Virus record (IMG/VR): IMGVR_UViG_3300029705_000072
DNA: 64,000 nucleotides
Reading direction: 5' to 3' (one strand)
From: a virus
Taxonomy: Duplodnaviria > Heunggongvirae > Uroviricota > Caudoviricetes
In this document: positions 1-64,000 of the stretch, piece by piece
How positions within the stretch are numbered: the first letter of the stretch is position 1
Layout: every line of letters begins with the position of its first letter
Program-made: the position numbers and the translations under genes
Notes under the pieces: generated by a model
Database searches by the model: none
Told to the model about the DNA's origin: nothing
Seen by the model: only the letters and a program-made list of their open reading frames with translations

Positions 1-109
1 CACACAGCAGGGCTTCCCCCCGGGTTGCACGGTACACGGTGGAAACACCGACCCACACGGGCAAGCACAGCCACACAGCAGGGCTTCCCCCCGGGTTGCA
101 CGGTACACA
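1..109. repeat. 37-nt perfect direct repeat x2 (1-37, 73-109) separated by a 35-nt unique segment; CRISPR-like geometry at the window edge
   Basis: cacacagcagggcttccccccgggttgcacggtacac occurs twice; spacing 35 nt; the array could continue upstream of the window. Confidence 0.5.
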
Positions 110-580
110 ACAAAAACGCTTGTAATGGTTCCGCTTACTTGAGCGCGACCGTTTCAAAACCTACTTAGAGAGGATATTGCTCTGAGGGCTCTATAGCCGA
201 TATAGCGTCGCCGGTGCTGCGGAGTTAGGCCGCAGGATTCGAGATTGTGAAAATCCCCGGGGTTTTGTGCCTATGAGACCAAACGCGGCTCGCGGAACTG
301 ATGGCTATACGCAAAAGATCTATGAGGGCGACTCTGCTCGCGGTATATCTCCCCGAGGGGATATGTTCCAAGGAACTGATATAATGCAACAAGTCGAGTC
401 ATCTAATTGGGTTGAGTAGCGCGAAGTCCAAGCGAATATTACGAAACCTATATGGTTATCGTTGACTGAGCCGCCCTATATGGGCGGCTTTATTGAGCGA
501 TAACTTAGTTATTGCCAGAATTTTACCATGGGACCGCCTAAGGCGGTTCTGAAAACAGTTTGAATCAACAGGAGGCCAGT

Positions 581-775
581 ATGTCGTATGAAGTTTTTCG
601 CAGACGGGTCAAAAAGTACCTGAGCAAATCCAAATCGCACGCAATATTTGTACATGAGGACGGTCGTCACATCGCAAGATGTATGGACGGTGTGACCATT
701 ATCGGGAACACTGTTTCCGAACTCGTAACAGTGAAATGGGGATATGGCCATTCTGCCATGATTCAGTTATCATAA
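581..775 (+). CDS. hypothetical small protein
   Basis: ORF with GGAGG RBS 7 nt upstream of ATG (MSYEVF...). Confidence 0.5.
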   Translation: MSYEVFRRRVKKYLSKSKSHAIFVHEDGRHIARCMDGVTIIGNTVSELVTVKWGYGHSAMIQLS

Positions 776-891
776 GCCGGATTTTCCGGCACCTTAATGC
801 AGCCATCAGGATTTTTCCATGATGACGGTCACAAGTCCGTGAAAATGCAGAGTGAAGGGTTTTTCATTTTTGAAATCGAAAGGAGAAAAGT

Positions 892-1644
892 ATGGCTATT
901 AACAACGACGCAGCCGAAAGAATGGCGAAGCTGAGAGCCGAAGCAGAAGAAGGAATCAAGGAATTCAACGAGCTGTATCAGGAAGAAAAACTGGTTGCTG
1001 CTATGAAGGTGAGAGAGGAAATCGAAAAGAAGGTTGCCGAATACACCAAGGAAGCACGGAATTTGTGTTTTCAGGAATGCAAGGAAACCGAAAATCCCAT
1101 TCTTGAAGCGGTTACCCGCCTGACCTTCAACACCATCAAAATCGGTGAGGAAAAGGGTCGAGATGGCGCGCCTGATGTGAGCAAAATCGAAGATATCGCG
1201 AAGGCTATCGACCTGAAGGGTCTTCATGATTTCTGTGGTGGTATCGGCGCGGACAAAAACTGGATCCATCACGCTATGAAGATGAATTTCCTCCTGACCG
1301 CCCAGAAGGCCAAGGATTTGGGTATCGACCCCAAGGAAATCCATGACAGTTATGCCATGAGCGAAATCGCCCGGGATTTCGATATGGGCAAGAATCCCAC
1401 CAGCAATACCAACCTGCTCCGTACTCTGCAGATGGTAATCACTTCCATGCTCGGCGATGGGTACAAGGCTACCAGTCACGATGTGGCTTTCCTGGTATCC
1501 GTGTATAGCAAGAAGAATCGCAGAGCGCTGACCGTATCCGTTGCAAATCACAAGAATTTCAGAAACTACATCGCTGAAATCTGCCACAGAATCGTAACCA
1601 ACAAGCGTTATGATGTGGATTATAAGAAGAAGAAGGAAAAGTAG
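892..1644 (+). CDS. hypothetical protein (250 aa), strong RBS, followed by terminator
   Basis: AAAGGAGAAAAG-ATG; long clean ORF; hairpin plus T-run at 1719-1756. Confidence 0.7.
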   Translation: MAINNDAAERMAKLRAEAEEGIKEFNELYQEEKLVAAMKVREEIEKKVAEYTKEARNLCFQECKETENPILEAVTRLTFNTIKIGEEKGRDGAPDVSKIEDIAKAIDLKGLHDFCGGIGADKNWIHHAMKMNFLLTAQKAKDLGIDPKEIHDSYAMSEIARDFDMGKNPTSNTNLLRTLQMVITSMLGDGYKATSHDVAFLVSVYSKKNRRALTVSVANHKNFRNYIAEICHRIVTNKRYDVDYKKKKEK

Positions 1645-1718
1645 AATCTGATTTTTAAAAAATTCAGGATCCTAAAAATCCAAGTTTTCGAAATCCATCA
1701 AAAGGGGTTTTGAATATA

Positions 1719-1756
1719 GCCCGCTCGGAACTGACTTCCCGCCGAGCGGGTTTTTC
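1719..1756 (+). terminator. rho-independent terminator
   Basis: cccgctcggaactgacttcccgccgagcggg + ttttt. Confidence 0.7.
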
Positions 1757-1795
1757 GTGCGGCCTACGGGTTTTCCGGTTCAATTCCGGGTGGCC
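1757..1795 (+). other. tRNA-like T-arm/acceptor minihelix element (copy 1 of a recurring post-terminator motif)
   Basis: gcggcc-tacgggttttCCGGTTCAATTCCGG-gtggccgc; resembles the tRNA-Gly T-arm ccggttcgagtccgg in this window. Confidence 0.4.
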
Positions 1796-2781
1796 GCTCT
1801 TTTCTGTGTCTCATTATATAAAACCGAATCGGCCTTCGGGCCGGTCGGTAATGCGGCCATTCTGAGGTTTTTCAGAATGACGGTCCCAAGCCCGTATAAA
1901 CCGCAGAGGGACGAAGGTTTTAGTTTTTCATGTATCTGCTCCTGGATAGGGCGGCGGAATCTGCGAAATAAAAAGAGTTCTACTATAGAAATTATGAGGT
2001 TCGAACTCGTCTGATCCTTGAGCGGAACATGGGAAATGCGTAGTAGAAAGGCGAATATCAAAATGGTAGAAGGTCTGATTTTTGCTGGCATGGTAGTTGG
2101 TTTTATGGCCATGCTGCTCATCATGGTAGAAATTGCTCTTAGAATCGCGGCTAAGCGGATTCCTAAAATCAAGGAATTTATGGAATTCTGCGACGAGGAA
2201 GAGGCTTAGTATGGCAGAACTGTTTTGTTTCGCTTTTATGATGGTGCTTTTGAGCGTCCTTGCGGTCGCCGGTGAAATTGCTGAGCGACTCGATAAAGAT
2301 GAATGGAAATCCAAAGAAAGGGGCGGTAGGTTTTGAATGGCTTTGTGGCTGCCGCCACGGTTTTGAATTCGATATCTGTACTTTTATGCTCCATAAAACT
2401 CCTATTTGATGGTTCTATAGGATTCGTTTATGCCGGGGTTTTCCTGGTTTTAGTTGGAGCGGTTTTGGATTTTTTAAGTCTGATCAAGGATTTCGTTATC
2501 GCAGAAGGAGGCAAAGATGGAAGAACTGAGGGTAGTTTTCGCCATTCGTGAAACCGGCCAGAGGGTCGACAAAGTTTTCGATTCTGCGTATCGGTGCCGG
2601 CTCTTCATCAACAAACTTCGGCGCTCGAAAAAGCTGAAGCTGATTTCGTATCCGAACATCCTGATGTAAATATAAGGAGGCATATGAATAGCAGAAAGAA
2701 TGTGAGATTGCCCACCCGGTAATCGATGGAAAATTGAAAATCAACAACAGAAAACCAAAAAAAATGACATACATCAAAGCC

Positions 2782-2803
2782 CAGAATTTCTGGGCTTTTT
2801 TCA
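2782..2803 (+). terminator. rho-independent terminator
   Basis: cccagaatttctggg + ctttttt. Confidence 0.7.
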
Positions 2804-2811
2804 CAGGTATG

Positions 2812-2845
2812 GGAATTTTCCGGTTCGACTCCGGAGCCGGTGACC
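2812..2845 (+). other. tRNA-like T-arm minihelix element (copy 2)
   Basis: gggaattttCCGGTTCGACTCCGGagccgg, identical core to copy 3. Confidence 0.4.
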
Positions 2846-2869
2846 GACAACAGAAAGGAGAACAGGTAT

Positions 2870-3112
2870 ATGTGTAATGTTATCAGAGTTGTAGGCGGTG
2901 CTTTTTCTTCGCTCGGCCTTATCATGTCCGCAATTTACATTTTCGGAGAAAAGTTCTACGGAAACACGGTACTTTTCGTTCTGTGTTCGGTAGCGGCGTG
3001 TGCAATTTCTGCGCTCGTTGAGTGCGTAAACGAGGAACTCTTGCTCCGTAAGTTTATCCTTATGGTTATCAACAGAGAAATTGATATTGAATTCGAAAAA
3101 GAGGACCTTTAG
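2870..3112 (+). CDS. small membrane protein
   Basis: AAAGGAG RBS 8 nt before ATG; hydrophobic ORF. Confidence 0.5.
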   Translation: MCNVIRVVGGAFSSLGLIMSAIYIFGEKFYGNTVLFVLCSVAACAISALVECVNEELLLRKFILMVINREIDIEFEKEDL

Positions 3113-3137
3113 GAGCCAGGTTTCTGGCTCTCATAAT

Positions 3138-3218
3138 GCTCCGATAGCTCAATTGGTTAGAGCGCACGGCTTATACCCGTGGAATCTGCTGGGGGTTCAA
3201 GTCCCTCTCGGAGCACCA
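3138..3218 (+). tRNA. tRNA-Ile (anticodon UAU), encoded CCA
   Basis: acceptor gctccga/tcggagc, D-arm gctc..gagc, anticodon loop cuUAUac, T-loop ttcaagt. Confidence 0.75.
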
Positions 3219-3479
3219 TCGGACCGCGATCGGGTCCCAGTGTAGCGTCCTTGTTAGTTTAAGGGTGAAACTAACTCTTGTCAGTAATGGTGAAACTGTC
3301 CCGTCGGGATATAACGGTAATTCCTTGCGTTTGTGGTGCGAGGCAATTATCCCAACCACATATGTCAACTTAGTTTAAGGCAAGAACACTGCGCTTATGA
3401 TGCAGAGGTATCAGTTGAAGTCTGATAGTTGACTCCCGAAAGGCCTACGGGTGGCTCTCAGGAATAGACTGAGGCATGC
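3219..3479 (+). ncRNA. structured non-coding segment between two tRNAs (unknown RNA)
   Basis: no credible ORF; internal repeats ttagtttaagg x2 and ggtgaaact x2; long-range complement gtcaact(3366)/agttgac(3431); several hairpins. Confidence 0.3.
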
Positions 3480-3554
3480 GCCGTCATGGCTCAATGGTAG
3501 AGCGGCTGCTTTGTAAGCAGCGGGTTGGGGGTTCGAATCCCTCTGGCGGCTCCA
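3480..3554 (+). tRNA. tRNA-Thr (UGU)
   Basis: acceptor gccgtca/tggcggc, anticodon loop ttTGTaa, T-arm ggggg-ttcgaat-ccctc, CCA encoded. Confidence 0.85.
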
Positions 3555-3686
3555 TAGGTGGACGCATCCACCACCATTAAGCCTCCAAGCAAGAGTGGCA
3601 GTCTGGAAAGACAGACACACACCCGGGGCGACCAAATATCGAAGCCGATGAATGGTTCTTCACAGCCCTCTTCGAGGCGCGTCCCG

Positions 3687-3734
3687 GGCATCCTGTCGCT
3701 GGAGGTCAGCGGTTCGAACCCGCTATGGATGCCA
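3687..3734 (+). other. tRNA-like minihelix (acceptor stem + T-arm only, 48 nt)
   Basis: ggcatcc ... agcgg-ttcgaac-ccgct ... ggatgcc-a; too short for a full tRNA. Confidence 0.4.
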
Positions 3735-3736
3735 AA

Positions 3737-3776
3737 CCCACCGATATCCCTTATCGGTGGGAGTTTTTGTATTTTT
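3737..3776 (+). terminator. rho-independent terminator closing the tRNA operon
   Basis: cccaccgatatcccttatcggtggg + tttttgtatttttt. Confidence 0.8.
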
Positions 3777-3799
3777 TGATTTAGAAAAGGAGAATCGAA

Positions 3800-4114
3800 A
3801 TGAGAAAGGGTGCAAGTAAAAAGACAGAAGCAGTTGCCGTTAAGACCGGATGCGCTTTGCTGGACATGTGTATGCCCGTACTCGCAGAGCAGACCGTTGA
3901 AGCTCGGAAGGTTGCGAGACGCAGACCTGATATCACAGTACAGATGGCCATTGTTGCATATGCAAAATCCGGCATGAGTATCAGCAGAGCAGCAAAGTCC
4001 CTGAATGTTGAATACCACATCGTGAAGAACCGCATTGATGTTGCGGAAAGGGTGTATGGTATGGATCCGAAGGATTTCTTTGGTCTGACCAAGATTCTGA
4101 TTTTGATGTCCTAA
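3800..4114 (+). CDS. small DNA-binding (HTH-like) protein
   Basis: RBS AAAAGGAGAATCGAA-ATG; segment ISRAAKSLNVEYHIVKNRID looks like a helix-turn-helix. Confidence 0.5.
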   Translation: MRKGASKKTEAVAVKTGCALLDMCMPVLAEQTVEARKVARRRPDITVQMAIVAYAKSGMSISRAAKSLNVEYHIVKNRIDVAERVYGMDPKDFFGLTKILILMS

Positions 4115-4132
4115 ATACATAGGTCACACAAA

Positions 4133-4157
4133 CCCCGGTTGCAAAATCGGGGTTTTA
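4133..4157 (+). terminator. rho-independent terminator
   Basis: ccccggttgcaaaatcgggg + ttttatt. Confidence 0.7.
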
Positions 4158-4165
4158 TTATGGGC

Positions 4166-4197
4166 GAAAGGGTTTTTCCGGTTCGACTCCGGAGTCG
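4166..4197 (+). other. tRNA-like T-arm minihelix element (copy 3)
   Basis: ggcga-aagggtttttCCGGTTCGACTCCGGag-tcgcc. Confidence 0.4.
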
Positions 4198-4224
4198 CCA
4201 AGATAGTTTTTATTAGAAAGAGAG

Positions 4225-4452
4225 GTGCAAGATATGGGTATTTCTAAAGAACAAATGATCGATGTCGCCGTTTCAAAGATGGAAACATGCATGGCGCTTC
4301 TCGGCAAAGAAGAGGAAGCACATGTTTTCGCAAAACGTGCGGTTGAAATCAGCAGCAGGTTTTCAGAGATGTTCGGAGAGCGAATCGAAGATGTAAATGA
4401 GCACTTCGACGACATGGTAAGCATAGCAATCGCTAAGGGCGTAGAGGTTTAG
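4225..4452 (+). CDS. hypothetical protein
   Basis: RBS gagaggtg; 75-aa ORF. Confidence 0.5.
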   Translation: MQDMGISKEQMIDVAVSKMETCMALLGKEEEAHVFAKRAVEISSRFSEMFGERIEDVNEHFDDMVSIAIAKGVEV

Positions 4453-4460
4453 GAGGGAAT

Positions 4461-4772
4461 ATGAGTATCAGAATTGGGGATGAGGTTTGGTGCATGCCCC
4501 GTTCTGAGGCATTAGAAGTCTACCCTTACGGAGTTCTTCCTCCGGACGGCCTCGAATGGTATCAGAAGTGTGTTGTCACTACTATTGAAGGCGATACGAT
4601 CGGAGTAGATTTTGGAGTGGAAAACCTTGCTGGCCAAGAACTGCACGCACTGAATGGGGCGCTTAATTCCCATACGGGCTGGTATCTTTCAAGTGGATAC
4701 CTGGTTCATAGTTGCCCAACAGATATAGAACTTGATGAAAGCGACGAAGATATCAGCCTGATAATTGGTTGA
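4461..4772 (+). CDS. member 1 of a 5-member paralog family (GD-V ... LHSC ... W-L ... acidic E/D-I-x-L tail)
   Basis: shares motifs with ORFs at 4792, 12092, 12468 and 12847. Confidence 0.6.
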   Translation: MSIRIGDEVWCMPRSEALEVYPYGVLPPDGLEWYQKCVVTTIEGDTIGVDFGVENLAGQELHALNGALNSHTGWYLSSGYLVHSCPTDIELDESDEDISLIIG

Positions 4773-4791
4773 TAAAATGAGGTTTTGATGC

Positions 4792-5094
4792 ATGGAAAAT
4801 ACTTTTAAGGTCGGCGATTTTGTTCGTATAAAAGAAGGTACTGGGGTATCGACTAGCGGAAGTTATTACAAAGTCCCTTATGAGTGGTGTTTATACGAAA
4901 CACCGAGAGTTATAGCTGTTAATAGCAATTCAGTCGGAGTGGAATTTAGTAATTGTGCAGGAGAGCTTCATTCGTGCGCCGGACAAGGAAGACCGGACCA
5001 CTGTTACTGGTTAGATCCGTCTTTGTTGGAGTTCTGCGATATTTTTGATGATGAGATTTCTGAATCCGACGAGGAAATCAGCATTTTATTCTGA
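4792..5094 (+). CDS. paralog family member 2
   Basis: FKVGDFVRIKEGT...ELHSC...HCYWLDPSLL...ESDEEISILF. Confidence 0.6.
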   Translation: MENTFKVGDFVRIKEGTGVSTSGSYYKVPYEWCLYETPRVIAVNSNSVGVEFSNCAGELHSCAGQGRPDHCYWLDPSLLEFCDIFDDEISESDEEISILF

Positions 5095-5111
5095 TAGTAA
5101 GGAGTGGTTTT

Positions 5112-5528
5112 ATGATAAGAGAATCCGAATTCAGGGAAAATGTGACAGTGTTTTCCGAACTCAAAGAGTTCTGCGATGACAACGGGTGCGATCTTCTCGA
5201 CGAAGTGCGTGATCCAGATTATTTCGATGACGAGGTGGATAGCTGGTTGTACGACGCAATTCGGTACGGCGATTATGGATGGGAGAGTATAAGAGACAAT
5301 CTTGATGGATTACAAGCCCCAGACGACTGGTATGTACAAGAAGATGGGATTTTTGAATACTATTATCCAGATTTCCGGGACTATTTCGACGACGTTCTTG
5401 AGTGGGCGATAGATAACGAAATAGTAGAAGCTGATAGCAGTGACGACGATGACGATATCGACGAGTTCGATGACTCGGAAGATGTTCTCGAACTTATCGG
5501 TGACTTTATCTTCGCTGCGTGTGACTAA
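5112..5528 (+). CDS. highly acidic protein (poly-D/E), DNA-mimic candidate
   Basis: 138 aa, long DDDDDIDEFDDSED runs; RBS aaggagtgg. Confidence 0.5.
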   Translation: MIRESEFRENVTVFSELKEFCDDNGCDLLDEVRDPDYFDDEVDSWLYDAIRYGDYGWESIRDNLDGLQAPDDWYVQEDGIFEYYYPDFRDYFDDVLEWAIDNEIVEADSSDDDDDIDEFDDSEDVLELIGDFIFAACD

Positions 5529-5658
5529 ATAAAAGGAGAGTGTACGAATGGGAAGAAAAATCGAACCTCATGTAAATTTCTGTGAACTCCAGAAAGCATA
5601 CTCGATTATTAGCGTAATCGGCAGGGTTCCCTTTGTCTGGTAACGGAAGGAGTTTACG

Positions 5659-6240
5659 ATGGGAATTAGAAATTTTATTTCGGACAACGCAGTCTGGAAG
5701 TTCGCAAAGCGCAATTCAGAACGTCTGCAAAAAGAGTTTGCCGTGATCATGAGTAACGACGACGAAGGATATAAGTTCTGTGTGAGCATGGACAAGGATA
5801 CCGTAATCCTTACAATCTTCAATAAGTTCGGAGATACGTCGTATATAACGGAATGTCAGGGCGAGGAAGATTGCCTGAGGAATGTAAAATGGCTGAGAGA
5901 ACTTTATTTCAAAGAGAAAAAGGTTATCGAGAAAACCGACAAGAAGCCAGATTCTTTTGATTCCCCTGGTGAATATCTGATGGAGTTTATCGACGACGAA
6001 AGGGAGGCAAGCCTTAGAATTGCGCTCGAAGACTTCATGTATGTTGTAGCCGGCTTCGATAGCAGGGAAGATGCTGAAATGGAGTACGGCGTTGGAATAA
6101 TGGAAGCCGTTCTCGATGATATTCTGCGGCTTCTTCTGGATGACTTCGGTATTTCGGTGTACAGACCGGCCATAGTACCGGAAAAGAAAACAGGGGAATT
6201 CGTCATGAGCGAATACCCGTACGATGACATAGGGAATTAA
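5659..6240 (+). CDS. hypothetical acidic protein
   Basis: 193-aa ORF, RBS ggaaggag. Confidence 0.5.
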   Translation: MGIRNFISDNAVWKFAKRNSERLQKEFAVIMSNDDEGYKFCVSMDKDTVILTIFNKFGDTSYITECQGEEDCLRNVKWLRELYFKEKKVIEKTDKKPDSFDSPGEYLMEFIDDEREASLRIALEDFMYVVAGFDSREDAEMEYGVGIMEAVLDDILRLLLDDFGISVYRPAIVPEKKTGEFVMSEYPYDDIGN

Positions 6241-6334
6241 CCCTATTAAAAAGGTAGGCAGTAGGATTACCTACATAACAATATTACCGCGCATAAGCGG
6301 CTTTTTTAATGCAAAAAAAAAGGAGGAATTGTGT

Positions 6335-6724
6335 ATGTCTAAGTTTGTAGTAGCAGGTGATGCAGTTGTTGTAACCTCTGCGGTGAAGTTCGACGATATC
6401 GTCGCACTGAAGAAGTACCGCCCCGAAGCCCTGTGTCTGAAGGACGAAGAGGGTCGTGTAATTTTCAAGGTGGGTATCGGCGCTACCGGTGGCGTAAGCG
6501 ACTTCGGCATTACCTTCACCAGCGAAAGCAACGATGATAAGGGGTTTGCACAGGTAACCATCATCGCACCCGACCATGATGGCGATGCAAAGGCCGCGGT
6601 TGTTGACAGCCATTTCGTTGCAATCGAAAAGCTGGAAAAACTGGAAAAGCATATCGCAGAAGAACTCGCTTCTGTAGAGGAAATGAAGAAGAAGATTTCC
6701 GAATCCGTGTCCGTTGTGGCATAG
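6335..6724 (+). CDS. hypothetical protein; first gene of the Ubl/JAB/E1 cluster (speculative E2-like: ...YRPEALCLKDEEG...)
   Basis: RBS AAAGGAGG; single Cys in an RPEALCLKD context reminiscent of the UBC HPN-x-CL-D motif (weak). Confidence 0.45.
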   Translation: MSKFVVAGDAVVVTSAVKFDDIVALKKYRPEALCLKDEEGRVIFKVGIGATGGVSDFGITFTSESNDDKGFAQVTIIAPDHDGDAKAAVVDSHFVAIEKLEKLEKHIAEELASVEEMKKKISESVSVVA

Positions 6725-6801
6725 AAAACATGTCTGCTGGGCGGTATGTGTGATTGCATGCCGCCCTTATTTATAACTTGAGTACGAAAAGGAGAATAAA
6801 A

Positions 6802-7044
6802 ATGGTACAGGTAAGAATCAGAAACAATTTCGCAGATATCACCGAGGTCTTCAGCGTCGATATGACCATTCGCCAGATTCTGGCCGAGAAGGAGCAGGCA
6901 ATCGATGGCTGCACCGTTTCTCTGGATGGCTACGCACTGAGTGCATCCGATATGGGCAAGACCCTCCTGCAGCACGGCTATGATGGAACCACCGGTAAGG
7001 ACAGATGTAATCTGACCATCGTTGCCAAGACCAATAATGCATAA
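6802..7044 (+). CDS. ubiquitin-like beta-grasp candidate (81 aa), no C-terminal GG
   Basis: Length and hydrophobic periodicity align with ubiquitin (MVQVRIRN.. / ..LDGYAL..TLLQHGY / NLTIVAK vs MQIFVKT / LEDGRTLSDYNI / LHLVLRL); RBS AAAAGGAGAA. Confidence 0.4.
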   Translation: MVQVRIRNNFADITEVFSVDMTIRQILAEKEQAIDGCTVSLDGYALSASDMGKTLLQHGYDGTTGKDRCNLTIVAKTNNA

Positions 7045-7071
7045 GTAACGGCCGGCACAAAGCCGGCTTTT

Positions 7072-7157
7072 GGGGAGTTGGCAGAGTGGCTTAATGCAGC
7101 GGTCCTGAAAACCGTCGATCGAAAGATCCGTGGGTTCGAATCCTACACTCCCCGCCA
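7072..7157 (+). tRNA. type II (long variable arm) tRNA, probably Ser (UGA)
   Basis: acceptor ggggagt/actcccc, variable arm gatcgaaagatc hairpin, anticodon loop ccTGAaa, T-arm gggttcgaatcc; the annotated ORF 7078 starts inside it. Confidence 0.7.
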
Positions 7158-7182
7158 TAAAGAAAAACAGGAGAGGTGTATT

Positions 7183-8604
7183 ATGTTTAAGGAGATTATT
7201 ACAAGAACTGCGCTTTGCAATATCGACGCAAATCAGTACTTCAGTAACATTCGAGGAGACTCATATATGGGCGACGTAACGTTCTTGTCCACACTCAGAG
7301 CTCTCCTGATGAACAGAGTTGATAAAGAAGAGGAACTGCAATTTGTGGTGTCCAGAAGAAGAGTAAGCAACACGCTTAACAACAGAGAACTTGTTAGAGA
7401 GGCTATTGGCGAGCCGGAATATCTCGACAACAACACTTTTTTCCTTGTTGACCTCTCGGGTCCAGTCGATAAAAACAAAGAGATCATTGGTAGACTTGAA
7501 AAATTAATGCCCGAAAGAGGGTTTGAGAATCTGCAGAAGGTCCGTGTGTTTTACAAAAAATCCTTTGAGGTAGCAGCATTTGCCAACGCTAAGAAAAAAA
7601 TCACCGTTGTGGTTGTTGGCAATATGGATATCAGAAAGTATCACTATCTGCAGTGCGCGACGTTCGCTCTCTTCCCTTGGTACTTCAATCCGAAAGATGG
7701 TTGTAGCGAACTCGAAAGACGAATGATCGAAGCAATGCGTCAGAAAGACGGTGATGAGTGCACTGCGTGTTATGAGGAGTTCGCAAGTGGTTTGGATTTC
7801 CGTACCGGAAAAATCAAATCCGCTTTTGAGGGGTTTGAAGAGTCGTTTTTCCTGAAACAGAAAGATAATCTTACTTCTCAGATTAGAAGTATTGACTCTG
7901 ATGTGGAAAGATATCAGAAGACTATCAGAGATATGCTTCAGAAGCGCAGAAATTACATGATGAATCTTGCCGGAATCGACCTCGGTCTCAAACAGGCTAA
8001 CAGCGGCGAACTTGTGGATTATTTCCTTCGGAACAAAAATCTCTCAGTTGTCGATGCGGTCGGGGACTATGTGTATTTCACCATAGACACATATATTACA
8101 GATTTTGTAATCGACGACGCAAAGCCCATAATCGAAAACAGTAGAGGGTATATACATGACGCTATCATGGCAACACCGGATCCCGATGGCACAAAGGCTT
8201 TGTTTAAAGAAATTTTTACAGAAGAGGATCCGCGAATTAGAATTAGAACGAAGGCAAAAGTAAGAATCGGCAAGAGCGGGTCTTTCGACAGCGATAGACC
8301 GATCGGACAGGGCTTGATAAATGACGAACTCAACGACCAAGTCCAGAATACTCATATCTGTAGATATAGCTGTTTTGGCAGTGAAAGAGAGGAGTTTTTT
8401 ACAGAAGCGCTCTCTAGACAGGATCATGTTATGATTGTCGAACAGTGTATCGCTGCGGCTAGAAATCTTAATTTCAACGACAGTATTGTTGGAAGAGATT
8501 TCTTCAACGATCTCGTAAGAACAAACGGAAGGGTGTTTGAGGTTATTGAAACCGGAGAGAAAATGAACCTGGCGGACGCTATTAAGTGGGTAAAGGAGAA
8601 TTAG
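7183..8604 (+). CDS. large hypothetical protein (473 aa), first ORF of an operon with JAB and E1
   Basis: start moved to MFKEII (RBS ACAGGAGAGG) because upstream in-frame codons are tRNA sequence; overlaps the next gene. Confidence 0.6.
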   Translation: MFKEIITRTALCNIDANQYFSNIRGDSYMGDVTFLSTLRALLMNRVDKEEELQFVVSRRRVSNTLNNRELVREAIGEPEYLDNNTFFLVDLSGPVDKNKEIIGRLEKLMPERGFENLQKVRVFYKKSFEVAAFANAKKKITVVVVGNMDIRKYHYLQCATFALFPWYFNPKDGCSELERRMIEAMRQKDGDECTACYEEFASGLDFRTGKIKSAFEGFEESFFLKQKDNLTSQIRSIDSDVERYQKTIRDMLQKRRNYMMNLAGIDLGLKQANSGELVDYFLRNKNLSVVDAVGDYVYFTIDTYITDFVIDDAKPIIENSRGYIHDAIMATPDPDGTKALFKEIFTEEDPRIRIRTKAKVRIGKSGSFDSDRPIGQGLINDELNDQVQNTHICRYSCFGSEREEFFTEALSRQDHVMIVEQCIAAARNLNFNDSIVGRDFFNDLVRTNGRVFEVIETGEKMNLADAIKWVKEN

Positions 8605-8606
8605 TT

Positions 8607-9398
8607 ATGTCCAGCATTATTAAAATTACCGATGACTACATCGAAGAATGCGTAAAAGAGTTCAAAGACGAACTTATTAAGTGCAGGATGGACGGGAAAT
8701 CCGAAATCAATTTCAAAAAAACGGTTTCTTCTGATAGCGAAAAGGCCGTCCTTTATATCGACTCTGCGGCGTATGCGAAGATGCAGGCTCTTGTATCTTC
8801 TTTTGACAAAGAGGTTGCATGGCATGGTCTTGCAGAGCGGATGGGGGACGAAAAACTCCACTGCTATCGAATTTATGACATCCTGTGTTACCCGCAGATT
8901 GCAGGAGCCGTAACGGTAGAGTCCGACGACGAAAGATACGGCGGCTGGTTTGATAAGCTCGAGAGCGATCAGGTAAACAATATGAGAATGCAGGGGCATT
9001 CACACGTTAATATGAGCGTTTATCCGTCAGTAACCGACGATAAGGACAGAGCGAACATGTTATCCATGATGCCCGGTGATGCATTCTATATCTTCATGAT
9101 TTGTAACAAGCGCGGTGAGATGAACACAAAAATTTACGACATGAAGAAGAATAAAATGTTCGGCAACCACGAAGTGTCCGTATATGTTTACACTGACGAT
9201 ATGGCTGAATTCATTAAGGAAGCCAAGGATTTTGTTAGATCTGTTGCGGTAGTGACCCCGATTCAGAAAGTAAATCAGGAGAAGGCGGTCGAAGAAAAGA
9301 AAAAAAACGAAAAAAGAGAAGAAAAAAGCGTAGGTAATCATAAGTACTCGTACATCGATGATACATGGGATGGTTACGAGGACTATGCATATATGTAA
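8607..9398 (+). CDS. JAB/MPN (JAMM) metalloprotease, deubiquitinase-like
   Basis: JAMM motif H-S-H-x7-S-x2-D present (HSHVNMSVYPSVTDD); RBS AAGGAGAA. Confidence 0.7.
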   Translation: MSSIIKITDDYIEECVKEFKDELIKCRMDGKSEINFKKTVSSDSEKAVLYIDSAAYAKMQALVSSFDKEVAWHGLAERMGDEKLHCYRIYDILCYPQIAGAVTVESDDERYGGWFDKLESDQVNNMRMQGHSHVNMSVYPSVTDDKDRANMLSMMPGDAFYIFMICNKRGEMNTKIYDMKKNKMFGNHEVSVYVYTDDMAEFIKEAKDFVRSVAVVTPIQKVNQEKAVEEKKKNEKREEKSVGNHKYSYIDDTWDGYEDYAYM

Positions 9399-9415
9399 AG
9401 AAAGGAGATGCTATC

Positions 9416-10087
9416 ATGGATTTGTCTAAGAGCTACGATTTCTTTAAGCCTGAAACGGACAAGAGTAGAATTCACATCATTGGATGTGGCTCCGTCGGTG
9501 CAACGGTTGCTGAAAACATTGCAAGATGCGGTGTGAAGAACTTCCATCTGTGGGATTTCGACAAGGTCGAGCCTCATAACATTGCAAACCAGCCGTTCAG
9601 GCACAAAGATATCGGCAAAGAAAAGGTAGAGGCGCTGAAAGAAATGATCTGTGAGATCAATCCGGACGCAGCTGATAGCGTTGTGCTTCATAACAAGGGT
9701 TGGGACGGCCAGAATCTCACCGGCTATGTCTTCCTGTGCGCAGATAGTATGAATGTTCGTCGAAATGTTGTAGAGCAGCACATGATGAGCACCAATATCA
9801 GAGCAATGTTCGACTTCAGAACCAGACTTACTGACGCTCAGCATTACGCAGCCGACTGGGCAGATCTCCGAATGAAAGAGAACTTTTATAAGACGATGGA
9901 TTTTTCGGATGAAGAAGCAGAAGCGGCAACTCCCACATCAGCGTGTGGTGTATCTCTTTCTGTATGCCCGACAATCAGAATTATTAGTGCATATGGCGTT
10001 GCAAACTTCATGAACTTCTGGAGGGGTGAGCCCATTAAGAAGATGATAGTTGCAGACGCATTCGCTTTTGACACGATGGCTTTCTAG
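9416..10087 (+). CDS. E1-like adenylyltransferase (ThiF/MoeB/HesA family), minimal 223 aa
   Basis: Rossmann motif IIGCGSVGA; D-x-D-x-V-E-x-H-N-I-x-N-Q (DFDKVEPHNIANQ); RBS AAAGGAGATG. Confidence 0.8.
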   Translation: MDLSKSYDFFKPETDKSRIHIIGCGSVGATVAENIARCGVKNFHLWDFDKVEPHNIANQPFRHKDIGKEKVEALKEMICEINPDAADSVVLHNKGWDGQNLTGYVFLCADSMNVRRNVVEQHMMSTNIRAMFDFRTRLTDAQHYAADWADLRMKENFYKTMDFSDEEAEAATPTSACGVSLSVCPTIRIISAYGVANFMNFWRGEPIKKMIVADAFAFDTMAF

Positions 10088-10428
10088 TCAAAAGCCATAT
10101 TTGCGATGCATTCTTTACGACGGTAAAGGCTGTTCGCTATGTAAGCAACAGTAACAAATTGTTCAACAGGGGAACGGGCGGGCAGACGACTGAAGGAGCT
10201 GCAGAAGGCGCCGGCATAAAAATCAAGACAATGAATCTAACGTCCAAGTCCAAACGCCATAAGGAAAACCTCGAAAACGAAAACCCGACGAGGTGAGAAC
10301 AAACCTGCGAAGAGCACCCAGCAAACCTACCTGTCCTCCCAAGACCAGGATGAGGACATCCTCCGTCCCAGCGGTCCTGATCGTTGACGCCAGAAAACAT
10401 ATTTAGATCGCAAAAGAAAGGCACAACT
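10088..10428 (+). ncRNA. structured non-coding region upstream of the RT (candidate RT-associated ncRNA/template)
   Basis: about 340 nt without ORF; hairpins (ctttacgacggtaaag); short inverted repeats at both ends (tttgcgat / atcgcaaa); shares the blocks agtaacaaattg, ctgaaggag and aacaaacctgc with region 11581-11975. Confidence 0.4.
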
Positions 10429-11580
10429 ATGATTTATGTAACAGTAAAGCAGTCACCGGTATTCAAGCAGATGTCAATAGAAGACCTGCTCTTTGGTGAC
10501 TTCGACAACAAGAAATTCGAATTCTTTTCGAACGGCGTATCTTCTACGAAGACATACGCCGTTTCTTATTTGTCCGAAAGAATGTCTAAAAATATTGGGG
10601 TGGATATCGATAACCTGATTGATAAGTTGAAGGCTTTTAATAATAACTACGCTGATCTTATGAGCATGGAACGAAGAGAGTTATATTCCACCTTCCATAT
10701 CCCCAAAAGAAGTGGCGGTCTTAGAAAGATCGATAATCCGTGCCCCGAACTGAAGAATGCACTCTATGTTCTTAAGGGTATTTTCGAAAACGATTTCCAT
10801 GCAATGTACCATACCAGTGCGTTTGCGTATGTGAAAGGTAGATCTACCGTAACAGCTGTTAAGAAACACCAGGCAAACGAGAGTAACTGGTTCGGCAAAT
10901 TCGACCTCACAAACTTCTTTGGAAGTACAACTATCGACTTTACGATGAAAATGCTTTCGATGATTTACCCTTTCAGTAGCGTAATCGAGAAGGCAGAGGG
11001 CGAGGCAGAACTCCGTAAGGCATTAGACCTTGCGTTTCTGGACGGAGGTCTTCCGCAGGGTACACCGCTTTCTCCCATGCTCACAAACATCATAATGATT
11101 CCAATCGACTTCGAACTGAACAAGGAGTTTAGAAACCTGAACGGTAAAAAGTTTGTGTACACAAGATACGCAGACGACTTCCATATTTCTTCAAGAACGG
11201 ACTTTAAGGTGTCTGAGGTAGAAGACGCAGTAATTAAGGTTCTTGAAAAGTACGGTGCACCTTTTTCACTTAACAGAAAGAAGACGAGATACGGCTCTTC
11301 TGCAGGTAGAAACTGGATTCTTGGCACGATGCTGAATTCAAACAATGAAATCACCGTTGGCCATAAGAAAAAGAAGCAGGTTCAGGCGATGATTCATAAC
11401 TACATCAGAGACAAGAAGTCCGGTATCGACTGGGATAAGAACGACGTTCAGGTTCTCAGTGGATATATCAGTTACATCCAGATGGTTGAAGGTGATGTGG
11501 CTAATAGAATAGTCGAGCACATGAACCAAAAGAACGATGTTGACCTGTTCAAAATGATCAAGGAAGACATTGCAAAATAG
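10429..11580 (+). CDS. reverse transcriptase (stand-alone prokaryotic RT; retron/DRT/UG-like)
   Basis: RT motifs: IPKRSGGLRKI (1-2), AFAYVKGRS, FGKFDLTNFFGS (3), LPQGTPLSPMLTN (4), YTRYADDF (5); about 100-aa N-terminal and about 140-aa C-terminal extensions, no endonuclease or maturase domain. Confidence 0.85.
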   Translation: MIYVTVKQSPVFKQMSIEDLLFGDFDNKKFEFFSNGVSSTKTYAVSYLSERMSKNIGVDIDNLIDKLKAFNNNYADLMSMERRELYSTFHIPKRSGGLRKIDNPCPELKNALYVLKGIFENDFHAMYHTSAFAYVKGRSTVTAVKKHQANESNWFGKFDLTNFFGSTTIDFTMKMLSMIYPFSSVIEKAEGEAELRKALDLAFLDGGLPQGTPLSPMLTNIIMIPIDFELNKEFRNLNGKKFVYTRYADDFHISSRTDFKVSEVEDAVIKVLEKYGAPFSLNRKKTRYGSSAGRNWILGTMLNSNNEITVGHKKKKQVQAMIHNYIRDKKSGIDWDKNDVQVLSGYISYIQMVEGDVANRIVEHMNQKNDVDLFKMIKEDIAK

Positions 11581-11975
11581 TAAAAAATGCCGCTAAAACC
11601 GGCGTTTTATAAACAGCATTGCGTATTACAACGAGTTAATATCCGTTGTGCTATTCGCTAAAAGCAGTAGTAACAAATTGCTGGACCAGCCAGGAGAGCT
11701 GCCGCATCTGAAGGAGGCGGGATCAGTAGCCAACAAACCTGCTTGCATAGTCAAACTACGATACAACTGCTGGCAAAGAATATAAGGCCAAAACAGGGCT
11801 TGAAAATTCAACAAACGCAGAGAGCAGCAACCGGTCAATAAAAGATGAAGCATCTCATAAAGAGTTAATTATGATTAGTAAAATCGGCGAAAACCAGGTA
11901 AAAGCATATTAAGGCAATGTTGTTATAGTGAAAATCACGCGCAGCCAAAACGACTGCTCCGTAATAGCCGGAGAT
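11581..11975 (+). ncRNA. second non-coding region downstream of the RT, partly homologous to 10088-10428
   Basis: no ORF; hairpins acaacg..cgttgt and gctgg-a-ccagc; shared sequence blocks with the upstream region. Confidence 0.35.
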
Positions 11976-11978
11976 TAT

Positions 11979-12053
11979 TGGGGTATCGCCAAGCGGTAAG
12001 GCACAGGGTTTTGATCCCTGTATTCGATGGTTCGAATCCATCTACCTCAGCCA
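11979..12053 (+). tRNA. tRNA-Gln (UUG)
   Basis: close match to the Firmicute tRNA-Gln pattern tggggtatcgccaagcggtaaggc...; anticodon loop ttTTGat; T-arm gatggttcgaatccatc; CCA encoded. Confidence 0.85.
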
Positions 12054-12091
12054 AAATTTTATTTATCAAGCCGGAAGAGAGGAGGAACTGT

Positions 12092-12433
12092 ATGGAAGAA
12101 ATATTAAACACCTTTTGTGCTGGAGATATCGTAAGGGTAAACCCGGAAACACCGTCCATTCATTGCGGGGATGCATTTGCATACGTTCCATACGAGGATA
12201 TGCTCTCGGCTAATGCCACAGTCGTTAAGGTTAGTGAAGATAGAATCGAAGGAACGCTGATAGGTCTGGAATTTGATTTAAAGGATAAACGCACCGTTTT
12301 ACATTCATGTGTCGATAACTACGTGGGGCACGGAAGAGAAGGCTACTGTTGGTGGCTTCGCCCAGAATGCTGTATACCGGTTCTGGCGGACGAAATGACA
12401 GAAAGCGAAGAGGATATTACGATGTTGTTATAA
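12092..12433 (+). CDS. paralog family member 3 (acidic tail ESEEDITMLL)
   Basis: RBS GAGAGGAGG; start placed after the tRNA. Confidence 0.6.
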   Translation: MEEILNTFCAGDIVRVNPETPSIHCGDAFAYVPYEDMLSANATVVKVSEDRIEGTLIGLEFDLKDKRTVLHSCVDNYVGHGREGYCWWLRPECCIPVLADEMTESEEDITMLL

Positions 12434-12467
12434 CGCTTAAAAATGTTTTGTGGGTGGTGAGAAACAG

Positions 12468-12800
12468 GTGAAATTTATAATTGGCGATATTGTTTCCGTA
12501 AAAGAAGGAACGCGTGTCGGAAATGACAGAACTGTATTTAACGTACCGAGCAAGGATCTTATCGGCATTCCAGCAACCGTTCTTGGTTTTAAAAACGGAG
12601 GAACATTAGTCGGTGTGAAGTTTCACATAGACAAAGCAATGAGTAGTCTGCACAGCTGCGGCACTATCGAACCGCCTGGACGTTCTGGTCGCAATGGATA
12701 TTGTTGGTTCCTGGACGAAAGTTTGTTGCGGTTCTATGAGGAAACAACTGGCCTTGACCTTGATGAATCGACAGAAGACATTAAGATGCTTCTTGTGTGA
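12468..12800 (+). CDS. paralog family member 4 (probable GTG start)
   Basis: IIGDIVSVKEGT...LHSC...GYCWFLDESLL...STEDIKMLLV. Confidence 0.55.
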   Translation: MKFIIGDIVSVKEGTRVGNDRTVFNVPSKDLIGIPATVLGFKNGGTLVGVKFHIDKAMSSLHSCGTIEPPGRSGRNGYCWFLDESLLRFYEETTGLDLDESTEDIKMLLV

Positions 12801-12846
12801 TCGCGTTATAACCAAATAATTGTTTTATGAAGGAGGTTGCGGTGTG

Positions 12847-13176
12847 ATGTCTACTGATTTTAAAGTAGGGGATTTGGTTGTTTTACACCAGAACACACCC
12901 GTGCGGTACGGACGTTATGCACCGAGCGCTGTGCCTAGCGAAGAAATGAAATCGGTTTGTGCTACCGTTGTTGGCGCTGAATACAATTCATACCTTCTTG
13001 ACTTTGTTTTAATAGAGAAGGTTCCAGAATTTTTACGACCAACTCATACCGACAATGACGGCGATCATTATTATTGGTTTGTAAAAAAAGAATTCGTATT
13101 ACCAGCGATTGCAATGGATGTATCTGACTTTATTGAACCAGAAGAAGACGCAGATCCGTTGTGTATGTTTATGTAA
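12847..13176 (+). CDS. paralog family member 5
   Basis: RBS AAGGAGGT; FKVGDLVVLH...YYWFVKKEF...EPEEDADPL. Confidence 0.55.
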   Translation: MSTDFKVGDLVVLHQNTPVRYGRYAPSAVPSEEMKSVCATVVGAEYNSYLLDFVLIEKVPEFLRPTHTDNDGDHYYWFVKKEFVLPAIAMDVSDFIEPEEDADPLCMFM

Positions 13177-13422
13177 TAGCGCTTGATTCTGTGGAATTCA
13201 GGCGTGTCGACCCCTCTGGGCGCGCCGTGAAAGCCGGCATTATTACCAAAATGTAATTTTAAGTGGAGGATTTGACTATGGAAACTGTTTATCTAACCGA
13301 TATTACTGGAACTATTGGCGAGTGGCTTGATGCAGATTTTGATAGCGAAGTACCGAATGAAGTTATTGAGTTGCTGAAAAAGGCATATGAGATTGCAGTA
13401 AAAGAATTTGAGAGGTAATTCT

Positions 13423-13629
13423 ATGCTTGAAAAGTACAATGCAATGCTTAAAGCAGAATACGGAGAAAACATTACAGTAGAAATCAAAAGTTATATCGAA
13501 GATGATGATAATGTGTGGTATTACTACACATCTGCAAGATATGGAGATAGCGAAAATGCTTTTGAAACAATCGAAGAAGCATATAGTGATGCTTGTCTGT
13601 ATATGAGTTATGTTGGTGAGTTGTGGTAA
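13423..13629 (+). CDS. hypothetical small protein
   Basis: ORF in an AT-rich small-gene cassette. Confidence 0.4.
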   Translation: MLEKYNAMLKAEYGENITVEIKSYIEDDDNVWYYYTSARYGDSENAFETIEEAYSDACLYMSYVGELW

Positions 13630-13661
13630 GTTAAAAGGCTAATTTTGCATGGAGATTTAGT

Positions 13662-13865
13662 ATGAGAGAATTTGTTGAGTATGTATGTATTATTCTTCAT
13701 GTTGGCACAGACTTGGAAGAACTTGAAAGTCATCTGTCTATGAATGGGTATAATTTTGGCATTGATAAACGCAGAAATCTTCTCTTTGTATCCATTGATG
13801 AAGTTGAATATGTGGAAACAATTTTGAATGATAGAAATATTATCCATGGTACAAAGGTGTGCTGA
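13662..13865 (+). CDS. hypothetical small protein
   Basis: ORF, upstream gga..ATG. Confidence 0.4.
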   Translation: MREFVEYVCIILHVGTDLEELESHLSMNGYNFGIDKRRNLLFVSIDEVEYVETILNDRNIIHGTKVC

Positions 13866-13889
13866 AGGATAATTTTATGAGGTTGATAT

Positions 13890-14120
13890 ATGAAAAAGCG
13901 AATTTTAAATTGGCTGTTTGGCATAGAGAATGTAGAAGAATATATTCAGTTATTGCATGAAAATATTGAGTGCAGACAGAAGTATATTATCGAGATGAAT
14001 TCTCATCTTAAAACATTGCATGAAGAGAGAGAAAGTATTGATATTATTCGCAAGTTAATTAGGATATGCGAAAACCACGGAATTGATGCTGACGAAGAAA
14101 TAAAACATATCAAACTCTAA
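13890..14120 (+). CDS. hypothetical small protein
   Basis: ORF preceded by ttttatgaggttgatat motif. Confidence 0.4.
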   Translation: MKKRILNWLFGIENVEEYIQLLHENIECRQKYIIEMNSHLKTLHEERESIDIIRKLIRICENHGIDADEEIKHIKL

Positions 14121-14139
14121 AAGGATAGTTTTATGAGGC

Positions 14140-14394
14140 GTGAATATGAGGAAGCAATTTGTACTTAAATATCTTATAGGTGGCTATGGAGTATTTGGTA
14201 GAGTCATAGAAGATTATATGAGTGGAGAAACATACGAAGATGTTCTTAGTCAGTTTTGGAAAAGATACGAACATCTGTTAGATTGTGTTAAACCTACAAT
14301 ACTTGGATTGTACCTTCGTGAAAGCGGTGACACAAAGCAGATGTGGGAAGCAAGAAAAATCGAACTAACAGAATGTCAAATGTACGGAAGATAA
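14140..14394 (+). CDS. hypothetical small protein
   Basis: ORF preceded by ttttatgaggcgtgaat motif. Confidence 0.4.
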   Translation: MNMRKQFVLKYLIGGYGVFGRVIEDYMSGETYEDVLSQFWKRYEHLLDCVKPTILGLYLRESGDTKQMWEARKIELTECQMYGR

Positions 14395-14421
14395 AATGAC
14401 AATTTTGGGAGGATTGATATT

Positions 14422-14853
14422 ATGAACACGATGGCGATCGAAGCAAAGCTCGCCGAGAAATATAAGTATAAGAGACTTCCTGGAGATTTGTCTGAGAAAT
14501 ACAGACAGTATTTTATAGATAATATACCCGACGGTTTATTTCTAAATGGCGGAGGAGTGTTGAAGACTTTTAACGGAAGCGTGATTTGCGACAGCTACCA
14601 AAGAATTGTCGTAGGAGATTACGGAGCGTTTATTGAATTCAACGCCCCATACGATGGTTCTTCATTTATTATTAAGCCCGGACAAGAATTCAGAGTCAAT
14701 GATGAGAGGTACAGCAAGAACGTAAAATACGTCTGGCTGACCATTGATGACGGTAGCGATATTAAGATTTATCATCAGAAAAAGGGCGTAGTGTATGCGG
14801 ATTACCAGCCTGGCATGTATTACGTAAGTGTTCATGAAGTAATTCCGGCATAA
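14422..14853 (+). CDS. hypothetical protein (143 aa)
   Basis: RBS ttgggaggattgat. Confidence 0.5.
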   Translation: MNTMAIEAKLAEKYKYKRLPGDLSEKYRQYFIDNIPDGLFLNGGGVLKTFNGSVICDSYQRIVVGDYGAFIEFNAPYDGSSFIIKPGQEFRVNDERYSKNVKYVWLTIDDGSDIKIYHQKKGVVYADYQPGMYYVSVHEVIPA

Positions 14854-14878
14854 AAGAGTGATTTAAAGAGGTAAAGTT

Positions 14879-15070
14879 ATGGGTTATATGAGATTTGTAT
14901 ACGGATCAAATATGTATGACTTTTATTTTATCCCTACAATTAGATTTGAGACGCATTGCGAAAAGAGATATCTAACAGTTGAATGGTTAAAGTGGTACAC
15001 AGGAATAACATGGGCAGTAAAGGCAATAAGGGAGGAATTCAAAGAGGTTGATTATGAACGAAGGAATTAA
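14879..15070 (+). CDS. hypothetical small protein
   Basis: RBS aagaggtaaagtt. Confidence 0.4.
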   Translation: MGYMRFVYGSNMYDFYFIPTIRFETHCEKRYLTVEWLKWYTGITWAVKAIREEFKEVDYERRN

Positions 15071-15338
15071 ACAGTACACCATAGAAGATGCCTATACTGA
15101 CAATACCGAAATAAAAATGTATGAAAAAGGCAAGTTGGTTGGTAAAAAGATCGTTTCTAATTGGAAATTATATGCTTATCTTGAAAGATTGATAGATGAA
15201 GGATATCAGCAAGCATATGATGTAAAGAAATATGAAAAAGCGGTTAAAAAAGCAAAAGAATCTCTTATGCAAGCCGAAACTGAACTTGAAATGGCAAGAG
15301 CTAATAGATTGTATTCTGAAAAAGATTTAACCATATAA
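15054..15338 (+). CDS. hypothetical small protein (start MNEGIK)
   Basis: aaagaggttgattATGaacgaa start context is repeated at 16021. Confidence 0.4.
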   Translation: MNEGIKQYTIEDAYTDNTEIKMYEKGKLVGKKIVSNWKLYAYLERLIDEGYQQAYDVKKYEKAVKKAKESLMQAETELEMARANRLYSEKDLTI

Positions 15339-15362
15339 AGATACTAAATAAGAGGAGTAAAT

Positions 15363-15596
15363 ATGACCAGAACTGAAATGATAATATTTATCAAAGAGAA
15401 TCCCTATGTTCATATTACACATCCTTTTTTCGATGATTCGGAGTATATCTATTCTGCTGAAGATGGAAATGTATATGAAGAACATGGATATCTGTTTGAG
15501 AGTTGGGATAGCGTTACCGATATGTGGTCTGGTAACAACGGCATCAGAATGAGAACCGGTGGAAGTTGGGAAATTGATTGGCACATAAAAGTGTGA
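15363..15596 (+). CDS. hypothetical small protein
   Basis: RBS aagaggagtaaat. Confidence 0.4.
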   Translation: MTRTEMIIFIKENPYVHITHPFFDDSEYIYSAEDGNVYEEHGYLFESWDSVTDMWSGNNGIRMRTGGSWEIDWHIKV

Positions 15597-15632
15597 TTTT
15601 TACACGATGCTAAATAAAAGGAGTGAAATATT

Positions 15633-15869
15633 ATGAGTAAACCTTACTTTGCAAGTGTAAATGCAAATGGTTATTTGGTATATAGTGATGCAAATTCACC
15701 CAAAGATCATTTCAACGCAGTGGAATATCAGGGAATGTCAGAAGATTTGCAAGAAAAAATGCGAGAGACGTGGAGTGGTGTAGAAAATATAAATGTAACA
15801 GCACTTACGTTTTCTAATGTATTTGAGGCTTCGGATTACTGTGTGAAACACGGCTTTATTGTTTTATAA
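15633..15869 (+). CDS. hypothetical small protein
   Basis: RBS aaaggagtgaaatatt. Confidence 0.4.
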   Translation: MSKPYFASVNANGYLVYSDANSPKDHFNAVEYQGMSEDLQEKMRETWSGVENINVTALTFSNVFEASDYCVKHGFIVL

Positions 15870-16020
15870 ACTAAGTACATAAAAGTGTGGTTCTACGGAG
15901 GATATGATAATGCTTATGACGAAGTAGAAGATAGAGGAATTGATATAATTAAGTGTCTTGAAATATGTGGAGTTTATTATGTGGGATAACCACATAAAAG
16001 GGGAATTAAGGAGGTTGATT

Positions 16021-16218
16021 ATGAACGAATATCAGTTCCCGGAGGAGAAAATTTGGCTAGAAAAATGTTATGCCCATGCAAAGATATTCATTAAAGATGA
16101 ACATATTTGGGAGCTTGAATATGATGGTGACGAGCCGAATCCACATACGGAAAGTATCAAGGAATTGGAAAGGTATATTGCAGCGATTGAAGAAAGTTTA
16201 AAGAAATTAAAAGAGTAG
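16021..16218 (+). CDS. hypothetical small protein (start MNEYQF)
   Basis: RBS aaggaggttgatt-ATG. Confidence 0.4.
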   Translation: MNEYQFPEEKIWLEKCYAHAKIFIKDEHIWELEYDGDEPNPHTESIKELERYIAAIEESLKKLKE

Positions 16219-16400
16219 TTTCACATAAAGTGATAACAGAAAGGAAAGGGTATCATGCAGGGATGTTTTGAATACTTGGACAGGCTGATGGACGAAGTGA
16301 AGATCGCAGAAATTCCAGAGGAAGAGAAGGAGTATGTTGCGTCTCGTTTAGAAGAACTTGTTAGTATGCTGCGTGATAACTAGCGCAGCATTATTTAATT

Positions 16401-16481
16401 GTCCGTGTGGTGGAATGGCAGACACGCAGGGTTTAGGTTCCTGTGCGAAGCGTGTGGGTTCAAGTCCCACCACGGACACCA
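16401..16481 (+). tRNA. tRNA-Leu (UAG), type II
   Basis: perfect 7-bp acceptor gtccgtg/cacggac; anticodon loop ttTAGgt; long variable arm; T-arm gtgggttcaagtcccac. Confidence 0.85.
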
Positions 16482-16484
16482 TAT

Positions 16485-16575
16485 GGCCGGGTAAGCATAG
16501 TTTGGTACTGCAGCGGTTTGCTAAACCGTTCACCGAGTGATCGGTGCGCAGGTTCGAGTCCTGTCCCGGCCGCCA
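16485..16575 (+). tRNA. tRNA-Ser (GCU), type II
   Basis: acceptor ggccggg/cccggcc; anticodon loop ttGCTaa; variable arm caccgagtgatcggtg. Confidence 0.85.
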
Positions 16576-16654
16576 AAAATCTTCGTCGTGGTTGCATTCG
16601 GCGGACGGTTTTTTATACTCCATTAGGCGATAGGTTTATCCCTATCGCCACCCA

Positions 16655-16738
16655 GGGGTTGTGATGGAAAGGCAGACATGACGGACTTAAAATCCGTTGG
16701 AGAAATCCGTGTGGGTTCAAGTCCCACCATCCCCACCA
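16655..16738 (+). tRNA. tRNA-Leu (UAA), type II (one acceptor mismatch)
   Basis: anticodon stem acgga/tccgt with loop ctTAAaa; D-arm matches the other Leu tRNA; T-arm gtgggttcaagtcccac. Confidence 0.75.
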
Positions 16739-16741
16739 TAT

Positions 16742-16834
16742 GGAAAGATAAGCCTAATGGTAAGGCAGCGGTCTCGAAAACCGCCAGTAGCCATCTAAGA
16801 TGGCGTATGAGTTCAAGTCTCATTCTTTCCGCCA
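16742..16834 (+). tRNA. tRNA-Ser (CGA), type II
   Basis: acceptor ggaaaga/tctttcc; anticodon loop ctCGAaa; long variable arm. Confidence 0.8.
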
Positions 16835-16837
16835 TAT

Positions 16838-16914
16838 GCGGCGTTGATGTTCAATGGTTAGCATATCAGCCTTCCAAGCTGAGTGAGCCGGTTCGAGTCC
16901 GGTACGCCGCTCCA
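16838..16914 (+). tRNA. tRNA-Gly (UCC)
   Basis: acceptor gcggcgt/acgccgc; anticodon loop ctTCCaa; T-arm ccggttcgagtccgg. Confidence 0.85.
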
Positions 16915-17035
16915 GCCCCTTGCCCGGGCACACGCTACTTTTCCTTGGTGGTAGATTGGTAAAACCACCTTGTCAGGATGTGGCAGAGACCATACCTTGT
17001 CGGCGGAACGAGGAAACATCCATCCGCTATTTTTT
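16915..17035 (+). other. non-coding segment with degenerate tRNA-like pieces and a T-run
   Basis: ggatgtggcagag resembles the Leu tRNA D-arm; hairpin ggtggtagattggtaaaaccacc; ends in ctattttttc; no intact T-arm. Confidence 0.25.
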
Positions 17036-17112
17036 CTGGGTGTAGCGCAGTTCGGTAGCGCGTCTGTTTTGGGTACAGAAGGCCGCTGGTTCAAATCCAG
17101 TCACTCAGACCA
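17036..17112 (+). tRNA. tRNA-Pro (UGG)
   Basis: acceptor ctgggtg/cactcag; anticodon stem tctgt/acaga with loop ttTGGgt; T-loop ttcaaat; CCA encoded. Confidence 0.85.
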
Positions 17113-17397
17113 ACCTTTATAGGTCGTGCAGATTTGTTGGTAATACATAACTGAAAGTTTGAAGAATCAACATCTCTTCGCCCATGGTAGGAGAAACACA
17201 TTGTTGGGTAGTGGTTTTTCTTTATTAACGCCTCAGTGGCAACCATAGCAGGCTGCCAAGAGGCGTTAAAACACGATCACAACGCAATCGCAGATCTGAA
17301 CACACCAGCGCCTCCAAACTCAAGGAGGAGCTAGTGTGTCCACATCATCGCGATCGGACGACCTAAACAAAAGATTAAAAAGAAAGGATTTTGTACT

Positions 17398-17679
17398 ATG
17401 AGGATTCAACTCGACAAACACAATCATTATCTGTGCAGCGACGCTCATTCTGCATGGATAGCGGTTGAAAGAAAAAGCAAGACCGGAACTGTTTCCGACC
17501 TCGTTGTGAGTGGATACCACAGACAGGTAAACGATGTGGTTGTTTCGTACATAGAGGGAAAGATACGGTCTTCCGAGGCTACCAAGATATCTGAGCTAAA
17601 CAAAGAAGTACAAGCCCTCATTAAACAGGTTAGGTCGTGGGAGCCTGTAATTAAAGCAATCGACCTAGGGAAAAAATAA
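17398..17679 (+). CDS. hypothetical protein (93 aa)
   Basis: RBS aaagaaaggatt; preceded by about 290 nt of non-coding sequence containing a long hairpin. Confidence 0.5.
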   Translation: MRIQLDKHNHYLCSDAHSAWIAVERKSKTGTVSDLVVSGYHRQVNDVVVSYIEGKIRSSEATKISELNKEVQALIKQVRSWEPVIKAIDLGKK

Positions 17680-17912
17680 AACAGTTACAACAACACTGGC
17701 GTCGTAGCGATGCTCGACCTCGTCCGGAGTTCTCCCTTCATGCATACTCCCGTGGCAAACCCTTTCGTGCGGTAACATCTTTTCTCCTTTCCCTGTACCG
17801 CAATATACGATGTTCCATAAATCACCTCTCAAGAACATATTTTTCTCTCAGATCCCCTCTGGGCGAGGCCGAATATCGCTATGAAATCAGTGTTTTATAA
17901 AATGTATCATTG

Positions 17913-17948
17913 CCGCCATCTTTAGACATCTAGATGGCGGTTTTTTAT
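17913..17948 (+). terminator. rho-independent terminator
   Basis: gccgccatctttagacatctagatggcgg + tttttt. Confidence 0.8.
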
Positions 17949-17971
17949 TATCCCGAAAGGAGGGTGGATTT

Positions 17972-18328
17972 ATGGGTTACTATACAAGTTTTTCGGTAAA
18001 GCATAACAGCGAAGACGAAGCAGAAGTATCGGCAATCCGAGATGAGATTTACAAAATGAATCTCCCAGAGTTCTGGGAAAATGACGAAAGGACATTTGGC
18101 GCGTACGCAAAATGGTATGACGTTGATGAAGATATGTCGCTTTTGTCGTCAAAATTCCCGCAGGTTCTTTTCGTGGTAGACGGAGAGGGCGAGGACGGCG
18201 GTGATCTATGGAGGATGTATGCCTATGGTGGTGCTATCCAAATAGAGCGTGCTGAAATTAGCTACGGGAGTTTTGACATCGGAAAACTTCGTCGCATTAA
18301 ACACGACGAAAGATACTCATATCAGTAG
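17972..18328 (+). CDS. hypothetical protein
   Basis: RBS gaaaggaggg; 118 aa. Confidence 0.55.
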   Translation: MGYYTSFSVKHNSEDEAEVSAIRDEIYKMNLPEFWENDERTFGAYAKWYDVDEDMSLLSSKFPQVLFVVDGEGEDGGDLWRMYAYGGAIQIERAEISYGSFDIGKLRRIKHDERYSYQ

Positions 18329-18340
18329 AGGTGATACCCG

Positions 18341-18652
18341 ATGAAATGGAATGTGTTTCGAATTAATTTGACCAGAGATGAGGTCGAAGTATTCGATATC
18401 TTTAATCACACTCGTTTTAAAAACGACGTGGAAGAGGCTCTAAGAAATTCGAAGACAAAAGAAGAGTTCTCTGAACCACTCCGTAAGGAATTGATGTATT
18501 ATTACTGGTCGAAGTTTGAGTACGAAATGGTAATATCTCCTCTGATAAATCGGACCGGCTCATGTAGTACTAAGGTGGATATATATACTCAAGTGATGAA
18601 TAACTTTGATGTGTTTCTAGACTATATATGGTCTTTTAAGGAGAAAAAATGA
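18341..18652 (+). CDS. hypothetical protein
   Basis: tightly packed ORF. Confidence 0.5.
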   Translation: MKWNVFRINLTRDEVEVFDIFNHTRFKNDVEEALRNSKTKEEFSEPLRKELMYYYWSKFEYEMVISPLINRTGSCSTKVDIYTQVMNNFDVFLDYIWSFKEKK

Positions 18653-18882
18653 GATACGAAATTAGTGATTCTCAGGTAGGCGACCTGTTGTATTTTCTGC
18701 GCAAGTACGAAGAGTTGGCAGAGATTGAGTGCTTTATGGCTGAACAAAGAGCGAGTTCTGAAAGCAGTGGAGACCTAAGGGATACATACGAGTGTATCGC
18801 AAACGGAAAGCGTTTTGATCTGGAACGGGCACGCAGTTTGATGGAGGTTTTCGAGCATGAAAAGAATGAACAGGCTCATTAA
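18649..18882 (+). CDS. hypothetical protein
   Basis: overlapping ATGA start. Confidence 0.5.
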   Translation: MRYEISDSQVGDLLYFLRKYEELAEIECFMAEQRASSESSGDLRDTYECIANGKRFDLERARSLMEVFEHEKNEQAH

Positions 18883-19108
18883 TTGCAGAGCCACTCCGGA
18901 GGAATATGAGAATATTTCAAAGGAGGTTTTCTGTAGGTCTTATATGGACGATACGACATATGAGGAAATCGGCAGAGATCTGATTGATGTATATAAGAAG
19001 AATCCAGATGTAGTAAACGATGTGATGATAGCACTTTGCGGCTGGAGTCTGGAAAGTTTAGCTGTATTTGCCGGTGTCCTGGAAGACGAGGAAGGATTGA
19101 TCGCTTAG
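18857..19108 (+). CDS. hypothetical protein
   Basis: ORF in operon. Confidence 0.45.
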   Translation: MKRMNRLINCRATPEEYENISKEVFCRSYMDDTTYEEIGRDLIDVYKKNPDVVNDVMIALCGWSLESLAVFAGVLEDEEGLIA

Positions 19109-19128
19109 TGGGCAAAGAGAAATTTGAC

Positions 19129-19290
19129 ATGCATGATATCAGGTGCCCAGAATGCGGTGCCAAGTTAGTTTTCATGGGAAGAGCAAGTACCGACGTGTCT
19201 ATGTATGCTTGTGATAACTGCTTCTGTGATTGGGTCATAGAGGATAATGAGGATGGCGATCCTGAAATACGAAGAAAGTTTTGGGGGTGA
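19129..19290 (+). CDS. small zinc-ribbon protein (CPECG...CDNC)
   Basis: two CxxC pairs. Confidence 0.45.
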   Translation: MHDIRCPECGAKLVFMGRASTDVSMYACDNCFCDWVIEDNEDGDPEIRRKFWG

Positions 19291-19294
19291 GATT

Positions 19295-19459
19295 ATGAAT
19301 GGGACGTTTAGGTATAACGATATTACCATTAAAGGAAGTTCGATCTCCATAACCACGGTAAAGCATCTTGTAGAAGAGAATGGTTATACGCTTGAAGATG
19401 CTGTGTCTGCAGTAAGTAAGGCGTTCGGAGAAGTTCTTGAAAGAGGTGATGCGAACTGA
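19295..19459 (+). CDS. hypothetical small protein
   Basis: RBS ggggtgag. Confidence 0.4.
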   Translation: MNGTFRYNDITIKGSSISITTVKHLVEENGYTLEDAVSAVSKAFGEVLERGDAN

Positions 19460-19488
19460 GGGTCTCAATAAGCAGTGGAAATACAAAG

Positions 19489-20055
19489 ATGGGAGATATA
19501 TTAAGTGTGTCGCTTCCGTCAATACAGACTTGTAGGCCATGTGAGTGTCACCAAAAATGCTACGCGCATAAGATAGAGAGACTCCGAAAGAATGTGCGCG
19601 AGGCGTATAAGAGGAACCTGGCGATACTGCAGAGCGATCCAGATCAATACTGGAGGGAAGTGGAGTCGGCGATTATGACATCGCGCTTTTTCCGTTTCCA
19701 CGTCTCAGGAGATATTCCAGATGAAAAATACTTAGCAAACATGGCTGCAGTTGCAAACAGGCAGAGCCATTGTGAAATACTCTGCTTTACAAAAAAGTAC
19801 GAGTTGGTAAACGAATTCGTCAGTGAATGTGGCGATTTACCACCAAATCTTCATATGGTATTCAGCGCTTGGGTTGGCCTTGAGATGGTCAACCCATTTT
19901 TATTTCCCGAGGCACACGTGCGCTTTAGAGACGGAACAGCAACCGGCGATAGGGATTTTGTCGAGTGTGGCGGAAACTGTACAGAATGTGCCGTCACCGA
20001 CAGCGGCTGCTGGATTTTGAAGAAAGGAGAGGCGGTGATTTTCAATGAACATTAG
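19489..20055 (+). CDS. Cys-cluster protein (CRPCECHQKCY ... CGGNCTECAVTDSGC), possible metal/Fe-S binding
   Basis: two Cys clusters; 188 aa; function unknown. Confidence 0.5.
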   Translation: MGDILSVSLPSIQTCRPCECHQKCYAHKIERLRKNVREAYKRNLAILQSDPDQYWREVESAIMTSRFFRFHVSGDIPDEKYLANMAAVANRQSHCEILCFTKKYELVNEFVSECGDLPPNLHMVFSAWVGLEMVNPFLFPEAHVRFRDGTATGDRDFVECGGNCTECAVTDSGCWILKKGEAVIFNEH

Positions 20056-20419
20056 TGGTTTAGCGACTTCTGCTAGTTTAGGGGCTTCCACTGGTCTAGC
20101 GACTTCCGCGACTGCTGTAGATCATACGACCGGTCTGTGGGATGTGTATGCTCCACCAATTAGTTCTTATGTCGAAGGAGCTAGAGCAGATATTGATTTG
20201 CTTCATGAAACCATTCGTCTTAATGGAGTTGCTGCGGGTCATGAAACAACGATCAGAAGTATTGAGGAAAAGGTCGATGACCTCGATGCAAGAATTTGTC
20301 ACCTTGAGTACCTGCTCGGTGAGATGCATGACCTGCTCGGCGATATACTTGACGACATCAATAGCGAAAGCGCGGATAGTTTCCGTAAGCGTTTAGAAGA
20401 CCTACTTTTTGCATGTTGA
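20045..20419 (+). CDS. hypothetical coiled-coil protein
   Basis: 124-aa ORF. Confidence 0.45.
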   Translation: MNISGLATSASLGASTGLATSATAVDHTTGLWDVYAPPISSYVEGARADIDLLHETIRLNGVAAGHETTIRSIEEKVDDLDARICHLEYLLGEMHDLLGDILDDINSESADSFRKRLEDLLFAC

Positions 20420-20516
20420 AAAAAATAGCACACCTCAAACGCACTGATTCCAACGGGTTAAGGGGTGCGTGATGGTGAATAGTAGTGCTACAGAATAACA
20501 CGAGGAGGTTTTCGGA

Positions 20517-21671
20517 TTGGAAATCTATTTAGATAACGCAGCGACTACAAAGATAGACGATCGAGTGGTCGATGCAATGATGCCGTATTTGAAAGAAGAG
20601 TACGGCAACCCTGGCTCGCTCCACTTAAAAGGAGCGAGAGCGAGGGATGCCATAGAGAGCGCGAGATCGTCGGTTGCCAGATTGTTGAATTGTGATGCCG
20701 GTGAGGTAATATTCACGTCTGGGGGTACGGAGTCGAACGCGACGGCGATATCTGCGTACATTGAGGAAAACGCAATGAGCGCGCACAAGAACATAGTTGT
20801 TACGGAAACCGAGCACAAGTCTGTTCTGGCGGCAGTTGAAAAGGCAAAGAGATTCGGATTTAGGGTTACATACCTAAAACCGACGAGTGATCCGAATGAC
20901 TTGATTGCCGGACTGAAAGAGGTAATCGTTCCGGATGCCGGTCTTGTTTCCGTAATGTATGTTAACAATGAAACAGGTGCCGTTAATCCTGTGGAGGAAA
21001 TCGGAAAGATATGCAAGGCAAACGGTCTTACGTATCATGTCGATTGTGTTCAGGCTGCGGGCTGCCATCCAATCGATGTGAAAAAGATTGGATGCGACTT
21101 CCTTTCGATCTCCGGACACAAGATACATGGTCCAAAGGGTGTTGGTGCGCTGTTCGCAAAACGTGAATTTCATCCACTAATTTCAGGCGGTTTTGACCAG
21201 GAATTTGGGCTGAGGGGTGGTACTGAGAACGTACCAGGTATCGTCGGTCTAGGGGCCGCTAGTAGCCTCGTAGACCTATCTGACATCAACTATGTGTCAT
21301 TGCTGAAGCAGACCTTCTATCATAATTTGACCAAGGAGCTGCAGGCACTAAAGGAAGATACAGGTGTGTCGGTTAACGGTCCGAGTGTTATAACGCCTGG
21401 AAGAATTTTAAATTTAAAAATTGATGGAGTTGACGCCCAGACACTCGTTTTAATGATGAGTGCCAAGGGCGTTTATATTTCTGCTGGTTCCGCATGCAAC
21501 AGTCATGATTCTGAGCCGAGTCATGTTCTGTTGTCAATGGGGTTGACGCCTGAGGAGGCAAGAAGTTCTGTTCGTGTTTCGTTCTCCAGAATGAATACGG
21601 CAAGTGACGTTGTGCGCGCCGCAACAGTAATGGCTGAGTGTATTCAGCTGCTTAGAAAATGTAATGAATAA
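20517..21671 (+). CDS. cysteine desulfurase (NifS/IscS-like class V aminotransferase)
   Basis: YLDNAATT, FTSGGTESN and SISGHKIHGPKGVGALF motifs (PLP-Lys); TTG start with RBS GAGGAGG. Confidence 0.85.
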   Translation: MEIYLDNAATTKIDDRVVDAMMPYLKEEYGNPGSLHLKGARARDAIESARSSVARLLNCDAGEVIFTSGGTESNATAISAYIEENAMSAHKNIVVTETEHKSVLAAVEKAKRFGFRVTYLKPTSDPNDLIAGLKEVIVPDAGLVSVMYVNNETGAVNPVEEIGKICKANGLTYHVDCVQAAGCHPIDVKKIGCDFLSISGHKIHGPKGVGALFAKREFHPLISGGFDQEFGLRGGTENVPGIVGLGAASSLVDLSDINYVSLLKQTFYHNLTKELQALKEDTGVSVNGPSVITPGRILNLKIDGVDAQTLVLMMSAKGVYISAGSACNSHDSEPSHVLLSMGLTPEEARSSVRVSFSRMNTASDVVRAATVMAECIQLLRKCNE

Positions 21672-21685
21672 GGAGTGACTTTATC

Positions 21686-22588
21686 ATGTCGATCAAAGAC
21701 TTTTTTATGAAAGAAGAAGAATGTAATTATGGTACCACGATCCATACCAGAAAGGTTTTAAACACAAAGAGGGTAGTGATTGTTGGCGTGGCACTTTTTG
21801 TTGTCCTGTCGCTGGTATTAAGTATGTTCGTTATTATTCCTGCTGGTCATACCGGTGTTGTTTCAACATTTGGTAAAGTAAGCGAAAACGTGATGCAGGA
21901 AGGTTTTAATCTGAAGGCGCCCTGGCATAAGGTCACGAAGATGGACAACCGCGTGATTAAGCTGGAAATTGAAACAGAGGCTTTTAGTTCAGACCTTCAG
22001 ACTGTAAGTGTGAACATTGCTGTTAATTACCGGTTAGACCCAACAAAGTCCTACTACATTATCAAGAACGTAGGCAAGAGTTACGAAGAAGTGCTGGTAG
22101 CTCCTGCTGTTCATGAAGTAATGAAGACCATCATTGCAGAATACACAGCAGAAAAGAGCATTGCAAACAGAAATGAGATTTCGAATTCATTGATTAAAGA
22201 CCTCAACAGCAAGCTTACAAAGAGCGGCATTTCAGTAGCGGACATCAACATCATCGATTTCGACTTCAGCGAAACATATATTTCTGCAATCGAAGCTAAG
22301 CAGGTTGCAGAACAGCAGAGACTGCAAGCCCAGATCGAGCAGGAAAGAAAAACCATGGAGCAGCAGGCTGAGGCAGAACGCAAAGTAATCGCCGCCAAGT
22401 CTGAGGCTGAGGCAATTAAGGTGAAGGCAGAAGCTGAAGCGTATGCCGGTGAAATCGAAGCCCAGGTAAATGCAAAGATCGCAGCATCTCTGACAAACGC
22501 CCTGGTCGAATATAAGAAGATTGAGCGCTGGGATGGCGAGCTGCCTACCGTACAGGGTACAAGCGGTACCATTGTGGATCTGAAGTAA
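21686..22588 (+). CDS. SPFH/band-7 (prohibitin-like) membrane protein
   Basis: N-terminal TM segment, SPFH core, Ala/Glu-rich coiled-coil tail. Confidence 0.7.
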   Translation: MSIKDFFMKEEECNYGTTIHTRKVLNTKRVVIVGVALFVVLSLVLSMFVIIPAGHTGVVSTFGKVSENVMQEGFNLKAPWHKVTKMDNRVIKLEIETEAFSSDLQTVSVNIAVNYRLDPTKSYYIIKNVGKSYEEVLVAPAVHEVMKTIIAEYTAEKSIANRNEISNSLIKDLNSKLTKSGISVADINIIDFDFSETYISAIEAKQVAEQQRLQAQIEQERKTMEQQAEAERKVIAAKSEAEAIKVKAEAEAYAGEIEAQVNAKIAASLTNALVEYKKIERWDGELPTVQGTSGTIVDLK

Positions 22589-22687
22589 GGCCACCGGTGG
22601 TTTATGATCGGCAAGATATCTATGTGATTTCGGTTGATTTTTCGTGGATATTTTGCCGATAAAAATATGATCTGAAGGGGATTTGGA

Positions 22688-22930
22688 ATGGATATTAGGA
22701 AGTTGATATTAGATTCAGCTCCGCCTCTCGAATGGAGTTCCGATAAAAGTCATCCAATACACACGCTAGGTTTCTACATCTTCGGTATCGGCGATGGTTT
22801 TGTATTTGATGAAGAAGCTGTTAAAAACGCAGACGAAGGACTACTAAAGAAGATTTATGGTGAGATTGCAAGATACTGGTGCAAAGAAAACATTTGCGTA
22901 TATAAATACCAAAAATATGTAGACCTATAG
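22688..22930 (+). CDS. hypothetical small protein
   Basis: ORF. Confidence 0.4.
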   Translation: MDIRKLILDSAPPLEWSSDKSHPIHTLGFYIFGIGDGFVFDEEAVKNADEGLLKKIYGEIARYWCKENICVYKYQKYVDL

Positions 22931-22954
22931 AATACGATTTTAAGAGGATAAGAC

Positions 22955-23185
22955 ATGAAGAAGGTTGACGCAAGAGTTGTTAATTACAGAAGATGCAGTG
23001 GCAAATATTTTGTAAGAGGACAAGGATTTATTGAATTTAAACTTGGCTACTTTCATAAATGGGGAGTCGATAGTGAAGAGGTAGACGCTGGTGCTCTTAA
23101 CTATACGATAGGCATTGTAGAGCTTTCAGACGGTAGTGTTGTTACTGTAATACCAGAAAATATTAAGTTTATTGATGTTGAATAA
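22955..23185 (+). CDS. hypothetical small protein
   Basis: RBS aagaggataagac. Confidence 0.4.
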   Translation: MKKVDARVVNYRRCSGKYFVRGQGFIEFKLGYFHKWGVDSEEVDAGALNYTIGIVELSDGSVVTVIPENIKFIDVE

Positions 23186-23224
23186 CATCAAAATTACGGC
23201 TTTAAGTGATTGGAGGTAAACAAT

Positions 23225-23398
23225 ATGCCGGTAAATGATGAGTTAGGCAAGAGAATGAAAGAGTACTATGAGGGTATTCCTAAGACTAAATTAATGAGAA
23301 GAACGCCAGTTGCGATTAGAATTGATGGCAAAGCTTTTCATACTTTTACAAGAGGATTTCAGAAACCATTTAAGGAAAGAAGATGGAACAAAGGCTGA
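23225..23398 (+). CDS. hypothetical small protein
   Basis: RBS ttggaggtaaacaat. Confidence 0.4.
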   Translation: MPVNDELGKRMKEYYEGIPKTKLMRRTPVAIRIDGKAFHTFTRGFQKPFKERRWNKG

Positions 23399-23682
23399 TT
23401 GATGCGAACGCGTCACTGCGAAAGGTAGAGCAAATTCCTTACATTTCGAATGAGAACAAAGCGTTCCATGAAGGGTGCCGATATATGCAGAAAAAAGTTT
23501 TTAGGATACTCCATGAATCCAAGGCCATCGAAGCAGAACCCGTGATCCGCTGCAAGGATTGCAAATACTTTGGCTTTGAGATTTTACCATGCGAACATAA
23601 ACATTCCTGCAACAATTACCAGATGCCATACTGCAAACCCACGGATTATTGCAGTTACGGAGAAATGAAGGAAAGTGGCTGA
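23383..23682 (+). CDS. Cys-containing small protein, paralog of the ORF at 23704 (EPVIRCKDCKYFG)
   Basis: shared EPVI-x-C-x-DC motif. Confidence 0.45.
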   Translation: MEQRLIDANASLRKVEQIPYISNENKAFHEGCRYMQKKVFRILHESKAIEAEPVIRCKDCKYFGFEILPCEHKHSCNNYQMPYCKPTDYCSYGEMKESG

Positions 23683-23703
23683 AGATGGATTTGGAGGAGT
23701 AAT

Positions 23704-24033
23704 ATGAGCAACTTAGAACATCTCATAGAAAATGCACTGACGGCAACGGAAAAAGCTGAAGACAATAAGTACCAGGCATTTGTGGAAGAGATGAGCGCCG
23801 CATATAACCTGCAGATGCTTCAAACCACATCCGTTACCGAAGAAGATCTATGGGAGATCACGCAGTACATAATTTACACATGGATGCCGTCCGCAAACGC
23901 AGAACCCGTGATCCACTGCAGAGATTGCGTGTTTGGGAAAGGAACCGGCTCTGTTCGATTCTGCAATATACTGAAAGAAACGTTCCCGGAGAACGGCTAC
24001 TGCAGCTTCGGGAGACCGTGGGAGGAAAAGTAG
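23704..24033 (+). CDS. Cys-containing small protein, paralog of the ORF at 23383
   Basis: EPVIHCRDCVFGKG... Confidence 0.45.
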   Translation: MSNLEHLIENALTATEKAEDNKYQAFVEEMSAAYNLQMLQTTSVTEEDLWEITQYIIYTWMPSANAEPVIHCRDCVFGKGTGSVRFCNILKETFPENGYCSFGRPWEEK

Positions 24034-24155
24034 TATGGAAGAATACGATGTCTGTTACGAGTGCACCGGCTACGGCGATGACTACTACGAGGACGAAAAT
24101 GGCGAGATGAAGTGCGCCTGCGATGATTGCCCGTATTATTGTGGAGACGATGAAG

Positions 24156-24344
24156 ATGAATGGTAGATCAGAAGAATATAGCTTATTTGTGAAGTATGTA
24201 GACGGCGAACCTACGGAATACCTCTACGGACCATCGTGGAAGTCGATGGAACTTATGGTAGATGGAGGATATCCAACAAAAGAAGCTGCGATTGAAGCAT
24301 GGTCTAAAGAACAAGAGAGTGAGTCGAAGCAATTTGGGAACTAA
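24156..24344 (+). CDS. hypothetical small protein
   Basis: ORF. Confidence 0.35.
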   Translation: MNGRSEEYSLFVKYVDGEPTEYLYGPSWKSMELMVDGGYPTKEAAIEAWSKEQESESKQFGN

Positions 24345-24369
24345 TAGATAGTTTTGTTGAGGTAATAAG

Positions 24370-24555
24370 ATGAGAGATACGAACAGAATCTGGCCTTTCT
24401 GCAATGAGTTGGCTACGCTGTGGTCAAAACATCCGGATCTAAGGTTTGGCCAGATCGTAGTGAATTTAATCCGGCAGGCGCAAGCCGAAGGAATTAGAGA
24501 TATCTTTTTCCTGGAAGACGATGAGATGTTGGATCTGATTCGTAGACACCTGTAG
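24370..24555 (+). CDS. hypothetical small protein
   Basis: RBS gaggtaataag. Confidence 0.4.
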   Translation: MRDTNRIWPFCNELATLWSKHPDLRFGQIVVNLIRQAQAEGIRDIFFLEDDEMLDLIRRHL

Positions 24556-24582
24556 CAAATACGAATTTCATGAGGTGATAAT

Positions 24583-24837
24583 ATGATTTGTTCTCACGAA
24601 ACAGAATGGTGTAGGAACCATGTACATTGTAGCACTTGTAGTTATTATACGGAATCAGTTGGTACAGCAGGGGATACATATGCTGAATGGGTAATGACTG
24701 TCGATGATTTTGAAGATGGTCACGGAGAACGTGAATATCCGCACTGTTCTAATTGCAGCAGGGGCGTGTACAGACATGATGCAGGTAGTTGGTGTCCGTT
24801 CTGCGGAAAGCCTATGAAGAATCCTATGAGGTATTAA
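24583..24837 (+). CDS. zinc-ribbon small protein
   Basis: HCSTC...CSNC...CPFCG. Confidence 0.45.
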   Translation: MICSHETEWCRNHVHCSTCSYYTESVGTAGDTYAEWVMTVDDFEDGHGEREYPHCSNCSRGVYRHDAGSWCPFCGKPMKNPMRY

Positions 24838-24862
24838 AAACAAACTTTTAAGAGGTATAGAT

Positions 24863-25075
24863 ATGTTTGATTTTAAACATTGTCCATTTTGTGGTGGATA
24901 TATAAAATTTGAAAGCAGAACGGAATGGGTTGATTCAATTAAAACAGAAGTGTCGTGTACAAAATGTGGAATGAATTTTTTATATGAACAAAATTTCTCA
25001 TATTCAAAAGATGGAAGGATTGCTATGAATAATTCATTTGAAGAAATATGGGACAACAGAATTGATAACACTTAA
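24863..25075 (+). CDS. zinc-ribbon small protein
   Basis: CPFCGG...CTKCG; conserved upstream motif aaacaaactttTAAGAGGTAtagat. Confidence 0.45.
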   Translation: MFDFKHCPFCGGYIKFESRTEWVDSIKTEVSCTKCGMNFLYEQNFSYSKDGRIAMNNSFEEIWDNRIDNT

Positions 25076-25099
25076 AAACAAAACTTTTAAAAGGTAGTT

Positions 25100-25285
25100 A
25101 TGGAAAGACATAGTTTTATTTGTAATGCTTGTATCTATTTTGATATCAAGACAGACGAAGAATTAGACGCAACAAAATGCGAAAACTGCAATGGTCAAGG
25201 AAGAGAATGGCAACCAAGAAACGAAGAACTTTATGAAAAAGACCCTCAGAAGTTTACGAAATATCTTTTGTTAGGGTCGCAATAA
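25100..25285 (+). CDS. zinc-ribbon small protein
   Basis: CNAC...CENCNGQG; same upstream motif. Confidence 0.45.
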   Translation: MERHSFICNACIYFDIKTDEELDATKCENCNGQGREWQPRNEELYEKDPQKFTKYLLLGSQ

Positions 25286-25307
25286 AACAAACTTTCAAGA
25301 GGTAGTT

Positions 25308-25511
25308 ATGAACTATTGTTGTGTATGTGGCAGAAGCGCAAATCATCCTATTAAATCATTTCATTGCAACATTGATGCCGAAGTATATCATTATTGCCAT
25401 CGACACGCCTTTATCGGCAGAAGAGTGTTAAACAAATATGTTGTGCAGCAATTTCTTACAAAAGAACAGGAAAATTTTTGGGAAGAAATAAAGAAAGAAT
25501 ATTTAAGTTAA
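25308..25511 (+). CDS. Cys/His-rich small protein
   Basis: CCVCG...HYCHRH; same upstream motif. Confidence 0.45.
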   Translation: MNYCCVCGRSANHPIKSFHCNIDAEVYHYCHRHAFIGRRVLNKYVVQQFLTKEQENFWEEIKKEYLS

Positions 25512-25530
25512 ACATACAAAAATAAAATTT

Positions 25531-25649
25531 TATGTGGTGGCGGAATAGGTAGACGCTTACAAATTACAGTTCGGGTGTAGTCCGGTAAAGCTATGGAGTC
25601 CGATGCGCTGTTAGGATATGTAAGGTGCAAATCCTTACCCACATAAAAT
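25531..25649 (+). other. tRNA-like element (tRNA-Leu-like 5' part with insertion; possible pseudo-tRNA or novel RNA)
   Basis: ggcggaataggtagacgc matches the Leu tRNA D-arm; acceptor tatgtgg/ccacata extendable to a 10-bp stem; atypical T-loop tgcaaat; about 25 extra nt in the anticodon/variable region. Confidence 0.35.
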
Positions 25650-25675
25650 AAAGTTTTATTCCATTGGAGGGAAAT

Positions 25676-25873
25676 ATGGAAGATAAGAGACAAGTGTATA
25701 TTGATTACTTCACACATATGCAAGAAGAAGATAAGAAAATTCCTCTTGGTGGAATGGCGTGGGACGATATTTGCTGGTGGATTCACGATGCAACAGAGAA
25801 AAACAATCTATTTACAAGGAACGAACTTGCTGATATGTTTCCAGATTTATTAGGGCACATTAGAGAGAAATAA
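25676..25873 (+). CDS. hypothetical small protein
   Basis: RBS attggaggg. Confidence 0.4.
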   Translation: MEDKRQVYIDYFTHMQEEDKKIPLGGMAWDDICWWIHDATEKNNLFTRNELADMFPDLLGHIREK

Positions 25874-25897
25874 AAATAAGGTTTTAAAGGTAAAAAT

Positions 25898-26269
25898 ATG
25901 AGTGCTGCATTTGGGTTAGTTAGATTTAAAAAGTCAGGAAATATCTATTATTGTTGCTACGAGGGATCGTCTGACACGATGATTCCATATATCTGTACAC
26001 CAGAAGAATGCTACGATAAGGAAACCGGCTGTTATTCTGCAATTACATATTGCAGAAAACTGGATGGAACTTGTGAGTTTCCAAATGATGTTACTGACAT
26101 AGATGACATAGAAATTTATTCTAGTTATGGTGCTGGATTCTATTGGAATGGAACCGGAAGTGAGTCTATTAAGATGATTAAAAATTATTTAGCCCCATAC
26201 GAAGAGTGCTATGAGAACATGAAGTACGGAGAGCCAGAGTGGGTTAAACAGTTTTTAGAAGAAAGGTGA
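25898..26269 (+). CDS. hypothetical Cys-rich protein (123 aa)
   Basis: shared upstream motif. Confidence 0.45.
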   Translation: MSAAFGLVRFKKSGNIYYCCYEGSSDTMIPYICTPEECYDKETGCYSAITYCRKLDGTCEFPNDVTDIDDIEIYSSYGAGFYWNGTGSESIKMIKNYLAPYEECYENMKYGEPEWVKQFLEER

Positions 26270-26279
26270 AAATACGAAA

Positions 26280-26522
26280 GTGTCTAAGATTTATTCAATG
26301 ATTTATGATAGCCCCAAATACGGCAACAATGGCTATGGCGATTATCTGGGCGAGTTCAAAAGAGTTAAACAGCTCAGGGAAGATGCTTGGGTGGACGATT
26401 TCATTGGCATTAACACCGAAACCGAAGAAGTATGTTTGGTGCTTTCAAGGGAGGTTTGCGGATATGGTGGTGGAATTGCTTATGAAGTAATTCCATTGCC
26501 TGAGCTAACATTGAAGCAATAA
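26280..26522 (+). CDS. hypothetical small protein (GTG start)
   Basis: ORF. Confidence 0.35.
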   Translation: MSKIYSMIYDSPKYGNNGYGDYLGEFKRVKQLREDAWVDDFIGINTETEEVCLVLSREVCGYGGGIAYEVIPLPELTLKQ

Positions 26523-26545
26523 GAATAAAATTTTAATAGGTAGAT

Positions 26546-26827
26546 ATGAGTAAGAAACCGAAAGATGGAAATGTTCTTAAATCCGACGTGCTATGGATTA
26601 TTCAAAATTATATTCGTGGCATTCAAATGAATGACTATGGTAGTGATAAAGGCATACCTCAGTTATATGCGGTAATGGAGCAGATTGAAAATATGGAAGT
26701 GCAAGAAGCTAACTGGTTAAAGGATGAGAGGGGTGCTTGGGTTTGCTCTCATTGCGGTTATGATTTTTATAATAGTGTAGGAACTTGGGTAGACCATTGT
26801 GAAAAATGTGGATATAAGATGGTATAA
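26546..26827 (+). CDS. zinc-ribbon small protein
   Basis: CSHCGY...CEKCGY; upstream motif. Confidence 0.45.
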   Translation: MSKKPKDGNVLKSDVLWIIQNYIRGIQMNDYGSDKGIPQLYAVMEQIENMEVQEANWLKDERGAWVCSHCGYDFYNSVGTWVDHCEKCGYKMV

Positions 26828-26852
26828 AAATAAAGTTTTAAGGTTTGAATTT

Positions 26853-27101
26853 ATGGATTTTGAAACATTTCAATTAAATTGTAAATATGCCAAGTATGGC
26901 ATCAAAGACGGATACAGTAGTGTTTTTGAATTAACTTGTCGAAGACCCGACCGTATTCCCAAAGGATGCTCTTGGGGAATATGTGATAGAATGCATTGTC
27001 CTTATTTTGGTATTAAGATTGATGATGGTGTAATGATTGACGCAGAAACAGGGAAAACACTGCTTTCTTTTAGCGGTGGCAGATTTATATTTGGAGAATA
27101 A
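26853..27101 (+). CDS. hypothetical Cys-rich small protein
   Basis: upstream motif aaagttttaaggtttgaattt. Confidence 0.4.
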   Translation: MDFETFQLNCKYAKYGIKDGYSSVFELTCRRPDRIPKGCSWGICDRMHCPYFGIKIDDGVMIDAETGKTLLSFSGGRFIFGE

Positions 27102-27104
27102 ATA

Positions 27105-27386
27105 ATGAGATTCTTTTTATACGGCAATAGTGGTGGTATTGACAACGTAAAGAAAGAGTTGTCTAATCCAAAAGAAACATTTGAGACCATTAAAGATGCG
27201 TGTGCGGCATTGGTAGAACAAAGACTTAATGCGTTTGATATTGAAGATTTACATATTCGATACTATGGATATGATAAAAGAATTGAAAAGGATGTTTATC
27301 TAATAGCCACAAGTAGATACGGAAAAGAAGACTATATTAAAAAGTACGGGTGTCCACAGTTTGTCAGCTATATGGTGACGGTTTAA
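27105..27386 (+). CDS. hypothetical small protein
   Basis: ORF. Confidence 0.4.
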   Translation: MRFFLYGNSGGIDNVKKELSNPKETFETIKDACAALVEQRLNAFDIEDLHIRYYGYDKRIEKDVYLIATSRYGKEDYIKKYGCPQFVSYMVTV

Positions 27387-27505
27387 AAATAGAGTTTTAA
27401 GAGGTTATTATGATAAACTTTCAAACATTGCGAGTTGAATAAAACTGATATTTTATAAGGGGGTTTTAGGGTGATTTCGGCAATTTCTGTGATAAATTTG
27501 GTACT

Positions 27506-27847
27506 TTGGACGGTCCTGGGATGGATGATGGCCAGAATGAAGGACATCCCGAAGGCGCTTCACTGGCTTACATATGCGATGCTAATGATCCATCTCACCA
27601 AAGAAGTGCTGTTTTCGGTGGTTCTATGATGACTGTAAAGGATATACTCCCAGATAAACCGGTTGATGTTGAGGTAAGAACATACGGCCCGAACGGCGAG
27701 GACATTCTGTTCGGTATATGTTCGTGGGATTGTAAGAATCTGATCCCATGCGACGGAGATCTATACAGCGTGAATGAGTGCGTCATGAAGCATGAGTTTA
27801 TTGAGGACAGGCTTACGTACTGGATACACACAGAGTGGGGTGGTTGA
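27506..27847 (+). CDS. hypothetical protein
   Basis: ORF. Confidence 0.4.
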   Translation: MDGPGMDDGQNEGHPEGASLAYICDANDPSHQRSAVFGGSMMTVKDILPDKPVDVEVRTYGPNGEDILFGICSWDCKNLIPCDGDLYSVNECVMKHEFIEDRLTYWIHTEWGG

Positions 27848-27878
27848 GATTAGCGTAGTTAGAAAGATCAGGAGACTG

Positions 27879-28211
27879 ATGAGTAAGGAAATGCGGCAGT
27901 ACAAGCTGATGAACCTTCGCCACAGGATCGACCTGATGAAGGCGGTGTGGAAATTTAGAGAGTGGGACTTCTCGTTCACACACCGAATCGTTATGCTTGC
28001 CATCAAAGGAATGCATGAGTACTACTCAGAGGGAAACAACGTTTTCCAAACAGACGAAACAAGACTTCCAATTGTGGAGTCGCTGCAGCATATAATCGAT
28101 CAGAACGAAATATTAGAAGAAGACCTCGTTTCTGGCTTTGAGAAGTATGATGAGGTTATGAGTGATATCTACACCAGGATCGGCAAGGACTGCCCGCTCT
28201 GGTGGGACTAA
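27879..28211 (+). CDS. hypothetical protein
   Basis: RBS caggagactg. Confidence 0.45.
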   Translation: MSKEMRQYKLMNLRHRIDLMKAVWKFREWDFSFTHRIVMLAIKGMHEYYSEGNNVFQTDETRLPIVESLQHIIDQNEILEEDLVSGFEKYDEVMSDIYTRIGKDCPLWWD

Positions 28212-28288
28212 TTAAATACGTAAACCGTTAGCCCTGTTGAAAAAACAGGGCTTTTGTGATATATTAAAGGAAATAAAGGAGGAATTAT

Positions 28289-28642
28289 ATGGACATGGAT
28301 GGAGAGAAGAAATTACAGGAAGCATTGAATGCATTAAAGAATGTCATTGAGAAGGACGAAGAGGCTCACTCTGATATTAACCAGGAAAGAGTTGACCAGC
28401 TGATGTTCGCTTACAAGGCAATCAAAGCTTCCGTGTTCATGGCACCGGATATCAAGGTGTCATTAGAAAAGCACGCTCCTTATAAGAGCATGGGTAGCAT
28501 TTCTGTAGAAGGAGACACCATCGAGTTTAGTGATTCGAAGTGGTTCTCTAGGGCTACTGAATTCTGTGATAACGTAGAAATTCTTCCTTTGATAAATGGA
28601 AGAGTAAGGGTTGTATTTACATTCCACAACTTAACCAAATAA
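28289..28642 (+). CDS. hypothetical protein
   Basis: RBS AAAGGAGGAATTAT. Confidence 0.55.
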   Translation: MDMDGEKKLQEALNALKNVIEKDEEAHSDINQERVDQLMFAYKAIKASVFMAPDIKVSLEKHAPYKSMGSISVEGDTIEFSDSKWFSRATEFCDNVEILPLINGRVRVVFTFHNLTK

Positions 28643-28967
28643 GTATTGACTTTCGGGTACGATGTGGTACTATAAATACGAACAAAAGAACATGTAACGG
28701 TTCATTCAACACAAGAAAAATCCCAGAGCTGCTACTCTGGGATTTTTAATATTCTTGACCGCTTTACCAAAGTAAGGCAAGCAGCTGCCTTAGCAGCTCA
28801 AGAAATATCGAGGCTGCTATGCTGCCAAACATCGAGATCAAGAATTGACTAATGTAACGATTCAAATCAACACCTCCTTTCGTAACAAATTGCTTTTATA
28901 CGAAAGTACGGCAGCCTCGATATTTTACCATAAATTTATTCAGCTGTATATGTAAAAAGGAACTTTT

Positions 28968-29195
28968 ATGAACAAGGTAAGAAAGAAAGAGTTAAAAGTC
29001 GCTCTTGATTACATGCAATTAGCGCACGATAAGATAGAGGTTTTAAAGGACAAGGAATCTGATGTGATTGATTCATATCCTGAGAACCTGCAGGACACTG
29101 ATACGTATGAGGCGATGGAAAATGCCTACGACGCAATGGACGAAGCTCTGGATTATCTGTCAGACGCTATAAGCGAAATATCCAGCATATTATAA
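28968..29195 (+). CDS. hypothetical small protein
   Basis: ORF followed by a hairpin. Confidence 0.4.
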   Translation: MNKVRKKELKVALDYMQLAHDKIEVLKDKESDVIDSYPENLQDTDTYEAMENAYDAMDEALDYLSDAISEISSIL

Positions 29196-29205
29196 AGAAA
29201 AGCGG

Positions 29206-29961
29206 CTATATGCCGCTTTTCAAATATTCCGGTAAGGGAATGCTCGATTCGAGAAGAACTCTACCGTAGATCTTTACAAAAGAATTGTTGCAGTCGCCAA
29301 AGACGACGTTAGTATGTCTGAACTCGGGGTTTACAGATACGAGCTCCGGCACTCCGTCACGTTCGTAGTACTGTTTACAGTACATCGATCCGTCAACACT
29401 GAAGACGCCAACGTCTCCTACATCAAGGGTTTCGGTCCTCTGTACATAAGCTGTGTCTCCGTCGTTTAGATACGGAAACATACTATTCCCCTGTACCTTT
29501 ATCGCAAAATCTGCTTTAGCTGCAAGGCCAGAATCTCCAGGGATCATTTCGAAGTCATCAGATCCAAGAGGGAAGGATGAGCCGGCTGCAGCCGGTGTGA
29601 GATATTTCGGAATGTGTCTTCTTACCGGCGCTGGTTTTTCTGCTTCCTGCTTTTCCAGTTGCATTTTGCAGAGAGCCATAATAATCTTCTTGCCATTATG
29701 ATCAAGCTTTCTAAAATCCGAAAGGAACAGCGACTCTTCTGCGGAAAAAGAATGGTTGTTCGAATCCGTGGTACCAACAAGGTAGTCGGCGGATGTGTCA
29801 AGTGCATTGCAGATCTTGGGAAGCATTGAAGATGACGGAGAACTTGCTCCGGATTCCCATTTCTGAATTGTCACGGTGGACACGCCGAGTTCTTCGCTTA
29901 GTTCAAGCTGGGTTACCTTGTTAATAACGCGAAGAGCTTTTAATTTCTCATTAAAGTCCAT
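29206..29961 (-). CDS. CI-like repressor (XRE HTH + S24/LexA-like autopeptidase)
   Basis: N-terminal LKALRVINKVTQLELSEELGVSTVTIQKWESG; C-terminal GNSMFPYLNDGDTAYV plus downstream Lys; RBS AGGAGGTG. Confidence 0.8.
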   Translation of the reverse strand: MDFNEKLKALRVINKVTQLELSEELGVSTVTIQKWESGASSPSSSMLPKICNALDTSADYLVGTTDSNNHSFSAEESLFLSDFRKLDHNGKKIIMALCKMQLEKQEAEKPAPVRRHIPKYLTPAAAGSSFPLGSDDFEMIPGDSGLAAKADFAIKVQGNSMFPYLNDGDTAYVQRTETLDVGDVGVFSVDGSMYCKQYYERDGVPELVSVNPEFRHTNVVFGDCNNSFVKIYGRVLLESSIPLPEYLKSGI

Positions 29962-30278
29962 GAACACCTCCTATTATCTGATAATTCTTTGTCATTGACA
30001 GATATGATTCTTTGTGCTATCGTAAATGCAAACAAATGTTTTCTTGTGTTTACAATAACACAAATAAAAGTTTGTGTCAATTGTAAAAGAAAGAGCCCGC
30101 CAGGAGAAGGCGGGCTGATCCATCGGATTGCAGAAGGTATTGGAAAGAATATGCAATCCGGAGCTGCAGGCTATTGACCGGTAAATCATTATGTGTCAAC
30201 AACAGTATGGTCATAGCCATTGTCTCTAACCTGCAGTATACCATCGTCATAGTGTTTTTACAATGGAGGTAATGCAGG
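29962..30278. promoter_or_regulatory. lysogeny switch intergenic region with palindromic operators
   Basis: ttgtgtttacaataacacaa palindrome, ttgtgtcaattg, ctgtcaatgacaa; divergent genes on either side. Confidence 0.55.
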
Positions 30279-30599
30279 ATGAAGAAAAAAATGAACATTA
30301 ATGAATTTTGTACATATTGCAACGATACGGAGCCTTCAGCAATTACGTTTTGGAGTGACAACCAAATCAATTTTGTTGGTCGGTGCATAATGCGTATGGT
30401 TTTTGAAAGAATGGAGGTAAACCAAGATGGAAGAAGTATTTACCTATTTCACAAAAACGGCGGTGTTGTTAAGTTTGAATCCGTGCAGCATGTATTAGTG
30501 ACGCAAAATGACTGTTCAAAGAAAGTCAGTTTTGGAATTTCGTGTGAGGAAGACGCTGAAAAAAAGAATTATTTGTATGTAGTTGACGCTATAATCTAG
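30279..30599 (+). CDS. hypothetical protein (first rightward gene; Cro-position)
   Basis: 106-aa ORF divergent from the repressor. Confidence 0.45.
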   Translation: MKKKMNINEFCTYCNDTEPSAITFWSDNQINFVGRCIMRMVFERMEVNQDGRSIYLFHKNGGVVKFESVQHVLVTQNDCSKKVSFGISCEEDAEKKNYLYVVDAII

Positions 30600-30687
30600 C
30601 TATAAAACTTGAAAACGGGGGCTTGATTTTTAACACCGCTCAGTGTAGAATTTTATTAGGATTAGGGTTATTAACGGAGGTACTAAT

Positions 30688-31122
30688 ATGAATAGCGAAG
30701 GGAAATCTCGATCAGCGCCAAGAATTGGTGAAGTTTATTTAATGCGTTTTGACGGAGAGGGTAGCGAACAGAGTGGATGGAGACCCGGAGTTGTATTCCA
30801 GAACAATAAGGGTAATATATTTAGTCCAAATATAATAGCGCTGCCGCTGACGAGTGCAATAAAAAAAATTGGGCAACCAACACACGTATTAGTTAAGTCT
30901 GAAGACTCTGGGCTGAGAATGGACAGTCTTGTCTTGTGTGAAAACCCTCAGAGAATCTCAAAAGGTAAGGTAGGTCAATACATTACTACACTATCAGACG
31001 AATATATGAAGAAAATTGCGGAGGCGAGCTTAATTGCCACATCTGCAATATCATTCCTAGATCTTGATTCCATGATAAGTATCTGGGAAAGATCGTCTCT
31101 ACTAAACGGAGTTACGACATGA
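30688..31122 (+). CDS. MazF/PemK/EndoA-family mRNA interferase toxin
   Basis: GEVYLMRFDGEGSEQSGWRPGVVFQNNKGNIFSPNIIALPLTS...PTHVLV...GLRMDSLVLCE matches EndoA/MazF block by block. Confidence 0.75.
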   Translation: MNSEGKSRSAPRIGEVYLMRFDGEGSEQSGWRPGVVFQNNKGNIFSPNIIALPLTSAIKKIGQPTHVLVKSEDSGLRMDSLVLCENPQRISKGKVGQYITTLSDEYMKKIAEASLIATSAISFLDLDSMISIWERSSLLNGVTT

Positions 31123-32078
31123 ACATCAATCAGAATGATTTCGACAAGTTAAGAGCAGAATTCATAGACACAACAATTATAGATAGTTCAATATCTAACG
31201 TTGTTATAAGAATGTTTAATAAGGTCGGTGCGTATGAAAAAAGAACCGGGCTTCAATTTGAATACTGCGATAATGTAAAAAGAGACGAAATCATCTGTGA
31301 TATTATTGAAAATGAGTATAGGAAAACGAGGGAAAGATACGGTATCCTTTACTATTTTTTGATGGAATACATTAAATGGCTCGCTGTTGAAAAGAACCAG
31401 ATGGCGAACCAGTGGGGTGTAAGAAAAAATGGGAGGTATGTAGATTTATTCAAAACCAGATATTTCTACGACGACAAGGCTCTGAGCAAGTCAATAAAAC
31501 TATTGTTTGGTGATTTTGAGGAAAAATCTGTTAATCAGATTCACATGGCAGCGATATGGTTAATCTATGCCGGTGTAAAGAAAAAGGATCTTGAGAAAAT
31601 AACCACATCTGATGTTGACTTGGATAACAAACTTGTGTTTGTCAATGGGTGTGCCTACAAGATACATGACAGGGCTGTTGAAGCAATATCATCACTGATA
31701 AAGAACGATGTTTTGCTCATAAATAGAACCGATCACTACACAAAAGTGATTCGTTGTGAAGGAAATCAGCTTTTAAGAAGAGATAAGCCGTATGATTTTG
31801 ACACAACATTAGAAGCGTTAAAAACCTACGCTGGTCGTATAAGACGGAACGGGGTGGACGAGTACAATGATTCGTATGTATTCCCGACATATGACAGTAT
31901 AAGAGAATCTGGTTTGTTTTATAACATATACAAAGAAGAGTTACTTGGTATACAGCCAGGTAGACTTAGCTTTGTGCTGGATGGCGCCGGATCCGGAAGG
32001 GATCTCGGTAGAATTGAATATAAATCACTAAAACTCATTGCAAAGTATTATTTGTGGAAAATAACTTTTGTTCTGTAG
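31119..32078 (+). CDS. hypothetical protein (319 aa) translationally coupled to the MazF-like gene
   Basis: ATGA overlap with upstream stop. Confidence 0.55.
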   Translation: MNINQNDFDKLRAEFIDTTIIDSSISNVVIRMFNKVGAYEKRTGLQFEYCDNVKRDEIICDIIENEYRKTRERYGILYYFLMEYIKWLAVEKNQMANQWGVRKNGRYVDLFKTRYFYDDKALSKSIKLLFGDFEEKSVNQIHMAAIWLIYAGVKKKDLEKITTSDVDLDNKLVFVNGCAYKIHDRAVEAISSLIKNDVLLINRTDHYTKVIRCEGNQLLRRDKPYDFDTTLEALKTYAGRIRRNGVDEYNDSYVFPTYDSIRESGLFYNIYKEELLGIQPGRLSFVLDGAGSGRDLGRIEYKSLKLIAKYYLWKITFVL

Positions 32079-32136
32079 TCGAATAAAACCGGAGGAAATT
32101 CTTCCGGTTTTATTACAATATAAGTGAGGTATGTTT

Positions 32137-32727
32137 ATGTGGGATACATTATTTTTATATGGAATAGCTTCATTTATAAGTAAGATATTTAAAAGAAAAG
32201 AGGAGTCTGATTCTAGTAAGCGGATATCATCAATTAGAGAAATAGAAGCCACTCTGGTAAACAAGCAATTAGAAGAGGAACTTGAGAGGGCCGTGAACGA
32301 TCCACGGAATTACGATCGCCTTAGGGAGATTATCAAACCGATATATGATAGTATGTCTCCACCGGTTGATTTTGATTCCCTTTGTATATACTGGAGTCAG
32401 GTTGAGTCTTATAAGGGTGAAAAACGTAAGGTCAAATCAGGACAGAGGTATATGAATATAAAACGTATAATGTACATCCTGATGACGCGACGAGGATATT
32501 TGCCAGAATTTACGGCGACTTTTGGATTTGATGTGGATAGGAATGATCCATATAGAACTGTATTAGATTATGGAAGAAAAATGCTTCGAGAAAGAAGAAG
32601 TATTGTGTATGAGGGGTTTTCGCCGAGAGAATATGGTAGTGGTGAGACATACGAGGACGGGGCGCCTGGAACATTTTACTTTAACGGCAAGGGCGATAAC
32701 GTAAGAGTTATCAATACAAGGCAGTAG
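32137..32727 (+). CDS. hypothetical protein, tandem paralog A
   Basis: MWDTLFLYGIASFISKIFKRK...YDSMSPPVDFDSLCIYW. Confidence 0.55.
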   Translation: MWDTLFLYGIASFISKIFKRKEESDSSKRISSIREIEATLVNKQLEEELERAVNDPRNYDRLREIIKPIYDSMSPPVDFDSLCIYWSQVESYKGEKRKVKSGQRYMNIKRIMYILMTRRGYLPEFTATFGFDVDRNDPYRTVLDYGRKMLRERRSIVYEGFSPREYGSGETYEDGAPGTFYFNGKGDNVRVINTRQ

Positions 32728-32738
32728 TAGGAGTTGTT

Positions 32739-33299
32739 ATGTGGGATACATTTTTTCTATACGGACTAGTTTCATTGATTGGAAAGTTCTTCAAAAAACG
32801 AGACGAGAAAAAGTATAATGACTGGGTTGCATCGGTTGATAAAGAGATAGAAAAGCTGACAAACAAACAACTAGAGGAAGAGGTTTGGCTGTTTATGCAA
32901 GATAAAAATAACTACGAAGAACTGCGCGGAATTATTAAGCCGATATACGATAGCCTTCCCCGTCCAATCAACTTTGATACGCAATGTATATATTGGGAAG
33001 ATGCCAATAGATATAGGGGCGAAAAAAGGACAATGATGATGGACTCTTGGAGTAGGAACAGAGATCGTATCATATTCATTCTAATGGTAAGAAAAGGATA
33101 TTTACCGAGAACCGTTGCGGTCTCTGGATATCGTGTATATAGAAATGATTATAACAATAGAGCGATCTTGGAATATGGTAGACGCGAATTATTTAAAAAC
33201 AGAAATGACATAAATGAAGAATTTCTGTTAAGTCCGGACTTCAACGAAGGAAGATACGAAGATGGACTTCCCGGAACGCTTTATTTCAGCAGGGTTTGA
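32739..33299 (+). CDS. hypothetical protein, tandem paralog B
   Basis: MWDTFFLYGLVSLIGKFFKKR...YDSLPRPINFDTQCIYW. Confidence 0.55.
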   Translation: MWDTFFLYGLVSLIGKFFKKRDEKKYNDWVASVDKEIEKLTNKQLEEEVWLFMQDKNNYEELRGIIKPIYDSLPRPINFDTQCIYWEDANRYRGEKRTMMMDSWSRNRDRIIFILMVRKGYLPRTVAVSGYRVYRNDYNNRAILEYGRRELFKNRNDINEEFLLSPDFNEGRYEDGLPGTLYFSRV

Positions 33300-33435
33300 G
33301 ATAATGTTATTTCGTTGTACCGACAGTCAAGTAGTTAGGATAAAGTAACACATTATTTAGTAAAATAATACAAGAAGGCTCGCACGGGCCTTCTTTTTAT
33401 ATAGAGAATCTAGAGTACAAAAGGAGGTAAAAGAA

Positions 33436-34137
33436 ATGGGAAACGAATCCCTAAACATCTACCAGCGACTTGCCATTATAGGGAAATCGGTAGATGTAAT
33501 GAAGAAAAACACAAAAGCATACGGCTATAACTATGTCAGAGAAGAAGACATACTGACGAGAATTAAGGCTCGTATGGAAAAGCAGGACGTATCTCTAATT
33601 CCGCAGATCGTACCAGGCACACTCAAAGTAATCCCGTACACATACGGAAAAACAAAGGCAATGCAAAACGGAACTATTTACGAAGAAAAGGTAAATGAAG
33701 TCCTGATTTCAGCTGATATGGTGTGGCGATGGATCTGTAATGACAACCCAAAAGAGTATGTTGATATTCCCTGGGGAATGGTCGGACAGCAATCCGATGC
33801 GTCTCAGAGTTTTGGCTCCGGTCTTACATACTCGTCAAGATACTTCCTGTTGAAGTATTTTAATGTCGCAACATCTAACGATGATCCAGACAAACTGCGT
33901 AGTGACCAGAAGAAGTCAGAAGCAGAGATGAGTAAGCTGATGACAGAAGAAATTATCGAGGCGATCGATTCAGAGGTACGTGGATTCCTTGGAGAAAACC
34001 CGGGGAAATCTGATGAAGTGAAGAAGTTTATGTCCGAATATGTAAAAGAGGGAAATTACAAGAAGGTAACCGAACCAAGAGTTGCCGGTAAGATCCTGTC
34101 AGACTTCAAAGAAAAGTTTGGGTCTGTAAGTAAATAA
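33436..34137 (+). CDS. ERF-family single-strand annealing protein (recombinase)
   Basis: position upstream of SSB; N-terminal resemblance to Erf. Confidence 0.55.
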   Translation: MGNESLNIYQRLAIIGKSVDVMKKNTKAYGYNYVREEDILTRIKARMEKQDVSLIPQIVPGTLKVIPYTYGKTKAMQNGTIYEEKVNEVLISADMVWRWICNDNPKEYVDIPWGMVGQQSDASQSFGSGLTYSSRYFLLKYFNVATSNDDPDKLRSDQKKSEAEMSKLMTEEIIEAIDSEVRGFLGENPGKSDEVKKFMSEYVKEGNYKKVTEPRVAGKILSDFKEKFGSVSK

Positions 34138-34193
34138 TGTTCAGTTAGGCCAAAGGCCTTTTTTTATTGCCTAAAATTAAGGAGGTATGAATT

Positions 34194-34559
34194 ATGGGAT
34201 TTTCAAATGGTTCCTATGCAAAGGTATGGGAGGTTGTAGAGGTATTAGAAAAGAGAGCTAAGCTTCGTATTTCTGTCAGCAAGAAAAACAAGATGACCGA
34301 TAAGTATGAGACAAAGTTTTCTGGTTTTGTAAATGTGTACGGAGGCGCTCTAATGGATAAGGTTAAGCAGCTGAACGAAGGTGATCGAATCAAACTTATA
34401 AGCGTAGACCTGGAAAACAACTACGACAAGGACAAGAAGATTACATACTGGACTCCCATTATCTTTGATTTTGAAACCGATTCGTCTGAACCTAAGGAAA
34501 CCTATGCAACTCTTGACGAAGGCCCTGAAGGTGACGAGGACGACGACCTGCCGTTCTAG
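34194..34559 (+). CDS. ssb: single-stranded DNA-binding protein
   Basis: OB-fold-sized ORF with acidic C-terminal tail ending DDDLPF. Confidence 0.75.
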   Translation: MGFSNGSYAKVWEVVEVLEKRAKLRISVSKKNKMTDKYETKFSGFVNVYGGALMDKVKQLNEGDRIKLISVDLENNYDKDKKITYWTPIIFDFETDSSEPKETYATLDEGPEGDEDDDLPF

Positions 34560-34566
34560 CTGATAA

Positions 34567-35349
34567 ATGAATGGTGTGAATTATGCTCCGGTCATCGATG
34601 AGATGACCTGGAGTTATTCTCGGATAAAAACCTTTGATGACTGTCCATATAAGTGGTATTTGACGTACATCATGGAGTTCAGTGGAAGAGATATGTTCTT
34701 CTCCGGCTTCGGTTCGTTGATGCACGAACTGATCGAAAAGTTCTATAAAGAGGGAAAGAGCGCCGAGTATCTGGCGCTCGAGTACCTTTCTAGATTTTAC
34801 GATGATGTTCCAAGAAATGCTCCGAGCGTTAAGGTTTTCGAAAACTATTTTACGGACGGACTAAGGTATTTGCGCGGAATTCAAAGAGTGCCGTACGAAG
34901 TCATTGGCGTTGAAGAAAAAATAGAGTTTGAAATCAGCGGAAAAAAGTTCGTTGGCATTCTTGACCTTATAGCGAAAGACGATAGCGGGGTTTTAATCAT
35001 TGACAACAAGTCCAGAAAACTAAAGCCGCGCAGCAAGAAGAGAGTTCCAACAAAGAGCGATCTTGAACTGGATGACTACCTACGACAGCTTTACTTGTAT
35101 TCCGTCGGTCTCAGAGCCTCTCATGGACTCGAAACCACATCCCTATGCTTCAATTGCTTTAGAGAAAACCTATTTATTAAAGAAAAGTTTCACCAGGAAG
35201 CATGCGATGAGGCAGTCAACTGGGCTCTTGAGAAAATAGAGCAAATCAGAAAAACCGAAGATTTTAAACCGAGAATGGATTTTTTCAAATGCAGATATCT
35301 GTGCGAAATGAACGAACACTGCGAGTATTACCAGATCAACAACACATAG
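34567..35349 (+). CDS. PD-(D/E)xK nuclease, Cas4/RecB-like with 4-Cys cluster
   Basis: IIDNKS (D/ExK), N-terminal DDCPYKW Cys plus C-terminal C...CRYLC...C cluster. Confidence 0.65.
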   Translation: MNGVNYAPVIDEMTWSYSRIKTFDDCPYKWYLTYIMEFSGRDMFFSGFGSLMHELIEKFYKEGKSAEYLALEYLSRFYDDVPRNAPSVKVFENYFTDGLRYLRGIQRVPYEVIGVEEKIEFEISGKKFVGILDLIAKDDSGVLIIDNKSRKLKPRSKKRVPTKSDLELDDYLRQLYLYSVGLRASHGLETTSLCFNCFRENLFIKEKFHQEACDEAVNWALEKIEQIRKTEDFKPRMDFFKCRYLCEMNEHCEYYQINNT

Positions 35350-35364
35350 AACGGGGGTGTTCAG

Positions 35365-36696
35365 ATGGGTGCCATTGATATCAATGACATCAGCAGCGAG
35401 GCTGGGGTCGTCGCGTCGGCGATTCTGAAACCTGAGCTGGTTTTTTATTCAGAACAGCTAAGCCCTAATCACTTCACGAACGAAGCAAACGCATATATGT
35501 ACTACGCAATATGCGAGCTTGCCAAGCGTGGCGTGGAGCATATTGACGCATATAACATCACAAACGCTCTGAATGCGAAGGCAGCAACAAGAGCAAAGGC
35601 AGATACGATACTGTCTATACAGGCAATTAACGAGTTCATTGAGAACGCATCCACAATCGCACGTAGAACCCCTGAGGAATACAAGATGATCGTGGACTCC
35701 GTTATGAACGCTGCGTTTAGACGGAACACCTACAAGAAACTCGTCGAATGTGAAAGTATCTGCTTCAACACAAACGAAAAGGAAATCGAACAGAAAATAT
35801 ACGAGGTTTTGGACGGCGTGATGCTGGAGTACTCAACTGCCACAGAGGTGCCGGCATACAAAGATGTTGTCGAAGACCTGTGGTCAGAGATCAAACTGCG
35901 ACAGACAAACGGCGATTCAGGAATTCCATTTAAGTTCCCGACCTTGAACGAGTACGTACGAATCGAACCAGGAGAACTGATAGTCTTTGCCGCAGAAGCA
36001 AAGCAAGGCAAGAGCATGATGCTTCTGAACTGTGCGGTAGACCTCATGAGAAAGGGAAAGAAGGTAATGTATATAGACAGCGAGCTCAACAGCAGACTGT
36101 TTACATGCAGAATTATCTCCCACATTACAGGTATTGAGTTCGCAAGGGTTCGCAGCGGCGACTACGACGAAGAAGAAGATAAGCGGATCAACGCAGCGGT
36201 AGATTGGCTGAAGCAACAGAACCTAACCCACCTGTATATGCCAATGTTCGATGCGAAAACAATCTTTACTACGGTCAAGAAGGTCAAGCACTCACAGGGT
36301 CTTGACGTTCTGATCATAGACTACTTTAAGTCTAGCGGTGAGGGCGATGCGTTCGCGTCGTACCAAGAACTTGGTAGACTAGTGGATATTGTAAAGAACC
36401 AGATCTGCGGGGATATGAACATTGCCGGTATCGGTGCTGCACAGGCAACCGTAAATGGTCGTGTGGCAGATAGCGCAAAGATAGGTCGAAACGCGTCTAC
36501 AATTATTATCATTCAGGACAAGACGCCTGATGAGGTAGAGGCAGATGGTGTAGCGTGCGGGAATAAGAAAATGCGGATAGTTTTAAATAGAAACGGTCCT
36601 CAGATGGCTCCGGACGAATACATAGACCTGCAGTTTACCGGAAACCTCATTAGATATGAGGAAGCAAAACAACACGTACAACAAGAACCATATTAA
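35365..36696 (+). CDS. dnaB: replicative DNA helicase (DnaB family)
   Basis: DnaB N-domain; Walker A AAEAKQGKSMMLLN; RecA-like core. Confidence 0.8.
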   Translation: MGAIDINDISSEAGVVASAILKPELVFYSEQLSPNHFTNEANAYMYYAICELAKRGVEHIDAYNITNALNAKAATRAKADTILSIQAINEFIENASTIARRTPEEYKMIVDSVMNAAFRRNTYKKLVECESICFNTNEKEIEQKIYEVLDGVMLEYSTATEVPAYKDVVEDLWSEIKLRQTNGDSGIPFKFPTLNEYVRIEPGELIVFAAEAKQGKSMMLLNCAVDLMRKGKKVMYIDSELNSRLFTCRIISHITGIEFARVRSGDYDEEEDKRINAAVDWLKQQNLTHLYMPMFDAKTIFTTVKKVKHSQGLDVLIIDYFKSSGEGDAFASYQELGRLVDIVKNQICGDMNIAGIGAAQATVNGRVADSAKIGRNASTIIIIQDKTPDEVEADGVACGNKKMRIVLNRNGPQMAPDEYIDLQFTGNLIRYEEAKQHVQQEPY

Positions 36697-36703
36697 GTAG
36701 GAG

Positions 36704-37702
36704 GTGAGCGGCGTGAACGTGGCAGAAATAATCGAGTGCGTTGATATTGTTGAGTACATATCACAATTCTGCGACCTCGAATTAAGGGCAGACGGAGAGT
36801 ACTGGGGATTATCCCCACTACAGGACGAAAACACGCCGTCATTCTCCGTAAACAAAGATAAACAAAGGTTTTATGATTTCTCTTCCGGAAAGAGCGGAAA
36901 CGTTCTCGACTTCATACGCTTCTACAATAACTGCGAATTCCACAAGGGGTTAAAAATCCTAAAGGACTACGCAAAGGTAGATGACAAAGAAGGGGTAGAC
37001 GGAGTAAAGAGACTACTGTCGACATCGATAGCTAAGAAGTACGTCACCAAGAAGAAAGCTCAGAAGGAATCAAAATCATCGATTCTTCCGCACGACTACA
37101 TGGACCGATACGAACTGAACGAAGAAAAAATGTCCGTGTGGGAAGACGAAGGTATAACGATGGATTCCATGAAAAAGTATGGAGTTCGGTATGATAAGTT
37201 TTCGGACCGCATTGTGCAACCGATCAAGAACATGAACGGCGACATAATAAATGTCAGCGGCAGAACCCTTGACAAGGACTACAAAGCAAAGAAACTTCGC
37301 AAGTACACATACTTCCACAGCCTGGGAATTCTGGACACGATATACGGACTGTCCGACAACATGGAATCAGTTCTTAAGAAAAAGGAACTGATCCTGTTCG
37401 AGGGTGCAAAGTCGGTAATGATGGCGAACGGATGGGAAATAGAGAATACCGGGGCAATCCTGACATCCCATCTTAATCCATACCAGATGAAGATAATCAT
37501 AAAGCTTGGAGTTACAGTGGTTTTCGCGCTGGACTCCGATGTAGATATAACAAAAGACCCAAACATCATGAAGCTGCTTCCGTATGTAAATGTATTTTGG
37601 GTCAAGAACAGAGACGGACTGCTAGACGAAAAAGATAGCCCTGTGGACAAGGGTTTAGATGTCTGGAAAAGTCTTTACGATAGAAGACAGCGATTGAAGT
37701 GA
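36704..37702 (+). CDS. DNA primase (DnaG-like, Toprim; degenerate zinc finger)
   Basis: TPSFSVNKDKQRFYDFSSGKSGNVLDFI corresponds to the CHC2 region with the Cys residues replaced; Toprim-like segment. Confidence 0.65.
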   Translation: MSGVNVAEIIECVDIVEYISQFCDLELRADGEYWGLSPLQDENTPSFSVNKDKQRFYDFSSGKSGNVLDFIRFYNNCEFHKGLKILKDYAKVDDKEGVDGVKRLLSTSIAKKYVTKKKAQKESKSSILPHDYMDRYELNEEKMSVWEDEGITMDSMKKYGVRYDKFSDRIVQPIKNMNGDIINVSGRTLDKDYKAKKLRKYTYFHSLGILDTIYGLSDNMESVLKKKELILFEGAKSVMMANGWEIENTGAILTSHLNPYQMKIIIKLGVTVVFALDSDVDITKDPNIMKLLPYVNVFWVKNRDGLLDEKDSPVDKGLDVWKSLYDRRQRLK

Positions 37703-37713
37703 GGGGGTGAACG

Positions 37714-39897
37714 ATGAAGCCATATGTAACATACCATCTACATAGTCATTACAGCTTGCTAGATAGCTGTACAAAGTTTGAGGACTATGTGGACAAGGCG
37801 GTCGAGCTCGGTCAGAATGCAATCGCTTCTACGGAACACGGCAAGCCAATGGGGTGGATTTCAAAGAAAATGTACTGCGATGAAAAAGGAATTAAGTTCA
37901 TTCATGGCGTGGAAATCTACCTTACTGAGTCGCTAGATGAAAAGGTCAGAGATAACTACCACACGATCCTGCTAGCAAAGAACTTCAGTGGTGTTAAAGA
38001 ACTAAACGCACTTGTTAGTAAGTCGTGTGAAGAAGACCACTTCTACTACACAAACAGAATTTCGTTCGATGAGTTCCTTGGTATTTCCGACAACATCATA
38101 AAGACGAGCGCATGTCTGGCATCACCGCTAAATAAACTGCCAGACGACCATCCGAGATATGAGGAACTGGCTAGGAAGTACGACTTCCTCGAAATACAGG
38201 CTCACGACCATCCGGATCAGGCAGCCTTCAACAAGCGTCTATACGAGCTTTCCAAAAGAATCGGTAAGCCACTGATAGTCGGGACTGATACGCACAGCCT
38301 TGATTCGTACAAGGCGGAGTGCAGAAGCGTTCTTCTGGCGGCAAAGAACAAGAACTACGGTGATGAAGACAGCTTCGATCTTACCTACAAAACATACGAC
38401 GAACTGATTGATATGTTCAAGAAACAGGGCGCGCTTCCAGAAGACGTGTACACTGAGGCTCTTGATAATACGAACCGGCTGTATGAGATGTGCGAAGACT
38501 TCGAACTGGATAAGAGCATTAAGTACCCAATACTGTACGGGTCAAGAGAGGCAGACTCAAAGAAGTTTGAGGAAACCATCTGGGCTATGTTCGAGGAAAA
38601 AGTGGCTACGGGCGTTATTACAGAAGAGCAGAAACAACCGTTCATCGACGCAATTAACGAAGAACTAAGAGTTTTTCAGAAGTTGAAGATGGATGGGTTC
38701 ATGCTTTCGATGTCAGAACTCATCAGGTGGTGCAAGAGCCATGGAATGGCGATAGGAACCGCCAGAGGCTCTGTCGGTGGTTCAAGAATAGCGTACGTCA
38801 CAGACATAATCGACCTCAATCCGGAAACGTGGAAGACGGTTTTCTCTAGATTCTGCAACGAGGACAGAACGGAGATCGGCGATATAGATATAGACGTAGT
38901 CGAATCTGATCGACCAGAGATTTTCCGACATATCATAGGGCGATTCGGTAAGGATAAGACGGCAAGAGTGGCGTCGTTCGGTACGCTGCAGGCAAAAGCC
39001 GTAATAGATGAAGTCGGACGAGCACTCGCAAAGAGATGGGAAGCGAACAATCCCGGAGCTGAAAACAACCCGTACTCATTAAAGCGAATCGCGTCTGTAA
39101 AGGATGAGTTCGATAAGGATCCAGAAGCAACGAAGGAAAAACATAAGGACATATTCTACTACTTCGATGGACTTTTAGGTACAAAGGTTTCCCAGTCAGT
39201 ACACCCAGCCGGCATGGTCATCAGCCCAATCTCACTTAATGAAAACTATGGCGTGTTCGACAAAGACGGCGACATGTGCTTGATGATGGATATGGAAGAG
39301 GCTCATGAGGTCGGCGCTGCTAAATATGACTTCCTTGTTCTTAAAACCGTACAGGTCATAAGAGATACGTGTAGGTACATAGGCACAAGTTATCCCAAGA
39401 CGAATGAAATCAACTGGCTTGACGATGAAGTGTGGGATGACGTTGCAACAAGTCCGATCGGCTTGTTCCAGTTCGAAAGCGGGTTCGCGTTTGAGTGCAT
39501 CAAAAAGTTCAGACCAAGAAGCATCTTTGATATGTCTATTGTAACCGCTTGTATCAGACCGTCTGGTACATCATATAGAGATGAACTGTTACAGCGAAAG
39601 AAGCACAAGAACCCGTCAGAGATCATCGACGGGCTTTTGAGTGAGAACCTTGGATATCTAATCTACCAGGAAGACACGATTAAGTTCCTGCAGCAGATAT
39701 GCGGGCTGTCCGGCAGTGAAGCAGACAACATCAGAAGAGCAATCGGCAGAAAACAAAAGGATAGACTTGATGCGGCGTTGCCGTCGATTCTCGATGGGTA
39801 CTGCAGTAAGTCACAGAAGCCTCGTGATGAGGCAGAGGCAGAAGCGAAAGAATTTCTACAGATAATTGAAGACAGTGCGTCTTATCAATTCGGGTGA
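37714..39897 (+). CDS. dnaE: DNA polymerase III alpha (DnaE) N-terminal exon (PHP + polymerase core)
   Basis: PHP motif YHLHSHYSLLDS...STEHG; the ORF stops inside the conserved FNKSHAAAYA region. Confidence 0.8.
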   Translation: MKPYVTYHLHSHYSLLDSCTKFEDYVDKAVELGQNAIASTEHGKPMGWISKKMYCDEKGIKFIHGVEIYLTESLDEKVRDNYHTILLAKNFSGVKELNALVSKSCEEDHFYYTNRISFDEFLGISDNIIKTSACLASPLNKLPDDHPRYEELARKYDFLEIQAHDHPDQAAFNKRLYELSKRIGKPLIVGTDTHSLDSYKAECRSVLLAAKNKNYGDEDSFDLTYKTYDELIDMFKKQGALPEDVYTEALDNTNRLYEMCEDFELDKSIKYPILYGSREADSKKFEETIWAMFEEKVATGVITEEQKQPFIDAINEELRVFQKLKMDGFMLSMSELIRWCKSHGMAIGTARGSVGGSRIAYVTDIIDLNPETWKTVFSRFCNEDRTEIGDIDIDVVESDRPEIFRHIIGRFGKDKTARVASFGTLQAKAVIDEVGRALAKRWEANNPGAENNPYSLKRIASVKDEFDKDPEATKEKHKDIFYYFDGLLGTKVSQSVHPAGMVISPISLNENYGVFDKDGDMCLMMDMEEAHEVGAAKYDFLVLKTVQVIRDTCRYIGTSYPKTNEINWLDDEVWDDVATSPIGLFQFESGFAFECIKKFRPRSIFDMSIVTACIRPSGTSYRDELLQRKKHKNPSEIIDGLLSENLGYLIYQEDTIKFLQQICGLSGSEADNIRRAIGRKQKDRLDAALPSILDGYCSKSQKPRDEAEAEAKEFLQIIEDSASYQFG

Positions 39898-40850
39898 ACG
39901 GTTCGCCCGTCCGCGTGAAAACGGTCAACTAGGTTGTAAGGCCAAGGTGGTAAGAGAGCCTAAGTCCTTCGGGATATGGTGATACCGTGCTAAGTTTTGT
40001 TTGGATAAAAAGAAAGAAAGGAGGTGTGACATGGAAAACCTGTCTGGACAGAGATTTAAAAGCCTGTTAGTAACGGATGAGTATAAAAGAGAAAAACAAG
40101 AACATGGAACAAAAATTAAGTGGAAATGCGTATGCGATTGCGGAAATGTGTTATTCGTATATGCAGACGCTCTAAAAAGAAGACGTGTTGACTACTGTAG
40201 TAAATGTAGACCGCGTGGAGTTAGAAACGATAGATTATATCACATATTCCACGGAATGATTCAAAGGTGTTATAACACAAAAAACCCGAACTACAAAAAA
40301 TACGGAAGCGCGGGTATTGTTGTTTGTGATCAATGGAAGAACTCCTACGATGAATTTAGGTATTGGGCACAGACCAATGGATACAAAGAAGGTCTTACGA
40401 TAGACAGAATAGATCCACACGGCAATTACTGCCCGGAGAATTGCAGATGGGTTAGTCTTGGTGAAAATGGCGGAAGAGCAAATATCGGTGTTCATAAAAA
40501 TAAAACAAGACTAATTAACCCAGAGGCGGTTTCGCCCGACGGCGAAGTATATAGAATATCGAACATCTCATTATTCGCAAGAGAGAATGGATTAAATCGT
40601 GCGGGCGTTAGTGCTGCTCTCCATGGAAGGTGCGACTGCGAGTATATGGGATGGAGATTTTCATCTAATAAATCCAAACAATAAAAGTGTAACGACTATC
40701 GAGAACACGTTCGCAGAGAAATACTGCGTTCGGAAGTTAGTAGAGTAGGGCGAATAAAGCCCGAAGCGCGTGGGCGCAGTTTCCGGTAAAAGGATGCTGC
40801 GTAAGATATAGTCTGCGCCGTCGGAAACGACGGATCAAAGTGACAACCAT
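39894..40850 (+). mobile_element. group I intron interrupting dnaE, carrying an HNH homing endonuclease ORF
   Basis: dnaE reading frame resumes at about 40849 (..HSIAYCLLGYLCAYYRHYYPLEF aligns with SHAAAYALLAYQTAYLKAHYPAEF); structured flanks; boundaries approximate. Confidence 0.7.
40031..40684 (+). CDS. HNH homing endonuclease (intron-encoded)
   Basis: RLYHIFHGMIQRCYNTKNPNYKKYGSAGIVVCDQWKNSYDEFRYWA and IDRIDPHGNYCPENCRWVSLGEN (HNH_3); RBS AAGGAGGTG. Confidence 0.8.
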   Translation: MENLSGQRFKSLLVTDEYKREKQEHGTKIKWKCVCDCGNVLFVYADALKRRRVDYCSKCRPRGVRNDRLYHIFHGMIQRCYNTKNPNYKKYGSAGIVVCDQWKNSYDEFRYWAQTNGYKEGLTIDRIDPHGNYCPENCRWVSLGENGGRANIGVHKNKTRLINPEAVSPDGEVYRISNISLFARENGLNRAGVSAALHGRCDCEYMGWRFSSNKSKQ

Positions 40851-41801
40851 TCAATCGCATATTGCCTACTCGGGTATCTATGTGCGTACTACCGGCACTA
40901 CTACCCACTGGAATTTATTACGTCGTTTCTGAACAACGCAGCGAACGACGATGATATACAAAGCGGCACGATCCTGGCGAAGCAAAGAGGAATTAAAATC
41001 CTGCAGCCAAAGTTCGGCCTATCAAAAGGAAACTACTTCTTTAATAAGGAAGAGAACGTGATCACCAAGGGACTCGCGTCGGTCAAATATATGGGTGATA
41101 AGGTGTCCGAAGAACTGTACAACATGTCAGTCAAGAAAGAGTACAAGCGCTTCACCGACGTACTGCTTGATATAGAACACGAGACGTCGGTCGATTCGAG
41201 ACAGTTCGAGATTCTGGTGAAGCTTGATTTCTTCTCGCGTTTCGGCAACCAAAGAGAACTGCTTTTAATCCGCGACGTATTCGATATGTTTAAGGGCGGC
41301 GATGCGAAAAAGATAAGCAGGGACAAGGTTGACGGCACGCAGTTTGAGGAAGTGGTTAGAAGGCACTCAACATGGGTGAACAAAAACGGAACCGAATCGA
41401 AAAGTTATACACTACTTCGCCCACTCGAAGTGATAAAAGAGATGGAAGATGTAATTCTCTCGATGGGTATCGAGGACATGACACCAGAGGTACGGGCTAG
41501 GAACTTCTTTGAAATCATGGGGTACGCCGGCTACATAACCGGAAACGAAGAGGACAGAAGAAAGTTGTTCGTAACGGCGGTATTTCCGGTCAAAAGAAAA
41601 AAGGACGGAATGCTGTTCGGGTACAACCTGGTGACACAGTCGATTGGGTCTGGGAAGGAAAGTAGGCTTACCGTATTCAAAAACAAGTACGGATACAAGA
41701 AGTACGATTCGGATCCAATCAAGGAAGGCGACATAATCCTTCTGAAAAAGTACGAGAGAAATGGAGCGTACTTCAATTTGGTAGATTATGTAATTTTGTA
41801 A
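40849..41801 (+). CDS. dnaE: DnaE C-terminal exon
   Basis: conserved ..AY.LL.Y..AY...HYP.EF block in frame with ORF 41058..41801. Confidence 0.7.
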
Positions 41802-41828
41802 AAGGGATTAGAGATTGGAGGAACAATC

Positions 41829-42128
41829 ATGGAAAAGTATATCGGCGGTGTAGGAGTAACCGATGTGAAGAGCACGGATACAGCAGTAAGTGGTATTAAC
41901 GAGGATAGCGGTAAGAGAGAAGTAAGATGTAATAAGTGCGGCAAGGTGATGGATTTCTTCGATCTGCAGGCAAATTTTACAATACATACCAACGTTGGAT
42001 ACGGAAGCATGTATGACGGCACCGAAATCGAGATGCATTTATGCTGCGACTGCTTCGATAAGCTCGTGGAATCCTGCGAAGTTGCACCGGTAATTCGTGA
42101 CTGGTGGAGCGATGAAAGACCAAATTAG
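41829..42128 (+). CDS. zinc-ribbon protein
   Basis: CNKCGK...CCDCFDKL. Confidence 0.45.
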   Translation: MEKYIGGVGVTDVKSTDTAVSGINEDSGKREVRCNKCGKVMDFFDLQANFTIHTNVGYGSMYDGTEIEMHLCCDCFDKLVESCEVAPVIRDWWSDERPN

Positions 42129-42165
42129 CAGAATGAAAAGTGGATTTTATTCAGAGGTGTAAATC

Positions 42166-42588
42166 ATGTCGATGAGTTTATGCGTAGAAGGAAGTGGTGA
42201 TGATATCCGCCTGTGGGCGGATATTACACCAGGACAATACGATGAGATCTATCCTTTTAACGGGTATCTAAAAACCGACTACCAAATACAGGACGGTATG
42301 AGGTATGCAACATATGTGACAGGTAGAACGCCATACTTGTCTTGGGATGGATACGATGTAGGTGTCCATATACATATTAGAGACTGGTATGGCAACAAAT
42401 ACGATTACCACTGTATGTTATACGGTGCTAGCGCTCGAGAGTCTATGGATCTAATGAGTAAGTACACTAGGTCAAATTATGATGATGTTATCAAGAGATA
42501 TGACTTGGAAGACGCTTTCAGCAGGTCGCTGGCATACGATGAAGATATATCCGAAAGTGATATGAATTTAAAAGTTCTGTATAGCTAA
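42166..42588 (+). CDS. hypothetical protein
   Basis: 140-aa ORF. Confidence 0.45.
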   Translation: MSMSLCVEGSGDDIRLWADITPGQYDEIYPFNGYLKTDYQIQDGMRYATYVTGRTPYLSWDGYDVGVHIHIRDWYGNKYDYHCMLYGASARESMDLMSKYTRSNYDDVIKRYDLEDAFSRSLAYDEDISESDMNLKVLYS

Positions 42589-42642
42589 AACATCCTAGGG
42601 TTGCCTGGGTGTATTTTTTTTGAAGTTTTTTGGGGGTGTTGT

Positions 42643-43446
42643 ATGAAAAAGAGATGGTTATTTTGCTTATTAGTTATGTTGCTGTTTTCGCTATCATTTA
42701 CGGGATGTACAGAAGAAGTAGAAAAGATAGACTACGACGTTAATGTAAATTATCTTGTTACAGCGTTAAGAGCAGCTGATGAGGGCGATGCCAAAGGTAT
42801 CATTGACGCCCTAGAGAAACGAGATGCCATGATCGATGATGGCGTTATAAATAGAGAAAAGATTTCGCCAAACGAACTGCTGAAGAGATTCGAAGAATTT
42901 ACTGGCTTCAGAAGAGGCGAAGATTATACGCAAATAATGATTGACTGTTGTGTGGAAGGCGATTTGGAAAACGGACGGATCGCAGCTGAAAAGAGAAACA
43001 AAAAGATAGAACTTTTTGAGCTGAAGGACAAGCAAATCGACTTTGACGAACTATTCATGTTCTCAAAGATCATCAGTGCAGAGGCCGGTTCATCATGGAT
43101 CCCAATGGACTGGAAGATGATGGTGGGCGAGGTTCTTTTAAACAGAGTAGATTCTCTTGAATTTCCGAACACACTTGAGGGATGCATCTACCAGACCGGT
43201 CAGTACGAATGTGTTATCTCAGGGCGGTTTGAAGTAATGCGTCCTAGGGTCGGTGCGGTAGAGGCTGCGGTGAGACTTATGAATGGAGAGCGAATCCTTA
43301 ATGACCCGTCTGTCGTATTCCAATCGAACTTCAAACAGGGTAGTGGAGTTCATTTGATTCTGCATGACGAGATTCTCGGAGATACATACCTGTGTTACAG
43401 CAACAGACCACATTTATATAAAGAGGAGGCTGATATCGTTGAGTGA
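42643..43446 (+). CDS. lipoprotein with SleB-like cell-wall hydrolase (Hydrolase_2) domain
   Basis: lipobox LSFTGC; ISAEAGSSW...VLLNRVDSLEFPNTLEGCIYQTGQYE resembles the SleB core. Confidence 0.6.
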   Translation: MKKRWLFCLLVMLLFSLSFTGCTEEVEKIDYDVNVNYLVTALRAADEGDAKGIIDALEKRDAMIDDGVINREKISPNELLKRFEEFTGFRRGEDYTQIMIDCCVEGDLENGRIAAEKRNKKIELFELKDKQIDFDELFMFSKIISAEAGSSWIPMDWKMMVGEVLLNRVDSLEFPNTLEGCIYQTGQYECVISGRFEVMRPRVGAVEAAVRLMNGERILNDPSVVFQSNFKQGSGVHLILHDEILGDTYLCYSNRPHLYKEEADIVE

Positions 43447-44032
43447 GTACACTGTACCTGATTATGGATGTGTAAGAAACATTAAGGTATATGGATTAGA
43501 CGAAAGTATTGCTAGGTCAAAGTACCCTAAGAGTGTAGACCCATTTAAAGAAAATGGGAATGTCACAAACACTGTGCTATCTCTTGCTCAATCACAAAAG
43601 GGAGAGGGGCACGACAATTATCTTTGTGGAATTGTTGCGCAGTTCGACCTAGTCTTTTCTGTAAAAGAATGGGTGGAGGCAGAAAGATATCATTTCTTCG
43701 ATATCATTTCGAGCCAGTCCACGATGCATAAGATTTCAGAGTTCGATCTGGACTTGTCGTATGACAAACACGTCGATCCAAGGGTTGTCGAGATAATGAA
43801 GGAACTTGTTGCAAGGTACAAAGAAACCGGCGACCCAGAGGACTACCTGAATGTACTAATGACAAACCCAAACGGATGCATGCTTGTTGCTGGAATAACC
43901 ACCAACTACAGACAGCTTAAGACTATGCTATCTCAGCGAGAAGCACATAGGCTTCCAAGATGGAGAGAGTTCTGCAAGGCAGTAAGAACATTCCCGATGG
44001 CTGGGGAATTTATTGTTAAAAAGAAGGGGTGA
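43438..44032 (+). CDS. hypothetical protein (probable TTG start)
   Basis: ORF preceding nrdD. Confidence 0.4.
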
Positions 44033-45191
44033 TATCTTGTTCGGTAAAGAAAGAATTAAGGTAATTAAGAAGGACGGCACTAGACAGGAGTTTAATGCCG
44101 ACAAGATTAAGAAAGCCATTACGAAGTCCGCAGAGAGAGTAATGGTAAGTCTGAATGAAAGTGATTTTGATACGGTAATCGAGTTCGTAGAAGAAAACCT
44201 TCCCGAAGACGAAGACTGCACCGTAGATGAGATGCACAACATTGTTGAGTGTGCACTAGAAGAACTGAACCCTACGGTCGCCACAAGCTACAGAAACTAC
44301 CGTAACTATAAGAAGGACTTTGTTCACATGCTGGACAAGGTGTACCAGAAGTCACAGTCGATCCGATATATTGGTGATAGAGATAATGCGAATACAGACT
44401 CGGCGCTTGTTCCTACCCAAAGAAGCCTTATCTACAACGAACTTAATAGTGCGTTGTACAAAAAGTTCTTCTTAAACAGGGAAGAACGCGAGGCAATGAA
44501 GGACGGGTATATTTACATCCACGATAGATCTGCGCGACTGGATGCTATAAATTGTTGTTTGGCAAATATTTCGAACATCTTAGACGGCGGTTTTGAGATG
44601 GGTAACGTATGGTATAACGAGCCCAAGACGCTTGATGTAGCATTTGATGTTATCTCTGATATTACAATGTCCGCCGCCGCATGTCAGTATGGCGGATTCA
44701 CAATCCCAAGAGTCGACACAATCTTGGTGCCATATGCAGAAAAGAGCTACCAGAAGTACTTAAAAGAATACTGCGATATTGTGAGCGCGCACACCGGCGA
44801 GCCTGTACTTCGAACCAGCAAAGAGGCTGACGAGTACGCAGCCAAGAAGGTGTATAGAGATTTCGAGCAAGGGTTCCAGTCATGGGAGTACCGATTTAAT
44901 ACCGTCGGTAGCAGCAGGGGTGACTACCCGTTCATCGCAATGAGCCTGGGTATTGATACGTCTCGGTTCGGTCTCATGGCTACAGAGGTTGCTCTGCGCG
45001 TAAGAATGGAAGGTCAGGGTAAGGCTGGTCATAAGAAGCCAGTGCTATTCCCTAAAATCACTTTCTTATACGATGAGAATCTTCATGGAGAAGGCGCCCC
45101 GTACGAATACCTGTTTGATGTTGCGATCGATTGCAGCAGTAAGGCAATGTACCCTAAGAAGATTGGGGCATGTTACGGCAACGTAGCATGA
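44013..45191 (+). CDS. nrdD: anaerobic ribonucleoside-triphosphate reductase NrdD, exon 1 (ATP-cone + N-terminal barrel)
   Basis: ATP-cone KVIKKDGTRQEFNADKIKKAI; class III RNR core. Confidence 0.8.
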   Translation: MLKRRGDILFGKERIKVIKKDGTRQEFNADKIKKAITKSAERVMVSLNESDFDTVIEFVEENLPEDEDCTVDEMHNIVECALEELNPTVATSYRNYRNYKKDFVHMLDKVYQKSQSIRYIGDRDNANTDSALVPTQRSLIYNELNSALYKKFFLNREEREAMKDGYIYIHDRSARLDAINCCLANISNILDGGFEMGNVWYNEPKTLDVAFDVISDITMSAAACQYGGFTIPRVDTILVPYAEKSYQKYLKEYCDIVSAHTGEPVLRTSKEADEYAAKKVYRDFEQGFQSWEYRFNTVGSSRGDYPFIAMSLGIDTSRFGLMATEVALRVRMEGQGKAGHKKPVLFPKITFLYDENLHGEGAPYEYLFDVAIDCSSKAMYPKKIGACYGNVA

Positions 45192-45480
45192 AAACCTTGT
45201 GAACCCAAATATTTGGGGTGTACAGTCGACGTTTAGTATCCGTAGGAAATGACGGATAACGATTGTGCTAACCGGGGAAGCCACGATGTGGTCAATCCGG
45301 TGGGTCGCGTTGTGCGGCCTCAATCGACTATCGAAACGATAACGCAGCACGAAGGCTGCGCGAATAACGGAGTAGAGTACTCTTTCGGTGAAATTCCGAA
45401 CGAGGAAGTGCAAGGCACCCGGCTCCAGTGAATCGGGTGATGATATAGTCAGAGCGGCACACGAGTAAGAGCGTGGTATG
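45189..45480 (+). mobile_element. ORF-less group I intron-like insert splitting nrdD (about 290 nt)
   Basis: conserved NrdD frame stops then resumes 286 nt later; GC-rich structured segment; precedent of introns in phage nrdD; boundaries approximate. Confidence 0.5.
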
Positions 45481-46536
45481 GTAACATACAGCCGCTTGGA
45501 TTTCTTATCTCTTACAGGCGAAGGGTATATCCCTTCAATGTATAAAAAGTACGGAAAGGTCGTATCTCTAATGGGCTGCCGAGCGTCCCTGTCTCCATTC
45601 TACGAACGAGGCGGAATGACACCAGCGGATGAAGATGACGTACCTGTATTTGAAGGAAGATTTAACATGGGCGCAATCTCATTACACCTTCCGATGATTC
45701 TTGCAAAAGCAAGACACGAAAACAAGGACTTCTACGATGTGCTTGACCATTACTTAGAGATGATCAGAAACCTTCATAAAAAGACCTACGATTACTTGGG
45801 CGAAAAGAAAGCATCTACAAATCCTCTTGGATTCTGCCAGGGCGGATTTTACGGCGGCCATCTAAACCCAGATGATAAGATAAGACCTCTGCTTGCTCCT
45901 ATGACAATGAGCTTTGGTATCACGGCTCTGAATGAGTTACAGGAGCTGTACAACGGCAAGTCCTTGGTAGAGGACGGAGAGTTCGCACTAGAGGTAATGA
46001 GATACATAAACGACAGAGTTAACTGGTTCAAAGAACAGGATGGTATTTTATATGCTATCTACGGAACACCGGCAGAGTCGTTGTGTGGACTTCAGGTCGA
46101 GCAGTTCAGAAAGAAGTACGGTATTGTAAATAAGGTTTCAGACAGACCATATGTGAGCAACAGCTTCCATTGCGGCGTGTGGGAAGATATCAACCCAATT
46201 GAAAAGCAGGATCTTGAAGGTCGCTTCTGGGATTTACTCAACGGTGGCAAGATTCAATACTGCAGATATCCAGTATCATACAACAAGGAAGCAATTAAGA
46301 CTCTTGTGAGAAGAGCAATGGATAAGGGCTTCTATGAGGGTATCAATCTGAGTCTTGCCTACTGCGAAGAGTGTGGGTACGAAGAACTTGACATGGATGT
46401 GTGTCCAAAGTGCGGTAGCGAATTGATCACGAAAATCGACCGCATGAACGGCTACCTTGGATATACAAGAGTTCATGGCAAGACCAGATATAATGACGCA
46501 AAGAACGCAGAAATCAAAGACAGAGTTAGTATGTAG
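45478..46536 (+). CDS. nrdD: NrdD exon 2 (glycyl-radical domain + Zn ribbon)
   Basis: MGCRASL; C-terminal CEECGY...CPKCGS and RMNGYLGYTRV (glycyl-radical region). Confidence 0.8.
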   Translation: MVTYSRLDFLSLTGEGYIPSMYKKYGKVVSLMGCRASLSPFYERGGMTPADEDDVPVFEGRFNMGAISLHLPMILAKARHENKDFYDVLDHYLEMIRNLHKKTYDYLGEKKASTNPLGFCQGGFYGGHLNPDDKIRPLLAPMTMSFGITALNELQELYNGKSLVEDGEFALEVMRYINDRVNWFKEQDGILYAIYGTPAESLCGLQVEQFRKKYGIVNKVSDRPYVSNSFHCGVWEDINPIEKQDLEGRFWDLLNGGKIQYCRYPVSYNKEAIKTLVRRAMDKGFYEGINLSLAYCEECGYEELDMDVCPKCGSELITKIDRMNGYLGYTRVHGKTRYNDAKNAEIKDRVSM

Positions 46537-46547
46537 GGGGCGATTTA

Positions 46548-47036
46548 GTGAACTATCATAACATACAGACTGTTGATATGCTGAACGGGGATGGCCTTAG
46601 GGTCACCCTGTTCGTGTCTGGCTGCGAGCATAATTGCCCTGGATGCCAGAATCCTCAAACGCACGATATCAATTCCGGCATAGAGTTCGATGAAGATGCG
46701 ATGAACGAACTGAGGGAGGAACTTAGTAAGGACTACATCTCGGGGGTTACTTTCTCCGGTGGTGATCCAATGCATCCAGAAAACAGGGATGTAGTTGCTG
46801 AAATCATTAAGGGTATAAGCGACCTTGGTAAGACTGTGTGGATTTACACCGGATACAACTGGGACGACATCAAAAACGAGGATGCTGTTTTAATGGCAGA
46901 TGTAGTTGTTGATGGAAGATTTATAGAAAAGCAGGCTGATGTAAATTACCCATGGGGCGGATCCACAAACCAAAGGGTAATAGACGTAAAGAGAAGCATT
47001 GCTGAAAAGGCGGTGAGACTATATGAAACCAATTAA
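46548..47036 (+). CDS. nrdG: anaerobic RNR activating enzyme NrdG (radical SAM)
   Basis: CEHNCPGC CxxxCxxC motif; 162 aa. Confidence 0.8.
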   Translation: MNYHNIQTVDMLNGDGLRVTLFVSGCEHNCPGCQNPQTHDINSGIEFDEDAMNELREELSKDYISGVTFSGGDPMHPENRDVVAEIIKGISDLGKTVWIYTGYNWDDIKNEDAVLMADVVVDGRFIEKQADVNYPWGGSTNQRVIDVKRSIAEKAVRLYETN

Positions 47037-47628
47037 GGCCATTTGTGTATCCGGTAAGGCTGGGTCTGGCAAAGACACATTCGCCAGAATGCTTAGACAC
47101 AGGCTTGAGAACGCAAAAGAAAGCGTGGTAACGACCCATTTCGGTGATGCTGTAAAGATGATCGCAAAAAACATCTACGACTGGGATGGCAAAAAGGATG
47201 AAGATGGTCGCGCATTATTGCAGTTCATAGGGACAGATCTCGTAAGAAAACAGGAGCCTGACTTCTGGGCGGAGTTTGTCGCTAGATCCATCAAGCTTTT
47301 GTCCGATGATGGTAATTGGGATTATGTTCTGATTCCAGATTGGCGATTCCCGAACGAAGCGGAAGTGTTGGAAAGATTCGGTATTGATGTCGTAACGGTC
47401 CGCGTGGTATCTACCAAAAACAGAAGATTTATGACCAATGCTCAGTTAGACCATGAATCCGAGAATGCACTTGATGGATACAACGCTTTTGACTACATAG
47501 TCATAAACGACGACCTCGGTGAATTACACGAAGCGGTCAGCGCGATAGCATACGAACTCACTACCGGTAATAAGGCAGATGAGTGGGACAAAGTATCAGG
47601 ATGGGTTAGTGGAGGTACGAATGAATAG
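47023..47628 (+). CDS. P-loop dNMP kinase-like protein
   Basis: Walker A GKAGSGKDT near the N-terminus, phage gp1-like. Confidence 0.55.
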   Translation: MKPIKAICVSGKAGSGKDTFARMLRHRLENAKESVVTTHFGDAVKMIAKNIYDWDGKKDEDGRALLQFIGTDLVRKQEPDFWAEFVARSIKLLSDDGNWDYVLIPDWRFPNEAEVLERFGIDVVTVRVVSTKNRRFMTNAQLDHESENALDGYNAFDYIVINDDLGELHEAVSAIAYELTTGNKADEWDKVSGWVSGGTNE

Positions 47629-48121
47629 AGTAGGTGAATTTAGCAAGGTTTCACTAGAACAGTTTTTAGATGCATGTAACGGGGTTCAGTTTGAATATCC
47701 TCCCGATGAAGTATATGAAAATATACCAATCCCCAAAAGAGCGACATCTGGTTCGGCTGGATATGACTTTAAGGCTCCATTTGCTTTCGATCTAAACCCT
47801 GGTTGGTCGATCAAGATTCCCACCGGAATTCGTGTAAAAATCGAAGACGGATGGTATCTCGCTTGTTTCCCCAGAAGTGGTATGGGTTTTAAGTACCAGG
47901 TTAGACTTGCGAACACATGTGGGGTTATTGATAGTGATTACTTCTATTCTGATAACGAGGGTCACATCATGTTAAAACTGGTAAACGGCGGTAACGATTA
48001 TGTTCATGTAAACGCCGGTGATGGTATTGCGCAGGGGATTTTTATGCAATACGGCATTACATACGACGATAACGCTGTTGAAAAAAGAAATGGTGGATTT
48101 GGGTCCACAGACAGAAAATAA
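47621..48121 (+). CDS. dut: dUTPase
   Basis: PRSGMG, GVIDSDY, RNGGFGSTD motifs. Confidence 0.8.
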   Translation: MNRVGEFSKVSLEQFLDACNGVQFEYPPDEVYENIPIPKRATSGSAGYDFKAPFAFDLNPGWSIKIPTGIRVKIEDGWYLACFPRSGMGFKYQVRLANTCGVIDSDYFYSDNEGHIMLKLVNGGNDYVHVNAGDGIAQGIFMQYGITYDDNAVEKRNGGFGSTDRK

Positions 48122-48181
48122 ATAACTAGGCGGTAGGACGGGTGAAATATCCCGTCCTGTTCGCATATCAAGAGGGCAAAA

Positions 48182-48388
48182 ATGGATAAGAAAAATAACA
48201 TCCCGTTTTGGGAGCAATACACGCTCAGCATAGAAGAAGCCGCCGCGTACTTCAGAATAGGCGAGGGTAAGTTGCGCCGCATAGTGTCGGATAATAAGGA
48301 GTCTGATTTTGTGCTATGGAATGGCAGTAGGCCTCAAATAAAAAGGGGCTTATTTGAAAAATACATAGACGAAAGTTCCACTATATAG
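48182..48388 (+). CDS. xis: excisionase (Tn916 Xis-like)
   Basis: IPFWEQYTLSIEEAAAYFRIGEGKLRR...QIKRGLFEKYID matches the Tn916 Xis pattern. Confidence 0.75.
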   Translation: MDKKNNIPFWEQYTLSIEEAAAYFRIGEGKLRRIVSDNKESDFVLWNGSRPQIKRGLFEKYIDESSTI

Positions 48389-48460
48389 ATACTTTTTTTG
48401 CCGTAAAAATTATGGTATAATTAAGGCGTATAGTGGGTCTTTAGAAAGGAGGCCCAATAG

Positions 48461-49705
48461 ATGTCCGAAAAAAGAAGAGATAGCAAAGGACGTATTCTTT
48501 GGAACGGAGAGTTACAAAGAAAAGACGGTAAATACGAGTTTCGGTATACAGATTTAAAGGGGGAGCGCCATAGCGTATATAGTTGGAAACTGGTAGATAC
48601 GGATAAAGTACCGCAAGGAAAACGGTGTAAAGAGTCTCTCAGAGAGATTGAAAAAAGAATAAAACGTGACCTCGATGACGGATTAGATGCGAGGCTTATC
48701 GACAGAATTAAGGTAAACGACATTGTCATAGACTGGCTAGACATGGTGTGTCCTAGGCTGAAAATGAATACAAAGACGCAATACTGGAGTATGTACAAGA
48801 CATATATAAAAGACAGTATTGGACCTATGAAGGCATCTGAGATAAGGCCGTCTCATATAAGAAAGCTTTATACGAGCATACTTGTCGATCGGAAACGTAC
48901 TTTTAGAACGGTAGCTGTGTTAAACGTAATTATAACCGGTGCATTTTCTTCAGCGGTTAACGATGGCATAATCAGAAAGAACCCATCAATAGGAATCACA
49001 AAAGAACTGTCAAGACTTAACAAAAAGGGAAAGCCTGTTGTGGCGTTGAGCAAATCGCAACAGGAAAGACTTTTAAGATTTGTTCGTGGTCACCAAAAGT
49101 ACAGTAGGTGGGAGAACGTTATACTGGCTCTTCTTGGTACCGGGTGTAGAATCGGCGAGTTAGTCTCGTTGGTTGCCGGTGATTGTAATTTCGAAGAGTC
49201 TTACATCAACATACAAAGGGGTGTGTTCTACAAGAACGGTAAGAAGCAAATAGAGATTACAACAACAAAGTCTGAAAGCGGTATGCGGATAATACCTATG
49301 TTCGATGATGTTAGATCTGTCATACTAGAAGAACTTGGTGTAGAATCTCCGATGCAGATTTCAAATCTCGATGAACCAATATTTAAGAGCGTAACCGGCG
49401 ATATGCTACTGCCATCATCCGTAGAGGGAATGATGAGGCGACTGAAAGAGGCGTACAACAAATACGACGAACAGTTGGCTGCGGAAGAGAATAGGCGGCC
49501 AGATCCGATAGAAAGGCTCACGCCGCACGTATTCAGACACACATTTTGTACGAGGCTGTGTGAAAAAACATCCGATATAAAAATAGTACAAGAAATTATG
49601 GGGCATGCCGACATATCGGTTACTATGAATGTCTACAACAATATAAGTAAGGATAGGAAGATAGAAAGGTTCAAAGACTTCGGTGAATCCATCTCGGAAA
49701 TTTGA
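48461..49705 (+). CDS. int: tyrosine integrase (Int-Tn family)
   Basis: N-terminal arm-binding domain; catalytic box LTPHVFRHTFCTRL...IMGHADISVTMNVY. Confidence 0.9.
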   Translation: MSEKRRDSKGRILWNGELQRKDGKYEFRYTDLKGERHSVYSWKLVDTDKVPQGKRCKESLREIEKRIKRDLDDGLDARLIDRIKVNDIVIDWLDMVCPRLKMNTKTQYWSMYKTYIKDSIGPMKASEIRPSHIRKLYTSILVDRKRTFRTVAVLNVIITGAFSSAVNDGIIRKNPSIGITKELSRLNKKGKPVVALSKSQQERLLRFVRGHQKYSRWENVILALLGTGCRIGELVSLVAGDCNFEESYINIQRGVFYKNGKKQIEITTTKSESGMRIIPMFDDVRSVILEELGVESPMQISNLDEPIFKSVTGDMLLPSSVEGMMRRLKEAYNKYDEQLAAEENRRPDPIERLTPHVFRHTFCTRLCEKTSDIKIVQEIMGHADISVTMNVYNNISKDRKIERFKDFGESISEI

Positions 49706-50290
49706 TGTATTTTTTACACCTCAATTTACACCGTTCAAAAGAGAAGTTATAAGAACTTATGAGAAGTTATGCAGCTAATCATAACATCCATAATAACAAG
49801 CGAACATTTGAAAATGAACGATATAAGAACTTATGAGAAGTTATGAGAAGATATGTAATGGTACCTATACGCGCGAAGAGTTATAAAGAGCTATATAAAG
49901 CTATATAAGGCTATATAATCTTTTATGGCCATAAAAAGCAAGTTAATTATGCCTGGAACCATTGGAATTTCAACAACTATTGTTTTTTACCCAAAAGACT
50001 ATGCTGCGTTAAACAAAATCATTTTACACCACTTTTACACCATTTCATTTTACGCCCACTATACAACAAACCGTCCCGAAAGGGCGGTATACATAACCAA
50101 ACAAACTACTTGTAAGAACACTGGGTTTGTAACTAATGCTGTTACAAATAGTTTGTCATGCCCTCAGGAGGCTGTGAGAGCCCCTGAGACGAACGAAATT
50201 ACATCTTTTGAACAAGGTTTCAATTGAAACAAAAACACGCCCAAAAAGGCTAAAACGAAAAACGAAGGCTACCCATTTCGGGTAGCCTAT
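49706..50290. repeat. attP-like region with arm-type direct repeats
   Basis: ataagaacttatgagaagttatg x2, ttacacc x4, agctatataa x3; hairpins; no credible ORF (ORF 49925..50227 judged spurious). Confidence 0.55.
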
Positions 50291-50293
50291 TTT

Positions 50294-50908
50294 TTATTCT
50301 TCAGCTTTTTTATCCTTCAGCAGTTTAAACAGTCTGGCATAAGTGACCTTATCCCCAACTGAAGATCTTTCATCAAGTTTTACAAAACCTATATCGTCTC
50401 TCTGGTAAAAATCCAGTAGACCGTATTTTGAACTGTCGCACTCCAAGTATACTACTCCACCGCCAATAATTTTCTGTGCTCTTCGAATAACCGATATTGC
50501 CTTGTCTAGCAAGTCGTATCCGGGAAGCTCTTCTCTTGTGACGCGAGAATCCCTGCCTATTTGTGCAATGAGAAAAGATGATAGAACCATAGTGTTTCCT
50601 TCATCTTCGATAGAGGAAAATTTACTGAGGTACTTTCTCTTGGCAGTAGTTTGTATGGCCTCTGCTGAAAACGAAATTGGTTTGACCATTATTGTGAATA
50701 TACCAGAAAATGCTGCATCTGATTCACTTTCAGATACTACAAGGTATGTCATGGATATTTTTTGTTTTGCAAATGTAAGCGCATTGTTTCGAACGAAGTT
50801 TTCAATATCTTTGTTTTCAGTACAAACAAAAGTGGAGAGGAGCGCATTTGTAGCATCCTCTCCATACTTTTCCTCGATATCCAGAAGATTGAAAACTTTG
50901 ATTGACAT
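50294..50908 (-). CDS. GNAT-fold acetyltransferase toxin-like protein (TacT/AtaT/KacT-type)
   Basis: ..FLIAQIGRDSRV.. (cf. LLGRLAVD) and ..YGLLDFYQRDDIGFV.. (cf. FY.K.GF). Confidence 0.5.
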   Translation of the reverse strand: MSIKVFNLLDIEEKYGEDATNALLSTFVCTENKDIENFVRNNALTFAKQKISMTYLVVSESESDAAFSGIFTIMVKPISFSAEAIQTTAKRKYLSKFSSIEDEGNTMVLSSFLIAQIGRDSRVTREELPGYDLLDKAISVIRRAQKIIGGGVVYLECDSSKYGLLDFYQRDDIGFVKLDERSSVGDKVTYARLFKLLKDKKAEE

Positions 50909-50916
50909 TACTGTAC

Positions 50917-51090
50917 CTACTTGAGTTTGAATGTTTCCTTGATTAGTGCCGGATCAGAAATACAATTAAAATCAAACCCAATAGTTGCTGTCTTAGATTT
51001 CTTATCAGCAAGCTGCAGCGTTCTTACAAAATTGTCAGCGTTACTTTTGGTAGTAATCTTTATCGAATGGAAAATACTCGATGTAGCCAT
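50917..51090 (-). CDS. small protein upstream of and coupled to the GNAT gene (antitoxin candidate)
   Basis: 57 aa; RBS GGAGGTGATT; 8-nt gap to the GNAT start. Confidence 0.45.
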   Translation of the reverse strand: MATSSIFHSIKITTKSNADNFVRTLQLADKKSKTATIGFDFNCISDPALIKETFKLK

Positions 51091-51168
51091 TTCTAATCAC
51101 CTCCTAAAACGCAAAGAAGTACATGATTATTATATGTCAACACATTTCTCTGTGTCAAGATGTAATTG

Positions 51169-51375
51169 TTACATCAAAATTCCGTTCACGCGCAGATAAT
51201 ACTCTGCGAGCCAATGAATGTCTTTGTGCATCAAAACCGGGTTGTCCCAGTCGATCATATTTACTGCGTCCCTCGAAAGTGATTCTACATCGTATTCCGC
51301 TGCAGCGTCACCGAGAAGGGAAGCAATTTCATTTCTGAATGAGTTGAAGATAAAATTTTTAATGCTATCGCTCAC
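51169..51375 (-). CDS. hypothetical small protein
   Basis: ORF. Confidence 0.35.
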   Translation of the reverse strand: MSDSIKNFIFNSFRNEIASLLGDAAAEYDVESLSRDAVNMIDWDNPVLMHKDIHWLAEYYLRVNGILM

Positions 51376-51775
51376 AATGTTTCACCACCTTTCTGAGCAA
51401 TAAACAGAAAAAGGGAGTCCATAAAGGACTCCCAATTTCGGAAAGTGATTTACATGAATTAACTATAAATTACCATAAAATGTAATGAAAGTCAATATAT
51501 ATTTATGATAATAAATAAAAAATCCAAGCTGCCTGCCTCGATCGAGTTTGGCGTATCGCTTTTCCCAAATGGGTTTAGCATTGCTTGGTAAAGATATATT
51601 AACACCCATGAAGATGTCAGTCAAGAACTATTTCTTGCAAGTCGACATTGTTCGTGCTATAGTGACATACGGTGCTACCAAAACGGTAGGCGGTTAGGTC
51701 CCTCGGCAGAGGGTCTATCCCTCTGCGTACACTATATTACCCGCGATAGGGAATGTATGAAAGGGGGAATGCAAG

Positions 51776-51871
51776 ATGGAAATAGTAGAACATATAGATA
51801 CCATTCTAGAATGGATATCAAAAATTCTAGTGATTGCAGTTACAATCAGAAATTTCCACAAAGAAAAATAA
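51776..51871 (+). CDS. 31-aa hydrophobic peptide inside a long inverted-repeat RNA (type I toxin-like)
   Basis: RBS AAAGGGGGA 6 nt before ATG; MEIVEHIDTILEWISKILVIAVTIRNFHKEK; flanked by ggtgctacc...ggtagcacc. Confidence 0.35.
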   Translation: MEIVEHIDTILEWISKILVIAVTIRNFHKEK

Positions 51872-52085
51872 CCGCCATAGGGTCCAATCTGTAGCGGTTA
51901 CTTTCAATCGTTATTGTAAGGGCTAACCGTCTATCGGTAGCACCTTTTCTATATCAAATATAACACAAACACATTTATCTGTCAAAGAAAAATACGAGAC
52001 TTTGGCAGATTTCTATTTTCGGGCGATTTGAGACCGACTTCTGCGTGAGCTAAAATAGGTATTTCATGCACAGTTTTCGTAGGTC

Positions 52086-52622
52086 TCAGAGGGTGTCAGG
52101 GGTCGAGGATGGTATCGCCGGGACACTTGTAGGTGGTTTGAATCCTAGATAAGAATTTTCAAGCTTTTTAAAGTCACAACAGACCCTATGCAAAAAGGCG
52201 TCTTTGCCCTCAAGTCTCTTTGCATATACACGCTTTGCTTTTTCTTCAATCCTACTTGCGTTCTTTCTTATAAATCTGACCTCGTTAGATTCGTAGGTAT
52301 CTAGTTCTGGGTCTATAATTACCCTGCTATATACACCTGGCATAACCGGGAACATATTGTTGTGAAGTATATTAGCGATTTCTTTTCCAGAACTATCTCT
52401 AACAAATGTAGTTATAGACGCAGCGCGCTTCTTTTTACCATTAATACTTCTTTCGAAAGTAGTCTGTGAAGTGAGCGGTAAAACGTACGTAATACCATTC
52501 ACCATGGTAATAACGCCAACAAACGGTCTATTGTTGTATTTAACGCTAATCCTATAGTCTATCTTATGCATGTATTTCAGGTAGTCTGCGTCTATTTTAA
52601 TCAGATCTAAATTACGTTCCAT
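52086..52622 (-). CDS. toxN: ToxN/AbiQ-family endoribonuclease toxin (type III TA)
   Basis: LIKIDADYLKYMHKIDYRISVKYNNRPFVGVITMVNGITYVLPLTSQ parallels ToxN/AbiQ; upstream repeat array plus hairpin. Confidence 0.75.
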   Translation of the reverse strand: MERNLDLIKIDADYLKYMHKIDYRISVKYNNRPFVGVITMVNGITYVLPLTSQTTFERSINGKKKRAASITTFVRDSSGKEIANILHNNMFPVMPGVYSRVIIDPELDTYESNEVRFIRKNASRIEEKAKRVYAKRLEGKDAFLHRVCCDFKKLENSYLGFKPPTSVPAIPSSTPDTL

Positions 52623-52649
52623 TGCCACGACTCTTACTATAAAAGAAAT

Positions 52650-52675
52650 GGGTTGTTCACATAAGCAAACAACCC
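52650..52675 (-). terminator. hairpin between the ToxI repeats and toxN (attenuator/terminator)
   Basis: gggttgtt-cacataagca-aacaaccc. Confidence 0.5.
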
Positions 52676-52679
52676 GCAT

Positions 52680-52760
52680 TTTGATTCGTCCACTAAAGCA
52701 GGACCTCTCTAATTGTGCGTCGTCCACTAAAGCAGGACCTCTCTTAACTACATTATACCC
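52680..52760 (-). ncRNA. toxI: ToxI/AntiQ-like antitoxin RNA repeats (2 x 34-nt direct repeats)
   Basis: tcgtccactaaagcaggacctctc occurs twice with a 34-nt period directly upstream of toxN. Confidence 0.7.
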
Positions 52761-52834
52761 AGTATTCTGGGAAATGCAACAGTTATATTAGATTTCTTTT
52801 GTGTATAACAGAGTTGTTTGCAGTGTGAAGAAGG

Positions 52835-53455
52835 TCAATACCCACGAACGTCCTCGATGAAGGAGTGATTCTTCATATGGTTCTCATATGATTCGGCGAT
52901 GATACGGTAGACCACATCGATCTCACCGTTCGTCAAACCACGCTCTTCGAGGAAGGCTTCGTACTTACGGTACACCTTAAAAATACGGTTGAACTCTTCT
53001 CGGGAAACCATTACGCTGTCATCGCTGACCTTTGTAGCGAAATCAATGATGCGATCTCGGCTGTTTTGAACGAACAGCTCTTCGGTCATCTTTGTATTGT
53101 CGTTCAGAGCTCTAGTTACGTCTGCGAGGCTGCTGCTGATATCCGCAATGGATTGGTCATAAATATCAGCGCGGCAGTTTACCCAGTTCATCCAGTTATT
53201 TCTCTTGGTGATGTTGTCCTCTGAGTAGTGTGCATTTACATCTCCCAAAAGCTGCTTGACGGCCTTCAGGGTTTGTGCGGTGTCTTCTCTTTCTGCCTTT
53301 TTGCGGGAGAAGAATTTCCGCATCTTCACAAATTCAGGCACAACTTTTCCTTTGAATTCCAGGATCTCTCCAACCAGGTTCATCACAACCAGGACTAGAA
53401 CGATCACGATAGCGACCTTAGAGGGCAGGTTCAGATACTCGAGATAGCCAAGCAT
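52835..53455 (-). CDS. membrane-anchored hypothetical protein (206 aa)
   Basis: N-terminal TM; sits between the holins and ToxIN. Confidence 0.5.
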   Translation of the reverse strand: MLGYLEYLNLPSKVAIVIVLVLVVMNLVGEILEFKGKVVPEFVKMRKFFSRKKAEREDTAQTLKAVKQLLGDVNAHYSEDNITKRNNWMNWVNCRADIYDQSIADISSSLADVTRALNDNTKMTEELFVQNSRDRIIDFATKVSDDSVMVSREEFNRIFKVYRKYEAFLEERGLTNGEIDVVYRIIAESYENHMKNHSFIEDVRGY

Positions 53456-53460
53456 TGTCG

Positions 53461-53793
53461 CTATTCACCTGCCTCAGGGGTAGGTGCGTTTACTACTTTA
53501 GACATGGCGCAGAGATCGTCGATCAAAGCGGATACCACATCCAGGTTAATGTCATAGTTCACGGTCTTAGCAGAAGCCGCGACCATGGCGAGAACCCATT
53601 CTTTCTTGTCTGCACCTTTTTCGAATTTTTGTTCAGCAGTTTGCATGTATCCCATCACCAGGGTTAACAGCTGATTCCAGTTTCTTTCCTTGATGCTCTT
53701 CTGCACATATTCGATCAGCTTAATAACCAGGGGGATCACCACAGACAGGCTTGCTAATATTTCTATAATTAGCTTACCCCACTCCATAGTCAT
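53461..53793 (-). CDS. holin-like protein (LL-H-type)
   Basis: N-terminal TM plus charged C-terminus; adjacent to the holin/lysins. Confidence 0.5.
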   Translation of the reverse strand: MTMEWGKLIIEILASLSVVIPLVIKLIEYVQKSIKERNWNQLLTLVMGYMQTAEQKFEKGADKKEWVLAMVAASAKTVNYDINLDVVSALIDDLCAMSKVVNAPTPEAGE

Positions 53794-53836
53794 TACCTCC
53801 TAAATGTATAATACCCGGCCATATAGGCCGGGTTTT

Positions 53837-54139
53837 TTATTTTTCTTCTTCCATCGACACCATCTTCATCAGGTTCTTAAAAGCCTCGTAATAACCGGTG
53901 CCCATCAGCCCAGATGTCGCACCGATATAGATGGCGTTGATAATGTCGTTTGCGGGGAAGTCTTCCATAGTTTTCATGAAGACCGCACCCAGAACTGCGC
54001 CTACCGCGAGGTTGATCCAGGGAATAGCTTTGTTCTCGATCTTTGTTTTATGTTTCAGAAACATGCCTAGAATTAGGCAGATGAGGGTAATGGGCTGTAC
54101 GATGGTAACACCGAACAGCTCAAAGATATTAAAGTCCAT
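53837..54139 (-). CDS. holin (two TM segments)
   Basis: TM1 VTIVQPITLICLILGMFL, TM2 INLAVGAVLGAVF; RBS GGAGGT. Confidence 0.65.
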   Translation of the reverse strand: MDFNIFELFGVTIVQPITLICLILGMFLKHKTKIENKAIPWINLAVGAVLGAVFMKTMEDFPANDIINAIYIGATSGLMGTGYYEAFKNLMKMVSMEEEK

Positions 54140-54144
54140 CGTAA

Positions 54145-54570
54145 CTACCTCCAATCTGTTTCGTGATGTCTCTTGTAACCGTATCTGCCAGCATCAGACC
54201 CGAAGTGCATACCCCAGTCATACAGACCAATGTTTGCAATCTTGTCATGATGGTCGCAGATCTTTTTCCAAGCGTACTTGAATTGACGATACTTATCAGA
54301 AGGGATGCCGGTAATGTCTGTACCGAGACCATCAAGGTGTTCGCTGTTTGCATCGCCGCCGCAAGAAGTGTTGAAGCTCTTGGTGCGATACCACGAAGAC
54401 ACCTCAAGTGGCTTTCCGTACCAGTCACGGAGTTCCTGCAGCATCTGTGCGTGTTCGATCAGTTCGGGTGTTAATACGAGCTTTATCTCTTCGGAAGCCT
54501 GCTTGTTAGCAGCCTCATATACGCTAAAGTTCTTCGTAAGTTGCCCAGATACCATATATCCGTTTGCCAT
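54145..54570 (-). CDS. peptidase M15 (VanY / L-Ala-D-Glu peptidase-like) endolysin
   Basis: SWYRT...CGGDANSEHLDGLGTDI...D..GMHFG zinc-binding signature; RBS GGAGGTGAT. Confidence 0.7.
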   Translation of the reverse strand: MANGYMVSGQLTKNFSVYEAANKQASEEIKLVLTPELIEHAQMLQELRDWYGKPLEVSSWYRTKSFNTSCGGDANSEHLDGLGTDITGIPSDKYRQFKYAWKKICDHHDKIANIGLYDWGMHFGSDAGRYGYKRHHETDWR

Positions 54571-54582
54571 CGGAATCACCTC

Positions 54583-55611
54583 CTAAGAGAATAGGGAAGT
54601 GAAGGTGGCCTGTCCAGCCCATCCATCCACTTCGAGTCCGTTTGCTTCTTGATAGCTCTTCAGCATGCTGAGAAGGGTGTATGAGAATACACCGTCGATC
54701 TTGCCACAGTCGTAACCCTTTCGACAGAGGGCACCCTGAAGAATACGTACTCTGTTTGGAGTTGCGTATGAGCTTCCGAGAGTGAAAGACTTGTGTTCGC
54801 GCTTAGAAGCAGGACCCCAGGAGCCGTCTACATCAGAGCCGTTCTCGGTCTGCATAGCCATGATCTGACCTCTGTTGGTTGCGGGTCCGAGAGAACCGTC
54901 TACAGCGAGTCCGAGTCCGTATTCCGAATTCAGCCAGGTTTGATACTGCTTCTGGGTAGACATAGAAGAGTGATCTCCGTCTGTACCGTTGTCGGGTTCT
55001 ACCACGGCGTAAATGAAGTTCATTACAATTCGAGAAGAGTTAATTACTCTACCAGCCAAATTGCACTGAGAGCTTCCGCCTCCGTCAAGATTACCGGCAT
55101 AAGTGCATCCGAGATTCTTCATGTAAGCGACACCCTCATCGAGAGTGAGGTCGCTCTTTCCACCAACATCCTGGGCGCACACCATGAAGAAGTGTGTGTC
55201 GTTGTGGCCGATCATGGTTCTGCCGCGATCAGTATTGTCGATGCAATATGAAAAGCCTGAGTGCTGCTTTCCGACCTCGAGAAGGGGAGGGTGAACAGCA
55301 ACTGCGTCTAGAACGTGTACCGGGCAGTTATTGCCTCTGCAGTACAGTTCGGGCTTAGCGCCTCTGTTGAAGGCATAGAAAGCCTCGTTGGAGAACACGG
55401 GGTTAACCATGATACCGTTGACTTTCAGGCCAAGAGCAGAAGTTCCGTCCCAATTAAAAAAGCCACCGTTCATAAGGTGGATTTCTTTACCTGGGTATTT
55501 GTTTTTCAAGGTCGAATAGACCTTGTTCATAGAATGTCTGTTTGATGAATTATCCCACATACCGATGTGGATAATCCGGTTAAATGGAATTTTGGAAACC
55601 AGAGTTGCCAT
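54583..55611 (-). CDS. cell-wall hydrolase: NAGPA/phosphodiester-glycosidase-like domain + C-terminal peptidoglycan-binding repeats
   Basis: LDGGGSS signature; DGSLGPAT / DGSWGPAS / DGWAGQAT (PG_binding_1-like); RBS AAAAGGAGG. Confidence 0.65.
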   Translation of the reverse strand: MATLVSKIPFNRIIHIGMWDNSSNRHSMNKVYSTLKNKYPGKEIHLMNGGFFNWDGTSALGLKVNGIMVNPVFSNEAFYAFNRGAKPELYCRGNNCPVHVLDAVAVHPPLLEVGKQHSGFSYCIDNTDRGRTMIGHNDTHFFMVCAQDVGGKSDLTLDEGVAYMKNLGCTYAGNLDGGGSSQCNLAGRVINSSRIVMNFIYAVVEPDNGTDGDHSSMSTQKQYQTWLNSEYGLGLAVDGSLGPATNRGQIMAMQTENGSDVDGSWGPASKREHKSFTLGSSYATPNRVRILQGALCRKGYDCGKIDGVFSYTLLSMLKSYQEANGLEVDGWAGQATFTSLFS

Positions 55612-55637
55612 ACCGTTTCCTCCTTTTATTCTAAAAA

Positions 55638-56780
55638 CTAAGCATTGCCAAATGTTTCTCCGGAACACGATCCGTAGCAAGTTGTTGAGCAAGAATAATG
55701 GCACGATGTTTTGCACTCTCCTTCACACCCCGCACTACAGCTAGTACATGCAGTATCACAGGAATTAGAACATTTGCCAGAGCAAGAAGTACCGCCGCAG
55801 CCAGAACAACCGGCACATCCGCCGCAATTATTGGTACATCCGCCAATGCAACCATTTCCACATCCTCCGGAACATCCTTGTGTACAACTTTCACATCCAG
55901 ATCCACACGAAGTGTCGCAACCACTATCGCAACCGTCATCACATGAGTTTCCGCACCCTGATCCACAATTCGTATAACACCCTCCAACGCAGTCGCCTAT
56001 ACACCATCCATTACAGGCACCGCAGCCGGTGCCACAGTCTCCCGCACAGTCGTTATTACACGATCCACTACAAGACGACGTACACTGAAGGCTACAAGTA
56101 GCAGTGCATTCACCGGCGCATCCTTTGCCACATCCTTGACACTGTCCAGAACACGAGCCAACGCATCCATCTATGCACGCACCCGTACATCCATTTGTGC
56201 ATCCCCCAGAGCAATTCCCATAGCAACCAGTACATCCATCCTCGCAATCACCAGAACATCCTGACACGCATCCGCCGGTGCAACTAGTACAGCCAGTAGT
56301 GCAACCACTACCACACGTGCCCTTACATCCGTCACAATACGACCCATATGACGTTACAGACGTATCGCCTTCGCATCCAGAACAGCCGCTCGCGCAAGTT
56401 CCTTGACATAGACCAGTACAAGCGCTGCGGCAAGAAGAGGAGCCCGTATCCGTCTCTGTTGCTAATTCGTTTACATATGTAATGAGAGAGGAATCGAAAG
56501 AACTTGGAAGTGGTTCTCCGACTGAAACCAGTTTTAAGTCGCCGTAATCCTTAATTTTCAATAACAAATCAACAGTCTTTTGTCCAAAATCAATCGTTAC
56601 ACCGTTATCGGACGACGGATCTGTTTTAAAGTTATACTCATCGCCAGAATAGTCGATTGCTTCACCACTTACAGCATATCCGTATCCACCGTCAGTACTA
56701 AGGCTTCCATAGTATTTTCTTCTTTCAAACTCGTCGTGGATTTTCTGCTTTAATTCCTTAATTTGCGATATAGTAAGCAT
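55638..56780 (-). CDS. Cys-repeat protein B: conserved 140-aa N-domain + about 240 aa of (C-x-x-x)n tetrapeptide repeats (about 70 Cys)
   Basis: CTGLCQGTCASGCSGC...; C-terminus STTCYGSCSGETFGNA; coupled to fibre 2 (14-nt gap, RBS GGAGGTGAT). Confidence 0.75.
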   Translation of the reverse strand: MLTISQIKELKQKIHDEFERRKYYGSLSTDGGYGYAVSGEAIDYSGDEYNFKTDPSSDNGVTIDFGQKTVDLLLKIKDYGDLKLVSVGEPLPSSFDSSLITYVNELATETDTGSSSCRSACTGLCQGTCASGCSGCEGDTSVTSYGSYCDGCKGTCGSGCTTGCTSCTGGCVSGCSGDCEDGCTGCYGNCSGGCTNGCTGACIDGCVGSCSGQCQGCGKGCAGECTATCSLQCTSSCSGSCNNDCAGDCGTGCGACNGWCIGDCVGGCYTNCGSGCGNSCDDGCDSGCDTSCGSGCESCTQGCSGGCGNGCIGGCTNNCGGCAGCSGCGGTSCSGKCSNSCDTACTSCSAGCEGECKTSCHYSCSTTCYGSCSGETFGNA

Positions 56781-56794
56781 TTAATCACCTCCGA

Positions 56795-57958
56795 CTAAGA
56801 ATCTGCGCCCCAAGACGATACGACAGGAGTCCATGTCGTGCCGTTGTGGTAATACATAACTCCATTTGAACTCTTAATCCAAAGAACTTTGGTGTTCGTA
56901 GGTGCGGATGCCTGTAACACAAAACCACCAGAATTGCTGGTTGTTGTTATTGTAATCCCAGAACTACCGTCAAACGAAGCCGACCCGGATACGTCACCTG
57001 ATAGAGTTATCGTTCTTGCTTCTTTAAGCTTAGTTGCAGTGTCTGCGTTTCCGGTTACGTTTCCCTTTACGTTTCCGGTCACACTTCCGGTTATGTTTGC
57101 TGTTATTCCAGACGGGAAGAGAGAGGGTTTATCTAAATAAAGGACAATTTGATTTGTCGTAGAACTAGTGTTTGGGTTAATTACGATTGCTTTTGTGTTC
57201 GAAGATATTGCAACGTGTTGATTTGAACTTGTACCAAAAACAAGCTGAGATGTGCTGGATGTACTAGAATTTTCTTTTGCACCGGTTAAATAGATATGGC
57301 CAGTCATGCCGCCGCCACTCAATTTTAGATAATTTGCGAGATCGCTTGCGTTTGCTTTTGTTCCAACAGCATCTTCCAGAAGATCGAACGCATCTTTATT
57401 GGTGTTAACTAGGTCTAGGATTTCCTTTAACGTATCATACTCTGCGTCTGTATGACCTATAAGCGTGGCTATTTCAGAATCCGTATAAGATTTTGACTCT
57501 GAAATGGCGGCCGCCTGTGCTTCTGCGGCCTTTGTTGCAGCAACACCAACAGCCTCTTTGCCATCGAGTTCTGCTTTAAGGTTTGTTACGTCGCTTATTG
57601 TGTGAGCGTGCGAGTTATCGTTCACGGTAATTATACCGTTCGAAATAACAACATCGCCACCGGTTTTAACCATTCCGAGGCTGGTGCCGGCAGCTGTGTT
57701 ATTTGACGGAATACCGAGCGCGGTAATATCATCGAGAGATACCCTCTCTCCAATAGTAACGTGTCCTTCAGAATTTGTTGTGATTTTTAAAAATCCAGAC
57801 ACGGCTACGCCCTTATTAGTTACGGAGTGCTTGTATGCGACGTCCAGATCAGTGCCGAGAATTTCGTCGATTTCAGTAAAATTGCTATTTATATCTGCGA
57901 TGTCAATGACATCGGTATAGTCTGGTAGGTTAAACTTTTTATAATTCGATGTCTTCAC
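56795..57958 (-). CDS. tail fibre protein 2
   Basis: NDNSHAHTISDVTNLKAELDGK and LSGGGMTGHIYLTG fibre motifs; C-terminal MYYHNGTTWTPVVSSWG shared with fibre 1. Confidence 0.75.
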   Translation of the reverse strand: MKTSNYKKFNLPDYTDVIDIADINSNFTEIDEILGTDLDVAYKHSVTNKGVAVSGFLKITTNSEGHVTIGERVSLDDITALGIPSNNTAAGTSLGMVKTGGDVVISNGIITVNDNSHAHTISDVTNLKAELDGKEAVGVAATKAAEAQAAAISESKSYTDSEIATLIGHTDAEYDTLKEILDLVNTNKDAFDLLEDAVGTKANASDLANYLKLSGGGMTGHIYLTGAKENSSTSSTSQLVFGTSSNQHVAISSNTKAIVINPNTSSTTNQIVLYLDKPSLFPSGITANITGSVTGNVKGNVTGNADTATKLKEARTITLSGDVSGSASFDGSSGITITTTSNSGGFVLQASAPTNTKVLWIKSSNGVMYYHNGTTWTPVVSSWGADS

Positions 57959-58019
57959 ACGTTATTCCTCCTTGAAAATAGTTCCCTCAAAAGGAACCGT
58001 GTGGCCCCTATAATAGGGT

Positions 58020-58052
58020 AAATAGAACACCTCCGGCTTTTTATAGCCGGAG
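58020..58052 (-). terminator. terminator after the rSAM gene
   Basis: cctccggctataaaaagccggagg hairpin + T-run on the minus strand. Confidence 0.6.
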
Positions 58053-58085
58053 GTTTTCAAATGTTAGTTTTATTTAGTTTAGCGC

Positions 58086-59411
58086 CTATAAAGAAACTCC
58101 GCTTTCCAGGAACTTTAGCAATGCGAATTCATCCTCGCTAATGATCTTAAGCGCATCTTCTTTGGGCAGCCAAATTTTGAATCTGGCGGACGGGTTTGCA
58201 ATACGATATACCTTGTTCCAGTAATATGCGTTTGCAAGACTTCTTGCTTTGTGCATAATGCAAATAAAAGTAGCTCGTTTGTTTACCGTTCCAAAACACT
58301 GATAGTTATATGCACTACACCATGAGCAACCCTTTGCAATAGGACAGAAAAAGCATTCATCAGTAGATTGTGTTCTTCTATCAACGCTATTCATTTCTTG
58401 ACAAATCTGGCAATGCCGTTCTGTGCTCAAGATTCCGTCGTAAATGTTACCAATACATAGTGGTTCTATCTCTGTACCAAGGGAACTTTCCATATATCGA
58501 ATACAAGGATATAAATCGCCCTTCCAGTCAACTGCGAGCATCGAGCCGGTTCCGCCACACCAGTTCTGCAGATCGTCTTGCATCATTGGCATAAAATTCT
58601 TTTCATCAAAAATGGAAACGAATACGTTTTCGTATAGTCGATTCTCAATCATGTAGTCGGCCAGCTCTTTTAGTTGCGAATATAATGTTCTTGCGTGTTC
58701 TTCAGTCCAACCTTCTTCATATACGCAATTAAGATTTATTTCGGTATATCCTTTTTCGATAAGACCCTTTACCGCTTCACATACGAACGAAACATTTTCT
58801 GGAGCGATGGTCATTTTACTACCCATATTCCCCTGAAATTCGTTCATGTAGTGTTCGACGGCAGCAATTGCAATATCATAACTTCCCCTACCATCTGGGA
58901 AAACTCTACAAGCGTCATGAAGTCTTTTGTTGCCATCGATGCTAATGCTAAAACTTAAGTGCTTTAAGTGCCGGCGTATGTATTTTTGAACCTCCGGCTT
59001 AAAATATAAAGTTCCGTTCGAACAGATTGATATACGATATCTGTTTAGCCATGGATGATCTCTTTCGATCATGGAGTTAATAAAGTAATCAGTTAGATCA
59101 GATACTAGACCTATTTCTACGAATGGCTCTCCGCCGATAAATTCTAGAATAATTGCTTCTGTGTCTGAATAATCACAGTAATTATCGTATTTACCGTCGA
59201 GAAGATCATCGATGAATTTCTTTCCAACCTCAAGCGGCATTACGTGCGTGTGCTTGTTGATTTGATAGCAGTATGTACACGCAAGATTGCACGCGTCAGT
59301 CACCTGGATGGTGACTGTACGCGTTGCATAACTTTTACGCTGTTCGGTTTTAAAAATGCGGCGAATATACTCATCGTATGTACCTTGCTTTATTTGCCGC
59401 ATGAAACACAA
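58086..59411 (-). CDS. radical SAM enzyme with C-terminal SPASM domain (anSME-like peptide/protein-modifying maturase)
   Basis: CNLACTYC (CX3CX2C); FIGGEP; SISIDG..HD..R; C-terminal CGGTGS...C...CQICQ...CFFCP...CSWCS auxiliary-cluster Cys. Confidence 0.8.
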   Translation of the reverse strand: MCFMRQIKQGTYDEYIRRIFKTEQRKSYATRTVTIQVTDACNLACTYCYQINKHTHVMPLEVGKKFIDDLLDGKYDNYCDYSDTEAIILEFIGGEPFVEIGLVSDLTDYFINSMIERDHPWLNRYRISICSNGTLYFKPEVQKYIRRHLKHLSFSISIDGNKRLHDACRVFPDGRGSYDIAIAAVEHYMNEFQGNMGSKMTIAPENVSFVCEAVKGLIEKGYTEINLNCVYEEGWTEEHARTLYSQLKELADYMIENRLYENVFVSIFDEKNFMPMMQDDLQNWCGGTGSMLAVDWKGDLYPCIRYMESSLGTEIEPLCIGNIYDGILSTERHCQICQEMNSVDRRTQSTDECFFCPIAKGCSWCSAYNYQCFGTVNKRATFICIMHKARSLANAYYWNKVYRIANPSARFKIWLPKEDALKIISEDEFALLKFLESGVSL

Positions 59412-59683
59412 GCCCCCGATTCGTTAACGGACAATTCACAGGTAGCAAAGTCCAGATTCCAGGACTGACCGTTACCAATACCAACAGAGTTAACCATTTC
59501 CTGTTTGGCTTTATTGTACATAACGAAAAATTCCTGATACTCATTATGATACTTCGCGAACATAGCGCTTTCTGTGTTCATGCCGTTTGAAAGCATCTGT
59601 GTAATAACATCCTTACGGCTTTCGACTTCGTACTGAAGGGCTTCAATTTTTTCAACGATTTCTTTGTTAACTACAATTTTCAT
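59390..59683 (-). CDS. 97-aa protein translationally coupled to the rSAM gene; C-terminus ...DFATCELSVNESGACVSCGK (RiPP-precursor-like or partner peptide)
   Basis: RBS AAAGAAAGGAAATT; stop overlaps the rSAM start; 4 Cys in the last 20 aa. Confidence 0.55.
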   Translation of the reverse strand: MKIVVNKEIVEKIEALQYEVESRKDVITQMLSNGMNTESAMFAKYHNEYQEFFVMYNKAKQEMVNSVGIGNGQSWNLDFATCELSVNESGACVSCGK

Positions 59684-59736
59684 AATAATTTCCTTTCTTT
59701 CATCCTGTCCAAACGGACGTTTTATTGAGTTTTTAG

Positions 59737-60588
59737 TTAAGCAACTCCGTACGTCTCTCCGGAGCAACTACCATAACATGTTGTTGAACATGTTGAGAAG
59801 CAAGTAGATTTACACTGGCCGTTGCATCCGCTGGAGCAACCAGAGCAGCCAGAACAACCGGAGCATTGGCTTGTGCAATCAGAACCACCGCAACCGGAAC
59901 AACCGGCACAACCTCCGCAACCGCCTTCACAGCCACCTGAACAGCCACTAGCACACTGTGTATAGCATCCACCGTGGCATAGTGAGTAGCAAGAAGCATT
60001 ACAATATGGGTCTCCTGCCGTGGTATAGCTAGAACCAGAGCAAGAATCGCAACGGTCACTACAACCTCCTTGACAATAACCAGAACAGCTACCACAGTTA
60101 TTAGAGCATCCAGAGCCACAACTTGCAGAGCACCCGTCGCAATAACTACCATAACTTGTTCCGGCAGTACTTCCTGTACAACCAGAACAGCCGCTTGCGC
60201 ACGTACCCTGACATAGTCCGGTGCAAGCGCTGCGGCAAGAAGAGGATGACCCTGTAATAGATTCTGACGCAAGTGCATTAACGTATGTTATGAGTTCTTC
60301 ATCGAACGAAGAAGGGAGACTGTCGCCCTTTGAAACGAGTTTCAAATCCCCGTAATCTTTGATTTTAAGCAGTAAATCAATAGTCTTTTGACCATGTTCT
60401 GCTAGTATAAAACCGCCCGAAGTAGGAGCGGTAGTAAAGTCATAGCTCGACCCAGAATAGTCGGTAGCAGTATCTTTCACAGCATAGTTATAACCACCAT
60501 CTGTACTTAAACTACCATAGTATTTTCTACGAGCCATTTCAGCTTTTATTTTAGTCTTTAGTTCTTTTATTTGTGTTGCTGTTAACAT
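59737..60588 (-). CDS. Cys-repeat protein A: same N-domain as protein B + shorter (C-x-x-x)n repeat region
   Basis: N-domain about 70% identical to protein B; C-terminus STTCYGSCSGETYGVA; 6-nt gap after the fibre 1 stop. Confidence 0.75.
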   Translation of the reverse strand: MLTATQIKELKTKIKAEMARRKYYGSLSTDGGYNYAVKDTATDYSGSSYDFTTAPTSGGFILAEHGQKTIDLLLKIKDYGDLKLVSKGDSLPSSFDEELITYVNALASESITGSSSSCRSACTGLCQGTCASGCSGCTGSTAGTSYGSYCDGCSASCGSGCSNNCGSCSGYCQGGCSDRCDSCSGSSYTTAGDPYCNASCYSLCHGGCYTQCASGCSGGCEGGCGGCAGCSGCGGSDCTSQCSGCSGCSGCSSGCNGQCKSTCFSTCSTTCYGSCSGETYGVA

Positions 60589-60594
60589 ACATCA

Positions 60595-63500
60595 TTACCC
60601 CCAAACAGAAGCGACTTGTGTCCAAGTACCACTACTATTTTTGTAATACATAATGTCTGTTGATTCATCAACATAAATCTTACCACCTGTAGAAGCGGAA
60701 GGAGCACCAGAACCGGTATTATAAATATCTGTTATTGCGATAGAAGTTACACCGATATCAGAAGCTGTCAGAGTAATATTTCCTGTTAATTTCTTTCCAT
60801 TAATTGTTCTAGAAGTGGGAACTGCACCTAAACTGCTTATAGTAGGTAGATCAGCAGTTGTAGCAACCCTTGTACCCTTCCACAGAAGATTACCTGAGCT
60901 TCCTCCGATTGCAAGACCTGAAGAATATGGATATTCAGTAGCAGAAGCATCAAATAAACCACCAATGAATGATGTACCATCGACTTGGTCGGTACAATAA
61001 CCATAGACCATTTTCTTTGCACCGCCAGCCGCAGGAATTGCAATTACTTGAGCAGCACTACCGTCTCTGCTATTGGTTACATCTTCAATGATAATATCAG
61101 AGTCTTGAACATCACCACTTGTACCGTCCCATCTGACAATAGCCTTGTTTGTTACCGTTTTAGCAGTGTCTGCTTTTGGCGGTCTAGTGATAGCGAACAT
61201 CTTAGCGCCCTTTTGTACTGCTAAAGGAGTTACAGTACCGGTATCGCTAGAGAACGTGGTGCAACTAGCAGAGGGATAAACAATGGTTACACCCGCTTGA
61301 GATGCAGTTGCTACTGGGACGTACATATTATTTACTCCCGTGCCAGTACCAATATTTAAGTTGCTACTACCTCCGGTTGGAGATGATGGAGGGGTACTTG
61401 TGTATTTTGGAGTATGATAATAGTTGGTATTCGTATCAGTGCCAGTAATAGTGATATTGCCACTTGCGTCACTTGTAACACTTACGCTACCTGCACCGGT
61501 GATCTTATGAGTAGATGTAGCGGAGCCGTTTTCAATGTGATTCAGATACACATTGCCGTTGGTCTTTGCTGCGTTTGCGTTTGTATTTGTTGCACCAACA
61601 GTATTCTTACTGCTATAGTGCGTATCGGTGTCGGTGTTTGTCCAAGGTACATTAACAGCCAGATAACCGGTCTTATCGATAGCGACAGGGTATACTCTGC
61701 CAGAGGTTGTAGTAGCCGCTGCTGAGTCTACAGTCAGAGCTGTTTCGCTACGAAGCTTTGCTTTATAGCTTGTGGTGCCGCTTGTACCGCCGCTTCCTGT
61801 TACAGTCAAACCAACGCCTGCAGAATGTGCGTGAGAGGTGTTATTGTCGGTGTTCGGATTTGCTGGCATCTGGATAGAATCAACGGTTACTCCGGTAACG
61901 TGACCCTTTGCGTCGCGCTGAATGTTTACACCTGTGACAAGGTCAGTCGAACCCCAGGTTGCAGGAGTAGTGCTGCTTGCGTCTGCGCTCAGAGCGGCAG
62001 CGGAGTCTGCGGCAGGGGTATAGTGATTACCGACGGCGGTTACCTTAGTATCTGTATTGTCGCTTGCAGGGATCTTTACGGTATGTTCGCTGATTCCGGT
62101 AACGTGACCGGTTGCGTTTACAGTAACATAAGGTACCTTGAAGGTTCCGCCATATGCAGGGGTCTGTGCGGCACTATCGCCGTAACTGCCGGCGGTTGCA
62201 CCTGAATTTGCATGAGAGATTGTTCTTGTACCACTGCTGGTAATAGCAGAGGTAGAATCAATTGCGATAGGAGAGGTGGCCTTCAGTGTAACACTGGTTA
62301 CAGTGCCCTTAGGTTCATCGCCGGATGGTATCAGAACCCATGCGGGTTCATCAGAGCAGACAAATACGTCGCCAGCCTTAGCAGCCTGACTTGCGTATGT
62401 ACCGTCCTTAATTACCTTATAAGTATCACCAACAGTGCTTGAGGACGCTGTGGGAAGCGCGGTAATAGTACCGCCTGTACCAAGTGAGCCCTTAAACACC
62501 ATTGCAGTAGAGATGTCTGCTTTGGTGGCATAGTCACTCAGATCAACGCTACCGGTAATGCTTACACCGGTTCCGCTCTTACTTGCACTCAGAGTGAGTG
62601 GAGCAGTGCCAGAAGCGGTTACAGAACCAACACCGCCAAGAGAAGAAAGGGTGGGGATGGTTGCACCGGTAACGGTAACAACACCGTCGGAAGCGGTTAC
62701 GCTTACAGAACCAGCGCCCTTGATGTTTACTTCGCCTTCAGCAGAGCCGTCGTAAGTTTCAACCACAGTACCATTTCCCTTAATTACTAAAGAATTTGGG
62801 TTCTTCAGAGAGGAGGGTACGGTTGGTACTGTAGGCATAGTAATCGATAGAGTTTGTTCAGTCAGGCCGGTAGTGTGACCGTACTTATCAACGGTTACCT
62901 TGGGAACCTTGATAGAACCTGACTTACCGGATCCACTAATGGTCACATCTGCGGTAGCACCCTTGGTAGTGCTTGTAGTAGTGTTGGGACCCTTGGTTGC
63001 GTGAGTAGCTGTATAGCTTACGCCGTTAGTTCCATTAGAACCAGTTAAAACAACTACGTCATCATCAGACGCACCAGCGGTGATCGTGAACGATGTAGTG
63101 TTGTTGTCGGTCCAAGGAACGTTGACATACATCTGGTTGTCGCTGTTCAGTTCGACAGGGTAATTCTTTCCGCTTTCGGGGAAGCCGATCTTGACAAGAC
63201 CGAGAGTGTCATCTGTTGCGATGCCATAGGTGGTATCCTTGTCTTCGGGAAGAGTAACGGTCTTGGTGTTTACCTTGGTAACATGACCGTTGGTATCTCT
63301 GGTTACGCTGTCGACCACAGTGAAGGTACCGCCGTGACTGGGAGCGGCGGTAGAAGTGCTATCAGAGTATTTACTGATAGTGGGGTGTGCGGATGAAATC
63401 GTGATTTTGTCGTTAGTAGCATCAGCAGTAACGGTTACGTTGCTACCAGCTTCGATGGTCAACGAATCGGTCTTTGAGTCTGCCTCTACGGTTGTTGAAC

Positions 63501-64000
63501 CAACAACGACCTTGCTGAATGCGTTCTGGTTTACTTCTGCTCCCGCAGCAATGCCAGAAAGCTTGTTCTTCTCAGTAGTGGTATAGTCGTTAGTAGACAG
63601 TCCCTTACCGCTTACCTTGTCGACCTTATTGCCAAGAGCGGCGCTGACCGCCTTGTTCTGAACGGGGTTTGTTGAGGAACCGTTAATAGCAGAGTCTACA
63701 ACAACTGCTGCGGGGGTATCGGACAGATCTTTGTAGCTACCGCTTGTTGCTACGTCAGCCAGACCTGTGATCATAGAGGCCGGGTGAGAAGCGGGGTGCG
63801 AATAATTGTTTGCATTTGCTTCGATACCAGAAAGCTTATTCTTTTCTGCAGTAGTGTAGTCGTTTGTGGAAAGACCCTTTCCGTTTACCTTATCAACTTT
63901 GTTCGAGAGTTCGGACTTCGTTGCGTATGTTGCGCTGATGTTGTTACCTTCTGCGTCTTGCTTTGCAGAAGAGTAGGGGAGTTCACTGAAATTGCTAACC
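60595..64000 (-). CDS. tail fibre protein 1 (partial; continues past the window end)
   Basis: reading frame stays open upstream of Met at 63774 (..KVDKVNGKGLSTNDYTTAEKNKLSGIE..); tandem LS.NDYT..EK.KLSGI fibre repeats; C-terminal MYYKNSSGTWTQVASVWG. Confidence 0.8.
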   Translation of the reverse strand, partial: VSNFSELPYSSAKQDAEGNNISATYATKSELSNKVDKVNGKGLSTNDYTTAEKNKLSGIEANANNYSHPASHPASMITGLADVATSGSYKDLSDTPAAVVVDSAINGSSTNPVQNKAVSAALGNKVDKVSGKGLSTNDYTTTEKNKLSGIAAGAEVNQNAFSKVVVGSTTVEADSKTDSLTIEAGSNVTVTADATNDKITISSAHPTISKYSDSTSTAAPSHGGTFTVVDSVTRDTNGHVTKVNTKTVTLPEDKDTTYGIATDDTLGLVKIGFPESGKNYPVELNSDNQMYVNVPWTDNNTTSFTITAGASDDDVVVLTGSNGTNGVSYTATHATKGPNTTTSTTKGATADVTISGSGKSGSIKVPKVTVDKYGHTTGLTEQTLSITMPTVPTVPSSLKNPNSLVIKGNGTVVETYDGSAEGEVNIKGAGSVSVTASDGVVTVTGATIPTLSSLGGVGSVTASGTAPLTLSASKSGTGVSITGSVDLSDYATKADISTAMVFKGSLGTGGTITALPTASSSTVGDTYKVIKDGTYASQAAKAGDVFVCSDEPAWVLIPSGDEPKGTVTSVTLKATSPIAIDSTSAITSSGTRTISHANSGATAGSYGDSAAQTPAYGGTFKVPYVTVNATGHVTGISEHTVKIPASDNTDTKVTAVGNHYTPAADSAAALSADASSTTPATWGSTDLVTGVNIQRDAKGHVTGVTVDSIQMPANPNTDNNTSHAHSAGVGLTVTGSGGTSGTTSYKAKLRSETALTVDSAAATTTSGRVYPVAIDKTGYLAVNVPWTNTDTDTHYSSKNTVGATNTNANAAKTNGNVYLNHIENGSATSTHKITGAGSVSVTSDASGNITITGTDTNTNYYHTPKYTSTPPSSPTGGSSNLNIGTGTGVNNMYVPVATASQAGVTIVYPSASCTTFSSDTGTVTPLAVQKGAKMFAITRPPKADTAKTVTNKAIVRWDGTSGDVQDSDIIIEDVTNSRDGSAAQVIAIPAAGGAKKMVYGYCTDQVDGTSFIGGLFDASATEYPYSSGLAIGGSSGNLLWKGTRVATTADLPTISSLGAVPTSRTINGKKLTGNITLTASDIGVTSIAITDIYNTGSGAPSASTGGKIYVDESTDIMYYKNSSGTWTQVASVWG

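Follow-up and report, generated by a model that had tools for sequence, protein, structure and literature searches.

The window analyzed here, a 64-kb stretch of DNA, holds the beginning of an operon that runs rightward in an uncultured gut phage of Clostridia type; the operon is dense in RAGATH-16 RNAs, twister ribozymes and tRNAs. ARAGORN identifies 11 tRNAs in the window, and its genes include those coding for an HTH_30 protein (3800–4114), an integrase (48461–49705), a reverse transcriptase, a ThiF-family protein, a class-V aminotransferase (cysteine-desulfurase type) and a radical SAM protein. Four short intergenic elements with tRNA-like T-arms, W1 to W4, lie near the left end, and the features relevant to them are as follows.

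791–858, plus strand: twister-P1 ribozyme upstream of a gene coding for a 250-aa protein (57.7 bits, E 3e-11)
1718–1755, plus strand: T1, a terminator-like hairpin (1718–1752, 11 bp, 13-nt loop) and T-tract, the hairpin ending 6 nt before W1
1759–1798, plus strand: W1 minihelix, with a closing stem GCGGCC (1759–1764)/GGCCGC (1792–1797) of 6 Watson-Crick bp (p 0.014–0.022), 9-nt linker TACGGGTTT, T-stem 1774–1778/1786–1790 and T-loop TTCAATT (1779–1785)
1845–1914, plus strand: twister-P1 ribozyme sharing its intergenic region with W1 (63.4 bits, E 7e-13, slightly short of the gathering score of 67.2)
2776–2801, plus strand: T2, a terminator-like hairpin (2776–2798, 10 bp) and six-T run, the hairpin ending 7 nt before the 5′ edge of W2
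2806–2845, plus strand: W2, a T-arm only, with T-stem 2819–2823/2831–2835 and loop TTCGACT (2824–2830)
3687–3734, plus strand: W4, with a 7-bp stem GGCATCC (3687–3693)/GGATGCC (3727–3733), 14-nt linker, T-arm AGCGG-TTCGAAC-CCGCT (3708–3724) and 2-nt spacer
4130–4156, plus strand: T3, a terminator-like hairpin (4130–4155, 11 bp) and T-tract, the hairpin ending 6 nt before W3
4162–4200, plus strand: W3 minihelix, with closing stem GGCGA (4163–4167)/TCGCC (4195–4199), 9-nt linker AAGGGTTTT, T-stem 4177–4181/4189–4193 and loop TTCGACT
7050–7157, plus strand: reference module of hairpin (7050–7068), 3 nt and tRNA-Ser (7072–7157), with a ribosome binding site (RBS) and start about 25 nt downstream

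A first-pass annotation had reported a common core at three intergenic sites, and a motif search of the whole window bears this out. The 19-mer TTTTCCGGTTCRAYTCCGG is present in three exact copies (1771–1789, 2816–2834 and 4174–4192), all on the plus strand, with a chance expectation of 0 and no copy in 100 shuffles; a covariance-model search of the 64 kb, using a model built on W1–W3, found no fourth. The more general sequence GGTTCRANTCC occurs 12 times in the window, always on the plus strand, nine times inside tRNAs and otherwise in W1–W3. T-arms of the GGTTCRANYCC type outside any canonical tRNA are present in W1 (GGTTCAATTCC), W2 and W3 (GGTTCGACTCC), and W4 (GGTTCGAACCC).

Several features of the W1–W3 core are those of a T-arm. 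First, a 5-bp stem TCCGG/CCGGR closes a 7-nt loop TTCRAYT that agrees with the T-loop consensus TTCRANY at all constrained positions, and the two differences between the loop of W1 and that of W2 and W3 are confined to R57 and N59. Second, the sole T-stem difference among the three is a change from U-A to U-G, with pairing kept only at the RNA level. Third, the suggestion that the core copies the T-arm of tRNA-Gly is approximately right, in that 14 of 17 positions are identical and tRNA-Gly (GCCGGTTCGAGTCCGGT) alone among the 11 tRNAs of the window has a CCGG T-stem.

The copies share a nearly identical core of some 24 nt; on either side of it, W1 and W3 have unrelated flanks that nevertheless remain complementary in one common register. 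Thus the closing stems differ in sequence and the layout is identical, with a 9-nt linker and a 1-nt spacer, a single unpaired T (1791) or G (4194) separating the two helices. Closing-stem pairs differ on both sides at 4 of 6 positions for W1 against W3, and at 5 of 6 over the three copies; this covariation is reached by only 4 of 500 shuffles, and slid registers score far lower. The stems are short (5–6 bp, with a mismatch layer beside the T-stem) and individually of modest significance (p 0.014–0.08). When G-U pairs are allowed neither W1 nor W3 is significant (p 0.46–0.49), and support for the stems comes only from the Watson-Crick-only and same-register tests. Single-sequence folding energies of W1–W3 are not significant against shuffles (z −0.25 to −1.7), while the minimum free energy structure of W3 is the proposed minihelix and accounts for 68% of the ensemble. 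W2 carries a GGG at 2811–2813 and has no convincing closing stem, with just two outer pairs in the register of W1 and W3 and a fold no better than shuffles (z −0.25). The earlier description of the core as embedded in a closing stem therefore stands for W1 and W3 but fails for W2. A 51-nt stretch that takes in the 3′ half of the terminator is common to W2 and W3, with 73% identity (family D1).

W4, described at first pass as a minihelix of acceptor stem and T-arm ending the tRNA operon, is indeed the final element of the tRNA cluster, directly 5′ of a terminator at 3737–3761. Its stem and T-arm together are significant (p 0.003–0.006), and it has a discriminator-like A at 3734, although a competing hairpin CGCTG/CAGCG is also predicted. 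Reading these elements as tRNA mimics holds, in that all have a canonical T-arm; in W1, W3 and W4, but not in W2, it is joined, through a spacer of 1–2 nt, to an acceptor-like helix of 6, 5 and 7 bp respectively. CCA is encoded by every true tRNA of the window but Ile2, and by none of W1–W4.

None of the four elements is called as a tRNA by ARAGORN in default, intron or mitochondrial modes, nor matched by the Rfam tRNA model RF00005 at E ≤ 10; at an 80% threshold ARAGORN makes calls overlapping W1 and W4, which are implausible. A cmscan of 1650–4250 against Rfam 15 (E ≤ 10) shows no ribozyme or RAGATH match on W1–W4, and the mascRNA model (RF01684) matches only the true tRNA-Thr here. Rfam and ARAGORN give no support for W4 being part of a tmRNA, an intron-containing tRNA or an HDV-like or theta ribozyme. 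An antisense-tRNA-like Rfam family matches exactly 1759–1799, at W1 (E 0.007). As regards the elements being intrinsic terminators themselves, W1 is followed by TCTTTTCT and there is no U-tract after W2 or W3; a terminator scan picks the upstream hairpins, not the elements.

The three elements also share a genomic context. Placement 5–15 nt after a terminator had been claimed, and hairpins of 10–11 bp do end 6–7 nt 5′ of each of W1–W3. Location 20–40 nt before an RBS applies to W2 and W3 (ATG at 2870 and 4234) but not to W1, which is followed by a hairpin and the twister-P1 ribozyme, with the next start, at 2063, about 265–290 nt away. True tRNAs are similarly placed: a hairpin ends 3–9 nt upstream of 6 of 8 non-tandem tRNAs in the window (versus 12% of random positions), a Shine-Dalgarno sequence and start lie within 60 nt downstream in 78 of 122 distinct tRNA contexts from the window and related contigs, and the hairpin-tRNA-RBS module of tRNA-Ser at 7072 has the same layout as W2 and W3. 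The terminator-to-RBS junctions that lack an element, 3761–3800 and 6766–6803, leave no room for a promoter, and because of this the genes downstream of comparable junctions must, we infer, be expressed by transcription through the terminators.

These junctions also bear on the suggestion that the elements are promoter-associated structures, which we disfavor. A scan of 1–8000 for σ70-like promoters (−35 and −10 hexamers separated by 16–18 nt) found 8 sites against 11.4 expected, and none at or shortly past the motif copies (1757–1830, 2803–2860 or 4158–4225); in addition, a chance match of the 7-nt spacer to the T-loop consensus is unlikely. The scan and the spacer also count against a DNA-level site. 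The 17-bp inverted repeat TCCGG-N7-CCGGA could serve as the operator of a phage helix-turn-helix protein, as a promoter read by a polymerase specific to the phage, or as a site of recombination, and it is a perfect 5+7+5 palindrome lying between terminator and RBS at W2 and W3, with the HTH_30 gene just upstream of W3 as one candidate partner and a core whose identity exceeds the needs of an RNA structure. Upstream of the region, relatives of the phage have genes for integrases and for a polymerase of RdRP type (PF05183), but a tblastn search of the window with the relatives' polymerase, YonV_C protein, integrase and HU gave no homologue. We regard a DNA-level site as very improbable: an unconstrained spacer would fit TTCRANY only about once in 1000, W1 is far from its downstream gene with a ribozyme in between, and neither the U-A to U-G change nor the covarying closing stems has meaning for double-stranded DNA. 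The motif does not fit a phage attP core, since it is present in three copies 44–47 kb from the integrase, at 48.4 kb, which has no T-arm motif or fragment nearby.

A protein search with the neighboring 250-aa gene yielded 671 homologues, the best at 65% identity, and the related loci examined comprised 54 viral-contig loci, 13 genome-assembly contigs (mostly metagenome bins; the binned contigs are mostly Clostridia) and 7 other contigs. The first-pass annotation had held that absence of the motif from related phages would speak against it, and no searched locus of the family, 60-odd in all, carries the W1–W3 motif; this absence carries little weight, since the nearest relative has only about 65% protein identity in the conserved neighboring gene. 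No close relative of the phage is present in any collection searched, and the cultured-phage collection gave only tRNA matches for the region and none for W3 with its flanks. A 19-mer scan of metagenome contigs placed 116 of 120 matches outside called tRNAs, mostly chance occurrences within coding sequences of unrelated genes (e.g. after ATG). The viral-contig scan returned eight loci, of which only L001, L003 and L004 are comparable to W1–W3; L008 is a true tRNA-Met, and L002, L006 and L007 are long tRNA-like objects. In L001 and L003 a terminator-minihelix-RBS layout lies close to Hammerhead_II ribozymes, and L004 has three T-arm elements just 5′ of RBSs. The best new family match of covariance model R1 (L049) is part of a true tRNA-Leu.

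The equivalent intergenic slots of the relatives are occupied by hammerhead, HDV-like, twister or tRNA elements. RAGATH-16, RAGATH-4, RAGATH-36, twister ribozymes and tRNAs in these slots are all on the plus strand, HDV-like elements occur twice in L009, hammerhead cores can be seen by eye in L015 and L031, and the twister-P1 ribozyme at 1845–1914 is conserved in relatives. There is also a 52-nt mini-tRNA in six relatives, 98.7% paired and with compensatory T-stem changes, and a minihelix with an ACCA end in L015 and L016.

It is unlikely, in our estimate, that W1–W3 are decaying remnants of hairpin-tRNA modules, duplicated within the genome after deletion of the D and anticodon arms and with no present function, although this may apply above all to W2. 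The absence of the elements from every relative fits such decay, as do the loss of the closing stem in W2, the 51-nt stretch shared by W2 and W3 (which, by including part of the terminator, points to duplication of a module), the linker of W1 that begins with TA like tRNA positions 8–9, and locus L057, where a complete tRNA-Leu that is similarly placed ahead of an RBS shows weak similarity to W3 and its downstream RBS. Decay does not readily explain why divergence is non-uniform, with a near-identical core inside flanks that are unrelated in W1 and W3 but complementary in register, nor why every loop substitution falls at a position left free by the tRNA consensus; and the same 9-nt linker arising from three independent internal deletions is implausible. 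If the elements are mere remnants, they are a minor curiosity of tRNA-rich phage genomes.

Among the four functions first suggested (RNase P/Z punctuation, CCA-adding substrates, remnants of tRNA-gene insertions and promoter-associated structures), punctuation is the best supported by context. W1–W3 are probably cut sites for host tRNA-processing enzymes because they fill the slot of true tRNAs and self-cleaving ribozymes, and we assign a probability of about 0.45 to the reading that they are minimal, t-element-like substrates of RNase P and RNase Z at which read-through transcripts are cut. W1–W3, and probably W4, would be transcribed within a long rightward polycistronic RNA and would fold so as to imitate the ‘top half’ of a tRNA, its acceptor and T-arm. 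Cleavage by host RNase P would then fall at the 5′ edge of the element, 6–7 nt past the preceding hairpin, so that the upstream message would end in a protective hairpin, and RNase Z would cut just past the 3′ edge, freeing the downstream message with a short leader. The latter position is expected because no CCA is encoded; CCA-less precursors in the Bacillota are RNase Z substrates. The minihelices would thus do through host enzymes what the neighboring twister, hammerhead and HDV-like ribozymes and true tRNAs do, and a putative status as CCA-adding substrates would follow from excision.

Several observations weigh against processing by RNase P and RNase Z. W2 does not have the closing stem, and neither enzyme acts well on an isolated T-arm; T1–T3 resemble efficient intrinsic terminators; RNase P/Z recognition does not account for the conserved GGG-TTTT linker; and the short, modestly significant stems, the folding energies no better than shuffles and the absence of the motif from relatives all count on the same side. 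Conservation of the core, including this linker, far beyond what processing alone needs could instead mean that the excised minihelix of about 40 nt is itself the product, a small trans-acting tRNA-like RNA that would be, for example, a decoy for, or a substrate of, enzymes recognizing the tRNA elbow or acceptor end, such as the CCA-adding enzyme, T-loop modification enzymes, a host tRNA-targeting defense nuclease or the phage reverse transcriptase. The GGG could mimic the docking of D-loop G18-G19 on the T-loop, the window encodes the reverse transcriptase, ThiF-family, aminotransferase and radical SAM proteins, and the L015/L016 minihelix has an encoded CCA; yet W2 would not close into a minihelix and the link to the named enzymes is guesswork, and we consider a trans-acting product improbable. 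A broader form of the processing reading, which we put forward as doubtful, is that tRNAs, minihelices of about 40 nt and at least three classes of self-cleaving ribozyme are interchangeable ‘cut here’ cassettes, with the minihelices as naturally evolved minimal RNase P/RNase Z substrates in which GGG mimics D-loop docking. Such cassettes would be placed after stabilizing hairpins in one long operon, in a family of gut Clostridia phages.

Non-tRNA phage RNAs matured by tRNA-processing enzymes through an acceptor-like helix include the C4 RNAs of P1 and P7, the CI RNA of P4 and the stable RNAs that end the T4 tRNA cluster; these are longer, have known trans functions and are unrelated in sequence to W1–W4, although W4 resembles the T4 RNAs in closing a tRNA cluster. 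In mascRNA/MALAT1, MEN-beta and mitochondrial tRNA punctuation, a tRNA or tRNA-like fold directly follows a stabilizing 3′ structure, and cleavage by RNase P leaves a protected 3′ end on the upstream RNA. Unlike W1–W4, these systems are eukaryotic, and mascRNA is a near-complete cloverleaf. True tRNAs and their pseudogenes (RF00005) share with W1–W3 the T-arm consensus, orientation and post-hairpin position, with W1 and W3 an acceptor-like stem, and with W2 and W3 the pre-RBS position, but W1–W3 have no D arm, anticodon arm or CCA and only a 9-nt linker.

The t-elements of plant mitochondria are intergenic non-tRNA elements found by the T-arm motif GGTTCRANYCC; they lie at mRNA borders, where a role in guiding the RNase P and RNase Z cleavages behind mRNA 3′ and 5′ ends has been proposed and in part demonstrated (Forner et al. 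2007, PMC1920247). Like W1–W4 they are intergenic and have a T-arm without a canonical cloverleaf, and like W1, W3 and W4 an acceptor-like helix; unlike all four they belong to organelle genomes, often retain more of the cloverleaf, and in several cases have mapped ends and non-encoded C or CCA additions (PMC1920247). W1–W3 differ from t-elements in their phage setting, their size of about 40 nt, their 9-nt linker and their coupling to a preceding hairpin. Twister-P1 (RF03160), HDV-F-prausnitzii (RF02682), Hammerhead_II (RF02276) and RAGATH-16, -4 and -36 RNAs of Clostridial phage and prophage regions occupy the same kind of slot on the same strand and are similar in size, whereas W1–W4 match no such model, lack any known catalytic core and would need enzymes of the host. 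For such ribozymes, which RAGATH RNAs accompany, reviews propose a role in cutting polycistronic transcripts (PMC6765202). The presence of ribozymes, tRNAs and minihelices in equivalent slots therefore provides a concrete and testable model in which all of them punctuate transcripts, some cleaving themselves and others cleaved by host tRNA enzymes. If it is correct, the minihelices would be a reason to assign the unexplained phage ribozymes and RAGATH RNAs to mRNA punctuation, would supply very small natural substrates of RNase P and RNase Z, and would extend to phage operons the tRNA-like processing signals of organelles and a few eukaryotic long non-coding RNAs.

A search of the window for the core sequence TTTTCCGGTTCRAYTCCGG reveals three copies, at 1771, 2816 and 4174, all on the plus strand, with none in 100 shuffled sequences, bearing out the recurrence reported in the first-pass annotation. 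Each copy lies within a tRNA-like element (W1–W3); the fourth element, W4, which had been described as an acceptor stem plus T-arm, does have a 7 bp stem and a canonical T-arm.

1759–1798, plus strand: W1, with a 6 bp closing stem formed by GCGGCC (1759–1764) and GGCCGC (1792–1797)
2806–2845, plus strand: W2
4162–4200, plus strand: W3, with a 5 bp closing stem formed by GGCGA (4163–4167) and TCGCC (4195–4199)
3687–3734, plus strand: W4, with a 7 bp stem, a 14 nt linker and a canonical T-arm

The W1–W3 core is a perfect T-arm, with a 7 nt loop (TTCRAYT) closed by a 5 bp stem (TCCGG/CCGGR), and the copies differ at R57, at N59 and by the change of a U-A to a U-G pair, which are differences of the kind tolerated by an RNA T-arm. 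The looser T-arm pattern GGTTCRANTCC is present 12 times in the window, on the plus strand only, with nine occurrences in tRNAs (ARAGORN finds 11 tRNAs in total) and the other three in W1–W3. A covariance model built from W1–W3 finds no fourth copy in the window, its next-best matches being the T-arms of true tRNAs, and none of W1–W4 is reported as a tRNA by ARAGORN (in default, intron and mitochondrial modes) or by Rfam. The core had been said to copy the T-arm of tRNA-Gly, and among the tRNAs of the window the CCGG T-stem is indeed found in tRNA-Gly only, although the match is approximate. For W4 a competing hairpin is predicted. The region that includes it (3552–3770; 180 nt from tRNA-Thr to T4, the terminator at 3737–3761 directly after W4) folds far above shuffled sequences (z = −4.5, 0 of 200), and has neither an Rfam match nor a homologue found in the relatives. 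A 145 nt spacer (3219–3363) lies between the two tRNA-Ile(TAT) genes of the window.

Embedding of the core in a closing stem, proposed for all three sites, is seen at W1 and W3 and not at W2. The W1 and W3 stems are unrelated in sequence and identical in layout: 5′ strand, 9 nt linker (GGG and then T's), T-arm, one unpaired base, 3′ strand. With the linker free to be of any length, 2% of random positions yield a 6 bp stem of this kind and 8% a 5 bp one; when G-U pairs are counted as well, the stems are not significant. In a shared register, five of the six stem pairs have both-sided changes across the three copies (four of these between W1 and W3). Column shuffling reached this covariation in 4 of 500 trials, and sliding the register brought the score down sharply. 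In that register W2 has just two outer pairs, and its fold does not improve on shuffled sequences. W2 shares with W3 a 51 nt stretch of 73% identity reaching into the preceding terminator, which indicates that the terminator and the T-arm were copied together as a single unit, W2 apparently being a copy whose 5′ stem strand is gone. The elements may be remnants of internally deleted tRNA modules, W2 above all, but uniform decay is hard to reconcile with a core that is near-identical and flanks that differ in sequence yet can still pair. The perfect palindrome and the placement ahead of ribosome-binding sites would also be explained by a site that acts in DNA (operator, promoter or recombination site), but this reading requires a chance match of the 7 nt spacer to the T-loop consensus (about 1 in 1000) and leaves the closing stems and site 1 without meaning.

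A 10–11 bp hairpin with a T-tract ends 6–7 nt before each of W1–W3, within the 5–15 nt first described. The expected 20–40 nt to the next ribosome-binding site fits W2 and W3, which end 24 nt before the start codon at 2870 and 33 nt before that at 4234, respectively, both with good ribosome-binding sites; it does not fit W1, which is followed by a hairpin and a twister-P1 ribozyme and lies about 265 nt from the next start. Six of the eight tRNAs in the window that do not directly follow another tRNA have a hairpin ending 3–9 nt upstream, against 12% of random positions, and W1–W3 therefore stand where the tRNA would be in a recurring hairpin-tRNA module; tRNA-Ser at 7072 has the complete layout of hairpin, tRNA, ribosome-binding site and start, the last about 25 nt on. 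Element-free junctions of the same kind (3761–3800 and 6766–6803) have no space for a promoter, and a sigma-70 scan found nothing at the W sites, which argues that the downstream genes are reached by read-through and that the elements lie within the transcript.

The window is phage DNA, with genes for a DNA polymerase, DnaB-like helicase, integrase and reverse transcriptase besides the 11 tRNAs. Its opening 4 kb form the start of a rightward operon made up of small genes, and contain the following RNAs.

191–262: RAGATH-16 RNA, 71 bits, above the gathering score
791–858: twister-P1 ribozyme, 57.7 bits, just below the gathering score
1845–1914: twister-P1 ribozyme in the same intergenic region as W1, 63.4 bits, just below the gathering score

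Several other features of these genomes were observed. The sequence GGTTTT (often GGGTTTT(T), C/G, then A), with which the W elements begin, is strongly over-represented on the plus strand (window 1–5200, L009:6744–11141 in a related contig, and the family loci), with 13 copies in the window's first 4 kb and 0–7 in the other 4 kb bins, and a mean in 34 relatives of 7.0 per 6.5 kb downstream of the 250-aa marker gene adjoining W1 against 0.9 upstream; it is found in terminator tails, hairpin loops and coding sequence. A perfect 37 nt direct repeat (1–37 and 72–108), with a similar tandem repeat at the same place in L009 (5270–5390), could mark a genome end, packaging site or origin region; many relatives' contigs stop about 700 nt ahead of the marker gene. 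Shortly before the operon's first gene, TTGAGCGATAA lies directly 3′ of a hairpin both in the window (493–503) and in L009 (5919–5929; 51% identity in the marker protein), and is a candidate for the −35 region, or for an operator, of the promoter of this operon. The reverse transcriptase (10384–11580; RVT_1, E = 1e-19) is separated from tRNA-Gln by a non-coding stretch of about 400 nt (11581–11978), and may be part of a diversity-generating or other retroelement. A ThiF-family protein (9365–10087), a class-V aminotransferase of the cysteine-desulfurase type (20517–21671) and a radical SAM protein (58086–59411) could together make up a pathway for sulfur transfer or nucleoside modification, with tRNA or DNA as its target.

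The 250-aa gene has 671 homologues, none above 65% identity, and the binned contigs are mostly from Oscillospiraceae, Acutalibacteraceae and other Clostridia. The first-pass annotation took absence from related phages, together with a lack of processing sites in transcript data, to refute its proposal; the W motif is in none of the relatives' loci, the closest of which has only about 65% identity in the marker protein. A 19-mer metagenome scan gave mostly chance matches within coding sequence, and the cultured-phage collection held nothing similar. In the same region and strand the relatives carry RAGATH-16 (kept at the same place in most), RAGATH-4, RAGATH-36, twister and HDV-like ribozymes, tRNAs and, once, a tmRNA (L069:4418–4827, 115 bits). 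The slot 3′ of the 250-aa gene holds W1 and a twister in the window, an HDV-like ribozyme in L009, and hammerhead-type cores (CTGATGAG ... CGAAAC), recognized by eye, in L015 (1628–1690) and L031 (7815–7880); an Rfam scan of L015 did not report its core at E ≤ 0.01. Suppressor-type tRNAs (anticodons TTA and CTA; L008:2446–2520, L049:10821–10915) hint that some of these phages recode stop codons. Non-canonical tRNA-like elements are maintained in other contigs too.

L056:12598–12650, and the same place in L051, L052, L055, L059, L060 and L070: conserved 52 nt mini-tRNA
L015:3988–4032 and L016:3393–3437: acceptor/T-arm minihelix with a 2 nt linker, an encoded ACCA end and a strong terminator directly after
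L004:10490–12075, minus strand: three T-arm elements within 1.6 kb of an unrelated phage contig, not called as tRNAs

The mini-tRNA, described in six relatives, has a 7 bp acceptor, a 4 bp hairpin and a T-arm, and is 98.7% paired with three compensatory positions in its T-stem. It overlaps the end of a 214-aa gene at the stop codon, and a hairpin and tRNA-Met come next. L015 and L016 are the nearest relatives, at 63% marker-protein identity. Each L004 element is just before a ribosome-binding site, with 20–30 nt to the gene start; in one of them a 6 bp closing stem overlaps a stop codon. Two further unrelated phage contigs (L001 and L003) have the terminator-minihelix-ribosome-binding site layout near Hammerhead_II ribozymes, with one A-to-G change that keeps the pair as G-U.

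RNase P and RNase Z recognise the acceptor/T-arm stack of a tRNA precursor, and W1 and W3 have 12 (6 + 1 mismatch + 5) and 11 stacked layers, respectively. Cleavage by RNase P 6–7 nt past the hairpin would leave that hairpin to protect the 3′ end of the upstream RNA, and cleavage by RNase Z after the 3′ strand, proposed because W1–W3 encode no CCA (all but one of the window's tRNAs do), would free the downstream message. The minihelix might itself be a trans-acting small RNA, which would explain the conserved GGG-TTTT linker as processing alone does not. The W motif is a real, non-random mimic of the tRNA top half in a ribozyme-rich phage operon; we infer that it is transcribed, folded and cleaved, and it is most plausibly a putative tRNA-enzyme processing signal. 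The elements are like the plant-mitochondrial t-elements, found by the same GGTTCRANYCC search and for which RNase P/Z-type processing is proposed and partly shown (PMC1920247), in both T-arm motif and proposed processing, the argument here being drawn from anatomy and context. Their proposed role also agrees with that suggested for bacterial twister and hammerhead ribozymes, the processing of polycistronic RNAs (PMC6765202).

Follow-up and report, generated by a model that had tools for sequence, protein, structure and literature searches.

Why does a temperate phage carry a candidate ubiquitin-like conjugation set, and does the retron directly behind it belong to the same machinery? The window analysed here is a 64,000-nucleotide stretch of a Caudoviricetes virus (IMG/VR record IMGVR_UViG_3300029705_000072), and the source of the module was a prophage of gut Clostridia. 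An earlier sequence-only reading had described a phage-borne set of ubiquitin-like protein (Ubl), JAB peptidase and minimal E1; the set was present, and every ORF or other feature named was found at or near its assigned position. The retron (ncRNA and reverse transcriptase, RT) had been overlooked, though it lies directly 3' of the set. We lean slightly towards a prophage-borne Ubl conjugation cassette that works together with this retron in phage-host or phage-phage conflict; folds and motifs, gene linkage and RNA covariation make up the observed part of that reading. The order 130aa-Ubl-473aa-JAB-E1 was co-conserved in approximately 140 fetched loci of related genomes at 25-60% protein identity, showing that the arrangement is not chance. 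The genes abut when homologue-supported ATG starts are used, and the overlaps reported before arose only from upstream GTG or ATG alternatives. An integrase (48461-49705), together with relatives embedded in bacterial contigs of 200-360 kb, confirmed that the phage is temperate. The module is surrounded by an early-looking region with many tRNAs and small genes, and in a nucleotide search of GenBank phages the tRNA was the sole match. Sister cassettes with the order E2L-JAB-E1-Ubl were self-contained operons of four genes at 7 MAG and 27 metagenome loci; a scan of viral contigs with the sister C-domain profile gave no confirmed matches.

The minimal E1-like adenylyltransferase (9416..10087, plus strand, 223 aa) matched Pfam ThiF with an E value of 2e-22, as expected from the first description of this ORF. 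The adenylation residues G23-G28, D47, D49, K70, D110, R115 and R135 were invariant, as was Cys177 (nt 9944-9946), and Asn58 was found in 27 of 27 members at the place where the NxxRQ motif has its canonical Arg. In PADLOC it scored best with CBASS E1-E2 models, in their E1 portion (64.6 bits); the protein also matched the 6A-MBL cap2_3 model, and its PDB matches included Uba1, Uba5, MoeB and Cap2. It fell under every NCBIfam ThiF/MoeB cut-off, which argues against a plain MoeB/ThiF cofactor enzyme; the best score against ThiF/MoeB/TtuC equivalogs was 80 bits, compared with a cut-off of 159, and covered residues 15-86 only, the Rossmann part.

The divergent JAB/JAMM metallopeptidase (8607..9398, plus strand, 263 aa) carried the motif E69...H131-S-H133-x7-S141-x2-D144, with E69, H131, S132, H133, S141 and D144 invariant and all five JAMM residues kept in 19 family members. 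The motif noticed previously was thus invariant across 19 sequences, and by this motif the protein would be a member of the JAB/JAMM (MPN+) family. Library profiles recognised it weakly (Pfam Prok-JAB, E 0.099; PADLOC JAB, E 0.016), and the match to JAMM1 of P. furiosus in the PDB was weak but in register (E 0.26). The protein also has a linker of low complexity, and its C-terminal tail is acidic-aromatic. A phage tail-assembly protein of the K type (TAPI/K) was considered and rejected: no NlpC/P60 domain or PHROG tail family was found, and the neighbours are E1, Ubl and RT in place of tail genes.

The Ubl gene (6802..7044, plus strand) encodes 80 aa, for which structure prediction gave a beta-grasp fold of approximately 75 aa and a flexible tail, ...K-T-N-N-A (residues 78-80, pLDDT <50). 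Prediction was required for the fold, as hhalign found no match between the Ubl family and a mixed alignment of Ub/ThiS/MoaD; a homologue search from the single 80-aa sequence retrieved only itself. The tail ends in N-A and not in Gly-Gly or Gly. KADNA is the family consensus, KADGG+IH occurs in one member, and the tail often bears extra residues or a fused protein; in the sister cassettes the tails are GN, GG or AN, plus 0 or 1 extra residue. The former identification of this ORF (counted as 81 aa) as ubiquitin-like therefore holds for a predicted beta-grasp Ubl with a non-GG tail, and does not extend to a canonical GG terminus; the protein is functionally analogous, yet not of the canonical GG type. 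Separately, Asn58 in place of the canonical Arg of the E1, a Ubl without terminal Gly and the weak library matches of the JAB are points against the favoured reading of a conjugation cassette that acts with the retron.

The 129-aa conserved protein p129 (6335..6724, plus strand) had homologues that directly precede Ubl at almost every locus, was duplicated together with Ubl in two of them (L089/L090), and was fused in frame behind the Ubl tail ...KADNA in another (L130:6381-7013). The optional extra tail residues, the GG variant and this natural Ubl-p129 fusion all imply proteolytic maturation of the Ubl. p129 is a module member in the retron-bearing phage clade only; it fell into no Pfam or PDB family, and its homologues share neither an invariant Cys nor an invariant Ser or His. 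The ORF, formerly counted as 130 aa, had been guessed to be an E2; it failed as such because its lone Cys (RPEALCLKD) is not conserved, being T, S or V in relatives, and Pfam and PDB searches were negative. The guess had fallen on the wrong gene, as the E2-like features sit in the C-terminal domain of p473. Between the p129 and Ubl genes, a consensus scan placed a putative terminator-like element, a 12-bp hairpin with a T-rich run behind it (6739..6766, plus strand). The spacer between Ubl and p473 was occupied by a tRNA-Ser(UGA) (anticodon tga; 7072..7157, plus strand; ARAGORN and Rfam); in relatives it held a tRNA-Leu (L005) or an RNase H1 gene (L010 and others), or was empty. The tRNA reported mid-cluster is indeed there, but merely as one of several occupants of a variable spacer, and it is probably a passenger.

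No family for p473 (E2L; 7183..8604, plus strand) was found in Pfam, NCBIfam, PHROG or PADLOC, so the 473-aa ORF remained without a library family, as first described; however, profile comparison linked its C-terminal domain to E2/UBC proteins. The protein consists of an N-terminal alpha/beta domain (aa 1-215), a long coiled-coil helix (aa 218-270) and a candidate E2/UBC-like domain (aa ~276-473, nt 8008-8604) in which His391 and Cys397 (nt 8371-8373) were invariant, a layout of coiled coil plus RWD/UBC-like arrangement. The steps from the phage C-domain to the sister family and from there to E2/UBC each had 80-86% probability, with Cys397 aligned on the E2 catalytic cysteine; the link runs via the sister family only, since hhalign run directly between the phage C-domain (mixed alignment A4) and E2s was negative. 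The C-terminal domain is probably E2/UBC-like. A Pol-beta/CD-NTase-like identity was rejected, as Foldseek matches to URT1, TUT7 and GLD-2 had a probability of <=0.2 and the acidic triad was not conserved. The p473 family comprised 2,435 cluster representatives at 50% identity (E<=1e-3).

These partners bear on a sulfur-carrier pathway of the ThiS/MoaD/TtuB type, raised at the outset, in which the E1 would form a thiocarboxylate via a nearby cysteine desulfurase for phage tRNAs or a cofactor. ThiF models were among the best single NCBIfam matches of the E1, a cysteine desulfurase-like gene (Aminotran_5, 20517-21671, E 1e-81) lies approximately 9 kb 3' of the RT gene, and the window contains many tRNAs. 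However, the ThiF/MoeB models scored far under their cut-offs in the Rossmann part only, the Ubl tail is N-A (GN, GG or AN in the sisters) and often extended or fused, and the conserved partners include a JAB and an E2-like Cys domain, with no rhodanese or sulfurtransferase partner found. The desulfurase was unlinked to the module in relatives: a NifS-anchored scan of viral contigs, which cannot tell whether related phages lack the module, found no module gene within +/-10 kb. We therefore consider thiolation very improbable.

The retron ncRNA (msr-msd; 10100..10414, plus strand), recognised by its inverted repeat and covariation, is followed by a retron-type RT of 383 aa with a YADD motif (10429..11580, plus strand). 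It comprises a1 (10100-10107), a G right after it (10108), msr hairpin 1 (10113-10128), hairpin 2 (10130-10151), the conserved TAACAAATTG (10152-10161) and a2 (10407-10414). In 38 relatives, from loci picked by exact inverted-repeat search, the 9-bp a1/a2 helix was 91% paired with compensatory changes at 9/9 pairs; its score was reached by 0/500 shuffles, and slid controls were 25-37% paired. The G after a1 was invariant in all 38 sequences, and 6/6 pairs of hairpin 2 covaried. The MFE fold recovered the a1/a2 and msr helices; the fold energy z-score alone was unremarkable (-1.3), and the support for the ncRNA is covariation. The RT scored 196 bits against NCBIfam retron_St85_RT (cut-off 235) over model positions 9-287 of 289, and 177 bits against PADLOC RT_II-A (E 1e-52), and matched Pfam RVT_1 at 1e-19, with group II intron and DRT models scoring much lower than retron models. 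With its retron-clade RT, a1/a2 pairing and invariant G, the locus has the sequence features of a bona fide retron.

Among 123 non-identical related loci, p473 was found in 116, the RT in 110, JAB in 109 and E1 in 106, indicating that the RT accompanied the cassette no less closely than JAB and E1 did; the best flanking family was present in only 39-66 of the same loci, and flanking genes turned over. This argues against a cassette and a stand-alone or orphan retron that are independent neighbours in a conserved accessory region of the phage lineage, as do the RT placed between JAB and E1 in one locus (L104) and the RNase H1 gene between Ubl and p473 in one sublineage, one of three positions that this gene takes within the module according to sublineage. 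RNase H1 is known to mature msDNA. Nor was any other candidate effector found conserved beside the RT. On the other side, the RT was absent from the 34 sister loci, from cultured-phage relatives and from a few phage-clade members (L005, L061, L102, L131), 0.3-6 kb of unrelated genes can separate E1 from the ncRNA, and defence genes commonly cluster. The linkage may also be inherited gene order, because the RT-bearing loci all come from one syntenic phage lineage. On balance, independence of the two is unlikely.

Related minimal E1 proteins with Ubl-like and JAB or E2-motif neighbours were encoded among replication genes in cultured phages, namely FpV4/Fpv1/Fpv3 of Flavobacterium and jumbo phages of Xanthomonas/Erwinia. 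Two candidates for E2-like proteins there, FpV4 gp52 and an 892-aa Xanthomonas phage protein, were not significant, and only the latter gave an in-register alignment. In the lytic phages (FpV4, Xanthomonas jumbo phages) this location of the E1 relatives suits a function within the phage's own cycle better than one in defence. The same biochemistry might then tag host or phage proteins to serve takeover or assembly, or to counter host systems of the Bil/CBASS type, and not to exclude other phages; the early-looking surroundings of the module and the fast evolution of p473 and Ubl, which fits an arms race, agree with this. However, the element is temperate and found integrated, the E2-like homology in cultured phages was not statistically significant, and to our knowledge the retrons characterised so far are host or prophage defence sensors. 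We regard a purely own-cycle role as rather unlikely.

For the cassette and retron acting together, we infer the following course. The JAB would cut the Ubl precursor just behind the conserved ...N-A, removing short extensions or fused p129, and the minimal E1 would adenylate the freed C-terminus, with Cys177 possibly accepting the Ubl as a thioester. The Ubl could then be transferred to Cys397 in the E2-like domain of p473, whose coiled coil and N-terminal domain probably serve dimerisation or target choice, and be joined to lysines of target proteins, a ligation that the JAB might undo. The RT would reverse-transcribe a portion of the neighbouring ncRNA to give msDNA. If other retrons are a guide, the complex of RT and msDNA may be a sensor or brake that makes Ubl conjugation respond to an infecting second phage or to a cue from host or phage. 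The module would act in conflict, as superinfection exclusion or counter-defence. We propose more tentatively, as possible rather than probable, a new retron type whose effector is a complete Ubl cascade (Ubl, minimal E1, E2-like ligase, JAB and p129), with msDNA gating or providing a platform for covalent protein tagging during conflict between phages, or between phage and host, in gut Clostridia.

Work on bacterial Ubl conjugation (Bil, type II CBASS, Bub) is recent and active, as is that on retrons, and no paper tying retrons to Ubl machinery was found in the literature searched. If the coupling is true, protein tagging would be a new class of retron output, and the module also a compact (~5 kb) phage-encoded Ubl system whose E1 has 223 aa and whose Ubl tail does not end in Gly; if the module is a new retron type, it would be the first link of reverse transcription with ubiquitin-like conjugation. 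The analysis further gives a probable function to the very large unannotated p473 family, shows that sister Ubl operons of four genes exist in Saccharibacteria, Bacteroidota and environmental bacteria, and offers tractable cultured models in Flavobacterium phage FpV4 and the Xanthomonas jumbo phages.

The module would share with Bil (BilABCD) the same four roles, namely beta-grasp Ubl, catalytic-Cys E2, Ubl-maturing JAB and E1. Unlike in Bil, its 223-aa E1 has no inserted CYS domain or zinc site and has Asn for the canonical Arg, its E2-like domain has PH instead of HPN and forms the C-terminal end of a 473-aa protein that also has an N-domain and a coiled coil, and its Ubl ends in N-A, not Gly; it also has the extra p129, is retron-linked and is phage-carried. 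Bil-specific models did not match the module, and direct sequence similarity was negligible. Type II CBASS resembles it in the JAB partner and in the E1, whose best defence-library matches were CBASS E1-E2 models, and Cap2 accepts a non-Gly (Ala) C-terminus. However, the module has no CD-NTase or cyclic-nucleotide effector, its E1 and E2-like proteins are separate whereas Cap2 is an E2-E1 fusion, and it has a dedicated Ubl where the CBASS substrate is an enzyme C-terminus. With retrons (closest RT models, type II-A / St85-Sen2) it shares a retron-clade RT and a 5' ncRNA with a1/a2, G after a1 and msr hairpins, and the classical retrons Ec67 and Ec73 are also on temperate phage; it differs in an RT under the St85 cut-off (196 vs 235 bits), in a long ncRNA of approximately 315 nt, and in having none of the known effectors (NDT, ATPase, HNH, Toprim, TIR, protease, others), the conserved partners being only Ubl, E2L, JAB, E1 and p129. 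Extended or fused Ubls that depend on a DUB have been described for Bil (PMC10557695), and Bub likewise has a Ubl fusion cleaved by its cognate peptidase, with minimal, diverged E1 and E2 (PMC11601596). Bub, however, relies on serine (oxyester) chemistry, has a peptidase fused to its E1 and employs a Ser-His protease, whereas the module has the invariant Cys177 (E1) and Cys397 (E2L) and a separate JAMM peptidase.

The module occupied 6.3 to 11.6 kb of the window and lay on the + strand throughout. It began with p129 (6335-6724), a terminator-like hairpin (6739-6766), an 80-aa ORF (ubiquitin-like protein, Ubl; 6802-7044), tRNA-Ser(UGA) (7072-7157) and p473 (7183-8604). A 263-aa ORF (JAB/JAMM metallopeptidase, JAB; 8607-9398), a 223-aa ORF (minimal ThiF-type adenylyltransferase, E1; 9416-10087), a 340-nt spacer and a 383-aa ORF (reverse transcriptase, RT; 10429-11580) followed. 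Library scans with p129, the 80-aa protein and p473 gave no match for any of the three. The phage that the window represents is temperate and large; it encodes DnaB helicase, the Pol III alpha subunit, anaerobic RNR, an integrase of the Tn916 type and an Aminotran_5 protein and has tail genes. No close relative was found in a nucleotide-level comparison with GenBank phages. Eleven tRNA genes were present (coordinates including 3138-3554, 11979-12053 and 16401-17112), among them two tRNA-Ile(TAT) and a six-gene block (Leu, Ser, Leu, Ser, Gly, Pro). Genes of a small paralogous protein family (+; 4461-4772, 4792-5094, 12090-12433 inside ORF 11978-12433, and 12450-12800) were dispersed around the tRNA genes and the module; their products had a common core '...ELHSC...G(Y)CWW/YWL...' and an acidic C-terminal tail '...E(S)DEDI..L(L/I)'. 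Close to the window start, a RAGATH-16 RNA (Rfam; 71 bits, E 1e-11) at 191-262 (+) exceeded the gathering score.

The 223-aa protein matched Pfam ThiF (E 2e-22), and its top defence-library matches were to the E1 portion of CBASS E1-E2 models. Its P-loop, D47, D49, N55, Q59, K70, D110, R115, R135 and Cys177 were invariant, and the canonical Arg position of NxxRQ was Asn in 27/27 E1 members. The sulfur-carrier pathway raised in the sequence-only reading was disfavoured, since E1 scored under all ThiF/MoeB equivalog cut-offs, the Ubl tail ended in N-A and the desulfurase was unlinked to the module in relatives. This gene itself, a cysteine desulfurase-like Aminotran_5 member with an SPFH/Band 7 gene downstream of it (together 20517-22588, +), was kept in relatives. 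JAB gave weak matches to the JAB library models; the JAMM residues E69, H131, S132, H133, S141 and D144 were all invariant in its family, and its sole PDB profile match was JAMM1, in register. JAB C-termini (window 9300-9398, and homologues) carried a low-complexity Lys/Gly/Ser-rich linker and then an acidic-aromatic tail, e.g. DDDDDPYGYY. The 80-aa protein, earlier proposed as a beta-grasp candidate, was confirmed as a beta-grasp protein and was conserved in relatives with the tail consensus V-V-K-A-D-N-A (KTNNA in the window). Tail variants comprised KADNA extended by A, R, AA or GQ, as well as KADSAA and KADGG+IH. In one relative (L130:6381-7013), a single ORF ran through the Ubl to KADNA and then directly, in frame, into p129; in two others (L089/L090) the p129-Ubl pair was duplicated in tandem. 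Both the tail extensions and the Ubl-p129 fusion speak for Ubl maturation at the N-A end, a step that JAB would carry out.

In the predicted structure of p473 (AF2, pLDDT 87.9), a helix of 50 residues lay between an alpha/beta N-domain and a C-domain; Foldseek gave no significant match in PDB. The family is very large, with 2,435 cluster representatives (50% identity, E<=1e-3). Distant JAB-E1 pairs (L143-L149) were found in bins labelled Saccharibacteria, Flavobacteriaceae, Bacteroidaceae and Thorarchaeota. The order [355-563-aa protein] - JAB - E1 - Ubl was read in L145-L149, where flanking sequence sufficed, and in most of 27 metagenome loci, with Ubl tails ending KIKGN, KIRGG, KIRGNA or SIKGGC. 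The large proteins of these sister operons matched the plan of p473 (N-domain, coiled coil, C-domain) and had in common with it the motif (A/H)PH(V/I)x3-4G..C(L)G(N). In profile comparisons, the sister C-domain matched five canonical E2s at 84% and 80% probability (E 7e-6 and 1.5e-5, up to 112 columns), and the phage p473 family matched the sister C-domain at 86% and 85% probability (E 5e-6 and 6e-6, 54 and 80 columns); direct comparison of the phage C-domain with E2 was negative. In the sister-E2 alignment, the conserved Cys fell in the catalytic Cys column and PH on the PN of HPN. On these sister-mediated links and aligned residues, we have moderate confidence that the p473 C-domain is E2-like; its catalytic residue would probably be Cys397. 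The Saccharibacteria-bin sister operon (L145, 7603-10897) adjoined a protein (5561-7033, -) whose sequence, read by eye, showed an AAA+ Walker A motif and an N-terminus resembling a coiled coil; this hints at Ubl-directed unfolding or degradation. Folds, motifs and independent sister operons support well a cassette core of JAB maturation, E1 adenylation, E2-like Cys transfer and ligation: E1 would adenylate the Ubl, which would pass to the E2-like Cys of p473 and then be ligated.

The 383-aa ORF, left out of the sequence-only reading, encoded a retron-type RT (retron_St85_RT, 196 bits; PADLOC RT_II-A, E 1e-52). The spacer carried the arms TTTGCGAT at 10100-10107 (a1) and ATCGCAAA at 10407-10414 (a2); in relatives the arms differed in sequence yet were complementary and in the same places. 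Across a sequence-based alignment of 38 loci, which were chosen by exact inverted-repeat search, the 9-bp a1/a2 helix was 91% paired (slid controls, 25-37%), with compensatory changes in 9/9 pairs and 62 double-change cells versus 13 in shuffles, a value reached by 0/500 shuffles. The G following a1 was invariant in these loci. A second msr hairpin covaried in 6/6 pairs, and the window RNA, in its MFE fold, formed a1/a2 and both hairpins. The retron itself is well supported.

Relatives comprised 33 p473 homologues and 64 IMG/VR, 80 species-representative-genome and 27 metagenome loci. The order p129 - Ubl - p473 - JAB - (acidic protein) - E1 - ncRNA - RT was found in about 140 loci, chiefly on phage contigs of 100-130 kb or contigs from Clostridia MAGs; some contigs of 200-360 kb indicated integrated prophages. 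When all ORFs from 123 non-identical loci were clustered, the p473, RT, JAB and E1 families were present in 116, 110, 109 and 106 loci, respectively, and the best flanking family in 39-66. An acidic 138-aa protein (window 5112-5528, +; 49/123 loci), located in relatives between JAB and E1 or downstream of RT, and a 193-aa protein (5659-6240, +; 66/123) were common but non-obligate companions. The RT gene appeared split by an insert of about 1.2 kb in L060 (10369-11028 + 12244-12756) and L139 (12012-12926 + 14117-14338). The E1-ncRNA interval could hold 0.3-6 kb of unrelated genes (Bro-N/KilAC, DUF6273, others), and in one locus (L104) RT was located between JAB and E1. RNase H1 performs msDNA maturation in known retrons. 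An RNase H1 gene (Cauli_VI + RNase_H; hybrid-binding domain and RNase H) lay inside or adjoining the module in 17 loci (L010:6115-6765; L078, L093, L096, others), at three positions varying by sublineage; unlike these, the window had none. The statistics of linkage, the altered RT position in L104 and the inserted RNase H1 genes incline us slightly to the reading that retron and Ubl cassette work together. These data could also reflect inherited synteny within one phage lineage, and RT was absent from some members and from all sister loci. We consider it less likely that the two are independent neighbours.

Retron and cassette could serve the prophage in excluding other phages. They could instead act in the phage's own cycle, as related E1 occurred in cultured phages: Flavobacterium phages FpV4/Fpv1/Fpv3 carried it with a Ubl fusion and JAB among replication genes, and Xanthomonas/Erwinia jumbo phages with a GG-ended small protein and an 892-aa protein whose motif was similar. 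The E2-like assignment was not significant in these phages. In FpV4 (gp53-gp50) and Xanthomonas phage PhiXhv-12 (2778-6654), both possible experimental models, E1 was annotated merely as 'thiamine biosynthesis protein ThiF' and adjoined Ubl-like (SGG / KASGG), JAB or E2-motif proteins.

The full-text literature, in which coverage was incomplete and an earlier mention is possible, gave no paper joining retrons to Ubl, E1 or JAB machinery and no description of this phage Ubl cassette; the Bil and Bub papers were the basis for comparison. The composition of the JAB tail recalls SSB-type docking tails, and the natural Ubl-p129 fusion is reminiscent of ubiquitin-fusion precursors.

Follow-up and report, generated by a model that had tools for sequence, protein, structure and literature searches.

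A probable retron-type element of a gut phage with one reverse transcriptase between two paralogous RNA modules

The DNA analysed here, a stretch of 64,000 nucleotides from a tailed phage (below referred to as the window), carries the gene of a stand-alone reverse transcriptase (RT) lying between two non-coding regions and downstream of a cassette that includes a ThiF/E1-like adenylyltransferase and a protein with a JAMM/JAB motif. An earlier note on this DNA had pointed to both the partly homologous flanks of the RT and the adjacent E1/JAB operon, and these do adjoin. The locus comprises the following features:

6329-6724, plus strand: 131-aa ORF at the head of the cassette (tblastn matches in 30 related loci)
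6754-7044, plus strand: 96-aa ORF (tblastn matches in 10 related loci), start probably at MVQVRI near 6802
7183-8604, plus strand: first large cassette gene, 473-aa protein with no known fold
8586-9398, plus strand: JAMM/JAB-motif protein of about 263-270 aa, its motif HSHVNMSVYPSVTD fitting HxHx7SxxD
9365-10087, plus strand: ThiF/E1-like adenylyltransferase, 240 aa (Pfam ThiF, 2.4e-22)
10076-10098, plus strand: hairpin ATGGCTTT/AAAGCCAT, spanning the ThiF stop codon directly 5' of module U (read from the sequence only)
10100-10414, plus strand: non-coding RNA (ncRNA) module U, msr-msd-like, 315 nt
10429-11580, plus strand: RT, assigned by sequence to the retron clade, 383 aa, with its ATG start at 10429 and its stop codon ending at 11580
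11589-11609, plus strand: short hairpin GCCG/CGGC followed by a T-run, directly 3' of the RT stop (likewise only read off)
11612-11924, plus strand: ncRNA module D, 313 nt
11979-12053, plus strand: tRNA-Gln(UUG) (ARAGORN, Rfam)
17139-17207, plus strand: doubtful, weak third msr-like element (E 0.04 with both covariance models)

The RT translation contains all the core motifs quoted in the earlier note (IPKRSGGLRKI, NFFGS, LPQGTPLSP and YADD), matches Pfam RVT_1 with an E-value of 1e-19 and begins with the MxYITV common to its homologues. When the enzyme was classified against RT profiles, as had been proposed, retron models came out best in PADLOC, NCBIfam and PDB alike, i.e. RT_II-A in PADLOC (1.2e-52, with dozens more retron RT models matching), retron_St85_RT in NCBIfam (8e-58) and the RTs of retrons Ec83, Ec78, Ec86 and Ec67 in PDB (5e-22 to 5e-12), with the PDB alignments extending through the retron thumb. 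Judged by these comparisons, the window RT is a member of the retron clade, and since its 196 bits fall short of the curated cutoff of 235 bits for the St85 family, it represents a distinct clade outside that subfamily. Hallmarks of retron RTs are NAxxH in region X and VTG in region Y, with H and G as the most conserved residues (PMC7736814). In 13 diverse RTs of the phage family exactly this H and this G are invariant, with the canonical motifs altered to (D/T)AVK(R/K)H and (N/I)LG; the family alignment also shows invariant YTRYADD, GGLPQGTP, xLG and AVKxH, and the RT carries a family-specific N-terminal extension of about 60-70 aa. An endonuclease or integrase domain was not noticed in the RT in Pfam and PDB searches.

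This RT family is large: there are 440 clusters (50% identity) at E<=1e-30, and more than 150 such clusters at E<=1e-64, from guts of human, rabbit, horse, ruminant, chicken and termite. Relatives in IMG/VR were reached via a 57%-identical RT homologue, a scan with the window RT itself having given none. A single GenBank phage record belongs to the family (MT835544.1, an unannotated human-faecal contig, 39% identity), and in DNA similarity of GenBank phages to the window the tRNA-Gln was the sole match.

The flanks of the RT extend over 10088-10428 (341 nt) and 11581-11978 (398 nt), the latter being bounded by the tRNA-Gln. They contain only short, mechanically called ORFs (45 aa on the plus strand, 95 and 75 aa on the minus strand), which we regard as non-coding because homologous modules of close relatives differ by indels of 1-2 nt, with lengths not bound to multiples of three, and because open frames, on either strand of 47 modules, are no longer than in composition-matched shuffles. 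On the same grounds, a coding potential of the flanks was rejected for both strands. Within each flank, covariance model, minimum free energy (MFE) fold and unconstrained stem search delimit one ncRNA module with these parts:

10100-10107, plus strand: module U, a1 (tttgcgat)
10108 and 10406, plus strand: module U, candidate priming G directly after a1 and opposing G directly before a2
10113-10118/10123-10128, plus strand: module U, hairpin 1
10130-10138/10144-10151, plus strand: module U, hairpin 2
10150-10161, plus strand: module U, motif AGTAACAAATTG
about 10166-10405, plus strand: module U, T-poor template
10407-10414, plus strand: module U, a2 (atcgcaaa), pairing with a1 over 8 bp
11612-11622, plus strand: module D, a1 (AACAGCATTGC)
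11623 and 11913, plus strand: module D, candidate priming G directly after a1 and opposing G directly before a2
11628-11633/11644-11649, plus strand: module D, hairpin 1
11651-11659/11663-11670, plus strand: module D, hairpin 2
11669-11680, plus strand: module D, motif AGTAACAAATTG
about 11685-11912, plus strand: module D, template
11914-11924, plus strand: module D, a2 (GCAATGTTGTT), pairing with a1 over 11 bp including one G-T

Each flank thus presents the same order, i.e. a1, G, two hairpins, a single-stranded UAACAAnUUG, a template of about 230 nt, G and a2. The terminal inverted repeat described earlier for the upstream region is the a1/a2 stem of module U; its downstream equivalent in module D had been missed. 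The MFE folds of U and D are each closed by their own a1/a2, with folding z-scores of merely -1.5 (U) and -1.1 (D) and only local hairpins predicted in the template. T makes up 13% of module U and 17% of module D, as compared to 26% of the window. The three short blocks said to be shared by the flanks were all located in both, i.e. agtaacaaattg at 10150-10161 and 11669-11680, aacaaacctgc at 10298-10308 and 11732-11742, and ctgaaggag at about 10190 and 11709, the last of which is merely semi-conserved in the family (GAAG[GA] in 52% of modules versus 25% of shuffles). The AGTAACAAnTTG motif is near-invariant across modules.

Around the modules there is less to be said. A promoter and terminator scan gave nothing useful; the hairpin at 11589-11609, which has a counterpart at the equivalent position in one relative (L001), may act as a weak terminator or mark a site of processing, but was not called by the terminator scan. 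The tRNA-Gln probably lies outside the element, its place being taken by other genes in relatives. The weak element at 17139-17207 has an intact hairpin 2, but its motif is altered to AGAAACA, it has no G after a1, and an a2 was not found; it is possibly decayed, and modules 1-3 kb downstream of the RT do occur in relatives. Rfam searches of the flanks, both at gathering thresholds and at E<=10, yielded no retron msr, intron or other family.

It is their relatives that identify the two flanks as true ncRNA paralogues, built like retron RNAs and with strongly covarying stems. A first covariance model, built from 14 modules of relatives without any window sequence, matches both U (E 2.7e-5, 10102-10165) and D (E 1.4e-7, 11627-11684) when run over the 64 kb window. 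A second model gave 1e-8 for U and 8e-10 for D, values which are not independent because its seed alignment included both window modules. Elsewhere, the first model found 88 matches at E<=0.001 in 46 sources and another 72 at E<=0.01 in 56 further loci. Across a set of over 150 related loci, taken from gut viromes and from metagenome-assembled genomes (MAGs), all module matches lie on the strand of the RT and within a few kb of it. Duplicated modules, which the earlier note had called unusual, are the rule in a large phage family: loci in IMG/VR have one to three modules per RT, one MAG locus has up to five matches, and the copies are often arranged in tandem.

Pairing and sequence conservation across the family are in line with this assignment. 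Pairing reaches 91% of the cells in module stems, as compared to 68% for shuffles and 37-52% for slid controls; in hairpin 2 it amounts to 99.8%, with compensatory changes in seven of its eight pairs. At least eight Watson-Crick pairs between a1 and a2 can form in 88% of modules versus 5.5% of shuffled controls, and in the large majority (n=71 modules) the best stem formed by a1 and a2, in most cases of 8-15 bp, terminates at one and the same position of the model, with G as the next base. Likewise, a G precedes a2 in the large majority of these 71 modules, while the a1/a2 sequences themselves are highly diverse. Paralogous modules have distinct a1/a2 pairs, each of which is conserved between orthologues, a pattern that points to duplications of old age maintained by selection. 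The features of the modules agree with what has been published as criteria for retron ncRNAs, namely an a1/a2 repeat exceeding 8 bp, a G for priming, multiple hairpins and a pair of opposing Gs. Loci without the E1 cassette retain modules, and the sole cassette-bearing locus without RT has no module either. The most divergent RT loci (36-45% identity; L063, L073, L080, L139-L148 and L150) gave no significant model match, L146 having a single marginal one (E 0.046); their ncRNA has probably diverged past detection by the models, and L150 has a non-coding gap of about 380 nt 5' of its RT. Because a MAFFT alignment of whole modules proved unreliable in the template, with hairpin 1 and window module D misregistered, we used covariance models and our own stem search instead, and since the covariance models place module D ten bases out of register at a1, its a1 and priming G were set by the stem search.

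The templates, about 200-250 nt long and T-poor, evolve in a different manner from the rest of the element. In the same comparison, identity is 97% for the RT, 98-100% for msr and 72% for msd; the centre of the template diverges 2-13 times faster than the four-fold degenerate sites of the adjacent RT gene, whereas hardly any change is seen in the non-templated msr and at the two ends of the template. Identity dips at the template centres of all modules, and other dips in the compared stretch occur only in the 6.5-7.6 kb region of L001, where we ascribe them, unchecked, to indels. A, C, G and T contribute about equally to the variable columns (45-60% each), without adenine bias. The template centre shows no covariation, and there is no conserved long msd-type hairpin across the family. 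No second copy of either template exists in the 64 kb window, and an msd 21-mer occurs once per related contig. A pairing of UAACAAnUUG with a mid-template CAATT, suggested by RNAalifold for one subgroup, was not seen in the window modules and was dropped.

The cassette upstream has a recurrent order, i.e. 131-aa ORF, 96-aa ORF, 473-aa protein, JAMM-motif protein, ThiF/E1 and then RT. The two small ORFs, which are always upstream of the large protein in related loci, have no Pfam or PHROG match above threshold, and a ubiquitin-like role of the 96-aa ORF is only a guess. For the 473-aa protein, whose mechanical ORF from 7078 overlaps a tRNA-Ser, no informative fold match was obtained. The JAMM-motif gene lies upstream of ThiF in nearly all related loci; Pfam Prok-JAB matches its product only below threshold (E 0.099), and Pfam, PHROG and PDB gave nothing above threshold for it or for the small ORFs. 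ThiF/E1, called as 223 aa on related contigs, is matched by PADLOC E1-E2 models (up to 2.5e-18) in its adenylation region alone, and neither an E2 nor a ubiquitin-like protein (Ubl) with terminal Gly-Gly was recognised among the cassette proteins. ThiF or the cassette is found upstream of the RT in about 95% of the loci fetched via the RT, and conversely the RT is present in 62 of the 64 loci fetched via the 473-aa protein, one exception being an incomplete locus; this co-occurrence of about 95-98% in both directions is maintained at RT identities as low as 36-40%. Among relatives there is no such conservation of the genes downstream of the RT. In one locus (L096) the RT lies between the JAB-motif gene and ThiF, four RT loci have no cassette within 5 kb and retain their modules, and ThiF and the RT are 295 to 1633 nt apart, with additional genes lying in this interval. 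The association is thus very strong, yet it may reflect a single phage lineage, so that a functional link remains unproven. A role in defence is likewise an assumption: the element behaves as a core gene block and not as a sporadic defence island, and accessory defence genes are not usually retained as a core block over such a range of RT identities (36-57%).

Retrons are bacterial anti-phage systems of one RT and one template RNA and are widely used as in-cell DNA factories for genome editing. The explanation that we consider probable, with some reserve, is a phage-borne retroelement of the retron type, in which one RT acts on two cognate template RNAs, one encoded upstream and the other downstream of it, and we read it as a multi-template, phage-borne retron variant hitherto undescribed. 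Both its msDNA synthesis and its biological role are inferred here and not shown. By analogy with retron biology, each unit, having an a1/a2 pair that no other unit shares, should fold independently, and the RT would recognise the shared hairpin-2/UAACAAnUUG element and use the 2'-OH of the G that follows a1 (G10108 and G11623) for priming. Copying of the template would start beside a2, with the DNA predicted to begin with 5'-CTAAA for U and 5'-CTTAA for D (5'-CTACA in most relatives), and two distinct branched msDNAs, each about 200-250 nt long, would result, or up to three to five in relatives. Our data do not allow the termini of the DNA product to be predicted, and as no experiment shows an msDNA its existence remains an inference. 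More speculatively, RT-msDNA complexes together with the upstream cassette could act as a conflict system carried by the phage, directed against competing phages or host immunity, and the hypervariable template centre may be a surface under arms-race selection. Alternatively, this centre might be mutated via RT-made DNA that an Erf-like protein anneals into the replicating phage genome; the window has genes for an Erf-like single-strand annealing protein (SSAP; 33436-34137) and for an exonuclease (34567-35349). A full version, i.e. a core-inherited retron array whose several different msDNAs operate in conflict together with the E1/JAMM cassette and whose template change is self-driven via Erf, seems to us rather unlikely on present evidence. 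Full-text literature searches found neither phage retron arrays nor a link between an RT and E1/JAB, with one possibly relevant 2026 preprint not covered.

Several of these inferences can be contested. It remains quite possible, if short of probable, that RT and modules form a self-contained retron-like unit and that the E1/JAB cassette is an unrelated neighbour by inherited gene order, as all loci apparently come from one broad gut-phage group, the spacing between ThiF and RT is variable, RT loci lacking the cassette keep their modules, one cassette exists without RT, and E1/JAB partners occur in no known retron type (PADLOC retron models; literature). The tight reciprocal co-occurrence with the cassette, while genes on the other side of the RT vary, speaks against mere neighbourhood, and so does the RT position inside the cassette in L096. 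A natural 'recombitron', in which msDNAs serve as donors for the Erf-like protein and either write RT errors back into their own template or edit another target, would draw on the SSAP and exonuclease present and could account for a fast template centre between nearly invariant msr and template ends as well as for changes of all four bases, as expected for general polymerase error; phage genome editing by retron DNA plus an SSAP has reportedly been achieved. We nevertheless think this improbable: neither the window nor related contigs show a second template copy, functional constraint explains the conserved ends equally well, and diversifying selection or recombination between alleles would leave the same pattern.

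Other readings concern the nature of the RT and its RNAs. Copying of non-autonomous, SINE-like passengers by the RT and their insertion elsewhere might explain why copy number ranges from one to five with tandem arrays and why some modules lie among downstream genes, 1-3 kb away; it has very little in its favour otherwise, with every copy on the RT strand and a few kb from the RT at most, no other match in the window better than E 0.04, neither target-site duplications nor an endonuclease or integrase domain noticed, and a1/a2 pairs that testify to old duplications. The earlier note had likened the locus to ncRNA-plus-RT defence retroelements, both retrons and DRT2-like systems, and only the retron half of this has held, by RT class and by msr-msd anatomy. 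In a DRT2-like system, the a1/a2 stem would permit rolling-circle copying into a concatemeric cDNA encoding a de novo gene; indeed an ncRNA lies beside a stand-alone RT here, the stem juxtaposes the template ends and the Drt2 model gives a weak partial match (E 8e-11). This match amounts to 41.7 bits against a cutoff of 390 and covers the catalytic core only, with retron models far higher, the Gs after a1 and before a2 fit retron priming, and neither the open frames nor the module lengths, with their small indels, show the constraint that an encoded gene would impose, which leaves hardly any room for this alternative. Least credible of all is a diversity-generating retroelement (DGR) or a degenerate group II intron, both of which had already been argued against, even though a phage RT with two partly similar non-coding regions and a hypervariable template centre might evoke them. 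NCBIfam matches include no DGR RT family, group_II_RT_mat reaches 84.7 bits against a cutoff of 300, no Rfam intron appears in the flanks even at E<=10, variable columns are even across the four bases, no template copy lies inside a protein gene in the window or in related contigs, and it is the template itself that varies and not a target.

In this abundant group of gut phages a retron-type RT belongs to the standard equipment and is deeply conserved, which raises the question of whether phages would use msDNA as a decoy, as a sensor, for exclusion of rivals or as a recombination donor. Natural multiplexing, with up to about five templates insulated by their own a1/a2, would suggest a design rule for multiplexed retron editors, and the RT family is a likely source of enzymes that copy long (>200 nt) templates. 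Template change faster than at synonymous sites offers an opening for testing RT-driven self-mutagenesis. Finally, the suggested link between reverse transcription and ubiquitin-like conjugation enzymes would, if functional, represent a new effector class.

Comparison with known systems brings out both kinship and difference. With the Ubl cassettes of Bil, CBASS (Cap2/Cap3), 6A-MBL and PRTRC systems, the window cassette shares a ThiF-type E1, for which the NCBIfam 6A-MBL cap2_3 model also matches, a JAMM-motif protein and small ORFs, but its E1 is short (about 225-240 aa) and restricted to the adenylation core, it is linked to an RT, no E2 or Gly-Gly Ubl was recognised, the JAB match is sub-threshold and the large partner has no known fold. 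In DRT2 (UG2), too, the RT stands alone beside a structured template RNA, and a stem holds the two ends of this RNA together, yet the DRT2 RT belongs to another clade, and the window has priming-G anatomy and no endless reading frame. Engineered multiplexed retrons or 'recombitrons' resemble the phage element in that a single RT handles multiple templates and an SSAP is present in the genome; they are artificial, whereas the phage arrangement is natural and conserved (with recombination not shown). Retrons are also known from prophages, e.g. Ec73 on a P4-like prophage and Ec67, and retron-type RTs of Klebsiella P2-like, Pf and Staphylococcus jumbo phages likewise reside in phage genomes, but these RTs are only about 26-29% identical to the window RT and are sporadic accessory genes. 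To our knowledge, known retrons of phages and prophages have a single ncRNA each. The closest likeness is to the retrons of types I-A and II-A (Ec78/Ec83 and Ec86/St85; classification of Mestre et al. 2020, PMC7736814): homology of the RT extends along the whole protein and includes the thumb, a same-strand ncRNA with a1/a2, two Gs and msr hairpins lies beside it, and other conserved genes adjoin. The phage family departs from these in its RT, with xAVKxH and xLG in place of NAxxH and VTG and the extra N-terminus of about 60-70 aa, in ThiF/E1 and JAMM-motif neighbours that accompany none of the described retron types (I-XIII), and in a template that, at about 200-250 nt, is long for a retron, T-poor and hypervariable and has no conserved long hairpin. 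Where bacterial retrons have one upstream ncRNA and reside in defence islands, the phage element comprises one to five modules, upstream and downstream of the RT and often in tandem, as a near-universal block in tRNA-rich gut phages of about 50-170 kb.

Each of the two gaps that flank the RT gene contains a unit to which we assign, with high confidence, an msr–msd-like anatomy, here called module U (upstream) and module D (downstream). They lie in a co-directional row:

before the 473-aa protein gene, + strand: tRNA-Ser, first in the row
7183-8604, + strand: 473-aa protein
8586-9398, + strand: JAMM-motif protein
9365-10087, + strand: ThiF/E1
between ThiF/E1 and RT: upstream gap, 341 nt
10100-10414, + strand: module U, whole unit (a1 10100-10107, G after a1 10108, G before a2 10406, a2 10407-10414)
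10429-11580, + strand: RT
between RT and tRNA-Gln: downstream gap, 398 nt
11612-11924, + strand: module D, whole unit (a1 11612-11622, G after a1 11623, G before a2 11913, a2 11914-11924)
11979-12053, + strand: tRNA-Gln

Reading the sequence of a related locus (L001) revealed three copies of one unit around the RT, and a stem search across loci yielded the general order of a module: an a1 repeat (in most cases with TGYAAY at its end), a G, hairpin 1, hairpin 2 with its 3' strand ending in the AG of AGTAACAAnTTG, a purine-rich stretch, about 200 variable nucleotides, (T)GTAG and a2, which is immediately preceded by a G. The strongest evidence for the msr–msd-like nature of the flanks comes from the a1/a2 stems, mostly 8-15 bp long, which in the large majority of 71 modules end at the identical model position, followed by the G. 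Dozens of differing yet complementary a1/a2 sequence pairs occur among the modules, and stems of at least eight Watson–Crick pairs are found in 88% of modules versus 5.5% of shuffles. A covariance model seeded with 14 modules of relatives and no window sequence matches both window flanks (11627-11684, E 1.4e-7; 10102-10165, E 2.7e-5); it gives 88 matches in 46 sources, without exception on the RT strand, and 72 further ones in MAG loci. In the model-fitted alignment 91.3% of cells are paired, as compared with 68% in shuffles and 37-52% in slid controls; hairpin 2 is 99.8% paired, with seven of its eight pairs changed on both sides. No Rfam family matched the flanks.

The earlier note, made from the sequence alone, had described a stand-alone RT between two partly homologous, structured non-coding regions, and this description is borne out by the covariance model as well as by the occurrence of modules beside RTs in both IMG/VR and MAG loci. 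The RT motifs it quoted, the three short blocks common to both flanks and the tttgcgat/atcgcaaa inverted repeat in the upstream flank are all present where it placed them; what it had missed is that the downstream flank has a terminal repeat of its own, AACAGCATTGC (11612-11622) with GCAATGTTGTT (11914-11924). The short mechanical ORFs of the flanks do not represent genes: related modules differ by indels of 1 and 2 nt, and shuffled sequence has open frames at least as long.

The RT itself grouped with retron RTs in all searches (PADLOC, NCBIfam and PDB). The best PADLOC profile was RT_II-A (1.2e-52), followed by types I-A, XIII, III-A and others; the best NCBIfam model was retron_St85_RT at 8e-58, yet with 196 bits against a cutoff of 235; and the PDB matches were to the RTs of retrons Ec83, Ec78, Ec86, Ec67 and Kva2, with the alignment reaching the C-terminal end. 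Invariant in the family alignment are YTRYADD, GGLPQGTP and the most highly conserved residues of both retron hallmark motifs. These motifs, defined as NAxxH and VTG (PMC7736814), are altered in the family to (D/T)AVK(R/K)H and (N/I)LG, respectively, and an N-terminal extension of about 60-70 residues is family-specific. At E<=1e-10 the RT is matched by 5417 proteins (90% clusters), a count that includes more distant retron-type RTs, with the best 120 of them being full-length relatives at about 57-59% identity; the number of matching clusters at 50% identity is 440 with a threshold of E<=1e-30 and exceeds 150 with E<=1e-64. The contigs that encode family members are about 50-300 kb long, derive from gut samples (human, rabbit, horse, ruminant, chicken and termite) and were for the most part binned with Clostridia MAGs. 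Some family RTs (P0155, P0158, P0162, P0171 and others) measure 450-480 aa and align to the query in two separate segments, implying that about 75 aa are inserted in their N-terminal third.

With the RT grouping among retron RTs and both flanks being msr–msd-like modules, the earlier note's preference for a retron-like element stands, as do its arguments against other classes, and only the DRT2-like alternative, which it had left beside the retron one, fails: the Drt2 model scores 42 bits versus a cutoff of 390, and the flanks lack open frames longer than those of shuffles. A group II intron is opposed by the 85 bits (cutoff 300) of the NCBIfam group II RT/maturase model and by the missing Rfam match. 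As for a diversity-generating retroelement (DGR), sequence variation is indeed found in the template part, but it affects all four bases equally, with transitions about as frequent as transversions, so it is not adenine mutagenesis of the DGR type. Furthermore, the template part has no other match anywhere in the window, and a relative's template 21-mer has no second copy, occurring once per contig. Thus, the criteria tested for membership in each of these three classes were not met.

The template part of the retron-like modules is poor in T and rich in C (T makes up 13-17% of the window modules' template versus 26% overall; mean over 24 modules 18% versus 25% in their loci). Among phages with RT genes 97-99.7% identical, the first ~86 nt and the last ~45 nt of a module are almost invariant, whereas up to 36% of sites differ in the central ~190 nt. 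In profiles spanning 6 kb, identity falls at the template centre of each of the three modules; the sole other dips, in the 6.5-7.6 kb region of L001, are attributed to insertions and deletions, which was not checked. Conserved structure was looked for in the template centre and found no support. In one subgroup (L001 3650-5754 and relatives), RNAalifold predicts pairing between the msr motif's conserved AATTGTC and a mid-template GACAATT; this pairing, not seen in the window modules, could mark a stop point of reverse transcription.

The template centres diverge 2-13 times as much as four-fold degenerate sites in the RT gene. Such faster-than-neutral change has to come from local hypermutation, from diversifying selection or from allele exchange, which cannot be distinguished with the present data. 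The phage encodes a Red-like recombination pair:

33436-34137, + strand: Erf-like single-strand annealing protein
34567-35349, + strand: exonuclease

Mechanistically, it is therefore possible that RT-made DNA anneals to the locus that encodes its template. If error-bearing RT-made DNA were annealed back onto its own template locus, this would explain the constancy of the non-templated msr and of both module ends.

One RT is accompanied by one to three modules in the IMG/VR loci counted, most commonly with one upstream and two in tandem downstream, the latter sometimes abutting within a few nucleotides; one MAG locus has up to five model matches, and some modules lie 1-3 kb downstream of the RT, among genes. 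Paralogous modules within one genome have differing a1/a2 pairs, orthologous modules across phages keep the identical pair, and this fits independent folding of the units within a longer transcript. Hairpin 2 together with UAACAAnUUG is the obvious candidate for a common recognition element for the single RT, recognition itself being an inference. The window has a third, weak msr-like match (E about 0.04 with two models), located in the 290-nt gap after tRNA-Pro:

17139-17207, + strand: msr-like element

Its hairpin 2 is intact, its motif reads AGAAACA, its a1-like segment has no following G, and a search for its a2 found none; it may be a decayed (orphan) module or a chance match.

Upstream of the RT lies a cassette of a 131-aa ORF, a 96-aa ORF and the 473-aa, JAMM-motif and ThiF/E1 proteins. 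Essentially every IMG/VR locus whose upstream sequence is long enough has the genes in the order 473-aa protein, JAMM-motif protein, ThiF, RT. So do about 95% of MAG loci, down to RT identities of 36-40%, and a relative found via a homologue that is 26% identical to the 473-aa protein; the two small ORFs are likewise conserved. An RT is present in 62 of the 64 loci fetched via the 473-aa protein. One exception is cut at a contig end, and the other (L211, IMGVR_UViG_3300021431_000092, 5932-13392) is the sole cassette-bearing locus without an RT within 4 kb and also lacks modules, which suggests joint loss of the RT and its modules. Four RT loci have no cassette within 5 kb and retain modules, and in locus L096 (4664-7814) the RT lies inside the cassette (473-aa protein, JAB-motif protein, module, RT, ThiF, module). 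Genes 3' of the RT are not conserved among relatives. The cassette–RT linkage is thus very tight; a functional link is not proven, because all of the cases may descend from a common ancestor. Of the cassette proteins, the E1 is short and consists of an adenylation domain, and the JAB assignment rests on an HxHx7SxxD motif and a sub-threshold Pfam match. The 473-aa protein gave a confident predicted model (pLDDT 88) and no informative structural match for it. A mechanical 508-aa ORF begins within tRNA-Ser (window 7072-7157 and 7078-7182); the true start is probably the ATG at 7183, giving 473 aa identical to catalogued protein P0121.

The window is a phage genome segment with 11 clustered tRNA genes and a RAGATH-16 RNA, a pattern typical of tRNA-rich gut phages:

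191-262, + strand: RAGATH-16 RNA, score exceeding the Rfam gathering score
3138-3554 and 16401-17112: tRNA clusters, including two tRNA-Ile(UAU)

Its genes include those for a DnaB-like helicase, primase, DNA polymerase and anaerobic ribonucleotide reductase; no close relative was found among GenBank phages. A tyrosine-type integrase (48461-49705, + strand; phrog_1, 3e-56) makes the phage probably temperate. The polymerase gene is split into two ORFs (37714-39897 and 41058-41801, + strand, each matching phrog_405) by an HNH endonuclease ORF (40001-40684, + strand), suggesting an intron or homing-endonuclease insertion. The reductase NrdD also occupies two ORFs (44013-46536, + strand), matching the N- and C-terminal halves of phrog_487, and the gap of about 290 nt between them may contain an intron. 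Directly 3' of tRNA-Gln, three small tandem ORFs (12090-13176, + strand), the first two being paralogues with 35% identity, are confined to the window's own lineage.

That the RT synthesizes msDNA from the modules is inferred with moderate confidence; confidence in any specific biological role is low. No description of such an element was found in the full-text literature searched, which did not include subscription-only papers, so a prior description is possible. By every criterion testable at the sequence level the element appears retron-like, its working as a retron being inferred, and the modules share the features by which retron ncRNAs are recognized, i.e. an a1/a2 repeat of >8 bp, a priming G, several hairpins and two opposing Gs. 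At the same time, it is outside every described retron type, because its RT forms a distinct clade with altered hallmark motifs, there are several templates per RT, located on both sides of its gene, the template is long, hypervariable and without a conserved long hairpin, the element is carried as a core block of a phage lineage, and its neighbourhood is of the E1/JAMM type.
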